A DNA stretch of 58,431 nucleotides, filler included, from Sluysia triapertura (Eukaryota): assembly GCA_046118255.1 (NCBI GenBank). It is 4 parts of 4 records of this genome, joined end to end, with 100 filler letters (N's around TTAATTAATTAA, not from the genome) between each part and the next. Parts side by side here need not be neighbours in the genome. Positions count along the whole stretch, not along the records: positions 1 to 16,310 come from JBJNIA010207034.1; 3 more parts are not named here. One strand, given 5' to 3'. Both the position numbers and the translations under genes were made by a program. The notes under the pieces were generated by a model. That model worked only from the letters and a program-made list of their open reading frames with translations, did no database searches and was not told the origin of the DNA. Positions 1 to 58,431 of this stretch are shown in pieces; the stretch's first letter is position 1; the number at the start of each line of letters is the position of its first letter.

Positions 1-563
1 GATTAGACCGTCGTCCACTAGTGACGTAAATCGTTTTCTAATCAGCCGAACTTATCTCCAGAGAAACATTTTGTAAGTAGGTTCTATCTTTGTAGGAACA
101 CTTGCAGAGTGATTACTAAAAAATAGGAGGATCCGAAAATGAGGTTGAAATGTTTGTGAAATTGTTTGTTTGGGAGTGAGAATCTTAAACATTATCCATC
201 AAAAAATTGAGTGTGAGGAATTGAAAATTAATTAAATTGTAAAACTAAAGTTAAATTCATTATTTTTAAGTATGACAATAATAATAATAAATGTTATTTT
301 AATGTACAATGTGATTCATGAAAAAATAAATCGAGTAGAGCAAAAGAAAAAAAGAGAGCTGATTGTTAATCGAATTTTGTTTTCGTTGACAGGTTGTACC
401 ACGTAAGTGTGAAAGTCGTATTAGTCGGTTTAATCTGTAAATGAAGTTTTGATGATTTGATGATTCCTGATTGTGAGTTTGAAAGTGATATAAAAGCGAA
501 TACTTAAAAAATTAACAACACAATCGATCATAGCGTAATGTAATGAGAAAAAAGATAATCCAT
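1..563 (-). pseudogene. Decayed signal-peptide-bearing glycoprotein-like ORF (copy A; runs off the window start)
   Basis: ATG at 563 reads MDYLFSHYITL*SIVLLIF*VFAFISLSNSQ..., a hydrophobic N-terminus, followed by several NxS/T sequons. Clear nucleotide homology to 43540-43887 (shared aaaactaaagttaaattcattattttta and tcgagtaga). Confidence 0.35.
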
Positions 564-2119
564 GACTATGGTAATGTTTCTTTATTATTTTTTTATTTTA
601 ATCATTAATTTTATTAAGTAAATAACTTTTGGGGAAACATTGAGTTTATTTTTAAGTTATCGCCAATTAAACCTGAATTTTTGAGAGGCTCCCTGCCCGA
701 ATTCTTTTGAAATATTTTTTATTATAAATTTAATTTAATTTCAAGTTTGATTTTTATTAAGTGATTTGATAATTTTATTTTTGGAAGACCCTTTGTCCAG
801 ATTATTTTGTAAATCCTTTTTGCTATTAGGGTAAAACAAGGCTGTTCGAAATTATGTCTTTATTATTATCAAATTTTTAGATATTGATATTTTTTAAGTG
901 TTGTTGCATTACCTCTGGTTTTCCCGTGGACATATTACTGCGTGCTTAATATTCCTAAATAACAGACTATTGTTGATTTTTGATCATAGTTAATTTGCTT
1001 ATATTTTTGTAGTCATTATAGTATTGAGTTGTTTTTTTCCTTATTTGAAGATAATAAATAATTTTTGGGTTGAATAAATATTATTAAGATAAGAAATTTG
1101 TGATAAATGTACTTGATTTAGTCAATATTGAATTCACTTGAGATTTTATTTAAGTGACTTAAATTAATATTGGATTATTGTTATTATTGATTTAAGACGT
1201 AACAGTATTGTACTTGTTAATTGAATTCGTAAAGACTTTAATTTATAATTAGAATTTGCATTTATTATGTGAACACTGAAAATTTACTGCAATCAGAGAA
1301 TAATCAATAATTTGTACCTATTTTACGATTACTGAAAATATATCGAAATTTAGAACTAATTTAATTATCGATTTATTGTTAATAATTTTGAAGAAAGATG
1401 CAACATTATTAATACATTAAGTATTAAAATAGTATTAGCAAATAACTTCTAAAATTTGAAGATTGTTAGTAATTAATTTTAATTTTAGTTATTTGCGAAT
1501 AAAATTATCGTTCACATTACCTTAGTCAATGGAATAATTACACTAAATATGTATCCGATTCAATAATTTTCTTAAAATTCATAGTAGATGTAATATAGAT
1601 GAAATATTCTGTCCATTGAACATGAAACAAATTTCAATCATTCTGTTGTATTTATTAAAATATATGTAAAAATATTAATCTCAAATACAATTTTAAAATT
1701 TTTATCTCAAATAAATTAATTAAATAATCGTCAAATCTTTTTAATAATGATTAACAATAACTAAATACCAAAATCAAAATAATCAAAAACTTCTATATAT
1801 TTTAATAATCACGATAGGAAATGTAATCTACGAAATGTTCTTTATTCACAATGTCTTTCTAATAAATACCAAATAAAATAAAATTATTGAAATATAAATC
1901 AACCATTTCACAAAACTTTATATTCAATTCAAATCCAGTGGTAGACAACATGATTTAATTGATAACAATATTGATCCTTATATTTTATAATAAACAAAAT
2001 TAAAAAATCAATATTAAAAGTTAAACCGAAAAAAAGGATCGTGATAAGCCACCCTCAGTTCAATCATTGGTTAATAAACAAGATTAATGATGTTAAATGC
2101 TCCAACCGGGATACGTGCA

Positions 2120-2607
2120 CATTTTCAAAATGTACGTTTTAATTACAGGTAGATTCGAGCTGTTATTGATACAGGAGCCACTACAACCGTTACGCATTAT
2201 AACTTTCTAATCACCACAAACAATTTATAACCTAGATCAAATACCAATAAACATGAATGGCATGGTACATGGCCAGTTAACTATATTAGATAATTATGTA
2301 CGTGCATTTATATACGTTTAGTAAAACTGCCCGTTTGATTTAATAAATGGTTTAATAAATTAAACGATATAGTAATCCATAATAAGTTCGGTTTTATAAA
2401 ATTTCTGCAAGGTGTACAAATGATAATACCGCAAGTTGTTGTCCTACATATTGGCGATGAGATTACTTTATATGAAACTCCGATTCAGGCTCCAACAACA
2501 GCACCGAACTTCGAATCTACTAATCCCGTATTGACTTCTTTTCGATTATCCGATGTGCTATGGGAATAATCATCAATTGACTCATCACGGACGTCCGTGT
2601 TCTAGTG
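2120..2607 (+). pseudogene. Retropepsin-type aspartic protease, disrupted
   Basis: IRAVIDTGATTTV at ~2152-2190 (catalytic D-T-G-A). After a frameshift it reads GQLTILDNYVRAFIYV**NCPFDLINGL, matching the C-terminal hhG motif of retroviral-type proteases. Confidence 0.7.
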
Positions 2608-2648
2608 AACTTTCGGATTCATAGGGAATTGACTCTGATGACGCAATA

Positions 2649-3754
2649 ATGCTTACTTTTCTTAAGATAAACAATCATAGTATTAAAAATCATTTTGGAC
2701 ACCATTACTAGTATTGATAGTTTTATTTGTGTCTTTAATCGGTATTGTCAAGATGACAGATCTTGTGGATGAGGCATATAAAAATCTAGGCAATGCCATA
2801 AATAACTGAAAAGAACAGAACATTTATAATGAGTATTGCGAAATAAAGTTTATCTCAAAGAAAATGTTCTTACGTCATAAACTTGATATTAACTGTATTT
2901 ATTTGGAATCATTGCTAATTGGTAAGCCATACCACATAAACAGCATGCTTATAGATCAATGCTAATAGCATTTGCACTAGATACAAAAAGAAACACTCGA
3001 AAAATACAGCGAATAAATCAATAGATAAACATTTAAATTGTAAAGTTAATGTTTTCCCTAGCGGTATGCTGCACAACATCGTAATATTAATAAGTTAATA
3101 GTTATTTCTTTAATTCTTATAGTAGTATATGCAATTTGGATTAAATTACACAGTTGATTTTAGTAGGAAATTACGCATATTTACAGTAAATAAAAATTTA
3201 ATACCTTTAATGATGAGAATGATTACTACAGTACAATGTAATATACATGATGTACGCATTTACAAGACCGAATATCTTGAATTCCGAAATTATGACACAG
3301 AAGTCAAAGTTAAAGTATTGAAAAATGATATTCAAGTTAGATTTACGTGCTTAAAACCTGCCAAACTTAATTTTAGTTCATGGAATATCCAACAATATTA
3401 TATCAACAATACAGTAAATCCTGTTGCTATATGCTCTGATTTCTGACCTATCCTCGGCGAGATTATAACAATTGCATATCACACTAAAGGGAACAAGGAA
3501 ATATCTATAGTTATCATAAATGCTAAAAAATGATCCAGTGATGTTAATATTAATTTTAACCACAATATTATTTATCATCGCTCTGGCAATAGTTATTCTT
3601 GTAATCATTACTTTTGTATCAAATAGATGTAGGCATCTTAATCATAACAATGACGATCGACGTACTATCCCACAGAGGTAATTTTGAACTACCACCAGGA
3701 TTTCCATTGGCCCCACCCCCTGATTATGGATATGCAACAGGTAATCACTCATAA
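2649..3754 (+). pseudogene. Env-like type-I membrane protein, disrupted
   Basis: Hydrophobic N-terminus and Cys-rich segments (FICVFNRYCQDDRSCG); includes ORF 3129-3446. TM helix TTILFIIALAIVILVIITFV at ~3560-3620, then a tail ending ELPPGFPLAPPPDYGYATGNHS* after a frameshift. Confidence 0.5.
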
Positions 3755-3775
3755 TTAATATACGGTGGTTGACAA

Positions 3776-4530
3776 ATGACAAGTTTACAATCAGTTCTGT
3801 TAGCGTACGTATGTAAAACATGCATAATTAATACACATTCAAAATCTATAATTATATTACGACCACGAGTAGCACTTTAAAAGCACTTCAGCGAAATATA
3901 TACGCAGAGTAACACAACTAAAATCACTAATATCTCTGTGTTGTATAACTAATTAGCGTAAGTGTGAATCAGACATAAGCAGAAATGTCAGTCATTGAAT
4001 TGTATTTTGCGAAGGTCTCGTGGAATATCAATTATTTCATGTTACCTTAACTTTAGAAATTGAGTATGAACCAAATCAAAATTCGAGAATTATATAGGTA
4101 CATAATTTATTTTTGATCAACTTTCAAGAACTATTGAAATCGCAATGCTTTTATATCGAGAGAGTAATAACTTCGTTCGTATAACAAATCCACTAATAGA
4201 AAATATTATATTAATTGCCTATAAATTGGATAAAGCAAGTCACTATGCATTAATACTCCCTGACGCTAGGATCCATCTACTTTTGTGCCAGATCATAATC
4301 TTACATTTATCGAAGTTTGAATTTTACACTAGAATGAAATTTATGATACTATGGAATTTTGACCAAATATAGAATATGTGACTTACAAGTACCTATTTTG
4401 GATAAACCGGATATTATCAGTTTCAACACCAGCTACTACTACTTTGAATATATAAAATACTATACATAATGCTACAACCATAGGTTATCCTATCAGACCA
4501 AATAAGAATTTAAGCTTACATTAAGAAAAT
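3776..4530 (+). pseudogene. Decayed orphan ORF between the env-like gene and ORF-X
   Basis: ATG at 3776 just after the env-like stop (MTSLQSVLLAYVCKTCIINTH, CxxC). Coding-like composition, including ORF 4145-4372, with multiple stops. Confidence 0.3.
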
Positions 4531-4552
4531 CATTTACAAGTAAATAAAACAA

Positions 4553-5700
4553 ATGACTATAATAAATTTCTATTACGTCATATTTTGTTACTACATCCTA
4601 ACCTCATTTCTTTTCGTTACGTCAATAATACATGCTGTATTTCAAATTCATAAGTTTTATTTGTTCATTAGGCATAGGAACCATCTTTTTATTAAAGCAT
4701 GTATAGAATATAAAATACAAGTAAAGATATCTCATATTTGCCGACAGCTGTTAACTATCCATTTTCAGTCACAAAAAGAGTGTTACTAAACTCGTATTCT
4801 ATTTACTTAGGATATTTATCGTAATATTATCATCTTACACCCATGTTCTGCCTCTTTCTGTTTACGATAAGGACCGCCTCATCTTTATGGCTTTTCAATA
4901 TGCTATAGATTTCATAAGTCTCATATTACTTGCATCGCCTACACCACTCACAGTAGGCAGTTTCATACTGAGGCCGTTTCTAGAATTTCCTCCGAAATAT
5001 TCAGGCGATAACTGATATCGACCTTAGAGAGGCTAAGGATATCGACGATGTTAAGCCACATCTTACTGGATTTTTGAATAAAATCCTGGTATAATTGAAT
5101 CCCAGTTTCCTCATCGAAGCTTTGAATCTTCCTTTTGGAACTAAGGAGCATAATAAATCTTACTAATCATAATCTTTTCCGTAGAGGATAGTTTGTTGAG
5201 AGCTAGGAAGACGATGAAACTCTTGTATCCCGTCTGTCTTAAATTTACCTTCCGATAATTAGCGAAAGAATTAGTCACATTGTTGGATTTCATTAGGGAA
5301 ATGGACTTGCAATTCATCCAACGATGTAACGATCCCTCTATTTCTACCTCTAATACTAATTCTTTTCCTGTTCTTAAATCAAAATCAACCAATTCGAATT
5401 CCAGGCCTACTCAGATTTCACCAGTACCCCGAACTTTCAAAAAACCTACTCTTCAACCTATTCAAGATCCGCATAGTAATAATCAGGCACAAAAACGAAA
5501 AGCAGCAACACACATGGAGTTATAGCCAGCAGATCTGGACTAGACATTTCAAGATTTCCCTCCTCTGACTTACCGTCCAGGAAAAGTACGACTTCGTCTG
5601 TCACCGAACCGTTACTCAGTCACTTCCACTATCCCGGTTCGATTACTTACCACACATCGATATGATTGAGAATGATCGGACTGATTTCCTAGTTATTTAA
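4553..5700 (+). pseudogene. ORF-X family copy 1 (orphan protein, heavily disrupted)
   Basis: Frames give SYTHVLPLSVYDKDRLIFMAFQYAIDF, *NFLRNIQAITDIDLREAKDIDDVKPHLTGFLNKILV, LRSIINLTNHNL and RKTMKLLYPVCLKFTFR*LAKELVTLLDF, colinear with the 9009-10688 and 37800-38920 copies. Confidence 0.7.
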
Positions 5701-5758
5701 TAATAATTAACGATCCTATATATTGACATTTTATTGTTGATTTGTCGACAAATCTTTC

Positions 5759-6516
5759 AGAAAGGAAAAGTATTTGTTATGACACTTTAATTTTGTATAT
5801 TTTATGTGGTGGCCAACCTTTCACTCGAAATTTTAATTCAACATTACACACGAAATATCACATTTCATAACATTTCACATTTTAATTCTGTAGATGCATT
5901 AAAATTTTAGAAACTTTAAAGCATTTTAAATTCACAATTTCATAACATTAAAACCATAACCAACATCGAAAATAATCAAAAGTATATTTCAAAGTTAATT
6001 CAAAATATTTCAAGTTCACAATTCTTAAACATTCAAATCATTAACATTATTCAAAAACATTAAATTTACATTTCAAAATTATGGTAAAACATCATCATAA
6101 TCAAAATGGAATTTCTTTAACATCTTTAATTAGGTTATTATCTTATTAGGACAGTTATTTATTAATATCTTTTAACACCTTTAACTACGTTGTTATCCTT
6201 TTTAGTTATTACTGAATAAAATCTTTTTAAAAGATAATAAGAACTAAAAGAATTTTATTTCTACGATATGTCAAGATAAACGAATTTAAAAGAATTTTTA
6301 GTCAAGAAATGCTTCAAAAAAAGAAATTGTTAAAAGATAGGAAGATAAACGAATTTATGTACTCATGCATTTTGGTTTATGTTATTTATTTTTATGTTAT
6401 ATTTTAAGAAATACAGGATATAAAGAAAATAAGTTTTACGTAAACTAATTTCATGTATTGTTATTATTTATTATTATCATTATGTATTGTAATTTTATTT
6501 CATTATCATTATAAAC

Positions 6517-6582
<66 letters not shown>

Positions 6583-6900
6583 CATTTGTACTATTACATA
6601 ATTATTTCATATCATTATAATTACCATTATCAAGTATTATTACTACAAACATCCACTATTCATTAGCATTACCCATATTGTCATTGTTCTACTCATTAAA
6701 ATCATCTTTTGTTGTTATTATCACTGTTCGTACTGTCAGTAATGACAGTTTTTCAGTTATCACCCATTATTAAACAACAATTCAATCATCACCCATTATT
6801 AGTCACTATTAAGCTAAAGCAAAATTATTGACCATCCAATCATCATTGTTAGTAGTCTTTGGTATTAGAATTAGCAATAAATACAACAATCTTATTCGAC
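5759..6900 (+). repeat. Polypurine tract plus LTR-like block (type A)
   Basis: atttgtcgacaaatcttt, then purine tract agaaaggaaaag (5759-5770), then TGTTATGAC at 5775. Internal aaacatt..aattcacaat sub-repeats and an (ATT)n tract. The block recurs at 7958-8760. The right boundary is approximate. Confidence 0.55.
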
Positions 6901-7139
6901 AATAATAAATAGATTGTCTCTCGGAAAAAAATAGTAACACAATTACAAGTACTAAAAATAAAATTCATACTTAGAAAATTAATTGAGCTTATTAAAAATT
7001 AACAATAGTCACATTTGCTTTTTAGAGTTAAATGAAATTATAAATTGATAATTTACGAATTTTATCATAAGTTATTAACAATTATCATTAATTGATAATC
7101 ATTTGTAACAATTTATCCTCAACATCGACATCGTTGAAC

Positions 7140-7980
7140 AATGCAATCACTACCGCAGCTACTTCTGAGCAGCTCATATAAGCTGTAAAATTACATCAAA
7201 GATTATTTATAATTATGAGTGTACAGAAACTTGAAAAGAACAGTATTCAATGTTTATCGAATGATAATTCTACCACTGTTATCCACAAATATTTTTCAAC
7301 AAATGATATCATAACCTTGCAAAGTAACAATAATAGAAATTATAGTACAATTGAGTTCTTTGCCAAACATTCGAATGTATTTTAATAGTCCCAATTTCAG
7401 TGAAAATGACATTGAGTCTTGAAAAAAGCATTATGCATCACGATATTAGATTTGACTTTTTTAATCAGTTAAACCTTGATATAGCACCAGATACTGATTT
7501 GACGAGAACGTTATACCGTTTTATGGTAAGATTATACAGCTGTAAAAATAGAACATTTAGACTTATGTCGACAACAATATCATCATGTAAATCACAAGAT
7601 CAGGAATACTCAACATTAGATGTATATCTTCCCAGTATTAAACATAATTTTAATAAAAATCAACAATGAGGTGTGTTAGTATAACAAATGGTCATGATTC
7701 GAATCTTTCATTTCCCACCAGAAATATTTCGTGTAATCGGAACCAACATTTTTTGATGTGTAGACCTAGTAACGATAAATTTGGTGATATGGATCAATTA
7801 AATGACAAGTATAAGTTTACAAAGTATGCACTTTGTCCATTTCAGGCTACTGCATCGGGATCATGTGTAAAGTATGGTGATCTATGCCCTTACGCTCATG
7901 GCTGGAAAGAAATGGTAGCAATTCCGGAAAATTTTCAAGTTCAATTTGGTCATCCTTGTGGTGGCCAACTTTTAGCTTAA
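7140..7980 (+). pseudogene. CCCH zinc-finger orphan gene (frameshifted; ORFs 7400-7669 and 7666-7980)
   Basis: KYALCPFQATASGSCVKYGDLCPYAHG = C-x9-C-x6-C-x3-H, homologous to the finger in 55277-55948. Confidence 0.6.
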
Positions 7981-8760
7981 AGTTAAAATTCTATTTTTTA
8001 TTCACAATATCATAAGTATTAATATTTTATATTCCACCTACTCATATCTATTAGAACCTTTTCATACCTTAAAACATTCAAATTCACAATCTTTCAACAT
8101 CCAAGCTTTATTTACATTCAAAACCATCAATGTTCATTTAAAAATTCATTTAAAACATTATATTCATTATCCCATAACATTAGAACCACAATTATATCTT
8201 AAATCATCAAATATCTACTTCAATATTAGCCCAAAACATTTTAAGTTCACAATCTTTTAATACTCAATATTTTGTATAATCGAAAAACGTTAAACTCATA
8301 CATTAAACTTATTCTAATACAAAAATAACATCACTTAAATCATTTTTAAAAAGAACTCTATAAGAAAATAAATGATAAGAACTTAAGTAATGAAAGAAAA
8401 GAATTTTATTAATTTTATCTGAAGAAATTTTTATGTTAAGAAATATTTATATTCGTCTTTAAATAAAAGAAAGATTGTGTTTCAAAGCTTTAAAGATTTA
8501 TTCATTTTATTTTTATTTTCGTGTTAAGTGTATTATTCTTTAATTTCATAATTATCATTATCACCATTTTATTTTCATCATCATTATCATTATCATTTAT
8601 CATTATCATTACGCAATACTATCAGTAATGACAGTATCAATTTGTACATATCATCCACTGTCATTGCCGATAGTCATACTTATTAAAACATTAATTCATT
8701 ATAATTGCACAGTAGAAATTATAATTTAATTGGTTACTGTTTATGTTACATAAAGTCAGA
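7958..8760 (+). repeat. Second copy of the type-A LTR-like/regulatory block
   Basis: Starts tgtggtggccaac as at ~5806. Same aaacattcaaattcacaat sub-repeats, aaaagaattttatt, ATT/ATC tract and atcagtaatgacagt motif. Confidence 0.6.
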
Positions 8761-9008
8761 GGCATAATCGACGTGGTAGACAGATACGTCGTCTGTATAA
8801 GGCAGGAATATATGAAAAGAAAAATAAGGTAAAGAATCCTTTTTTGAAGAAGGACAATTAAGATATTTTTCTTTTGTTTCCTAAAATATATAAGTTACTT
8901 AATTAAATATATGTAAAATTAAATAAACTAACGATAAAATTTAACCTTTCAAATCTATAAAAATTCACATATCTGCACTTCTATTTAGAATAAACCAAAA
9001 ACAACAAA

Positions 9009-10688
9009 ATGAACAAATCAAATATACAAGCACGCATCATAAACAACATAATTCCATTCTATAACGGAATTGACCGGTTTTGTGGCAATAACGAAACGCC
9101 GTGTCATTTTCGGATCTCAAATATCACCCCTAATATTTTGAAGTGTGAATTGGACGATATGTTCGTCACACACTTATTTAAAATTGATAATATCCAACCG
9201 CCTATTAACGTAAATCAGTTAAGGGGGTTTTCTTTTAATAATAGACCAATAACAATTACGATAGAAGGGATCCCATTGATCACGAACATTAATCCCTCAA
9301 GTAATATTCAAGTGGAGTCAACGGAGTTACCTGCAACATTTGCGGTACTCTTGGCGCAAGTGGAGAAACCTATAGATTTTAAGAAGCGCCCCTTAATTTA
9401 TAATGAAGATAAAATAAATCTCTACAATTGGCAGGAGGGTCTAACTTACTCCCACGACATAGAGACGCCAATGTCGTGCGTAGGATATCTTATTTTTATA
9501 TCTGCCCAATTCGCCTTGGGGTTTGATGACAGGCATCACATTCTCCGAATGTGCTTTATGCCTTACCACAAATTATTTCACGGGAAGCCTTTCTGAGGCC
9601 CCGCATCCGGGTTAAGAATTTTCTAACGGTGGATCATGGTCTGAAAGAGGACCATTTGAAAGAGGCCAAAGATCTTTCGGGCATTAGGGATTTTTGGTTG
9701 GTGGTGTTATATGATAAAATTCTGGTATCTACCTATCCAGAATTAGTAATTAAAACTTTGCAGATTCCCTATAGGTGGATAATGGGAATAATAAATTTAT
9801 CGTGCACAAGTCTATTGCCCCAAACAACGCTTAATCCAATTACGAAAACCCGAAGATTATTAAAATTAATATATCCCTTCCCTCCTAAAACAACTTGCCA
9901 ACAATTAGCTAAGGAATTTATAGAGCTATATAATTTTTTTATATAAAAGAGATCCATCGTTTTTGTCACAAAATCGAGAAGTTGATATTCCTTCTACCTC
10001 CTCTTATCTTAGTACTGATGCGTCTGCTACTAATACTACTACTAATTCTAATACAAATATACATAGTAATATTGACAAGCATGAATCTTGCTCTTCTTTG
10101 CCTTCTATATCCACTGACTTATCCTTAGTACATAAAGGGTGCTGCCTTGATAATAGTTGCAACAAATACGGATTTAGCACTCCAGTTCCTTTCACAGGCA
10201 ACACGCACTTTATATATTAATACAAGACATAAAATAACATCATCATCGAAGTCACCTACGTCATGTCCATCAACATCAATACATATCACGGATAAAAATA
10301 AAGCGTCAAAATGCAATCTGGTTCGTCATCACGGCTTTCACCAACATCTTCATCAAAAATTCAATCTGGTTCGTCATCACGGCTTTCATCAACATCTTCA
10401 TCAAAAATTCAATCTGGCTCATCGTCACAGCTTCCACCAACATTTTCATCAAAAACTAAAACATTATCTGGTTCACCGTCACAACCTCTTTCCAAGCCTC
10501 CACCGGAGAAGAAAAGAAGATCACCATCTCCGTCTGTTGACTTAGACGACATTAGTGATAATAGTGATACTGATAATGTGATTAATAATAATTTAGACTA
10601 TATAGATTTAAATGATGACGACTACCTCACATTTGAGGATGACATCGATGAATTATTATTGTTTCGAAAAAGACATCATAAAAATTAG
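9009..10688 (+). pseudogene. ORF-X family copy 2 (best preserved; about 3 frameshifts)
   Basis: ORFs 9009-9596, 9551-9946, 9963-10220 and 10311-10688 can be joined. The first two junctions are single-base slips in T runs. Globular N-terminal ~310 aa, then Ser/Thr-rich linker, basic KKRRSPSP and an acidic tail. Confidence 0.75.
10311..10455 (+). repeat. 48-bp coding tandem repeat x3 (QSGSSSRLSPTSSSKI)
   Basis: caatctggttcgtcatcacggctttca..caacatcttcatcaaaaatt repeated three times. Confidence 0.9.
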
Positions 10689-10704
10689 AGACCAATTTTT
10701 CGTT

Positions 10705-11520
10705 AGGGAATGTAAATGTAAAGCTAACAAACACACATACTTTGAAAGTTAATAGTAACACACATAATGTAAATGTAATATATCTAATTTTAGATTTAAA
10801 TCAATAATTTTTAAATTATAGAATTATTTAACACAAATTTATGTTTTAATTTTAAATCAATAATTTTTATGTTTTAGATTTAATACAAATTAATGCTTTA
10901 ATTAATTTTTATGTTATGGAATTATTTTGAAAAAAAATGATGTTAGGTAAGTCGTTATCATTTTTGATAAAATATTATTATTTATTATAAAATACGATTT
11001 TTATTATAAAATACAATTAGAAAACACGCTAGGTTTTTCAAATTAAAATTTATTAAAAAATTCATTTTGTTTCAATTATCTTTCAAGGTCATTGGACCTA
11101 TATAAATAGTTTTAAATTTTTGTAAAACGACACAATTAAAACACGTTGAATTCAAACGCCAATTCTTTGACAATTAGTTCTTACGCGATTTTGACTTCGA
11201 GCAGCAACAATAATTAATCCGATTCTATCCTTGCGAAATTTCATCGTTAGTTTGTTTTTTATAAGTTTTCCGTAATATTTAACATTACATTTTTAAACTA
11301 TACTTAAAATCTTATATAACATTGTACAGCTATCTTTTCATGATAGCTTATTAAAATATTACTTAAAATCATTATTTTTTGATTATATTTATAATCAATT
11401 TTAATTTATTATATTTATTACTTTTATTATTCGAATTTGTTTGTAATATATATTTGTGAAATAAAATTTTTATAATCTGTTATTCTAAATTTACAATAAA
11501 CTTTATAAAGTACCGGTTCA
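10705..11520 (+). repeat. Short purine tract plus LTR-like sequence (type B related)
   Basis: gaccaattttt..agggaa then TGTAAATG at 10711. ctatataaatag...acacaattaaaacac...ttctttgaca (11098-11172) matches 39295-39375. AATAAA near 11460 and 11496. Confidence 0.5.
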
Positions 11521-11789
11521 ACGTAAGAACCGCATTAAAATACTTTAAGTTTACAGGTTCTTTTTCTGAACCTTATTAAAATCTACATAAAAAAGGTTCG
11601 TTTCATCGAATCTGATTAAAATCTGATTTTTAAACATTTAAGTTCTTTAATTAAAGACCTCCTTATAAATTAACTAGAGCTTTTTAGCCAGTGAATATAA
11701 ATCCAACGGTTGCCCATTAAGTTAGTAAGCCCAATACGTTGGTGGACTCACCTATCATTTTTTAAGTTTTATTCTAAGCACACATTTTC

Positions 11790-12153
11790 TTACATTATTG
11801 AAAACCTGATAAAAGTATGGCATCACGATGACAAGATCAAAGACTTGTGTCCCAAGCTCATCCGTGGCATGCCTTTAAGGATCAAGAAATTATTGGATAA
11901 CAAAGTACTGCTACAGTAGTTTGTACACATTTGATTTGTGTTATGATTCTACATGAATAAAATTTCAGTATTTTTATCTATTATTTTTCTTTCACCAGAA
12001 TTTTTTAGAGAAAGCAGTTATTTTCCAACATTTTCCGCGACAATGTTTTTATACACTTGTATTTATACACTTTGGATTAAGTTTCAAGTATCCTTGAAAA
12101 ATGTTGAATTTATCACAAAAATGGTCTTTAGTCTAATAATTTGGCCACCACTG
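11790..12153 (+). mobile_element. Tc1-family transposon, 3' fragment
   Basis: [36 protein letters not shown] resembles the Tc1 transposase C-terminus. It ends in the TIR ctaataatttggccaccactg plus TA, the same TIR as at 44226 and 45259. Confidence 0.8.
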
Positions 12154-12226
12154 TATAATTATTATTTTCATATGAAAAAATTATTTTACATATTTATGAA
12201 TGTACTTATATTTAACTTTAAATTAA

Positions 12227-12434
12227 CCCTTTCAATACGACTTTTGGTCAGTGAAGATATTTCTATATAATTTAACTAAATATGCTCTAAATAAATAAAG
12301 GAACATGTTTACATAATTTCAGAAAAAATGCCTTAGAACACATATGTCCCTGCATTAGTTTAATTATGGGACTTTTCGCACCAGTAATTTTTGAACGTTC
12401 TCTGGAACTTATATATCCCACAGTATTGAAAGGG
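12227..12434. mobile_element. piggyBac-type MITE
   Basis: TTAA|CCCTTTCAATAC ... GTATTGAAAGGG|TTAA: perfect 12-bp TIR starting CCC, with a TTAA target duplication. Confidence 0.85.
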
Positions 12435-13502
12435 TTAAAAAAGCACAAAAATTTCTACCAAAAAATTCTTATACATATTTCATTCAAATAAAGAAAAGGA
12501 ATGTATCATTTGTATCATAAAAATAAGTATTACTGGAGATGTTTTAATAAATCTGGGAATCATGAACAATAAGTAAAGGTAATAAATGAAGTGAAAACAA
12601 TAAGAGATTGAACAATCTCATTTTTTACAAGATCTTTTTAACAAAATTATACTTGGAGAAGATTTTATAAAATGTGATTCAATAAGTAACTATCCAAACT
12701 AATGGAAAAAATCCAAGAGATGTTTTGTGGACGTTCCACTTTCTTTTTATTTTATTAAAACTTTGTCGAATTTTTACATAAAAATTCAATGGAAAATCTA
12801 TTTGCTAATTTAACTGAAGTAATTTACATAGAAAGCCTGTGAATTGTTACAATTTATTTCAGAATGATAAAGATTATGCTTAATCCAGTGATTAGACATT
12901 TTTATTCTTTGTTAAAATCAATTGTTATTTTATTTTCTGTCAAAGAATTCCATATGCTTTTATTATACAAGAGCTGATCCACTAAATGTTTTAATGGTTC
13001 TCCACTAATTTAACTATTCCTTAAATACAGAAAATGACCGTCACTTTTCATCAGTAAATTCGAGTAACAAAATAAATTAAAATACACTGAGTTTGATTTA
13101 ACATGCACTACATGCCAAATGATAGGGATTATAAAACGGTGCACCTTAGGAACCAATTTGAGGTAACTACTTACCTGCCACCAACATCGACCGTTTGGAT
13201 GCTAAATATTTTATTGAATTTATTCATGACTCATGTATATATTATATACTATCATTAATTGATCTGATTGTAAGCAATTACTAAGTAGTATGAATCTTTC
13301 AGTTTAATTAGTGATTATTTTTCAAATTCAATCAAAAATATAATTTTCATAAAAAAATAAGCTTGTTCAATGTTAACATTGTCACCTAAAGTTTTTCACC
13401 CAGCTAATGTTAAGATACAGCTCTATAAATGTTTTAACTGATATAATATTTTGATTCAAAATGTAAATAAAACGTAAGTATTATTAACCAAAATAAAATT
13501 AC

Positions 13503-14518
<1,016 letters not shown>

Positions 14519-15948
14519 CTGGAATAATAAATTCACCTTCAAATAAATGTTACTAAAAATAAAGTTGAAAAAATAAAATTTTACTAAGAATAAAAAAATT
14601 AAATTAAAAAGTAAGTAATAAAATATTATAAATATTATAAATGAAGTTTAAAAATTTCATATTATTATATTTAACGCTATAATATACAACTTTGAAGTAA
14701 TTATAACTTTTTAAAACAAAAAATAAATAAAACAATTTTCAAATTATATTATAATTAAGGTTCTAAAATATTTTAATATTATGCCTTATTTTGAGTAATA
14801 AAGACCTTTCTTTAAACTTAAATTGATTTCAATTTAGTCGTGATGATTTTAAATTTTGTGTTAATAAACTAATTTGAATGGTGAGTTTATTACTTTTCAC
14901 AAAGAACATAATTGGAATTTATGCAATAAATAATAAATTATGTAATAAAAGCAAATAATTAAGCACATGTAATTATGTTATTATATTTAGCGAAATTTTT
15001 CCTTTAGTATTCTTCTATGCTACTACTACTATTCTAATTTCTTGGTTATCATACAAAAGATCTCTAGTGACTTAGAGACATTTGTCAAATCACAGATATT
15101 AAGCCAGTAATAAAGAAAATTTCAAATAGTGAAGAATATTTTAATGTATAAATCCGTATAGTAAAATAGTATGTATAAATTAACAGGTTTCTATTTTGAG
15201 GCTAACTTACCGGAATTCATAAAATACAATAATTTGTTATAAATTTGGTTTCTTGTAAATTTCTTTTGAACTGTACCCAGTTTACTGTATTAACCTTCTG
15301 TGGTGTTTCAATTATACAAAATTCATTCTACATATTGTCATCTCGTCATATTCAACATAAGTCACAAGTAACAAATAACAAATCACAAAAATTAATATCT
15401 AAAAGATATTATTGTTTTTTACATCCAATATAATTCACAAACAATAAATTATGAATGACAAATTACTAATACAAATTCAATTATACTAAATTTGAATAAT
15501 CAATTGTGTCAACACTAATATTAATTTATCAACATCATAGTCCTTGTTTTTACTATTGTCATTATGAGTCATTATCGATTTAATTATTACTTATTTATAA
15601 ACACATATGGAAATGAGAGTTTCAGTTGAAAGCGTTGTCAGACTTGTTTGGAATGTAAATCAGATAGTTTACATGAATTGTCAAATCAGAAAAATACAAA
15701 TAGCACTAGCATGAAAATTATTTCGAACAGGACGATGACAGCGATATTGACAATGTTGAAGAAAATATTAGAAAAATGAAAAAAAACGTGCAAACAAGAA
15801 GATAACATTGACAAATCTAATAACAGTAATAGTGACAGTAATTATGAATGTGGTGAGTTGATGATGTTGATGATGATGAAAAGTCAATAAGACATAGTGC
15901 TACAGGATATATTACCAAAGTGAAACAGATACATTTATGCATTTATAG

Positions 15949-16175
15949 GTCATCTACTTGTCAAAACTATTGAAGGGGTATTAGAAATAGGACGGTTGTA
16001 TGGAATGATAGTAGTTAATGGAATTCAAACTGAATTAAGAAGTGAAGGTATTTTCATATATAAACGTTTAAATTTTAAAAGTTCGAATTTATTTGCTGCT
16101 AATTCACAAAAATTACGACCGGGAGACCGAATAATTGAGATAATCTCAGCTTTGAAGAATGTATACTTTGATTAA
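15949..16175 (+). pseudogene. PDZ-domain-like exon or fragment
   Basis: After the acceptor atttatag it reads HLLVKTIEGVLEIGRLYGMIVVNGIQTELRSEGIFIYKRLNFKSSNLFAANSQKLRPGDRIIEI; GIFI and AA..KLRPGDRIIEI are PDZ-like. Confidence 0.5.
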
Positions 16176-16237
16176 GAAGTCCATAAACTCAGTAAACTTG
16201 AAAAATGTGATTTAAAACCACTATGAAAATGATGATG

Positions 16238-16276
<39 letters not shown>

Positions 16277-16310
16277 ACATCTCCCAAAACAACAAAACAC
16301 ACATACCATA

Positions 16311-16410
16311 NNNNNNNNNNNNNNNNNNNNNNNNNNNNNNNNNNNNNNNNNNNNTTAATTAATTAANNNNNNNNNNNNNNNNNNNNNNNNNNNNNNNNNN
16401 NNNNNNNNNN
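16311..16410. other. Assembly spacer (N44-TTAATTAATTAA-N44)
   Basis: Identical 100-bp linker with six-frame stops, also at 31121 and 46448. Confidence 0.97.
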
Positions 16411-17949
16411 ATAATAAAAATAATAACAGTAATAGAAATTTAAGTATAAATGTTCGGAACCGCAATTTTGGCAGTTAACAAATAATAAAGAATTTGAAGA
16501 ATTGATTATTTGTAAACAGAAAAGAGTTTTAATCGTTAATATTGTTGATAATATTTATTTAATCAATTTACAAATTAAATAGTATTTTAGTAAGTCGTTT
16601 TTTAAAAATTTGTATTACAATGCTTTTCACTGGCTTATTCTTCTGAATAGATATTTAATAAAAAAATTATTTAGAAAAGTGTAAAAAATGTGGTATATTA
16701 ATTATTATTTGTTGAATACTTCTCTACTAATTCGAAATAATCGAATAAATGCTTGTTCGTTATTTTTTATGCTTGCAGTTTTCTGTAATTTAGGTTTGGC
16801 TTTCGTTTAATTGCACTGGTTTTTCTGATATTTGACCTACGGAAAAACATTTTGAGCAGGGTTCGGTTGCTATGTTTTTTAATTAAAGCAAAATATCAAA
16901 ATGGGTTAGTCTATACTGTACGTTTTATACCTAATAGGAGACATATGTACAGATAGACCAAAACTTTTTAAAAATTAATTTAAAAGCTTTTCTTTACCTA
17001 GTTTAAATCAAAATGACTCAAATCATAGAGTTTATTACTAAAAATGAATTAATGAAACTATTAAATTCAGTCATAAAAATAATATATTACAATAAAATAA
17101 TTTATTGATTATAAATTATTTTAATATAAATTTTATGATTAATTTAAAATAATTAGTAAAAAATAATTAAAAATTTAAGTAGATTTTGGTTCTACCTAAA
17201 GTACAAAAAGAGATAGGGTATTGTTTCCACTTGTATAATAATAATAACCAAATTGTGTGTAATTTATAGTGACTTGTGTGGAATTGCTAATTACCTTGTC
17301 CTATTTTATAAATAAACAGTAAATTTAATTTAATTTATTATCTATTTGTTTAATTGAATTTTGCTTAGTTTTTATTCGTTTGTTTTTGATTTATTTTAAA
17401 ATTATCTTAATTATTGTTTATTTTTAATTAATTTTAATTAAAGTTAATTAATTTTTATAATTGCAGGTGATTGCAGAAACACTAACACCATCTTTTACAT
17501 AATAACATTCTTACATGGTTATGGTAAACTCCTTACAAAGTAGAGTTGACGTTCCTGTAACTATATAAGCTAACAATATATCTTATTAAATGCTCACTAA
17601 GAATATCTAACAAATATTTTAATGAATTGTATAATCGAAATCAACGATTTATTTGTTGTGCATTTTACAATTAATCCTATCCCTAATTCTTTACCAAACA
17701 GAGTTAAATCCAATATTTTAACATTTTTAAAAGAAACAAAATTATTGTAACACTATAAAAATAAGATGAAAAGAATAAAAAAATTAATCAGATCAATTTT
17801 TATTTCAATAATATAAATTTAAGTGTATTTTATCCTTCAATGTATTGTGGAATTAAAATATATTTTACAAATGTTAACGTAGATTTTAGGATGCTGATTA
17901 TTTACGATTAGTATCACCTTAAAAAATATAACTTACGACAAGCATGGAA

Positions 17950-18296
17950 AAATCAGGTTCTGGTCGAGATTATGCCGAAAACATAGTATGATATGTGAAA
18001 TGGCTGATAGTAAGGAAACTTATGAGTAAATCCAAAAGTGTAGATAAAAGGTGGCAGAAAAATTGTTAAAATCCAAGATGGCGAGTGCAAAATAGTGAAT
18101 AATAATGAAGTGATGCTGGTTTATATACTAGTCATCAGCCAATAAGAATCGATGGTATGCTCTAGAAACTTACATTCTATTTTTAAAAACGAATTTTCTT
18201 TTTTGGAAAATAAAGTTTTTAAATTATTTTAAAGATTATTATGGTATTTTAAATGATTTGAAGGGTTTTGATGGCAAAATGTTTTACAATATCACA
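17950..18296 (-). repeat. Type-B LTR-like promoter block
   Basis: Minus strand: gaggacaaa..., then TGTGATATT...catcaaaaccc...aagaaaattcg..aaaaatagaa..tctaga..ATTGGCTGATG (CCAAT box)..TATATAAA..CGCCATCTTGG. Confidence 0.65.
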
Positions 18297-20375
18297 AATC
18301 TGTTTAGTTAATCCTTTTTGTCCTCTTTGGATTTTATTATTGTTTTGCTTATTACATATTCTTTTTGTATCAATAATTGTTAGAACAGATCATCTGTTAT
18401 TTTTCGTTCTTCTGTAGTTGCAGTTCTCCAAGATTTTTGGAAATAATTTCATTATTATTTGGTTATTCTAATTCACCTAAAATGGTCTCGTCTAGCGTTT
18501 CATTTCAATAGCGTATCAACATTTGCATTTTATTTTCAGGTTGGTTTGATTGTGTCAATTATTACCTTTCAAATGCTTTAACCTTGTTATATATTAAGCA
18601 CTATTTATAATATCAATTTCTTTTATTGGAGTGGTGCATTCTGGATTTTAGAGTTATGTTGTTTCAAATTCACGAATTCTTCGAAAGGGTTGTTTCTAAG
18701 GGTTGTTCACTGCAATTATCAACTAATATGAAAATAGAAACAATCATTTTCACAAAGTGTTTGAATTTTTTAACAATATTTGTAAAATATCTAAGCCTTA
18801 AGCTTATGATATTAAAATCACTATAATTATTACGTTTTTATTTGTTTATTTTTGTTATGACATTTTAATATTTATTGTTTAGATAATATATTTTTTGAGT
18901 AGTAAAGGAATTACCATTACTTAAATAAAATATTTATTAATTGATCTGACCATATAAAGGCTGATTTAACATATAAATTAATTATTAATCATACTGACAC
19001 ACCGTAATAAGGCTGTAACAGCACTCTCTACAAAGTACTGATTTAAATAAATTGTTAACATAATATTTTTAATTAACATAATATTTTAATTTAATATTTT
19101 TAAATAATATTTTTAATTTAATATTTTTAAATAATATTTTTAATTTAATATTTTTAAATATTAACATAATATTTAATTGATTAATTTAATTTAATTGAAT
19201 TTTAATAGATCCAGAAATAAAATAGTAAATTATCATTGTTATTATTATTTAGAATTTATTAACTGTGTTAGATTATTATTATTATTATCATTATTATTAT
19301 TATTATTACAATTAGAATTTAGTGATTGTATTATTATTAGAATTTATTGTACGTATATTAACTGTATTGATTATATGTATAGAATTTAAACTATATATTA
19401 GAAAAATTTATTGTAAACTATTAGTATTATTACATATTGATTAGTATTATATATTGACTGTTATAATAGAAAAATTTATTGTAAATCATATGAATTAATT
19501 TGAATACAATATTTACCAAAATTATATGAATTAAAAAACAGTATAAAAGAAGAAACAAAAATCGTTAGATTTTATTAACTGTGTTTAAACAAGAAGATGT
19601 ACAAAAAATGGATACGACCTAGCAATTCATCAACAACTGAAACCTAGGACATAATTAAATCATTAAACCTGACATAACCACTAGTCGATATCGATATATT
19701 AATTGAACTGGTAAGTGATCATTTATTGTTTTGTTCTTTGGATCTATTTTGTAAAATTATATATATTTTAACAACCATAAATAAATAATTTATTATTTTG
19801 TTTTTTTTAATTGAAGTATAAAAGTTAGTTGAGGGTGGTCTTAGTAATAAAATTATTTTAAAGAATATTATAGTTAAACATTAATTAAGCACTTCTATCC
19901 TAAACAGCAAGGACGAGTATATTGACTCATACCTCCAGTTAAGTTTAATATAAAGTAATAATATTAATCGAAGTTCAGAATAACTATAAATTTCATAAAG
20001 AGATTTGAATTGATAATATATAAGGACTTTTATAAAATAATATTCAGACATTTGAACTCGATACAGATTTAAAAGATAAAAGCTAAATTTCAAAGACTTA
20101 GAAGAAGCCGAGACTAAAATTTTACATTAAATTAACACTTAAACAATAAAAAATTATTACAAAATTGTTCCTTACTGAAGTTACATAATCTTCTTAGAAT
20201 ACCTTATAAGAGTTCAGGATTGTTTCCATACAAAATGAAATCTAATTAGAATGTCTCCGATCAGGTAAAAAATGTGTTTAATTAGTCGAATCGACCCTTA
20301 AGATTTATTTAGTAAGTGTAAGTTTAAGTTTTTATAGGTAAAACACTTTCAATATTATTTCATTATTACTTGTTT

Positions 20376-20423
<48 letters not shown>

Positions 20424-21599
20424 TTTAATTTATTTACAATAATATAATAACCAGTTGAAGGAAATATTAAAATAAAAAATAATTTTCTGCTTATTATTAA
20501 TAAATCTTAATAACATTAAAAAATAATTATTGTTATGAAAACAATATTTTTAAATACAAATTTTCTGTTCAAAGTTCTATTACAAATTTGAGTAAGTTGT
20601 ATAATTTTGTTTTAATGAATATTGTTTTAATGAATAAAAAAGTAAACAATTTTAGTATTTAATTCTAGACATTAATTAAATTTATTGTTCATTAAAATGT
20701 TTTTTAAATAAAATGAATGTATTAAATTTTATTTTTTAAATTATAAATAAATTGAAAAATAGTATCAAAGCTCACATTTTCATCAATATATTTAAATAAT
20801 GAATGGAAATAATGAATTTGCTACATAATTTAAATAATTGAGTATGAATATTATGATTTACATTTAGCGATTTATTTTGTGTTCAAATCTCATTAATATT
20901 ATTATCATTATAATTATCGTTAATATTATTATTTCTGTTGTTATAATATATTAATATTTATTACCATTTTTTTAATATTGCTGTTGTTTTCTTAACACTT
21001 AACTTACAACGAAATATTTTGAGCAGGGTTTGGCTACATTGAACAACTTTCAACATAGAGTATGCGTCTTTATAACTATAAATCAACAGATTTTATCTTT
21101 CGTCTAACATGTCTTCTATTTAGTTGTAATTTCCATTAGTGTACATATCTACGGTGTTTATTTAAGAGGGTCTAAAAATCAACGCCTATAAATAAAATTC
21201 AAATTAATTTAATTTCGACTTTCTTACCTTCTAAAATGATTTAATTCAAGTGTTTTCGCTAAATAATCGTATTCCTTTATATCACAAAAAGGGTTTAAAT
21301 GAAACAGTAAGTCGGAAAACGTTTATATTCAAAAATGCACAGCAGCAGTTAATAAAATAATTTACTTCCTACTAAACACGGATGGGGATAATAGACTCAA
21401 AACAATGAAATTCAAAAATTAAAGTTAAAATTAAAACCTAATCTAATAGAAGTTGTTACGAACGAATGATTCCAAACTTATTGTAGTCGAATTGAAGAAA
21501 ATATAAACTTTGAGGTTGCTTATTATCGTTAGTAATGAGTGGCGAATTCTCAGTTTGACAATAATGTATTAAACGTCTTCTAATTGTGGTTTTAAATAA

Positions 21600-21855
21600 A
21601 TAAAATGGCCGTTTATCAGACAAAGGTTACAAAGTAGATAATAAATAAAATGGCCTCTATGATTAAATTGATAGTAGTTTATATACGAATCATCAGCCAA
21701 TAAGTATCGATAGAACATTCTAGAAAATTCTTTTCTATTTTTAGAAACGAATTTTCTTTTTTAGAATATAAATTTCCTTTTTGAAAAATAGGATTTTAAA
21801 ATGATTTTTGAGGATTGTGATGGAATTTTAAATGATTTTAAATGGAAACCTCACA
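21600..21855 (-). repeat. Type-B LTR-like promoter block
   Basis: Clear match to 18115-18296 (gtttatatac..catcagccaataag.atcgat..tctagaaa..ctattttta.aaacgaattttc). Starts TGTGA on the minus strand. Confidence 0.65.
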
Positions 21856-24435
21856 ATATTAATGTTATTTATAATATGATAAAAATAACATCTTTATTAT
21901 TTTATTTCTGTTATATTTAAGTAAATTTTAATTTATTAATTGCTTTATATTTCAAATTTATATTATCATTTATAACTTTATGGATGGATTTATTTACAGA
22001 ATTCCTGCATGAGTTAGTCGGATTTCACATAGAAGATTTGGTTTATCATTATCATAAAATATTCGTTTCATTTTTAAACATTCTTAATACTTAATTTTAC
22101 TCTTTGTAAAGCGCATTTTTAAATAACATTTCTTATCATTTTTATTTATGACAAAACATTTTAATAACATTTTTGTTTATAAAACATATTCTGTAAAAAA
22201 TAACATTATAATACTTTTATTTGTTAATATAACATTTTTAAACTGAAACAATAATTTTTGATAGTAAATGTTTTTATTTTTTGTATTTTATAGTTATTTT
22301 TAATAATTTATCTTTATAATAGTCATTATAATTTATTGAAAATTAGAAAATGTGGTTTATAAATATAAAAATAATGTCGTTTCAGTTTATGATCCGAGAA
22401 ATTTACAACTTAAATATGTTTATTTTATCTTCTAAAAGTAATTAAAAAAATAATACAAAATATTTTTATAATAATTTTACATTGATTTTGTTGTGATAGC
22501 AAATAAGTATTTAAAGCAAGAGAAATTTTTATGATCAGACAATACAAGGATTTGTTTTAAAACGTCACTAACGTGACAATGGTTTAAAGATTTTTGATAA
22601 ATTTTTAACTTCATATAACTTCATAAATTTGATTTTTCCAATTCATTATATCAATTTGGTAGAAATTTTCTAATCACACGATTTGATCTTTGCTTAACAA
22701 TCAATTTTCTCAGATGATAATTTGTGATTATGTAAGTTAATTATTTTCAAGGTCGCTTAGATAATCTTAGCATTAATTTATTACAAACCAAGTATTCACC
22801 TGGTTTAATTTAATTTAATTAAAATAACGATTAAATTTAGGAACATTTCCTTCATTTTTAATATATACATATATTTTATTATAATTTTTGATTTTATATA
22901 ACTTGATTTTGTTATAATTTCTATGTATTTGTCAATCGTTATTTATCATTTTTGTTTTATAATAAAAATTACGTTAATTATTTGTTTTGTTATTAATAGT
23001 GAAATTTCGAATAATAGTTTAAACGAAAGATTTGAAACTAATAATTAAAATAAGTCACGAAACAGTATTCGAATTAACTAAAATAAAATTAAGTTGTTAA
23101 ACAAAGACTGGAAAGTTAAATTAATTGTGGAATAAAGGTAGATAATTAAAACTAAGTCAAAGGATTTAATAAAAGAAAAAATTATTAATTGTTAAGAGTT
23201 TAGAGACCCTCAGAACAAAGGCAATTTCCTATTATTTCTCATTCTGCATTAAGATTTAGGAAGTCTTTTAGCAGAAGCATTCTTGTAAATATAAAATCTT
23301 GTTGTGTCTTTAACAAAATAAATCACAAGTTGCAGGCGGATCCAAAATAAATTTCTATACTTGTTCGTGTAAATACATTAAAAACACCAACATTTTATCT
23401 ATCAATTCATCTGATAGATCCTGTCGCGGTGCGTAGTTTTACCTTATATTTAAATAAATATCTTTAATATTTTATTGTGTATTATCGACTGTAATTAGTA
23501 ATATTCTTCTTATCTTACCAGTAAAATATAATTAGTTACGATGGGTTCGCCTGCAGAACGCAGTTTACGTTCTGTTTACAGGATTTAGTTTTAAATTTAA
23601 ACAGAGAAGCTAAAAATTATGTTGAAGCTAAAATTATTCTAGCTATCAAATACAGAAAGATTTGATTAAGATGACAGATTATAAAAAATATTTTGATGCG
23701 AAAATTATTTTAGCTGATAAATATAGTCAAATATTAATAAAGATAAATATTCTAAATAAATAAAATAAATATTCTAAAGCAAAGATTAATTTAAGTGGTA
23801 GATGCAGCATTCAAGATTGTAATCACTTAAGTCACGATTACAGCGTTGTCTTTATTAGATGATTAAACTTTATTATTCAAAAACCAATAAATTAATATAT
23901 TACGTTACTTACCTAATATCATAACATTGCTATGGTTTATTATAATCCTACTAACATAAATGAATTTTAAATTTTAGTGAGTTCGCCTGTAGTCCAAGAC
24001 TTACTCACTCAAGAGCTTTTTCAGAGGATTTTCAAACGATTAAATAATGGTAAAGATTATCACTTATGTTAACTTTTTCAAAAATCAGTTTCTATAATTA
24101 CTCTAAAAAAATTAGTGTTTGTCTCGATCATTTATTTATAAGAGATTTTAAGTCCTTACTTAAAGTAGGACTGAAAAACATATTTTATGGGTTTATTTAA
24201 AATAATCCGTTAAAAAATTGTAACTATAATAAACTCCGTGCGCAGATTATCCGCGGATAATACTTAGAAAATGCTTAATTTTTTAAATAAATACGCATCT
24301 ATTTATTTTAAGCACAATTTTAATTTTATTGATTTGTTATTGATTTACTGTATGTATTTTTATTTTTCTTTAGGTTTAAAATTGTAATTAAAATTAAATT
24401 TTTTAAAAATTATTTTAGAAAAATACTATATCGCA

Positions 24436-24755
24436 ATGTCAAATAATCGCAAAAGAGTTGTACTGACTGTGAAACAAAAACTTCAGTTAATTGAAATGAG
24501 TGAAAAGGGTAAATCCACATCGAAACTTTCGTAAGAATGCGGAGTTGATGCTCACACAGTTCGAGATATAATTAAGCAAAAAAGAAAGTTGAAGAAGTGA
24601 TATTGGTTCAGGTACTCATATGAAGACCTTCTGATACAGCTATGCTTAAATGGTTTAATCAAAAACGAGCAGAAGAAAAGCCAATTACAGACTCTGTAAT
24701 TGCACATAAAGCCAAATTCTTTTATGATTCATTGGGATTAAAAGACGACTTTTAA
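24436..24755 (+). mobile_element. Tigger/pogo (CENP-B-like) transposase N-terminal remnant
   Basis: MSNNRKRVVLTVKQKLQLIEMSEKGKSTSKLS*ECGVDAHTVRDIIKQK (CENP-B N-terminal HTH), then DTAMLKWFNQKRAEEKPITDSVIAHKAKFFYDSLG (second HTH). Confidence 0.85.
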
Positions 24756-25689
24756 TAAACAATGTTGATGTACATTTATCGTGTTACAATTATTAGTGAA
24801 TTGGGTGGGTTAGAATATTTTTATGAGCATTACGTTCCAATAACAGATATGCAAAAAATGATTAGTTTTGCATCGTATGTGTCAATTAGAGGTGTTTATA
24901 AAAATGTCATACTCGACTTTGATGAAAAAATAATTTAAAAATTGATTATATCTGTAAATACATGTTTAGAATACAATATTTATCTATGATAATGACTAAT
25001 AGACCAATTTATAATATTTACCTATGACATATTGTTATTGATTTTAAATCATTATTCATTTTATGCATAAAATTACTTAATTTTACAATTTTGTTTGGAA
25101 GTTTATCAAAAGTACGTATAATTTTAAATTTATTATACTAATTTATTAAACTAATTATATTTAGTTTATTGTAAATTATTAATCTATATTATAACCATTT
25201 GGTAATTTATCTTACGTTTTACATTTTTATTAATAAATTGTTTAATTTGTGTTTGCCATTCATTTTTATAGATTTAAAATCTTAAAATCAACCGATTATA
25301 CGTTTTCCTATACTAGAAGTTAACTCTAGTAAGAAAAATCTGTTTTTCTGATCCCATATCACGGGATTTACGTAATATTACAACTTAAAATTATTACATT
25401 TAATATATAATTAACTTGATTTAAATCACTTAAAAATTCACCTCCAGAATTAAGTTAGTTGACAAGACCTATCTTTAAAGTAAAGTATTATTTCTTGTAT
25501 TAAAAAATACAACGGCTGGCCCTCACTGGTAAGTCCAGTACGTTGGTGAACTCACGCAGATTTTTAAATTAATAAATCTTTACACATTTCTTACATATTG
25601 TTCACGGCAAGCAAATAAAAGGCAAGAATGAATATCCAGTAAATATAAAATTTGTTAAGCCAAAATTAACTACAAATGAAAATTTAGTT

Positions 25690-26348
25690 TTAAGTGATAT
25701 GATTCATGTAGTATTCAAGATGTAATGGCCGGGTTATGATTACATTTAATTTAAAATTGGGCGTTAAGATATTATTACAAATAAAACCAGACTTAAGGTC
25801 TGTACAAACATTAGTATAGTTATTGTTAGTCTCTTTAATGAAAAATCGAAAACACAAATAACACTTTATTTTAACCAATTCAAAAGAAAATTTTAAAATG
25901 TAGCACATTGCGGTTTCATCAGTACAAGAAAGGTATAAGTAAATAATACATAAAGGTACATATAAGTCAAAAACTAAAAATTTTACCAAATAACGTAAAG
26001 TTTGAAAAAGCCGAGTTGGAACGAATTCTCCGCCGGGTAGATGGAAAACGAGACACACGTAGTGCTCGAACAATTTTTTGAATTGAATTTGTATATCAAA
26101 AATAAACACATTGTCTTTGTTATTTAGAAAATTGAATAAATCATCAATCCCTAAAATACAATGTAATCTCAATGGTATTGTTGGGATTAAACGGTTCAAT
26201 GGTATGCTTGAATTTATATTTACATCTTGGATAGGTAACGCTTTAATAACATATGAATCTTCAGTTAGTTCTACTGATCCCGCTTCTTTAGAAGAATCAC
26301 CTTTAGATTTCTGCATAAAACGATCGTTCAGTATTAACTGTTTATGAT
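25690..26348 (-). CDS. Hypothetical protein (probable exon(s) of an unidentified gene)
   Basis: 208-aa ORF in AT-rich DNA, preceded by an acceptor-like ttttacag at ~26350. No motif recognised. Confidence 0.35.
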
Positions 26349-26927
26349 CTGTAAAATTTGAAAAGCATTTTAAAATAATTTTTAAAATTTTTACTTTGTA
26401 CAGTATATAGTTTTCTGTACTTTATTTAGCAACAGAGCACTCAGCCAATGACATCAAATGAATAAAAACAAAAATCTGGTTATCCAAAAACAACGTAATT
26501 AGTAAGTAATCAATTAATATCTGACTCAAATTTATTCTCTTCTAATAGTTTATTATATGAATTTTTGTAGATGCGAGCGGCTATGCACACGAAAATACGG
26601 CACATATAATAACAACCGGATAACTTCAAAACCGAAAACGAAAAATGATGAAATAATTGCATTTACAGAAATTTATACACTGTTTGATTACTTATTGATA
26701 ATAAATGTTTTATTATCTAATGAAAATTTTTTGTAAAATTTATTTTTTCCATATAATTTCACATTTTCAAAACTGTTTAAATCTATATAAATAAGAACAA
26801 AGAGAAGGCATAAAATGTCATTTTAACTATATCCAAATTCAATCATAGATATAGAAATGACAATGATAAATTTTTTATGCTATAAACTGTTGTAAATAAA
26901 TAATTTCTAATGTATAATTATGGTAAC

Positions 26928-28663
26928 TTAAACAATAGTTCCGGGCCACGAAACCAATTTTAAGTTCAAAGGAGATTCTGCTGATTTGAATAAACTGACA
27001 GCTTCACTATGAGCTACATTCGTTAATTGATGGCCGTTTATTGAAATTAGAATATCACCACATCTGAAATTCAATTATTATTTGTCAAAATTCTGAAATA
27101 CTTAAAATATTTACAGAAATATTAATAAACAAAAATTTTGTGAATTTTATAACACATTCGGTCGCTTGTTATAAGTTTATTTAAAAAACTTTAAAAATAG
27201 AAAGTCAATATTTTACCACATTTTCATAAAGCTTCTTTAATATTTAAAAATTGTGTTCAAAGATGTCAGATAAAGAACAAACAGGAAAGTAGTTTCTCAT
27301 GGTTTCAATAACTGCAAACATCTAAGAAATATCATAATAAAGAAAATGAATTTTAGATATTGTTAGTCATATATTTACTTAAGACTACAATGAAAACAAT
27401 GAGATAATGGTAAATCTAATTGATAAAATTTAATTATTAGAAATTAATTAATTATTAATTAATTAATGATAAATAACTAATTGTCTCATATTCCATAATT
27501 GTATTTCGTATTTCATCATTCTACATTTATTCCATTTTAAATAATAATTCTAACACGAACATTATGTATAAATAAACTTGAAAAACCCGTTTTAAAATTG
27601 CATTAAAAATGATTAATTACAAAATAATTTAACATTGTTAACTTTTTTACAATAGTTATAATGTTTTTATCTCAAAAAACTTATATTAAAATGGCATCTG
27701 TTACATTGTACAAATTAATCGAAACTTACAGTATACTAAATCCAAAGATAATATTATTCGTTTATGGCCTTTAGAAGACAAAACATTTTTAACGAATTTT
27801 TTGTTGATATTTAAAGACAATCTACAAAATTTGATTTGTTTAAAAATAATTAACAGTTGGGTTAATAGAATTATGATATACAAGAAGATACAAGATTCTT
27901 TTTAAGTCACTGGTCACTTTTATTTTTTGAGTACATTTATATATTTTATAATAAAACAGCATAAATAACAATTCACGCGACACGTATCATTACAATATTG
28001 AAAATAATTATTTTAGCGAGAAATCTGGCACAGTTTTAATCAGATTTTTTGCAGTGTCCGTACTAATTTGAAATTAAAAGTTTGCACTTTATTTAAACCT
28101 TTAAAACAGAATCAATGTAAAACAAATAAGATTGTAGCGAGTAATTATTTAAAACACAAAAAGTCATTGCATAACTTAATTGTTATAGTTTTTATTTATG
28201 AATTATAAATAGAAATACTACTCATCATTATGTACTAATTAATTTACCTTAACATGTTCCGTTTTTAGATATTCAAAATTATACTGTTTTATTATCATTA
28301 TAATTTATATTTTAATTCTAACTTTAATCGACCATTTTTATAAGCTGGCGATCCATATACAATAGATTTGATCATGATTGGTCGATATAATGGTTCTCTT
28401 TGCACTCTTAAATCAGTTTGGACGAAATTGTTCTGATCAAATTCTGAACTTTCACTCGATTGTAACGAATTTAATGTAACCAAGTCGTTACCACCAACTA
28501 TACTAAAACCTATTGAATTTGTAACAGGATCACGTGCTAATGTGATTGTACGTGGAATTTGACAATAGGTCGGTAATTTTAACCAATAGAGCCAAGTTGG
28601 TATGAAATTTTCACTATTGATTGTAGTTGAAACATTAGGCACCTTTAAAACACGAACTATCAC
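26928..28663 (-). CDS. LNX: LNX (Ligand of Numb protein X)-like PDZ protein, last two exons (28663-28323, 27063-26928)
   Basis: FIPTWLYWLKLP..ITLARDPVTNSIGFSIVGG..IKSIVYGSPAYKNGRLK|CGDILISINGHQLTNVAHSEAVSLFK..LKLVSWPGTIV*. The PxWxxWLxLP linker and terminal VSWPG are characteristic of the last PDZ of LNX1/2. GT-AG phase is consistent. Confidence 0.85.
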
Positions 28664-30742
28664 CTGAAATGACGAACATCAAAGTGATAATATAACAAGT
28701 TTAAAATTAAAACTGAATAAAATAATTTTATAATAAATTTTGTGTTTGTATCAAAATTATGGTCCACAAAATGTCATGCTTGTGCTTATCGCTAGTTAAA
28801 TAATGATTCATATCAACTTTATTCGAAATCTAATAATAATAATATAATATCCAGACATTTTAAAGTCATTAGAAGTAATCAATAAAAATAATTCATTGAA
28901 AAGACTTTTTAAGGTCAAGTTAACGAAGAACATTAAATTTAAAGGTCAAAACATTGTTATAGAAATCATTTAGCACACTAACAAATCAGTAGGAAGCTCA
29001 TTAGTGTTACCATAATACTTTTTCGGATACAATTACATTTTGAAAAACTTGTCAATTCTTCATCACTGCAAATAACTCAACAATTCGACAATCATATAAC
29101 GCTATACTATGGCATAATAAAATCGAGCGAACCTTTTCTTCAGAAATATTAAATTGTTCCAAATAGACGCTAGTTTATGTTATAAAGGTCTTCGGAATTT
29201 TAAATAGCGAAATAAAATAGATTCAACATTTAATTAAAAAAAATTTTCAACCACCATTTTAAACTGGTAAATAAAATCAATTTAAAATATTTAAATTTTA
29301 TTTAAAAATAAAACCTTTAAATAATTAAAATACAACTTAATATTTCTAAATACACTTGCCACACCTTGCTATCTGTGATAGAAATATTTTAGTTATTTAC
29401 TATTTAAATTATATGAGTACCATTTTGAAAATCACATTTTAAAATATAGTCATTTTGTTGTCATAAAATTTAACAATATTTTAATTATTTTAAAATATAT
29501 TTAACAATCTTTATTAATATAATATACACAGTAATTTATCTTAGACATCCGACTTCTGAAAAATATTATCTTTTAAATCCTGTAAATTAATCACGCTTCG
29601 TTGTAAGTCTTGGATTGTAGGTGAACTTCAATAGGTATTTTCTTTCACTTATGAGAGACGGTTTTCTTAATATAATCTGATTTCATCATATATAATTTTA
29701 GAGAATATTGGTTTTGTAAAGTTAAAGTTTTTATTAAAATAGAAGTAAAAAAATAAAAATTATTTAAAATCTAATATGAATAAAATTCTAAAATATCCAA
29801 TATAAGGTACAAATAAATGTTTTAAATAATGCACAAAAAAATGTTATATTTGAAAATTGTGACTTTACAGAAGTACTTTTCTTTTATTTGAAAATAAGAT
29901 AATGATAAAAATGATAAAAAATCATATCTCGATTTAATACCAACATTATATATTGCCAAATATAAATACAAATTAACTATGATTATTGCTATTATTTACA
30001 ATATTATTATTATTATATTATTATATTAACATTAAATTTTGTTTTTTATAAATAACTTTATTTATGCCATTTTTCTTTTAATGTCATACAATAAAGACGA
30101 AAGATGGCAATAAATCGAGATATGGCTATCATAATTTGTATTTGTTAACTAACAAGTTTTACACTATAGACTTAATTTGTAAATTATCTTAATATTGAAT
30201 TCTTCAAAAACCACAATTTAAAATATCAAAAGATTTTATGAATTATAAAAATGTTCAGTACTAAATTATTAAAACTATTGAAAATAAATAAATAATAAAT
30301 AAATAAATGTCAAAAATATAAATCTTCAATGTTTACAAAATCGAGAAAACAAATAAGTGAACATTATTTATCTAATTATTCAAAAATAAAATATCAAAAT
30401 ATACTAAATTATATACTTGCATAATTTACAAGTAAAACGTAAATTCAATTTAAAACTAAATATTTATTTTATTGATTTATTGTAACGATTAATTCTATTG
30501 CACTTTTATTGATGACAGTAAATAATGATGAAAATCCTACATAAATAAAATTGATTTTATGACTGTTACTAATATTCAGTACTAAAGTATAATTAATATA
30601 CTAATAATAATAATAATAATAATAATAAAATTACGGTACATTGGATAATTAATTTAAAATAATACATGAAAAATTAATTTAAGGAATACAAAAATACAAA
30701 TATGCGCTAGCATGAATTGTCAAATATTAATTTTATCTAGGT

Positions 30743-30800
<58 letters not shown>

Positions 30801-30989
30801 CAACTACACATTAACTAGATTTAACACTATCAGCTACATGCGATTTCTAGAATTTTCGATAATTTATTTGCATGAAATATGATCATTCTTTCGATTTACC
30901 AAATGATTATTTTGAAACAAGACGCATTAAAAATATCTTTAACATTAGGATACATTTACACATTTAAAAATTATTACTATTGCTATTAC

Positions 30990-31055
<66 letters not shown>

Positions 31056-31120
31056 TATTAATTTATTATTATAACATTTATTTCTGGCTTGAATTTGTTT
31101 TCCTCTTATTTTATTTCCTT

Positions 31121-31220
31121 NNNNNNNNNNNNNNNNNNNNNNNNNNNNNNNNNNNNNNNNNNNNTTAATTAATTAANNNNNNNNNNNNNNNNNNNNNNNN
31201 NNNNNNNNNNNNNNNNNNNN
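31121..31220. other. Assembly spacer
   Basis: N44-TTAATTAATTAA-N44. Confidence 0.97.
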
Positions 31221-31229
31221 TCCCGATAT

Positions 31230-32470
31230 CTGTCATGCATATAACTCATAAAGACTTCTTCTTGTTTATTTTTGAATCGATTTTTATCACAATCTAAGCC
31301 GGTGATGTAGAATTCTCGTAACATAGCATCTGTTATCAATTTTGAGTAGTTGTCATCTTCTTCACTCTAGATTCTTGACTTCTTTGTTCCTTCTTGTTAT
31401 TCTTTCTATTTCTTTTGTGTTTCTCTTCTTCTTATTCTTCGTAATATTCATCTTCATATCGATGTTGATCTTCGTATTCGTTCTAATTTCTTTGATTTCT
31501 ATAGTTACAATTCATTTGTCCTTTCTCATTTTTATTATTATCATCAAACTTTACTTTCCTATTATGGCTTTGATATTTTTGTTGTTGAGAGCCCCTTACC
31601 TTAGAGAAATCTTCACTAAAAGTATTTTGTTTTAACTTACCGCAATTGCTTGTAGAATTCCCATATTTCTTACAATTATTGCAACGTATTTCCACGTCAG
31701 TGTTAGTGTGAGCCTTATCGTTCGGACTTTTACTTCGGCCTCGATAATTATTTATATTTGCATTTAGTGGTCATGTTGGTGCTGGTCTCTGTTCGTAATT
31801 TATCATACCATTTCGATTTCCACTGTTATTCTGAAATCTTTTTGGCTGAAAATTGTTTCTTCTAAAACTACTATTAAAATATATCGGATTATCCCTTATT
31901 ATAATTTAAATAATTATTCCTATTAGAAAAATTATTATTATAATTATAATATCGATTATTAGAATTAACGAATTTATCTTTATTAGTATTATTTCTTGTA
32001 AGTTTTGGGCTTTTACTTTCACGATCACTAACATAATTAATATTATCTTTATCTTTATCTTTATAAGAAGATTTTTCTATACTTCTTAATTTCTTAACTA
32101 ATTCTTTGAAAGGTACTTCTTCAATTAAAGTAACATAAGTCCTCAATTCAGGACGTAAACTACTTTAATTTATCTTTTAAAATAATTTCTCTATTACCTT
32201 TAGCAATTTTTGCTCTATTTATTAGATTCTTCAATGCGCATGTGAATTCGTGAACAGTTTCAACAGCTTTATGCTTTCTTAAGTTTAACATTTTATTATA
32301 ATATTTTCCCACGTCATCTCTTCGGTAAATGCATTAACAAAAGAATTCCAAGTTGCTTTATCTTGTTCATTTACGTCTTTATTAACCAGATTTTGCAACA
32401 TTTTCACGAAGAGAATAATTCAGTCTAAAATTACATAAAATTAGCAATTAAATTTTTTCACAAATGCTCA
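31230..32470 (-). pseudogene. Ty3/gypsy-like gag remnant
   Basis: LRKHKAVETVHEFTCALKNL (capsid MHR-like), FKELVKKLRSIE, an Asn-rich linker and a degenerate zinc knuckle CNNCKKYGNSTSNC. Confidence 0.65.
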
Positions 32471-33628
32471 ATAAAATCGTTAAATCCAGTTACTAATCCT
32501 AATTCTGATCTTCTAAGAAGGTTAGAAATGTGAAGAATAGAATGATAAGATAAGATAAGATTTTATTTTACTTAGTTTATCTTTTTACTCGTGAATTTTC
32601 TATGATACTGGACTTATTCACTGAAGGGTCAGCACATAGATTTTCAGCGTCAAAAAAAGATATTAAAACTGGAGGTAAATATATGTGATTGGTTTTATGT
32701 AACTTCTTATTTAGGTACAACAATTATTATTTTAATGATAAAAAATAACTCTTCCATTACCTTTATTAACCACAAGACAAATATTGATAGTACACTTAAT
32801 CAAGCGATATTAGAAAAATTACAAAGTAAATGTTAACAGTTAATAGTATAATAAAATCAAAAGATATTAAAGGATCTATAATGTAAATGATAATAAATTG
32901 ATAGTATAATTGATTATAATAAAAAGAAAGGATATTACAAGATTTATTTATAAAAACTGTATTATTATATTACTTTACATTCTTACAGAAATTTAATGTC
33001 ACAAAATGTTAATATTAATAATGTTAAATATTCGATCAATAATATCCACAATCAAATATAGAAAATTCAAAATTCAATTAATTTATTAGGTATCAAATAT
33101 ACAGAATTAAAAACTTAGATACAAAATTAACAGATTAAAAATTTAATCAATATTAATCTATAATTAATATTAAGGTATAAAATTTTTCTTTTTATAATAA
33201 TTTGTATTGTATTAAATTCTACCAAAATTTAACTAAATTTAAGTATATTTTATTCTATAATTAAATCTTTCCTAATAAAAGAAAACTAACGATTACAAAA
33301 TTAATAGTCGCTTTAAATAAATTTCCAATCAAACGAAATATTCTTCTTTTATTCTTTAAATTTTAGCTATCACGAGAGAATTCTTCTTTAAAGCAAATTA
33401 TAACTTTTATAACTATTTTCTTTAAAACAAATAATAACAGCCTTTTCTAAATTTAAAACAACTGAGTTTTTAAACTTTGCAAACTCTATTTATATAATTT
33501 TTACGTCATAATAATGGATTTAAACAAATAGAAATTTTTAATAATAATAATATTTAGTAATTTCATGATTCTAAAGAAAAATTTTTAATTGACTAAGATA
33601 ATATTAACTGTTTAGCGAGTTTATGTTA

Positions 33629-33665
<37 letters not shown>

Positions 33666-34137
33666 TGAAATTTTATTGTAATATTATTTATATTTGCTTC
33701 TTATTGTCTTATAATTTTTACGATAGATCGTCATCCTATTAATATAACATTGTGTACTATGCGATTTGCATCAAACAGTAAACATTTGAGTAAAAGTATT
33801 AAAGTAAATATAATGATAAAACAAACATTATTTAGTGTAATACATTTAAGTATTAATGAGATTCTATATTTAAAAAATATGAAAATGATATTATTATTAA
33901 ACACAATCCTTAAACAATTTGCTTAGTCAAACATATCACTCACAAAATTGGTGCTTCGAATATTTTATTAATTTTACAAGAATCAATGTACAATAGTTTC
34001 ACTGTTATTTATCGCTAAAACATCAAAAACAAAATTGCATATCGTTTTAATTTGAAATGATAAGTTTATTATTTAATAAGGTCGATTTACTCTTTCATAG
34101 AATTAAATCTTAAATTGCACGATAAAATATATTTTTG

Positions 34138-34349
34138 CAATTTATTTTAGCCGATTTAATGAGTGTTAAAACCATCCTAAATTTCACATACAATTTATTT
34201 TAGCCGATCTAATGAGTGTTAAAACCATCCTAAATTCCACATACAATTTATTTTAGCCGATCTAATAAGTGTTAAAACCATCCTAAATTCCACATACAAT
34301 TTATTTTAGCCGATCTAATGAGTGTTAAAACCATCCTAAATTTCGCATA
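34138..34349. repeat. 53-bp minisatellite x4
   Basis: caatttattttagccgatctaatgagtgttaaaaccatcctaaattccacata at 34138, 34191, 34244 and 34297. Confidence 0.95.
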
Positions 34350-34914
34350 CATAAAAAGGTTAGAGCCTTCTAAATATAAATTCTAACAAACTACTTATTC
34401 GCATCTTGCTCTCAACGCCGAATAAAGGGCGGGCAAGCAGGACGATAAAAATAAAATATTTTTACATTCATTACACGTTTAGATTTTATAAATTAAAATC
34501 GATCATTTTTCATGAGACATCGATTTTTTTAGCAATCAATAAATTTTTTTCTTTAATAATACCAAATAAAGGTCACAACGCTAATTATTTTATTATTGTA
34601 AACTGTTTACAAACTGATTTTTAAAAAAATTAATTTAATTAACTACCTTATTGAATTTTTGACAAATAGCACTACAAAAAATCTTGTATGTCACGCGTAT
34701 GCAACAGGAATAGCTTAACTTACTTTTCAAAGTTCTCACTCCTTCGTCGCTCAATCTTCAAATGCGCTCATTGTTATTCCATATGTTGTGTCGCTTGTAA
34801 GTAAATAAATTATGTATTATTTTTAAAAAATAAATTTGTTACACAGTTCTTTATTGTGTAATTTTGATTTTTTGCCTTTTTTTTACTACTTTTTTAAATC
34901 GCAGTAAATTTGAA

Positions 34915-34967
34915 AGGACGCCAAATTTTGTTTTGCCCGAGCGCTCAAAACTCTAGATCCGGCCCTG
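34915..34967. mobile_element. hAT-like MITE end
   Basis: GC-rich terminus ...ttgcccgagcgctcaaaactctagatccGGCCCTG (CAGGGCCGG-type TIR). The partner end was not found. Confidence 0.4.
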
Positions 34968-36010
34968 TCTATATTTTATTACATTATTTTGTGTTTCGTT
35001 CTAAGTCCTCTCAATATGGGCGTATTGAATGAGTAGTCAACAATTGAAATATTTAATAATTATGGCCTGATAGCAAAACGTATAAGTACGACATGTGGCA
35101 AGCAATAAAATGAATTATTATTATCTGAATCTAACAATATAATCGTTGTTAAGACACATTATTTAGTATTATTTCTATGATATTTTTAGGGTTACTTCAA
35201 TCGTAAAAACTGTAAATAAAGATTATATTCATCCAAATGGAAACTGCAGCATACATGCAGAATTAATAAAGAATATTCTCGTTTTATGCATTTCCCACGC
35301 TAAACAGGCGGTGCCATTAAATAAGCGATTTATAAAAATATGCACACTGTTTTTATATTTCAAAATTTGAACCAATTATTTTTCTATCCATTAAAATAGA
35401 TAATTATAACATTAAGTAATAGTATTAATAATAATTTCATAAATCAACAACATATTTGAAAGACAATAACAGTTTTTTTCTTATACTAATTATATATTCT
35501 GACTCATAATGTCTGACTCTTAAATAGCATCTACATAAAGACACACATATACACACATACACATACACTATGAAATCACAAATATTGAAACAAGTACACA
35601 TACACACAAACATACATATAAATGTCATTATAATTGATTTGTGTGAAAAATATTATTATTGAACTATTATTATTATTATTACTAAAATTTTTAAAGGGTA
35701 AATAATAATTAATAAGTAATAATCAAACACAATAAAAATAATTAATAATAATAATAATGAATAAATAAATAAAATCTCATATACACAATAACAAACAAAA
35801 ATAATCTACTTATTTCAAATGACCCATATATATGTGTATTATAACAAATAAAAATAGAAGTCCTATATTTTTAATGTAAATTGTATATTTAAATTATTTG
35901 TTTATTTAAGGATAAATATTTTATTCAAAAAATGATTATTTTCTATAGTAATTTAATACAAAAATAATAATGATAATTTCTACTAATACATTAATGTTTA
36001 TTTTGTGGAC

Positions 36011-36067
<57 letters not shown>

Positions 36068-36133
36068 TGATAATAATAATAATAATAATAGTATTGACGA
36101 CAAATGTTAATTTAGGCATGTTTTATATATTAT

Positions 36134-39100
36134 TTATGATGAAATTGTTATATGATTGTAGTACCATTCTCGATTATCTTCTAATGTATCTAGAATATGT
36201 TGTGCTTCTGGGTAAACTAATTCGGACCATGTTTCCCACAATGGATGGACAATAAAATCAATGAAGCTGACTTGAGATTTTTCAATGGTAGCGGTTTCAC
36301 GATCACACATTGGGGAAATATCCAAATTATGGCTTCGTTCACGGTCACCCTGGGCAAAAAATTCATTCATTATACGGCTTGTCCAATCACGATAGAGTTG
36401 CAAGGGTTTAGTTGGATTTGACAGGTCCGCGCAATGAACCATGTTTTGAAGAATCTGAAGTAGTTAAAATAAAGAATCATTTTGTTTGTATTATTAAGCA
36501 AACAATTTGTTATCTAAAATGGCTACAAATGATCAGAAATGTTTAAGTAGACAAAAAAGAGAACAAAAGTTATTGTCATCGCTACCCTTTAAAATCAATA
36601 CAAAAAACAATTAAAATCATTAAATTCTTCAAAAGAAAATTCCGTACTAAAAATAGAAAAGAAGTTTCTAGAATGTTCTATAATTGGCTGTGAGTATGTA
36701 TAAATAGCCGCAGCTAATCATAAAGAAACAAAAGAATCATAAAAACATGCCAAATACTGGCTACTAAAACGGACAATGACAAGTGATACTAAACAACCCA
36801 TTAGGAAGTCATTATACTTTTAAATTACTACGAGATCGACATCAATCGTTTTCTTTATTACAGTATCATTCTAGATTACGTATCAAATTCAGAATTACCA
36901 ATAATTAAGATGTGGGTACATTAACGCCATGGTCACACTTTGGATCATACATGACTTTTCTGTGCCAGTAATTACTGAATCAGTGCACAGGAAAAACAAA
37001 CTTAATATCGAACAAGATGTAAGTACCGATAATAAAAATAATTCAACCAGTCTAATTCCAACTAATATTAAATATAGTTTGAACATTACAATTATGTAAA
37101 ATCCTAATTTTTATTTTTATATTATTCCATCCAATTTATAATGATCTTCATAATTTATACTTCATACCATTCTTACGGTTGAAGCTATTTGATTAGACAT
37201 TTTTAATACGAAAATGTACATTTCAGAAGTTTAGCAATATACTAAACTTCGTTTCTTCGTTTCAATAACCGGTCTTATCGATTCGAAAATATACAATACC
37301 TTTTCGTAATATATATTAATAATTTTAGGATTTTGTTAAATTTTAACTAAATTATACTCATTTTTATAATTCTTTAATTTCACGCTATCCGATTTGTTTT
37401 CATCCTCTTCGTAAATATCAAGCCATTTCGATTCCTTGCATCTATTGCCTTCATTTTAAGAACATTTTCTTCTTTTACGATAACTCACCAACTGATTACC
37501 CATATTGTCCACAATTACCTCTTGGAAAAAAAATATTATAAGAATCGGTACAAACATACTTACATTTTTGACACTAAACACATCTATTTTTCTCACCCTA
37601 CACTCTTACTTTTTCACCTGTTCCTACTTTCATTTCTAAACCAGTTTTTCTTAAACCACTTGTTTCACATCTCTCCGCCCTCACGAAGTATCAAAACCGA
37701 CGCAGACGGAGGAGGGAATTGAAGCGTTTCTAAAAAGCCAATGGCCTTCATGAAAAACACGGGAATATATTTTTAACCCTTCTATTATGTACATGTTATG
37801 TAATTCTAGATGGCACAGCAAATGGTAAAATTTTCATCCAAACTACATCTTTTTATGGAGGCATCGACCATTGCCAAAAAGATGTCCCTTCTACTTCATT
37901 CTTAATCTCTAAATCGAGTCCTAATCATCTTAAATCCAAAATTAAGAAGAATTTCGCCCTACATATTTTTATCCTATCTTCCGCTTTCCCTCAGGTCATC
38001 GTCAATGAATTGTTTGGCTTCCCTGCGAACCGTGGCACCATCATTTTTGTGGCCTCACGAGATGTTCTCAGGGTTACCTTAACGATTGACTCTTCCTCTC
38101 TCTTTTTTCGTATTTGTCATTACTCCAACTCATACTATAATAGTGGAAGCCTACAAATATCTCACGACATTTGCTGCACTTTTTCCTATTACTCCAGGAA
38201 ATCTAGATCGTGTCTCGCTCCCTTAGAGAATTTTGACGCGTGGCAAGAATGCTTAATATTTACTCACATCCCATTTCCCCCCATCTTTGAGGAAAATAAA
38301 CTGATCTTTGTGGCTTTCCATCACCTATTCGACGTAAATAATAAGCACCAGAATATTCAGTTGAGCTTCATGCCCTGTAATAGGAAATTTCATTCTATTG
38401 ACATTGTAAGGCCAACAGTTCGAGTCCAAAATTTTTATAAGGAAATACGTGGACTCAATGATCAAAATCTTTCATCGACTAAAGACATAGAGGATATTAG
38501 AAGCTTCTGGCTAGCTTCCTTACACGTTAAATTTTTAGTTTGAAAAAGTTGGTGGAGGGTAATAGTGAAACTCACCAACAACCATCTCGTGTCTTTCTCA
38601 TCAGCCGATCCTTTTCTCAAAGCAGGTCCTAAAGTTATTGTAACCATTTCTGTAACCCTACATGAACCACATTTAAAATTATATTTTTTGTTTGACCATC
38701 TTTCTTTCTCTTTCTTTTGTTTCTTCTGTTCCATAATCACCCTTACTTTCTAACTCTTCTTCTCCACTTTTTCTTCAACTTCTCAATTCCAGAGGTCCCA
38801 CATCGCCAGATCAGTTCATCGAGCATTTTTATGCCCCATCTCCTCCGCATCAAGAACCAATGGTTAGACGCGAGACATCAGTCCCCCTGAGTCGATGTGG
38901 ATGACTCTGAATAATAATAGTTAGGCCCAACTGATACTTTATACTGCGGCGATGGCATTGATATCGACAATTTTTAACTTTTGCAGTGATTTATATAATA
39001 TAATGTTTGATATCATAATAACTACATTATGTGATTGTATATATATCTATATAATTGTTTTTATTGTGTATGCATTTTATTTCTTAAATTCTAAATCTCA

Positions 39101-42100
39101 TCAAATTTGTGGACAAATTTTTATGAATGAGGAAGTGATATTAGGTTGTAATCATAACCCTTTAAAATCATTAAATTAATAGAAAAAGTAATTAAAATCA
39201 TTAAATTCCTTAAAAGAAAATTCCTCACTAAAAATAGAAAAGAATTTTCCAGAATGTTCTAGAATTCTACTCGCCTATGATTGAATATGGGCTTCTATAA
39301 ATAGCCACAGCTAATCATAAAGAAACACGATTAAAACACTATTTTAAATTCAATTTATTGACTGTTTCTTTGACACCATATTGGATTACTAATTCTACTC
39401 ATTTTGGCACAATTCAGTTCGCTTTTGGTCATTCATTTGTTCCGGCATCCATTTTGTTTCCGCTTTTGTCATTTCCAGGCAATGATTAAACTTTTTCAGT
39501 GTTAGGGCGTTTTGATTTTTACAGTTACAATACTAAAAATCCACGCAAAATCCCGATCTACTGAGGAAATGTTATTATGTGTAAATAAGTATAAATAATA
39601 TGTTATTATGTGTAAGTATAAATAAGTAAATTAATAATAAGCAAATAAGTTTAATTATATTATTATTTTATATAAATCAAGTTTTAAAATGTAAATAGTT
39701 GTTATATTATTATTATTATTATTACTGTATTATAATTTATTTATTAAAATTATTAAAAATACTCTAAGTGTTATAAATTATATGTGTTGATTATTCATCA
39801 ACAATGACTGAATCCATTACTTTATAATTTGATAGAAATACTGATCAAACAATGCAGTAAAGTACACATTAATTCAAAACATAAATTGATTGATAACAAA
39901 ACATTTTTGTTAATTCAAATTTGTAACGTAACGATTCAGTCAATTCTATTTGTCTGATCAATTAATTTGGAAAATTGACTCTATTAAATTTATCGAAAGA
40001 ATTTTATCTACAATTATCTTGAATATTCGTTAGTTTCGTTTTTATTAGTTAACTGATTTAATTAAAGTTATAATGTCACACTTAACTTGTTCACTTAATT
40101 TTTAGTAATTTTTAATATATTACCTATATAAATTAATTTTTTAAAAGAAGGAAATTACAAATAATTTTTATCCCTGAGATAATTGGTAAAATTATTATAC
40201 GTATTATGTTTAAATTTTAATAATATCTATTATAACGAGTATGCAATAATTTACAAAAAAATTTTATTTTATAATATATTTTTGCTTTAACAAGTGTATT
40301 TAATTTTTGATATTAATAAAATTTATAGAAGTTTCAAACTTGTTTACTCCTCGAAATTTTAGATAGTATATATTTTGCGTACTAAGTTAACTTATATAGT
40401 TGTAACGTAAATTCAAAATCCAGATCAACATAATAACTGCTTTTAATATATCAAAAATTTCAGATCCTGTTTAAACATTAGGATCGCACATAAAATATCT
40501 GATCTAAAACTTGCTAAAAAGCGGAATTGTGAATACTTTTAGCTTAAAATAACAAATAGCAGTGTATATTCGTTCTATTTAAAGTTACGCGCATACTTAC
40601 AAGTTGGCCCTTAATATCGCAAGGGACTCACAGATCTACATAACCCACAGCTATAAAAGCAAAATAATTTTCACCGCAGGAATATTTTCATATCAAGACC
40701 AAAGAACATTTGATTAAAGATTCCGCATGGATTCCACATATTTAAATATAGTTTCATAGACGAATTAGAAGTGTCTTTTAAAGTAAATATTTTAAGATCA
40801 TCGACTAATAATTACAGGAGCCCCTAATATACATTGTAAGTTGTTTACTGCAACCGGACCCTACTCAATTTCATTTTGACGTTTGTTTAGAGTTAAGAAA
40901 TCTACACAGAATATTAAGTATGACTGAGTAGCAAAAGGTGTGAGCACCGAACAGTTCACATTCCCTAGTATATCAAAGACTGGAATTGGAAATGTATTGC
41001 TTTGTATTTTGTAATGTGTGATTCGTCACAATGACATATATTGCAAAATGAAATAAAAATATACAAAAATTGCGTAATGTTTGCAACGTGATATTCTGTT
41101 TTGCCGGAAATTTACTATTAAGATTAAAATTATCCTAAAATTAATTAACTATTCGGTTAATTAATTATCATCACCAGTTGCCATGACCACAATCAATAAT
41201 TATTAATAATTTTAATATAATAAAACAAATAGTACTGATGATATTTTCAGTAGAATAAATATAAAACTATAATAAATATTCAAATAATGATATACTAACA
41301 ATAATGATAATAAATAATAGTAATAATTCAATTGTGAATGTAGTTTGGGAAAATAATAATAAAGATGATTTTAATAAACCAATAATAATATTAGTAATAA
41401 AAATAAATTCCAAATACAATAATGAATAATAATTTAGTCTTACAGTAGTAAGTAAATAATAAATTGATAATAATAAATGAAAGAGAATATTTTCTCTCTC
41501 CTACAATCCCATTCGTTGGGAATTTTTTTGTCAATTTTTTCGATTTACGATGGTCACACTTTGGATTATACATGACTTTTCTGTGCCAGTAATTACTGAA
41601 TCAGTACACAGGAAAAACAAACTTAATATCGATTTTTACGCAGTTCAGTTTCATATTTAGTAAGTTAAATTTTATACGGTTGTTTATTCCTCCACGAAAT
41701 TAATTTTATCTTGCAATTTTTGTTAAAATTTTCGTAAATAAAAATATTAACTGAGTAATTTTAAGTTTTGTGAAGAAATCAAATTAAGAATAACTACGAA
41801 AATGCCCAGCAACACTAATAAAATATTAAATCGACTTGTTTGTTCTAATTTAGAATACTCTATTAACGAGATCGATAGATTCATAGCTACAGTCGTACCT
41901 ACTGTACGTTTTAAGCCGCTAATTATAGCCGAACCTACAAAGCCAAGATGGCGTGATATTGCTCAATATCATATCTACAGGAGAACCTCCGTGTTTCGAA
42001 AGTAAAAATCTAGTAATTGCATTAAAATCCTAGCAATAGTAATACCAAAGATATATAATTGTTAATCAAATATAATTGGTCTATTTTGATTGGCAGATTT

Positions 42101-45100
42101 TGACCAATAAAAAATATCCGCTAACCTGAATACGATCAGTATAATTATCTAAATTCAGTATACCAGAACCGGCAACTTTTTTAGTCTCAACCATTGTCTT
42201 CAGGTCAGCCAGAAGCGACATATGTTTTGACATATCTGTTGCGAGGACCTTAAAAAGTAAAAGTAATTTATAAAAGTACATTAATTATAAAAGACAACAC
42301 TTTACCATATCTATAACCATTTTTCTAAACGATTGTCTATGTTTTTTAGACATATTTACTGAAATATCATTAGCTGGCTCTGATAAAACTGTAAATGCAA
42401 CTGACAAATGATGATTTTCTAAAACTGACGAATCGTTATACAACAATGCCAGGGGATCATCTTAATTGATTAAAAAAATAATTTAAATTACTTACTGAAA
42501 AATAAAAGTACTATAAATATGCCAAATAATAAAATCAAAACTATTCCTAATTAAATATTTCGAATGAAATTAACTATGATAATTTATTCTAAGTGCTATT
42601 GTGAAAATATTTTCTGATTCTGTCTTTTATGCAAAATAAAATATGTGATAATAATAAATATAATTCATCAATATAAAGTAAGTGCTGAAGAATTATTACG
42701 ATAATATAGTTAATTTATAATTGTTTGCTATCTTCTGCCAGAAATCTTTAAAAGTTATGTATTTTCGAAAAATTATCAAAATAAATCAAATTCAAAAACA
42801 TAAAATTATATATTTTATTGAAGCTTAACCACAAATACCGTTTCTGAGAAACTTGGATTATTTAAACTGAATTTATAAGCCCAAAATCGAAATTTATGGA
42901 AACAGTGTTGGTACTACCAAACAGATGTTAAGGAAATGGGCGCAGATGATGTGGAATTGGAAAATATAGAAAGAATTGATACAAAACAATACAACATTGT
43001 CGAGTAAAAATGATGAAGATGAAAACATCTGTAGTAATGTTTCAAAGACCTTTATAAGTTGTTGAGATCTAGAAGCATTTTAAGCGTGAGATTATTTAAA
43101 ACTTTATTGACCCTTGAAACCTTGATAAGCATTTGAAACCTTTGAGTAATTTAATAAAGTATTTGAAATCTTTAAAACATTTGAGAAATGGAGTTATTGT
43201 TATTATTAATAATAAAGATAAATTTGATATATTGATAATTAATACAAAGAAGTAGACAAATAAATCAGAATGGTGAAGGTAAAAGCATCTAGAATCCTCT
43301 TTTAGAACTTTAATAAAAACTTTTTACATAAAATAAGATTAATTAATTAAAATTTTAATTAACTTAATTAAGAAAAAGTATGTTTTTGAGAATGACGTTT
43401 GAATGAGGAATGGTATGTTCAAGTTGAAACAAGATCTTTCGATGAAGAAAATTTTAATTAATTTCCAATTCATATTTAGAATGATGAAAAGATAATGAAC
43501 TTAATATTATTGATTACTGTGAAAGAAGAGAATCTGGAATGGTCTAATTGAGAATGAGAACTTTAAACTTTTTCCATTAGAAAATTTGGTGTGAAAGACT
43601 AAAAATCAAATGAATTATAAAAACTAAAGTTAAATTCATTATTTTTATGTATGTTAACAATATTGTTGATAGGTATTTTAATATGAGAAGTAATTTAAGT
43701 AAAAATAGATCGAGTAGAATAGAAGAAAATAATGATTGATCATAAATAAATTTTTTGTGTTTTGTAAATCCTCAAAGGAGGTTTAAATGACTTGTGTGAG
43801 GCAGTGTTTGATTGCAAAACTTCTTAATGATTGGATGATGAGAAAGTATAAAATAGAAAACAAAAAAAACAATACACCAAAGTCCATGTTTTATTGACTT
43901 TATTTATTATTATTACTGTATTATTAATTTTTAAAATTTTAAAAAGATATAAACGATTATTTGGGAAAATTCCCTTTTTTATTTATTTCCCGTGTTTTAT
44001 ATTATCTGTGTTAATTATTTTTATTAAATTACTGACAGGCAACATCTATATTTTGGTTATTCTCGAATATTTGACCTGTGTTACTGATAACTCATAATTA
44101 TACGACTGATCGGAATTATTTAATTAACATATTTATATTACATTGAATATATCTGAGTTCGAATCCTTTATTTTTTTATTTATTCGTTTTAATTATAATG
44201 CCAGATTTAAATGAATTAGGTAGTACAGTGGTGGCCAAATTATTAGTCTAAAGATAATTTTTCAAGGATACTATAAAACTGTTAATCAAAAGTTGGATGT
44301 TTCACTGTTTCTATGACACAATCAGGTGAAACTCATCATTAGGTCTCCTTCTTACAAATGTGGTCTTGTCATACAATACTTGAAAGGACGACTCGTCACT
44401 AAAACACACTTGACTCCAGTTAAATTTTGGTGTTGCTTAGCCTATGTGAACCTTTTACTGATCATCCCTGGTGTCAACTTAGGCTTTCTTCTGGGTCGTC
44501 TCGCTTGCAAACCATTGTCAACAGCCTCCTTCTGACTGTTATGGCACTAACGTGCGTTCTGAAAAGTCATACTGATAGATTTACGATTCATAGTAGAAAG
44601 TTTCACCAAACATCTCTCATTTCTCACTGATATTTTCTTCCTTCTACCACATTTTCCCAAACGACACTTTTTGATGTACCACAAAAGAAAAACATATTTT
44701 CCTATTTTAGTCAAATAATTTGGCCACACTGTAATGAGAAATTAAGTAAATTGATTGTTAAAGAGAAACTCATTGTAATTATTTGTATTTAATCTTGTGA
44801 TTATTGAATTTATCGATATTTCAAACGAAATTAATTTTGTTATTGAGTTATTGTTATTAATTTAAATTAAAAGATGCAACAATTGGAAGTTTATTAAATC
44901 TTTGCAAATGGTTTTTTCATGTGATGCACTTTAAGTTGTTACCTCCATTTACTTTATTCGTTTCTACCTTAATTCAACAGCACGGATCAACTCGTCTGCA
45001 GTTCTCCAAGTCAACTGATGTGCTGTCAAAAAGTGACAATTAATATGTATTAATTGTATTAATATGTATTAATATGTATTAATATGTCTCTTAGTAAATA

Positions 45101-45741
45101 AAATGAATCAAATAAGGATCAATTTGAATAAATGAAAAAGAAATAAGTGTAATAAATACATGGTAATAAAATATGTCCGGTGGTACTGCTTATAATGTTT
45201 ATGTATCTCTTTCATAATAATCATGCTTTTCTGGAACGTGTAGGCACCAATCAATTTACAGTGGTGGCCAAATTATTAGATTAAAGACCATTTTTGTTAT
45301 AAAATTCAACATTTCCTAATCTTTAAAAGTATGTCACAGATGAGCTTGGAGCACAAGTCTTTGATCTTGTCATCACGGTTTCAATAAGTTCCGTCCTGGT
45401 GGTTGGTTTATGGGTTGAAATAAAGATATAAATATCAATAAAACATATAATAGAGCATTAGTATTATTATATTTCAAATTTTTTATTATTTCTAAGAGAT
45501 ATTCAGCACTTCCCTAATGTAAGTATTTGTAAATTATTGTCATGATTTTGAATTCTACTCTTAAGATAAGGTGTTACTTGAGATCTTCTTCCAACTCGGA
45601 GAAACAAATAAATAAATGTATATAATTAAATAATTACTCACTTGTATTGATGAGATATTGATTAGTAACTCCTGGATGATCAACATCATGCACTATACAA
45701 GCAAATAGAATGGAAAATAGTTCCAAATCGGAAAATACATT
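36134..45741 (-). CDS. PDE4: cAMP-specific phosphodiesterase PDE4/dunce, 3' exons 45741-45642, 42460-42306, 42248-42126, 36454-36134
   Basis: [33 protein letters not shown]|[30 protein letters not shown]|[29 protein letters not shown]|[50 protein letters not shown]. All junctions are GT-AG with consistent phase. Confidence 0.96.
36550..36730 (+). repeat. Type-B LTR-like block (left direct repeat)
   Basis: gacaaaaaagagaacaaaag..tgtcatcgctaccctttaaaatca..ATTGGCTG..tataaatagccgcagctaatcataaagaaaca, a direct repeat of 39136-39330. Confidence 0.7.
37800..38920 (+). pseudogene. ORF-X family copy 3
   Basis: [83 protein letters not shown] aligns colinearly with copy 2. It ends with a Ser/Pro tract and VDVDDSE. 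Confidence 0.75.
39125..39480 (+). repeat. Purine tract plus type-B LTR-like block (right direct repeat)
   Basis: atttgtggacaaatttt, then gaatgaggaag, then TGATATT at 39136. TATA (ctataaatag) and caccatattggatt downstream. Confidence 0.7.
43400..43887 (-). pseudogene. Decayed signal-peptide-bearing ORF (copy B of 1-563)
   Basis: ATG at 43887 reads [25 protein letters not shown]. Shares [18 protein letters not shown] with copy A. Confidence 0.35.
44226..44731 (-). mobile_element. Internally deleted Tc1-family transposon
   Basis: TA|CAGTGGTGGCCAAATTATT ... AATAATTTGGCCACACTG|TA. Minus strand encodes [45 protein letters not shown]. Confidence 0.9.
45259..45385 (-). mobile_element. Tc1 3'-end fragment
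   Basis: Same TIR plus gatgagcttggagcacaagtctttgatcttgtcatc, the reverse complement of ~11826-11862. Confidence 0.8.
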
Positions 45742-45839
45742 CTGAAATTAACATCAATGATTACTTAACTATGACTTAAATATTCAATGATTAATATATT
45801 TCATAAAGATCTACATCGTTTATTACTTCAAAAACGCAA

Positions 45840-45895
45840 TACTTCGAGCGAAACATATGGTAATCTGACGGCGCAATATCTGGAATGTGTCTGAA
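45840..45895 (-). mobile_element. mariner transposase fragment
   Basis: PDIAPSDYHMFRS matches the mariner YSPDLAPSDYHLFRS motif. Confidence 0.65.
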
Positions 45896-46447
45896 AGACT
45901 TTTGAAATGCACACCTTTTTCTAATGGCACAAGCGATGCAACTGGTGGCAACAGATGTCAAGCTAAACTGTTTCATCCATTAATATTTCGCCAGAGTTGG
46001 TTGAATTACAGAAACATATTGCTTTTCACAATTCTTTTTAATACTGTAAAACTTCTTTTATGAAAAATGTTGGAAAGTACTCGAAAGTCGAACTCAAGTT
46101 TTTAATTCTGGTTCAGAATGAAGCTGTAACGGAATCGGAAGGAACGGAGTCTGACATTCTCGATAAATAAAAAATAAGTGATACTTGGTTTATATTTTCA
46201 TTGAACGAAAATAACTTATAGCATTTTCCTCACTATCAAAAATTTATGAGCAAATGCGCATTTCTCCAGGAGAAATAAAAAGTTATACAGTGTATGTAAT
46301 ATCCATTTTTAATCTCCATTAACAAATAGGTCCAAAAAATTTAAAACGGTGGTAAAATTGGTCCCAAGTATCATTATTAATCATTATCTTTAGATCTTTA
46401 GATCATTATTTTTCAGTTCTGAATATCTAGTTTCATTCTAGTTTCAC

Positions 46448-46547
46448 NNNNNNNNNNNNNNNNNNNNNNNNNNNNNNNNNNNNNNNNNNNNTTAATTAAT
46501 TAANNNNNNNNNNNNNNNNNNNNNNNNNNNNNNNNNNNNNNNNNNNN
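46448..46547. other. Assembly spacer
   Basis: N44-TTAATTAATTAA-N44. Confidence 0.97.
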
Positions 46548-49500
46548 ATTAGGTTCGTAAGCCCAATACGTTGGTGAACTCACCATTTATCTAGGTAGTT
46601 TTATTCTTGCATATATCACTATTTGCATTTCAATTCTTGCAATATGATTCAGTAAATAACACCAAAGATTATACACACTTAAATTATAAGCAAATTGTTT
46701 ATTAATGTTTAATATGCAATGTTTCAGATGATGTACGATCAGCGACAATTTGATTTCTATTTCATTTCTATTAGAATATTCACATACGAAGTTTACATTT
46801 AATGCTTGAAATGAAATCGTACATCAAATCTTAATAATTTTATGATTGAACACAATTAAAAATTTTTAAATTCGTTTCCATATTTGTTCAAATTGAAATT
46901 TAATGATTCTTTTTAGCATTATCCTACACTAAAAGATATCTGGAGTATTTTAATTGGATCAAAGTTTAGTTTATAATCGCTTTCATAAGTGAAATGTTTC
47001 TATCTTTATCTCAAATCTATTTTCCAAATCTTGTATCAGCATTATTGTATTCATATGAATAAAAAACCACAGAAATAGCGCTGTATTATTTTGAAGTTCT
47101 TTGTTTAGAAAAAAGTTCTGGAAAAGAATTAAGAGCGCGTATTAAATTTAGAAATTTCAGATATTTCAAAAAGTACATCGTTGAATTTATCTATTTGATA
47201 CTTTCTTATTTTAACATTTTAAGGCAAAGATGATTGACAGTACGATAATTAACATCTTTACGAAGACCTCTTTGTGGATGTTGAAAATGCACATTATGTT
47301 GATCCATTTCTAAAATCTAGGATTTTTTGATCTTCCAGATAAACATTTATTTACAACGATGATTCACAAGCACTGTGTCATCAGAAAAGTATACAGTGTG
47401 CATGATTGTGCATTGCTTAGTCGACCTACATTTTATAAATACATCAATCAATTAAAAAATTGAAATTCCTTTAAATTTTTCTTATTGTTATGTTAGCGTG
47501 CACCAAATTGTTTTGTTAATAAAAGTGTGTCACGACAAGAAAAATGTTGAGAATCATTACTTTACACTACTAATTTATACATTCCATTAATTTCATATTA
47601 AAATTTACAAATTTCCTTGAATATTCATTCTTCTTTGACGAAATCTAAATTTTGAAATAAAATTGTTAGCACATTTAATAAATAACAGATGTACTAATTA
47701 TACAAAATATTAATCTTTCTCATATAACAAAACAAAATTATTAGACACACCATCCAGTTGCACAAACAACAAGGTTCAGTTATAGGTCTTATAATCTAAT
47801 TTCGCATATAAAGGTTCAAAGTTCATTTCTTTTTTCAGAAAATGTTTAAAGTGCAATAAAAAATGATAAAATCAAATAGAGTTAAATATTTTAAGAAATA
47901 AATAAAATTAATAATTTCAAAAATAGATTAAATTTTGTTTAAATTATTTATTATCTTATTGATTTTATTAACTATTATCATTGTTATTTTGATTTCACAT
48001 TTCGATTTCATTTTATTTTAGAAATTTTATATAATTTTGAATTAAAAGGTGTGCAAAATATTTGCGATGATGTGTTAAGTATGGAATTATCAGCTGTGAA
48101 TTATTGAAACGTAATATAGAAGAAAACAAATTACGCAATATTATTTTGAAATTTATCGATATTCTTTCTGTCGTTATTGTTTCAATATCTTTTTTTTCGT
48201 TCAAGAAATATCAATTTTTTTTATTCAAATTTGAATGAGATTTCAAACATCTAATTTATCTTAAGAATTTACAGGGTTTATTTCAATTTTGTTATAATTA
48301 TTAAATTTAATTAATCCTTATTTCATTTAGTGTTAATTTAAAACTTAAATTTAAATATTGTTAAGTATTTAAATTTTGTAAAGGTTTTACAAAAATGAAA
48401 TAAAGGTTGACAAAACTGAAATAAGAAGTAATTACATTAGAATTGATCACTACTAATTCGGATAAAGTTACTATATAAAAAGGTACTATATTGGCATCAA
48501 ATGTTAAGTAATGAGCTTATTTATCTATTTCGGTCTAATTTGAATTTTTAAGCGTGAAAAGAAGTTCTATTAACAAAATAACAAAGAAACTTATTTTAAA
48601 TAATTTAATTTTCACAAAGTTATTCCACTTTTACTGAAAACTATTAATAATTCATTACACAGTCTGAAATTTGTGCCAACTGAGGAAGTATTTGTTGTAC
48701 CACTTCTCATCTGAAAGTACGGACCAGTACCAAACAAAATATTCTTATAAAAATTTATTAAAAGTAGTTTTAAGACACTTATCATAGATTTTATATGAAA
48801 ATAAACTTCTTTATCACTCTGTTTACAGAATCCATCATTCAGCAGAGATAAATATTATAAAAGTATTTTGATAGTATTGTTAGATGTGCATGCTGTTTTT
48901 ATGTAACAGTAGATATTTTATTATTTTATGATTTACAAAGAATGTGACTCTAATTTAATACAATAAAGTGGTTTGAATCGTATCTAAAAGATAAAAAAAA
49001 CAATGTTTTATTAAATAATGCGAAGTATAGAGTTCTTCAAGAATAACTTCTTGGTTCATTATTGATTATGGTTATAAATACCATGTGTTTTCCAGTGATG
49101 TAGAAATATATAATGAATTTGAAGTCACTAACATAGAAAATACTATTCAAAGATAGGTTTGTAGGTAAATATTTGAAAATCAATGAAAAGTCAGAATTTA
49201 TAATTTTCAGTAATAAAAATAGCCGCATTTCCAAAATACATGAAGCGAAATTAATTTTAGGAACTAAGATGCTAGAATATAGGATAATATATGGATACAA
49301 AAAATGAATATGAAAGAAAATATTAATTATATTGTTAAAAAGTGTAAATACCAGTATTATAAATTTATTAATACAAATTCGACCAAACTGATTGTTCATT
49401 CATTGATATTAATAATATAGATTTTAATTATTCCTCAAAGAAAAGTGCAAAATTTGCAATCAACAAGAATAATTTTTCAAGTAAGAAGATCTCTTATAAC

Positions 49501-50632
49501 TCTTCATCTTGAAGAAGTTACCGATAAAAGCAAAAATGGAAAATAGGACAATAATCTATACATGTTTCCACTACGGAAGTCGTAATTTCTCTTGGAGAAA
49601 ATAAAAATTTGCAAAACAAAATAAATGTCATTAAGATATAATAATTTATACAGAATCCACTGTTATAATAAGATAGGTTATATGTTATATACTGTTTATG
49701 TTTCAAAAATAAACCATTTACCAGAGAATCAAGCCATCAACACGTATTTCATATGTCAGCATCATACTATATTCCATATAAATCACAAATTTTGAAATGA
49801 AATTATTAATATTAAAACCATGATAATTAATTGTACTAATATTAAATTTTATCAACATCACAGTTCTCGTGTTCATAAATATCATTAGGAAGAGAACTCC
49901 TAATTCTTACAATATTTCTTTTTTGTGAACGATTTGATTTAAACAGCTGTTTTTAGAATTATAGAAATTGTTATGTAACATTTTCTTGTTTATTTCATGG
50001 CTCACATTCTCTTCATTGTGTATATTTCGTATATCATTTGTTATTGTAAACTTTAGTGACATTTCGCTGATGCTTTCATTATGTTAAATGTAACAAACCT
50101 AGTAGTTTGCTATTTCAAATAAGTAAATTTTCAAAATGATTTGTTAATTGTAAAAACACTTTCATAAATTATGTTAACAATAATATGAATGAATATTTTC
50201 TATTAGATGAATCCATGCTTAAACATCGATTAAATATTGATAAAACGATTAAAAACCTGCTTTAGAAAATTTAAGTAAATATTTTATATTTTATTTCTTT
50301 TTATTATAAAATGTTTTTAATTTCGTTTTTATGCATGACCGACCTATTTGTGCTACATTTGTTTTGTAATTTCAATTTTATTTTATTGTCATTATTAATG
50401 CGTTTATGCTATTCTTTTTTTCTTTATTTGAATATCTTCATTTTGCGAAAGTAGAAAATATTTTATATAATTTTTAATGCAAAAAGTTTCAAATGCTGAA
50501 ACGAGTTAAAGATAGTAAGGGATTTCTTTCAACCACTAGAAGATTAGATGCAAAATCTCAGGAGTACTAAAATGAATTCGGATCTCAAATTACTATACAG
50601 TTAGTATTTGTATATTTATAATAAAGATTAAA

Positions 50633-50827
50633 CAAGGGCGAACTAAGGCCTAGGCAACTTAGGCACGTGCCTAGGGCCCGAAAAATAGATTTTTAACTTT
50701 TTATTTAAAAGAAAAACGTGTCCAAATTATGCCGAATCGTTAATTGATAAAGTATGTATCATGACTGAAAAATAGGCCCGAAATTACAATGTTGCCTAGG
50801 ACCCACTTTAGTCTTAGTCCGCCAGTG
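50633..50827. mobile_element. hAT-like MITE
   Basis: Imperfect TIR caagggcgaactaag ... cttagtccgccagtg, with subterminal ctaggca/tgcctag repeats. No clean target duplication. Confidence 0.6.
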
Positions 50828-51983
50828 GATGAAGTGAACCATCCAATATTGGAATGTATTTCGTGGTCCAAGTTCACATTTTAACCACCAGACAACAATT
50901 TAAATCTATTACTTCAACCTATGTTTTCAGACTGACCAAATTGGCAAAATTCTAACATTCATTGTCCTTTCAATTTTTAATACTCACAAGAGTACTCCAT
51001 AACAAACTCTCAAAACTCAGAGTCAGGCATTGTCTGTACATGAGTCTTAAATTTAATGATCCTTTTAGTTATTTTCTGAGTGTTCTGATTGAAACGGATC
51101 GTGGTCTTTTTTGTATCAAAAATGTTAAATTTTGAATTATGTAAAACTCAAAGTTTTGAGTCTTAAATCATCGAATTTAATTTTCACATCATCAGCTAAT
51201 TCAGTCTAAGAGAAAGAATCATGGCTATTTCTCAAGACAGACAAACTTTTAGATTCATTTATTTTAGTTTCTTCAAATTTTATGTTATTTTTAGAAATAA
51301 ATAGAACGAAGCCTTATTTTTATTTTTGTTTTCATCTCATTAAGCCTCTTTTCCTAACGAAAATTTTTCAGGATAATAAATTTAATTACTTTTTTTAAAT
51401 ATAATGTTCAAGTATTTTCCTAATGAAGTCTTAAAATTGAATAATAAATTATACGACTTCATTAGGAATGCTTAATTACTAGAAGATTATTTCAGAAATA
51501 TTATAATGAATGCTTTAATCTATCATAGATATTAAGACAATATGAATTTATTATGATTATGATTATTATTTGGATATCTTTGGATTATATTTGTTTATAA
51601 TACTTAAATATAAAGTCTTACGAGTTTAAGTGTTCAAGTGTATTCTGTATATGAATTAATTTCATTCTATATTATAATCTTGGCCATATAATTTATTTCC
51701 AACCGCTTTGTGAAAGCTAGTATTTATTTGTGTATCCATGTTAATTTCTATTTTATTAGCATTACATAATTTTCAGTTCTTGTGTCAGAAAAATAGTTTA
51801 CCTTCTTGCTAATTAAGCATGATACATTCTATTCTACATTCTTATTATTCTTTGTTTACTTCTTATTTTCGATTATTTTAAACATTTTAATTTGAGATTA
51901 CACTGTAACATGTTAATTGAATTATTTATTTTCGTACGTAATATTTATTATTCGATATACACTTTGAAATATAATAACAATAA

Positions 51984-52319
51984 CTAACCAACACGACACA
52001 AAATAACGTAAAGTATAGCCGAATCGTTTGTGGAAAACGTTTTCGAATAATTATTGAAAAAGTAATTCGAATTTAACAATTTATAATTAGTTATGCTGTA
52101 ACAAAATCGATCCGTTTCGCACAATTTTTGACACTCCGTCAATTTATAAACACATATCTGACGATCAACTAATACATCAGCATTGTCGATTAAAAACCAA
52201 GTATTAGAACAATTTTCTTGTTTTGGTTGATTGATTGCCGAATAGATTTCGTACACATTTGTTGCACAAATGATTGTTGGAGTTACAACAAAAAAAGTGA
52301 AAATAAGAAAACAAAGCAT
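51984..52319 (-). CDS. Small secreted Cys-rich protein, PAN/apple-like
   Basis: Signal peptide MLCFLIFTFFVVTPTIICA, and the pattern TECQKLCETDRFCYSITNY (C-x3-C-x5-C) typical of PAN/apple modules. Confidence 0.55.
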   Translation of the reverse strand: MLCFLIFTFFVVTPTIICATNVYEIYSAINQPKQENCSNTWFLIDNADVLVDRQICVYKLTECQKLCETDRFCYSITNYKLLNSNYFFNNYSKTFSTNDSAILYVILCRVG

Positions 52320-54617
52320 TTATTCAAATCATTAATTTAAGACGACAAATTTACTAATTGTAAAAAATTTCTATTTAGTTCTTGAATGTTTATCTTTTTC
52401 AACCAATAAAATTTTGCTTTTTTGAAAACATTAAAAAATTTTATTGACTTATTGAGCAAATAATTTAAATAACGTAATAATAATAATGATAATAATAATA
52501 ATAATAATAATAAGCTAATATTTTTTAATGTTTCAGCAAATTTTTAAAGTTGGTTTTAGAAATTAATATTTTTTAATTATCTTTTAAAGTTTTTACTATA
52601 CGTATTTTATTTAGTGCATAATTTTAAAAATATTGTTTCAATGAAATTATCTTTGAACATTGTTAGTGATTTAATCGTTAAATATTATTATTAATTTAAA
52701 CATCGAATAGTTGTTCATAGTCGAATTATACATAAAATATTAGTTTGAAAATTATTATTGATTTATATTGATTTATATAAGAGGTCATAATAGATTATTA
52801 CAACATATGGACCCCGGATCAAGCAAAATGTCAACCAGACGATGACAAATGGTGTCTGTCAGTTATGGCCAAAGTGATAGAAAGATAGCAGTTACTATTT
52901 CGAGTGAAACGAATTTAAACCGAGTAGTTTTTATTGAATTATTATATGCATAACTTATGAATCAAGAAATGTGCTTTAAGATTATTTAATTTAGACACAT
53001 ATTCGTGAAAATATTCTCAGTATAAATTAAGAATATCATTCAAACAGTCAGGAGATGAACAGAAATCTATACGAGCATTTATCTTAAGTAATTTGGTCAT
53101 AATAAAGCCTTGCTTTAAATATAATAATGTCATATTTGTTTCTGAGACAATCTCAAGTGTTTATTTCGTCGCAATGGAAGTTATTTCTAAGTAAAACTTT
53201 AAATTTATAAATTGTGTTGAAGTTGCATTTTAAATAAACCGATTATTTACTTGTTTATACATATATATATGCATTTATAAGCCAGGAATTTATTTCAATT
53301 CCTATGTCAAATATTATAGGTCTTTTTTGGATCTGAACTTTTAAAGTCATTTGAAATTTAGCTTATTTCATAACAAAGTGCTTGATTTTATGTAATACTT
53401 TCGTAAGGGATGATTTAACCAAATAAAACATAAAAACAATAAAGTATTGAATGATTTATACATAAAAATTTAATTTTGTAAGGTAATTTATCAATACAAA
53501 CGCAGTTAAAATTATAACACTAACTTTGACGAGTAAATGGTATTGTGATGAACTTGGAGTTTTTAAAAATAATTAAAAACATTAAATATTTCTCTTGTCT
53601 TATGAATAAAGAATAAATATGGTGAGTTCACCAACGTCTCTAGACTTACTGGTTAAGGCTAGACTTTTGGATTTTTAAAAGCAAATAAGTGTAGGAGGTC
53701 AAATATTAAAGTTTCGATTTAGGTTGATATACTTAAATCAATTTTTGGGAATATATTTCTTTTAAATATTATAGGGTTAAAAGTTTATTATTATTAATGT
53801 GGATTTTACAAGGAATCGTTAAAATGATTCAAAAAATGAATTATTTTATGTGGTCAATAAAGTTAGACGAAAATACAAGATAGGTATTAATTTTACTTCT
53901 TTTAAAACTATAAATTTTATTATGATTAATAAATAGTCAAATGTTATCACTAAAGTGTATTATTAACAGAATTATGCTACAACGGAATTAATACAATAAT
54001 TAATAAATTATAAATTACAAAATTAACTGTTCTGAGTTAATAAACAGTGATTTTAACAAATATTTTGTGTTAGAACTTTAAATAGTTCTACAATTTGACA
54101 ATATTCTTAGAAATATGAAAGAATATATTTACTATTAAATAAAATTTTCTCTTCTTCTTGCTCTATCTAGCCATTTTCGTATTCCTCTATGCAATTCTTC
54201 ACATTGTATTGAATAATTATTTTTTCATAATAATAATCATAAATCAAACGAGTTTTTAACTGTATTGCGTGAAAACAGCATTGTTTTTAGATTCATGGTT
54301 CCATATTCATTCGATTGAAGAATTCTTTTCATTGATTAAAGCAAAATATAATTCTGTAAAGATAGTCGATTCGTGTCTTACAATTAAAGAGTCTCTAGGT
54401 CACATTTTATCACCATGTAGCAATTATTCAATACACTGTGAAGGATTCTATAGAAATATGAGAACTAAAGAAATATAATCTTTTATAAATATAAATATAA
54501 TCTTTTATATATATAAATATAATCTTTTATATTTCTAATACTATTTGTCAACTTTTATGTTTTTCAAAAAATTATTTCGATGGATACGTGGATTTGTGCC
54601 GTTCAAACATTTTTTGG

Positions 54618-54865
54618 TGTTGGGTTGTCATCAGAACCCCATAAAATATCATAACACTTTAAGATTATTTAAAATCACTTAAAAATCAATTAAAATCATT
54701 TAAAAATTTTATTTTCCAAAATAGAGAATTTTTTCCCCCAAAAGAAATTATTTTTCAAGAAATGAAAATAAAATTTCGAAAAAAGAAAATTCGCTTCTAA
54801 AAATAGAATAGAAGCTTTTAGAATGTTCATTGGCTGATTAATCGTATATAAACTAGCATCAGTTT
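54618..54865 (+). repeat. Type-B LTR-like promoter block
   Basis: TGTTGGGTTGTCATCAGAACCCC..aagaaaattcgcttctaaaaatagaa..ATTGGCTGA..gtatataaactagcatca; matches the 18296 and 21855 copies. Confidence 0.65.
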
Positions 54866-55276
54866 AATGAAATTCGCCTTTTTGAAAATGTTGTATATTA
54901 AGTGATTGTTTATAAAGTTTTGTATAAAATTTGTAGTATAATTGATAATTTTCATTAATATTATTTAAATTAATTACAAGATTTGCATTTGCATACTGTA
55001 TATAATTTAAGATTTTAGCAAAGAACGGAAAAATATACAAAAGTTTATTAAACTTTATAAAAACATATAAAATTTTATTATTTTTAATATTTTTTAATAC
55101 TACAAGCTGGATCCTGCATACGATCTTCACATTACTATGTTGTGCACCTAAAAAATAAACACAATTTATAAAGTTAAGATTGTGCATAAAATTAAGAGTT
55201 ACTTGTCGTTCGCTTCGATTATGTTTATTCTCCACACCTCTAGAAATTCGTACCAGAAGGTCTTTTAAAAGTCCGT

Positions 55277-55948
55277 TTATTCTAGAAGATTGCCAATTAC
55301 ATATATTGTGTGAGCGTATGGACATAGGATTCCGTTCTTAATACATAAACCACATTTGTCGGTATGAAATGGACAAATTGCTATCAATATTGCTTTAGAC
55401 TCATCACATTTGTAATAAGCATTATTGATGTATTGAACTTTAACATTAAAAAAATTATCTTTAAAATCATAATTATTGGTATTATAATTTTTATTTTCAA
55501 AAGTATAGTTATCATTATGATTATCATGGTTTATGGGTTTAAGATTATAGTTATTATAATTCACATCATTGATATGGTAACTTTCAACTTTAAGATTAAT
55601 GTATTTATAATCATATTTATCATATCTTTTAACTTTAATGTTAACTTTGTAGTAATCATCATAGTTGTCGTAACTTTTAACTTTAAGGTTATCGTCTTGG
55701 TAGTAATCATCACTGTTGACATAATTTTTAACTTTAAAACTAATGTATTTATAATCATAGTTATCATATCTTCTAACTTTAAGATTAAAATATTTATACT
55801 CATCATTATCATATCTTTTAACTTTAAGATTAATGTATTTATAATCATCGTTATCATATCTTTTAACTTTAAGTTCATAATCATTATTATGAGTTTTAAC
55901 TTTAAGATCATCATCGTTGTTATGACCTCTAAATTTTATACAATACAT
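55277..55948 (-). CDS. Tandem-repeat protein with C-terminal CCCH zinc finger
   Basis: Open 223-aa ORF with about 9 imperfect (L)KVKRYDNxDYKYIN repeats, then ICPFHTDKCGLCIKNGILCPYAH (C-x9-C-x6-C-x3-H). Confidence 0.65.
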   Translation of the reverse strand: MYCIKFRGHNNDDDLKVKTHNNDYELKVKRYDNDDYKYINLKVKRYDNDEYKYFNLKVRRYDNYDYKYISFKVKNYVNSDDYYQDDNLKVKSYDNYDDYYKVNIKVKRYDKYDYKYINLKVESYHINDVNYNNYNLKPINHDNHNDNYTFENKNYNTNNYDFKDNFFNVKVQYINNAYYKCDESKAILIAICPFHTDKCGLCIKNGILCPYAHTIYVIGNLLE

Positions 55949-56554
55949 AAATAAATTTTAATTGCGTAGCTTGTAATTGAAATTGCAATGAATTGAACAA
56001 TTTTAGTTAAATTGTAATATTGAGAGATTACAATATAATTGTAGAAATAGTGATTAAAATTGAGCTCAGATAATCATAAATTGTGATCGCTTAAAAATTG
56101 TGAAATTACTCTGTGTATAAGTGTTAACTTTTGTTAATGATATGTAGAAATTCTTTCTGGTTGGGTAGCTAGTAGATGAATAAAAATTATAATTTAACAA
56201 TTGACGAGTGAACCACTATCAGTGGCGACATTGATTGTCATTGTAAATCAATGTAGTCACCATTGGTAGTGGTAGTTACGAAATAATTCATTATTTTACT
56301 TGACAATGAAATTAATAAAATTAAAAAAAAGGTGATAACAAAATGTTATTATTATTATTATTATCGATATGGGAATTATGTTCTGGGCCCATTTTATAAT
56401 GTAAATTTTATAGTACTGGTTTGCGAGCGAATACATTATACAGTTTGATTTAATAATTACTTTGTTAATTAAAATTTTACATTTGATCCTCATGCAAAGA
56501 AGGTTTAGACATATGGTTATAATTGTGATGCAAGGTAAAGTTGAGAGCGCATTA

Positions 56555-57847
56555 TCAGATAGAGTAAGGAGCATTACAAGTCGGAAGCAAAAATGAAAAT
56601 ACGATAAAGTAATTGTATTTAATATAGCGTGATTTAAGAATTAGTATTCTACAGTCTAGCATGTTATTACCTTCAACCAAAAGAATTCCTGGGACTATCT
56701 TAGATTCTTTAATAAAATAACAGTAATTAATATTATTATTATTGTGATGATTTGTAATTATCAATTCTTTTGAATTTTGGGTCTTATTATACTTATTTTT
56801 TATAATCTGGTCATTTGAAATGACAAAATATTTATTTATTAAAAATACATCTACACAAAATTTAAATGAATCAAGAATTTCGTAATACATCAAGTTTTTA
56901 TTTAAAGGATTTACATTGACAATATGAACATTGTGAAAACCTTCCAATCTGGTCGCCCGTCGTTCTATCATCCATTCTAAAATTGGTTTAACTAAAAAAC
57001 AATGATATAAATAATTAAATTCATAACTAACAGAAAAAACAATTAGTTTTACAAGATAATAAATACTAATGTTGGCCGAAAGAAAATGGAACCAATTAAT
57101 TCTGTGAATGTATAATTTCTTGTTCACATTAATCGTCTTTTCTACGTCTGTATCCTTAGATAAATAAATCTGAAGCACACCGTTCACATTAACTTTATAA
57201 TTATTTAGGTTACATCTATTTTGATTCAACGTGGCTAGTAATTTTTGTTTGTTCCAAGTTTCGTTTACATTACTTAAACTTAACATCATATCGGGATTTC
57301 TAATAATATGAAATGTTTCATCTACATTAAGTACCAATAAGTTACAAAACATTTCTTGAATCGCAACGAATTTATTGTAATTTGCATCATACTTTATCAA
57401 ACAAACTTTATAATCTAATTTACTTGATTTATCCATCAGGATGGAATCTAATTCATCAATATAATTTGTATACATATCCTCAGTGTTATTAAATTTGAAG
57501 TTTCGAGCTGAAATTCTTGCAATACTAATTAACAAAATATGTTCACTACCGTAAACTAATAAGTTGAATTTATTAATCGCATTCCTTGAATATTCATAAC
57601 TACTGTAGACTGATCGACGGTAATCTTCATTATTAGACGATTCATTAATTTCGCTATTTACTTTAAACATACAATGAGTAATGTTTTCAAGCATGCTTGA
57701 TCGGTTCACTAATTTTAAATGTTCTATCATTTCGTAAATTACGTATTCAATTGCTTCTTCTGTCTCATTTGCCTGATTTTCGTTTTTTAATGTCATTATT
57801 CGTCTGGAATCGAGAAATATTTGTCTGGCGAATTTAATTACGCCCAC
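56555..57847 (-). CDS. 430-aa intronless orphan protein
   Basis: Longest ORF in the window and uninterrupted in very AT-rich DNA. No recognisable motif. The first in-frame ATG is at MTLKNENQ. Confidence 0.65.
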   Translation of the reverse strand: MGVIKFARQIFLDSRRIMTLKNENQANETEEAIEYVIYEMIEHLKLVNRSSMLENITHCMFKVNSEINESSNNEDYRRSVYSSYEYSRNAINKFNLLVYGSEHILLISIARISARNFKFNNTEDMYTNYIDELDSILMDKSSKLDYKVCLIKYDANYNKFVAIQEMFCNLLVLNVDETFHIIRNPDMMLSLSNVNETWNKQKLLATLNQNRCNLNNYKVNVNGVLQIYLSKDTDVEKTINVNKKLYIHRINWFHFLSANISIYYLVKLIVFSVSYEFNYLYHCFLVKPILEWMIERRATRLEGFHNVHIVNVNPLNKNLMYYEILDSFKFCVDVFLINKYFVISNDQIIKNKYNKTQNSKELIITNHHNNNNINYCYFIKESKIVPGILLVEGNNMLDCRILILKSRYIKYNYFIVFSFLLPTCNAPYSI

Positions 57848-57909
57848 TCTAGTTGTAAGTAGTAAAAATTTTCAATTGTGATCTATCTGTTGTTCTCTAA
57901 TTAGTATAT

Positions 57910-58067
57910 CCAATCAGAGCAACTTTTAATGAAGTAAGACATAGACGCTCTGATTGAGTTGTTAGTTGTGGTTACGTGATGTTATTTTTAGCATCTAGAC
58001 ATATTTTTGTAGCTTGCCCAATCAGAGTGTTTTTAGCATTATGAGAACAACCTGGACTCTGATTTGG
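57910..58067. promoter_or_regulatory. Cluster of CCAAT-box-like (AATCAGAG) sites in two inverted pairs
   Basis: ccaatcagag (57910), gctctgattg (57947), ccaatcagag (58018) and actctgattt (58056), directly upstream of the 430-aa ORF. Confidence 0.5.
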
Positions 58068-58431
58068 CGATAGTATAGTGAATTCTAATTTGAATTACTA
58101 ACCATCATTATCAGTAGTGATGTGCAGGTGAGAATGAATTAAGTGTCACTACTGATGATGGTGACGACAAAGTTGAATTAAATTAATTTTTTATGAAAAT
58201 GATTAACAATAATAACGACAGTAATAATGATGAAAATAATAATAATAAAAACAATATTAATAATAATAAAGTGATAAAATTCTTGCCGTTATTATTGTTA
58301 TAAAACTTTTAATAAAAATGAAGAAAAAATACATAAAGTCTTATAATTCTGTACACATGATCTTTTCTGTTGTGATCTTTATTCTCTTACATATCAGATG
58401 ATAATAAAATAAGAGATGAACAATGCGAATG

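Follow-up and report, generated by a model that had tools for sequence, protein, structure and literature searches.

A putative hairpin-bearing intergenic module, duplicated in a decaying gene array that may hold the accessory genes of a retroelement-like element, in Sluysia triapertura

What kind of element would place related stretches of non-coding DNA before genes that have nothing else in common? The question is raised by a 58,431-nt stretch of DNA (the window, filler included) from Sluysia triapertura; the host genome is that of an AT-rich invertebrate. A preliminary description saw one block of ~0.8-1.1 kb occurring twice, first before a CCCH zinc-finger gene and then before a gene termed ORF-X, with a parallel array on the minus strand. 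The plus strand reads ORF-X', block 1, CCCH1, block 2, ORF-X, downstream of a weak retropepsin remnant, and all frames from 2.1 to 10.7 kb, the remnant included, share one orientation. Missing from that account were a decayed ORF-X paralogue 5' of block 1 and a block-less copy at 37.8 kb. The ORFs of the arrays are co-oriented, intronless orphans with broken frames throughout, the exceptions being a minus-strand pair, a 413-aa ORF and a 223-aa CCCH ORF (CCCH2), both intact. The reading to which we give even credence is that the stretch is part of an array of accessory genes in a large, multi-copy, decaying and undescribed retroelement-like element containing an anciently duplicated intergenic module; the mobile element most likely derives from an LTR retrotransposon.

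CCCH1 (7139..7980, plus strand) survives as three frame segments (7182-7385, 7355-7669 and 7657-7980) and carries an Unkempt-like CCCH finger (Pfam zf-CCCH_UNK, E 2e-7, at the cut-off), its closest PDB match being Unkempt (E 0.019). Its final codons overlap block 2, inside which the frame 7657-7980 terminates with HPCGGQLLA and a stop, as had been noticed before. CCCH2 (55277..55948, minus strand) combines 15-aa N/D/Y/K-rich repeats with an Unkempt-like finger that is 50% identical to that of CCCH1 across 32 aa.

ORF-X (X2; 9009..10688, plus strand, four frame segments) has a conserved N-terminal part of ~310 aa, an S/T-rich repeat tail and a C-terminus that is first basic and then acidic. The heavily decayed paralogue ORF-X' (X1; 4686..5291, plus strand) was recognized by tblastn (E 4e-5) and by a profile match (iE 6e-4); its low-complexity tail may extend towards 5790, but the tail match is not significant, and an ending exactly at block 1 was rejected on that ground. 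A third paralogue, ORF-X3 (37812..38543, plus strand; 26% and 44% identity to X2 segments), lies without block or hairpin upstream, and ORF-X' likewise has no hairpin in front. Since two of the three ORF-X copies have neither block nor hairpin, the block is not an obligatory expression cassette. No homologue of ORF-X was found by a word-index search of the protein library with X3 (near-length proteins covered), by full phmmer with segment 1 of X2, or in the ESM Atlas, viral contigs, metagenome contigs and PDB. The 413-aa ORF (ORF413; 56555..57796, minus strand) had none in viral contigs or the protein library (near-length proteins covered), and the top score of its Atlas search, 0.79, is a mere lead. 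Neither protein has relatives in PHROGs, where the search gave one match at E 0.04, and AlphaFold models from this work were unusable (pLDDT 31.5 and 30.8). ORF-X stands as a multi-copy protein family without detectable relative.

The retropepsin-like remnant (2111..2230, plus strand), with a DTGA motif, lies in the upstream part of the array and matches Pfam gag-asp_proteas (E 0.0038) and RVP (E 0.0065), below the curated cut-off; the longer frame and PDB gave no match. Plus-strand frames in 400-5800 and 7100-8000 and the ORF segments have no Pfam match to reverse transcriptase (RT), RNase H, integrase or gag. The element may reach past the window, or its RT-RNase H-integrase may be deleted. 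Neither a terminal repeat pair nor element ends were found, and the DNA 3' of ORF-X and 5' of the protease matches nothing else. Scans of the sequence gave no tRNA or Rfam matches.

Both blocks open with the 13-mer TGTGGTGGCCAAC, at 5805 and 7957, and the 100 nt upstream of the 13-mers are without homology (score -33 against a shuffle mean of -30). Sequence comparison finds three ~84-bp subrepeats in the 5' part of block 1 (5805..6095, plus strand) and four of 81-84 bp in that of block 2 (7957..8325, plus strand). Between the blocks, 5805-5921 and 7957-8073 score 52 (maximum 9 in 60 shuffles), the subrepeat sections 114 (shuffle maximum 47) and the hairpin sections 18 (shuffle maximum 1). The A-rich middle (1, shuffle maximum 20) and the spacer up to the next ATG (-24, shuffle maximum 19) show no similarity above shuffles. 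The microsatellite sections, 261 and 71 nt long, are marginally above them (-121, shuffle maximum -128), and TRF places a (TTA)n tract at 6456..6586 in block 1 and an (ATT/ATC)n tract at 8551..8611 in block 2 (both plus strand). Self-BLAST of the blocks returned a single match of 179 nt at 71% identity. What can be aligned is the 5' ~300 bp (subrepeats, ~65-72% identity) and one 18-nt hairpin arm (6732-6749 and ~8618-8635). That the same block occurs twice is overstated: the start is shared, but the two are different sequences, unalignable in the middle and the pre-ATG spacer; a block running through the hairpin motif in both copies holds as far as this arm, block 1 retaining the self-palindromic 5' arm (6732..6749, plus strand) without the 3' arm, so that in fold analysis the long hairpin is not formed. 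That the 13-mer ends the CAGTGGTGGCCAAA repeat found at 12151, 44228 and 45261 was rejected (11 nt in common, flanks differing), as was the idea that the subrepeats derive in antisense from the CCCH2 repeat protein (no rank better than 73 of 2826 or 76 of 947). Between subrepeats, a bias by codon position was of borderline significance (p 0.051).

Long hairpins of 60 nt lie in block 2 (b2; 8618..8674, plus strand, 17-bp stem and 21-nt loop) and twice on the minus strand (m1, 58101..58162; m2, 56211..56273). They rank 1, 3 and 4 of 14,460 folds of 72-nt window/strand pieces and are significant under triplet shuffles as well (z -3.1 to -4.7); the least favourable such z for the block 1 hairpin region is -1.4. 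The three share arm motifs, and their cores lie 386, 358 and 318 nt 5' of the ATGs of ORF-X, ORF413 and CCCH2, respectively, ORFs that are unrelated. In their 13-pair cores 10-11 of 13 pairs are Watson-Crick, with A-U/G-C exchanges at two positions, a covariation to which a sample of three lends no statistical support. By sequence, m1 and m2 (51-59% identity to b2) are not among the top matches of b2 and not clearly above background, and hairpin loops vary (4, 21, 25 and 9+ nt). A covariance model run across the window found no additional full copy. The antisense strand folds better by 6-9 kcal/mol, and either strand may be the functional one. All three are ~60-nt hairpins with at least 16 pairs, as required of microRNA precursors, the antisense strand being best, and none matches an Rfam miRNA family. 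Scans for the hairpin motif turned up 28 loci in metagenomes and 9 in viruses, none convincingly related to the arrays: the one tblastx match, of 40 aa, lay on the hairpin region itself, and the DNA matches measured 18-21 nt. All are put down to chance.

On the minus strand the alternation of hairpin and ORF was as claimed, with a hairpin at 58162, ORF413, a hairpin at 56273 and CCCH2. Its parallel with the blocks is one of hairpin likeness, with nothing else of the block shared: the upstream DNA scores 90 and 130 against the blocks, no higher than the window's remaining (TTA)n tracts do (up to 92 and 149), so only the hairpin is common to the two arrays.

Variant contigs in one public run (run X1) show the array region to be multi-copy. 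The comparison covered positions 6600-12000, with the 5' part of block 1 and the minus-strand array outside, at an identity cut-off of 80%; contig depth in this run, possibly the source of the window, does not equal copy number. Contigs with variants number 23-24 at CCCH1 positions 7251 and 7684, 30-35 at ORF-X positions 9623-9746 and 43 at 8668, for comparison with a depth of 13-26 for single exact-match contigs. Summed depth is alike over CCCH1 and the start of block 2 (295 and 267 in bins 7686-8047) and higher across the spacer (1053) and ORF-X (2400-7900), the step that a module of two parts should give. In one contig, the letters that connect 8546 with 8618 are like those before the m2 hairpin, which links the two hairpin types.

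Under the reading that we favour, the block would be an intergenic module duplicated long ago within the element. Its 5' half (13-mer and 81-84-bp repeats) may be the 3'-flanking DNA of the preceding gene, and its 3' half (hairpin and 300-400-nt spacer) would serve the following one. The hairpin would most likely act as RNA punctuation between cistrons, as a transcript end, a processing site or a protein-binding site, possibly bound by the element's own CCCH protein. Long ago, new genes would have been recruited behind module copies, the probable route being template switching or unequal recombination within the low-complexity tract, and the arrays later amplified as entire units without continual swapping.

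Multi-ORF giant retroelements are known in spiralians, as far as the excerpt of PMC6431247 goes. According to it, Burro, a giant Ty3/Gypsy element of planarians, is also large and multi-copy in an AT-rich, spiralian-like host and has accessory ORFs and tandem repeats, together with zinc-finger domains and an aspartic protease (here at most a weak remnant below the Pfam cut-off); Burro encodes a single polyprotein of ~4,900 aa that comprises gag, env-like, PR, RT, RH and IN, along with BIR, BCL2 and MATH domains, and it has LTRs, none of which was found here, and the cargo of the present array consists instead of separate orphan ORFs behind hairpins. The same excerpt describes the Terminons of bdelloid rotifers, which likewise have long accessory-ORF arrays with structured RNA motifs; unlike them, the window has no hammerhead (no Rfam matches at E<=1), no Athena RT and, by Pfam, none of their accessory enzymes. 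Bdelloid LTR retrotransposons with an exchangeable ORF3 share and replace accessory ORFs in a modular way (PMC5408684), but have a single ORF3 after gag-pol, and the text consulted of that paper describes no repeated intergenic hairpin module. The self-palindromic 5' arm, variable 12-41-nt spacer and adjoining direct repeat recall, from extracts of the respective papers, the Conserved Hairpin Site (CHS) that GalEa Copia elements of fungi have (PMC5445492) and tandem TRIMs (PMC6934838). The GalEa CHS, which adjoins the 5' LTR on its downstream side, has 9-bp arms (CHSeq1/CHSeq2) and one A/A mismatch that is fixed (PMC5445492, in part), whereas the arms here are 13-20 bp and of other sequence, no LTR end is evident, and the hairpin recurs before several genes. 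Cer1 CERV of C. elegans offers, in the portion of PMC10309623 used, an earlier example of an invertebrate LTR element that has an accessory protein with a regulatory role, by analogy only. Among literature titles and abstract openings, no description of this arrangement was found.

It is unlikely that blocks 1 and 2 are instead a pair of aged LTRs, 5' and 3', belonging to a small non-autonomous element with CCCH1 as its cargo (the ORF then reading into the 3' LTR), nested between X1 and X2 or part of a tandem array with shared LTRs. Homology does begin sharply at the TG(T) of the 13-mer (5805 and 7957), with none upstream, and TGGTAG at 8774 and TGGTA at 6860 lie 0.8-1.05 kb past the respective block starts; TGGTAG resembles a tRNA-Met primer site quoted in the excerpt of PMC5445492, and tandem TRIMs with shared repeats exist in animals, as the excerpt of PMC6934838 has it. 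Yet neither TGGTA site is preceded by a CA end, no CA end was identified and the surroundings are unalike; no purine run of 12 or more adjoins 7957; divergence between the copies is ~30% and their middle cannot be aligned; the minus-strand array has this hairpin type but nothing else of the block; and in run X1 depth at the start of block 2 does not exceed that over CCCH1. A shared LTR end at TGGTAG 1939 and 8774 was discarded, the flanks being unrelated.

Somewhat further from belief is a bolder form of our own proposal: large mobile elements of animals, in a class not yet described, might assemble polycistronic accessory arrays with a hairpin module that can be used repeatedly. The hairpin would be cut or bound (Drosha-type processing and the element's Unkempt-like CCCH protein are examples), so as to mark off cistrons or give rise to small RNAs, and would serve also as a joint for cargo exchange between subfamilies. 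Little is understood of the ways in which large retroelements of animals acquire and express more than one accessory gene, and a repeated intergenic hairpin before unrelated cargo, two of the genes encoding RNA-binding CCCH fingers, would, if true, be a concrete and testable mechanism; the array copies are of old date and for the most part broken, the element class is a proposal and the hairpin role putative.

Modular cassettes had been proposed at the outset, and a related module does precede different genes, recognized by sequence homology at CCCH1 and ORF-X and by the likeness of the hairpins at ORF413 and CCCH2, an arrangement that, judged from sequence, would fit modular assembly sometime in the past. 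No recent exchange is visible, given that copies are ~30% diverged, their middle is unalignable and cargo paralogues are 26-50% identical. That these are live expression cassettes, with cargo exchanged via recombination in the common block, is therefore improbable, even though the module stands before up to four different ORFs in an order differing between the two arrays. In run X1 the low-complexity tract varies in length (joints 8447>8618 and 8546>8618), two kinds of loose end occur 5' of ORF-X (6 and 11 contigs), and ~25 contigs matching at 6729 drop to merely 1-3 at 6772-6851; divergence of non-coding DNA below the 80% cut-off accounts equally well for such loose ends and drops in depth, block divergence is too large for recent exchange, and no contig joins a block to other cargo among the 8 of 6495 pieces and 15 of 44 joints listed.

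Central tandem repeats, a microsatellite and a terminal hairpin make up the anatomy of DINE-1/pearl-like elements, and the order of 13-mer, 81-84-bp repeats, microsatellite and hairpin recalls it, as does the observation that the subrepeats draw most contigs in run X1 (84-90). We consider it very unlikely that the block is such an independent non-autonomous element inserted twice: there are two copies only in 58 kb, each between co-oriented ORFs, depth at the block 5' end is low in run X1, and no inverted 13-mer copy stands at the far end.

Slighter still is the chance of an integrated DNA virus, either a concatemer of segments that share their termini or a fragment of a large virus, in which the hairpins would terminate transcripts or work as hr-like origins. 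Repeat-plus-palindrome spacers do separate single genes, in units of ~1.9-2.15 kb, but relatives are absent from viral contigs, the protein library and PHROGs (apart from the E 0.04 match), and the ORF-X copies are dispersed. A nonamer stem-loop is the CRESS-type motif, and the variable hairpin loops here contain no nonamer; with no Rep or capsid match either, the earlier suggestion of concatemeric genome segments finds no support. Misassembly of the array is scarcely credible: the draft is repeat-rich with N gaps elsewhere, and none of the listed contigs of run X1 bridges 7957, yet no N gap occurs before 16311, the blocks are too unlike to be confused, and exact contigs lie at 6867-7560, 7616-7846 and 8638-8838, with depth in 30 of 30 bins.

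An identical 13-mer opens both spacer blocks, at 5805 and 7957, and leads into subrepeats of 81-84 bp, three in block 1 and four in block 2 (51-70% pairwise identity among the five best); a subrepeat profile scan found no further significant copies in the window, and alignment against shuffles found no homology in the 100 nt upstream of the two starts. The 5' part of the blocks aligns far beyond shuffles (z 12; section scores 52 and 114 vs shuffle maxima of 9 and 47) and the hairpin part is alignable again (18 vs a maximum of 1), while neither the A-rich middle nor the spacer before the next ATG aligns above shuffles; the microsatellite spans 261 nt in block 1 vs 71 nt in block 2. Judged by sequence, the blocks are thus old homologues, roughly 65-72% identical but scrambled in the middle, so that the preliminary description of the same ~0.8-1.1 kb block occurring twice holds for the 5' and hairpin parts, but not as one conserved unit.

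Between the blocks, the CCCH1 frame (7657-7980, +) encodes an Unkempt-like finger (Pfam; best PDB match) and, as first proposed, terminates within block 2; broken frame segments upstream of 7657 suggest a longer, disrupted gene. Behind block 2 lies ORF-X (9009-10688, +; four frame segments), with two paralogues in the window, the decayed X' (~4.7-5.3 kb) and X3 (37.8 kb), at identities of 26% and 44% (X3 vs ORF-X segments). X' immediately precedes block 1, which gives the order X' / block / CCCH / block / X. Neither paralogue is preceded by a block or hairpin (upstream DNA compared; covariance-model scan of the window). An 83-bp direct repeat of 97.6% identity (36929-37011, 41550-41632) encloses 4.5 kb including X3. 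Upstream of X' are a weak retropepsin remnant and decayed frames, all co-oriented with the array; short decayed frames at 2690-3720 (+) carry hydrophobic, membrane-like stretches, a neighbouring frame has a PPxY-type motif, and none has a Pfam match. The motif TGGTAGACA, resembling a tRNA-Met primer site plus one extra base, occurs at 1939 and 8774 (+); at 1939 it follows CA and one nucleotide, and ~170 nt separate it from the protease remnant downstream, too short a space for gag.

ORF413 and the second CCCH gene (CCCH2), both on the minus strand, are intact, and the CCCH1 and CCCH2 fingers share 50% identity over 32 aa. No homologue was found for ORF-X in the protein library, ESM Atlas, viral and metagenome contigs, PDB or PHROGs, nor for ORF413 among library proteins of similar length, ESM Atlas, viral contigs or PHROGs; no fold was found for either, their AlphaFold models being of low confidence (pLDDT 31.5 and 30.8). 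Two further single-frame orphan ORFs without the hairpin lie at 25690-26316 (-; 208 aa) and 51984-52319 (-; 111 aa, opening with a hydrophobic segment and showing a Cys pattern).

The folds at 56209, 58097 and 8609 rank 1, 3 and 4 among 14,460 72-nt folds (both strands, overlaps merged). These three long hairpins, before CCCH2, before ORF413 and in block 2 respectively, remain significant against triplet-preserving shuffles (z -3.1 to -4.7); in block 1 the self-palindromic 5' arm alone survives (z -1.4). The 10-nt core occurs three times vs 0.17 expected, a post hoc count, as the pattern was drawn from these very sites. Aligned in register, the 13-pair cores contain 11, 11 and 10 Watson-Crick pairs; two positions show A-U/G-C exchanges, and non-canonical cells turn G-U five times on the antisense strand vs twice on the sense. 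Cores lie 386, 358 and 318 nt upstream of the ATGs of ORF-X, ORF413 and CCCH2, and that of block 1 is 402-481 nt upstream of candidate CCCH1 starts. Sequence identity among the three is only 51-59%, and a plain sequence scan placed the two minus-strand copies outside the top eight matches to that of block 2; what links the three is structure, arm motifs, position and one intermediate contig. No Rfam family matched, and metagenome and viral contig loci bearing the motif were judged chance matches. An unrelated strong AT-rich hairpin (-24.4 kcal/mol) lies at 51409-51480.

The reading we prefer, at about even chances, takes the array for the accessory region of a large element of retroelement-like type; a single intergenic module would have been duplicated there long ago, its copies ending up between different genes, and the whole array would have spread as one unit. 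For the hairpin, we predict a probable role in transcript punctuation or regulation. Alternatively, the blocks could be LTRs, given their sharp TG start and the presence of PBS-like motifs, but neither a purine tract nor a CA end was identified and the flanks of these motifs are unrelated, making this unlikely.

At the level of copies, the evidence is drawn from the window itself and from contigs of a single public run (X1), possibly the window's own source, of which 6363 were placed on 6600-12000 only. Exact-match depth is 13-24. Variants are carried by 23-24 contigs at two positions of CCCH1 and by 6-11 towards the 3' end of that gene, by 84-90 within the subrepeats, by 43 in the 3' arm of the hairpin, and by 23-35 at several positions of ORF-X. 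Summed depth, which is not copy number and is partly inflated by the microsatellite in the hairpin bin, stays at about 210-350 along CCCH1 and is 267 where block 2 begins; it rises to about 1050 in the spacer and reaches 2400-7900 in the conserved part of ORF-X. Every part of this region is multi-copy; depth at the block-2 start tracks CCCH1, and spacer depth falls between the CCCH1 and ORF-X values. Of the modular cassettes first envisaged, a related module between different genes stands, but still-ongoing cargo swapping is doubtful, no contig joining a block to a different cargo gene appearing among the 8 of 6495 pieces and 15 of 44 joints listed. An independent insertion bearing repeats and an integrated DNA virus are both improbable. 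Misassembly is very improbable, though no contig crosses 7957 among the same listed pieces and joints.

The array, as an element's accessory region, most resembles in its workings the giant spiralian retroelements rich in accessory ORFs, as known from Burro and Terminons (PMC6431247) and from bdelloid ORF3 exchange (PMC5408684), although class-defining features do not establish it as any of these. No description of the arrangement was found among the titles and abstract openings of the freely accessible papers searched.

The window (17-39% GC per kb) also contains spliced host genes, with exons of a Rab-family GTPase and a PDZ-domain protein, named by eye, and of phosphodiesterase-4 (PDE4), named by database search (14212-14647, 26960-27060, 28298-28678, 36134-36463 (-)); a PDE4 exon shows 74-79% identity to proteins of molluscs, schistosomes and vertebrates, none of the 120 matches listed being a close relative. 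This makes the host an animal with AT-rich DNA, and a flatworm-like spiralian is plausible. At 31483-32400 (-), next to an assembly gap, are decayed frames of gag-like type that have a degenerate Cys-rich knuckle but no Pfam support. A 75% identical repeat in G-rich flanks (157-353, 43535-43732) is possibly the leader of another minus-strand element. Repeat fragments with CAGTGGTGGCCAAA ends (11700-12160, 44224-44262, 45253-45374), presumably Tc1-like, reach a depth of ~100,000 in run X1. A ~150-bp interspersed repeat has five copies (18108-18272, 21662-21841, 36573-36730, 39146-39327, 54648-54868), two flanking X3 and one ending the minus-strand array, and a 53-bp tandem repeat has four (34138-34351; 96% identity).

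Follow-up and report, generated by a model that had tools for sequence, protein, structure and literature searches.

ORF-X, a family of broken and deeply diverged open reading frames near LTR-like repeats in an AT-rich genome

The three ORF-X copies and their divergence

The window, that is the whole stretch of 58,431 nucleotides that we analysed, contains three copies of an ORF that we call ORF-X, all on the + strand. Copy 2 (9009-10688, +) had been described as one ORF and proved to be broken: its frame changes near 9595, 9945 and 10215-10300, with the core lying in 9009-9596 and 9593-9946. The core is followed by a Ser/Thr-rich linker (10302-10511; 47% S+T) holding three 48-nt repeats at 10308-10451, by a basic patch near 10509-10535 with KKRR, and by an acidic-hydrophobic end (10512-10685) of 58 residues, with 28% D+E and 29% large hydrophobic residues and rich in Tyr, Leu and Phe. 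A splice-acceptor-like pyrimidine tract with AG (8972-8988, +), found by a pattern scan run without a chance control, lies 20 nt before the ATG of this copy. Copy 3 (37734-38970, +) has an open frame of 269 codons at 37734-38543 and a broken tail, and no in-frame ATG was seen 5' of its conserved block. Copy 1 (4553-5660, +) is the most decayed, and its Ser/Pro-rich tail contains KRK. All three copies are now broken and each has a Ser/Thr/Pro-rich tail, in keeping with the Ser/Pro-rich tails of the original prediction. The basic patch plus acidic end that had also been assigned to copies 2 and 3 is present in one frame in copy 2 (KKRRSPSPSVDLDD), whereas the copy-3 string, RRETSVP*VDVDD, joins two frames; the acidic end is clear in copy 2 only.

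Copies 2 and 3 had been said to align at the protein level, and they do so over about 235 residues. Against the copy-3 frame 37734-38540, the first piece of copy 2 (9009-9593) scored 151 (1000 shuffles: mean 33, maximum 53) and the second piece (9593-9943) scored 103 (shuffle maximum 47), both far above the shuffles. By tblastn, the first piece was 27% identical to copy 3 across 194 columns and the second 44% across 45 aa, and the motifs proposed for the pair (FY.GID..C, PN.LK, VN.L.GF, WQE.L...H, FMP...FH and others) were visible in alignment A4. The homology of copy 1 held for three short blocks (4833-4913, 4984-5136 and 5193-5291), but not for its FH block, whose match was not significant, nor for its N-terminal half, which had no significant match to the other copies in any of three frames. 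Against copy 2, 4984-5136 scored 67 (null maximum 45) and 5193-5291 scored 62 (null maximum 49); against copy 3, the match was significant at 4836-4910 (p about 0.003) and at 4984-5055. A pairwise comparison of 21 regions of the window, made in all frames, gave strong matches just for copy 2 with copy 3, copy 1 with copy 2, and two CCCH ORFs, with no further ORF-X copy or shared upstream ORF among these regions. These results indicate that ORF-X is a real protein family, represented in the window by three broken and deeply diverged copies.

At the DNA level, similarity was as faint as had been stated, with no blastn match between copies at E<=1e-4 and an identity of 45% between copies 2 and 3 over 215 aligned codons. 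The differences between these two fell on codon positions 1, 2 and 3 in 113, 89 and 152 of the 215 codons, respectively (p 6e-9), a third-position bias inflated by the use of a protein-guided alignment. Where the residues are identical, the codons differ in 47 of 71 cases. A DNA identity of only 45%, the excess of differences at third codon positions and a frame still open over 269 codons, for which it is difficult to account at this divergence without selection, together argue that the copies diverged under selection and then broke. The purifying selection before decay that had been proposed is thus supported by the codon-position bias, within the inflation given above.

The surrounding DNA has a GC content of about 25%. 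Its host genes contain introns and comprise a Ras-family GTPase, of the Rab family (13459-14647, -), a PDZ protein (26931-28678, -) and a phosphodiesterase (36137-42461, -), an exon of which had PDE4 as its best match (E 4e-55). We read the window as belonging to an AT-rich animal genome, as shown by the host genes with introns, and the 25% GC and compact genes suggest an invertebrate-like host. There were no tRNA genes in the window. Runs of N occur near 16310, 31120 and 46448.

LTR-like repeats and remnants around the copies

The clearest surroundings were those of copy 3. It belongs to an element placed antisense in a PDE4 intron, between two consecutive exons of the gene (36137-36463 and 42084-42284, within 36137-42284, -). 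The element is delimited by LTR-like direct repeats, the 5' one at 36574-36747 (+) and the 3' one at 39147-39338 (+), the latter with a purine-rich tract before it. CCAAT and TATA boxes are present in these repeats. The two are 77% alike (z 36.8 against local shuffles) and share TG..CA ends, so direct terminal repeats of the kind expected for an LTR pair are present at copy 3. The unit is 2.8 kb long and pol-less, and copy 3 is its only long frame. No target-site duplication was visible at its ends, and decay of such a duplication is expected because the repeats are 23% diverged. No primer site abuts the 5' repeat, TGG being found only about 10 nt after it, and a purine tract precedes both repeats, the 5' one included. 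Two minor features were noticed here. One is an 83-bp duplicate (97.6% identical) at 36929-37011, inside the element, and at 41550-41632, outside it in the same intron, which is much younger than the LTR pair. The other is a run with six Arg codons at 37695-37733 (+), in the copy-3 frame and one stop before the open frame, with Cys motifs before it; this run may mark where a small RNA-binding ORF further upstream ends.

Upstream of copy 1, we detected a remnant of a retroviral-type aspartic protease with DTGA (2129-2200, +; PF13975 E 0.012, PF00077 E 0.02, PF13650 E 0.11), with matches that fall below curated cut-offs. Just 5' of it (2090-2145, +), we saw by eye a stretch that resembles a degenerate zinc knuckle divided between two frames. 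A broken ORF that is hydrophobic at both ends (2690-3750, +; hydropathy 2.66 at 2693 and 3.4 at 3553) is an env-like candidate on the basis of hydropathy, for which out-of-frame AT-rich DNA also reaches 3.08, and this ORF had no family match. Copy 1 is on the same strand as both remnants and downstream of both, 2.3 kb from the protease.

This order bears on whether ORF-X might be a structural protein of the Gag kind, diverged beyond recognition and retained by non-autonomous LTR elements because a capsid is all that they need in cis. Such elements would account for copy 3 as the sole long frame between its repeats and for the position of copy 2 about 450 nt after a long repeat, and the C-terminal part of the core was predicted, at low confidence, to be helical. 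However, copy 1 lies downstream and not upstream of the protease remnant, the N-terminal 200 residues look beta-rich by eye, and the protein lacks a CCHC knuckle and has an acidic end. ORF-X had no Pfam gag match, and the structure models were too poor to judge a capsid fold. We consider a Gag-like protein unlikely. Neither an env-type signal peptide nor a C-terminal membrane anchor was found in ORF-X: the core, about 310 residues, is without a membrane segment, its in-frame hydropathy in copy 2 peaks at 1.49, and the end is acidic and soluble.

Right after copy 1 comes a longer AT-rich repeat (5775-6440, +; ends approximate), preceded by a purine tract and a candidate LTR. A second copy of this 670-bp repeat, about 60% alike (z 14.0), is located about 450 nt 5' of copy 2 (7925-8560, +; ends approximate), which makes copy 2 the first frame after an LTR-like repeat. 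No 5' partner of the repeat after copy 1 was found upstream of the protease within the window, and region 1-1900 was ruled out as such by comparison. Between the two longer repeats there is an Unkempt-like CCCH zinc-finger ORF (7657-7980, +; PF25427 E 2.2e-07). After copy 2, a possible degenerate short LTR (10953-11143, +) shares only a TATA plus end motif and its length with 39147-39338. This motif had two matches and none in 100 shuffles, the pattern having been chosen post hoc after both had been seen, and a profile search with short-repeat profiles missed 10953-11143.

The original prediction had ORF-X always as the last gene before a PPT-LTR-like junction. This holds for copy 3 and is plausible for copy 1, but it is weak for copy 2, and "always" is overstated: an LTR-like repeat precedes copy 2 with no frame in between, the element of copy 3 has no other long frame, and the repeats that follow copies 1 and 3 are of two unrelated families. 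Purine-rich tracts were present before 5775, 10953 and 39147; on its + strand the window has 19 purine tracts with TGT next to their 3' end (0.33 per kb), and the scan for this pattern found copies 1 and 2 and missed copy 3. No Pfam match to RT, RNase H or integrase was obtained in 131 open frames of the window (10 plus 121, the latter mostly from the 141 of 278 frames of at least 45 codons that passed a composition filter). Because no RT was detected, the new element family that had been proposed is not placeable.

The short repeat with CCAAT and TATA boxes that flanks copy 3 has three more members, at 18085-18280 (-), 21640-21830 (-) and 54645-54885 (+), all away from ORF-X; they are likely to be solo LTRs, or else to include another decayed pair. 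Small non-coding elements with terminal repeats that we take to be Tc1/mariner-like were matched at 12099-12160, 44224-44262 and 45253-45314. The longer repeat holds GTGGTGGCCAA, which is present also in Tc1-like ends of the window. ORF-X could be carried by another vehicle, such as an endogenous DNA virus, a tyrosine-recombinase retroelement or a DNA transposon with cargo, its LTR-like neighbours being nested insertions or promoter modules. The two unrelated repeat families after the copies, the three occurrences of the short repeat away from ORF-X and the sharing of GTGGTGGCCAA with Tc1-like ends would all fit such a vehicle. Against it, a direct-repeat pair with TG..CA ends closely encloses copy 3, the isolated repeats are explained by solo LTRs, and no recombinase, transposase or viral core gene was matched among the window frames scanned, so that we hold this origin to be quite unlikely.

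Searches for relatives of ORF-X in reads and databases

The evidence on the context of ORF-X was drawn from the window and from one public sequencing run, X1, which may be the source sample. Contigs of X1 were placed on positions 1-12500 of the window, which include copies 1 and 2. At a likeness of at least 80%, 20,197 contig records were obtained, and 1,665 at 99% or more; among the matches listed (8 of 21,109), 6 of the 8 pieces were without difference, with a depth of 14-24. For copy 2, summed depth at 80% likeness or more was 2,448-3,050 in the core and about 330 in the tail; for copy 1 it was 1,125-5,200, and it reached 13,353 at 5839-6255, within the longer repeat after copy 1. Such summed depth is a sign of many relatives and gives no copy number, and AT-rich DNA draws loose matches. 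We conclude that run X1 contains many sequences related to ORF-X copies 1 and 2. Since an identical X1 contig of 1,189 nt covers 4666-5854, the breaks of copy 1 within these positions are in the reads; for copy 2, no identical contig was present among the matches listed (8 of 21,109).

This abundance also bears on whether ORF-X could be a family of host genes specific to this lineage, with dispersed pseudogene copies. Divergent animals commonly have lineage-restricted proteins with a Ser-rich tail, and selection acted on the protein. But very many relatives are present in X1, the host genes here have introns and the ORF-X copies are uninterrupted by them, all copies are broken, and copy 3 is antisense in a host intron between direct repeats. 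A host family is, in our view, very improbable.

Searches for homologues used natural pieces only, taken from broken copies, which weakened them. In a word search of 5.8 billion proteins, none of 213 candidates for copy 3 and none of 45 for the first piece of copy 2 was confirmed; alignment A4 gave 0 of 6,775 against longer proteins, and phmmer against 1.84 billion representatives gave nothing at E<=0.001. The ESM Atlas had no usable match for copy 3. For copy 2 its best value was 0.85, at low recognition, and we rejected a glycosyl-hydrolase-31 N-terminal cluster (0.84) as being at chance level. In Pfam, the only match was DUF2726 at E 0.23, partly in a non-homologous frame, and the core pieces had no Pfam or NCBIfam match at E<=1 or 0.5, DEDDy and GDSL included (NCBIfam and PHROGs: 0 of 3 pieces). 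Among PDB sequences there was no match for A4 and the first piece, and the best E values for the others were 0.021 and 0.41, with no significant stretch. None of 14 and none of 46 stretches was confirmed in viral contigs, and no match came from metagenome contigs (0 of 287), from an exact look-up (0 of 4) or from Rfam (0). Three resemblances noticed by eye, an RNase-H-like GID start, a BTB-like H..P..F motif and a capsid C-terminal motif, received no support from any search.

Structure prediction followed by Foldseek, which had been proposed as a check, was also run. The AlphaFold models, built from two or three sequences only, had pLDDT values of 29.4 and 43.6; from these low-confidence models Foldseek gave 0 matches at E<=0.001 against PDB and viral structures, and the best VIA-align Z was 3.9. 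Because of the low pLDDT, the fold searches are silent on whether the fold is new or known. A confident match to a host or TE domain, which the original prediction had named as grounds for refutation, did not come from the searches made with natural pieces. Text searches of the literature found no description tied to ORF-X, a result that does not extend to Repbase, Dfam or supplements.

Candidate roles and comparison with known elements

The abundance in X1, the LTR-like pair of copy 3, the codon-position bias and the lack of a host or TE-domain match support a mobile-element gene, and ORF-X is most probably an accessory gene of LTR retroelements. What it would do there is less firm. The succession of a core, a Ser/Pro linker, a basic patch and an acidic-hydrophobic end, together with the acceptor-like site and the promoter-like short repeats, points by analogy to a nuclear transactivator of LTR promoters, which we see as a real possibility that stays short of an even chance. 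Nuclear transcriptional activators are built with a basic patch and an acidic-aromatic tail, and the transactivator or anti-silencing factor of the original prediction appears compatible with the composition of the tail. Foamy virus Tas has a basic patch and an acidic end, a layout like that of copy 2. ORF-X has no detected sequence similarity to tas/bel2, a much longer core and no RT for a retroviral placement, and its host looks invertebrate-like.

As a transactivator, ORF-X would be made from a spliced or internally initiated mRNA, giving a protein of about 400-560 residues. Its non-membrane core of roughly 310 residues would attach to LTR DNA, directly or by way of a host factor that binds DNA. 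Nuclear import would be the task of the basic patch, and recruitment of the transcription machinery, as by Tas, that of the acidic end. Pol-less units, such as the one with copy 3, would depend in trans on autonomous relatives for their copying. Taken further, these elements might represent an invertebrate env-bearing LTR lineage with the layout of a complex retrovirus, in which a transactivator of a new family is encoded after env and expressed from a spliced mRNA, and pol-less satellites that have kept only the regulator spread as they switch on their helpers; we regard this larger picture as rather unlikely.

The same positional and nuclear features would also suit an accessory protein of LTR elements that acts post-transcriptionally or in counter-defence, either in RNA export, like HIV Rev and Cer1 CERV, or in countering small-RNA silencing as an enzyme or a decoy, on the model of the DEDDy ORF3 in rotifer elements. 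His and Asp positions are kept across the copies in the core, which could equally mean an enzyme, a CCCH RNA-binding ORF adjoins, and an Arg-rich run lies just 5' of the copy-3 frame. The acidic-hydrophobic end of copy 2, however, is of a kind better suited to an activation domain than to an enzyme, and no catalytic motif was seen by eye in the three copies. This role therefore seems doubtful to us.

Extra 3' ORFs are a known class, which ORF-X resembles by position and, as we infer, by role, and the searches tied it to none of the described groups. Extra ORFs between pol/env and the 3' LTR are described in bdelloid rotifer LTR retrotransposons (PMC5408684), and aORFs between pol and the 3' LTR in plant LTR elements (PMC7264820, PMC11963269); regulatory roles were proposed for some of them (PMC5408684, PMC7264820, PMC11963269). 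Like the rotifer ORF3 and the plant aORFs, ORF-X is on the sense strand near a 3' repeat, is conserved at the protein level without a host counterpart, and is common to diverged elements, including non-autonomous copies. Unlike them, it has no Pfam match to env, GDSL, DEDDy or TRP28, no membrane segment in its core and no upstream pol that we could find. Foamy viruses and foamy-like endogenous retroviruses have accessory genes (PMC7828637, PMC6431247; see also PMC5210030), and, like tas/bel2, copy 1 comes after an env-like ORF and before a 3' repeat. CERV of C. elegans Cer1 is a novel regulator that acts in the nucleus, has a spliced mRNA and exports genomic RNA (PMC10309623); ORF-X, as a proposed nuclear regulator from a spliced mRNA in an invertebrate LTR retrotransposon, is likened to it by description only. 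Planarian Burro and foamy-like elements also carry extra ORFs (PMC6431247), and the giant gypsy element Burro is likewise an invertebrate LTR element with env and several accessory domains; the MATH, BIR, ankyrin and BCL2 domains of Burro had no match here, where the units are short and pol-less.

Having a transactivator of its own is typical of a complex vertebrate retrovirus. For LTR elements of invertebrates, few regulators, CERV among them, have been characterised. If the transactivator reading is true, a family of about 310 residues kept by selection with a nuclear-regulator-like tail, even in a pol-less element, would be a case in which this strategy evolved independently, possibly with a new fold. 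If ORF-X is just a further orphan among the additional ORFs, it belongs to a class already known and frequent.

Other features of the window were recorded along the way. At 56555-57871 (-), an intact, uninterrupted frame of 438 codons without a family match lies directly upstream of the second CCCH zinc-finger ORF (55277-55957, -; PF25427 E 1.9e-06), which has 45-48 nt repeats, and several CCAAT boxes occur at 57900-58070; the two are possibly another mobile-element gene pair. An uninterrupted 243-codon frame at 25690-26421 (-), unrelated to ORF-X, had a weak match to the PF05971 methyltransferase (E 0.011). Finally, a separate repeat family with opposite GC skew was observed at 157-464/43535-43839 and 1306-1405/44777-44881, and the highest summed depth in X1 (192,882) was that of the bin 1-417.
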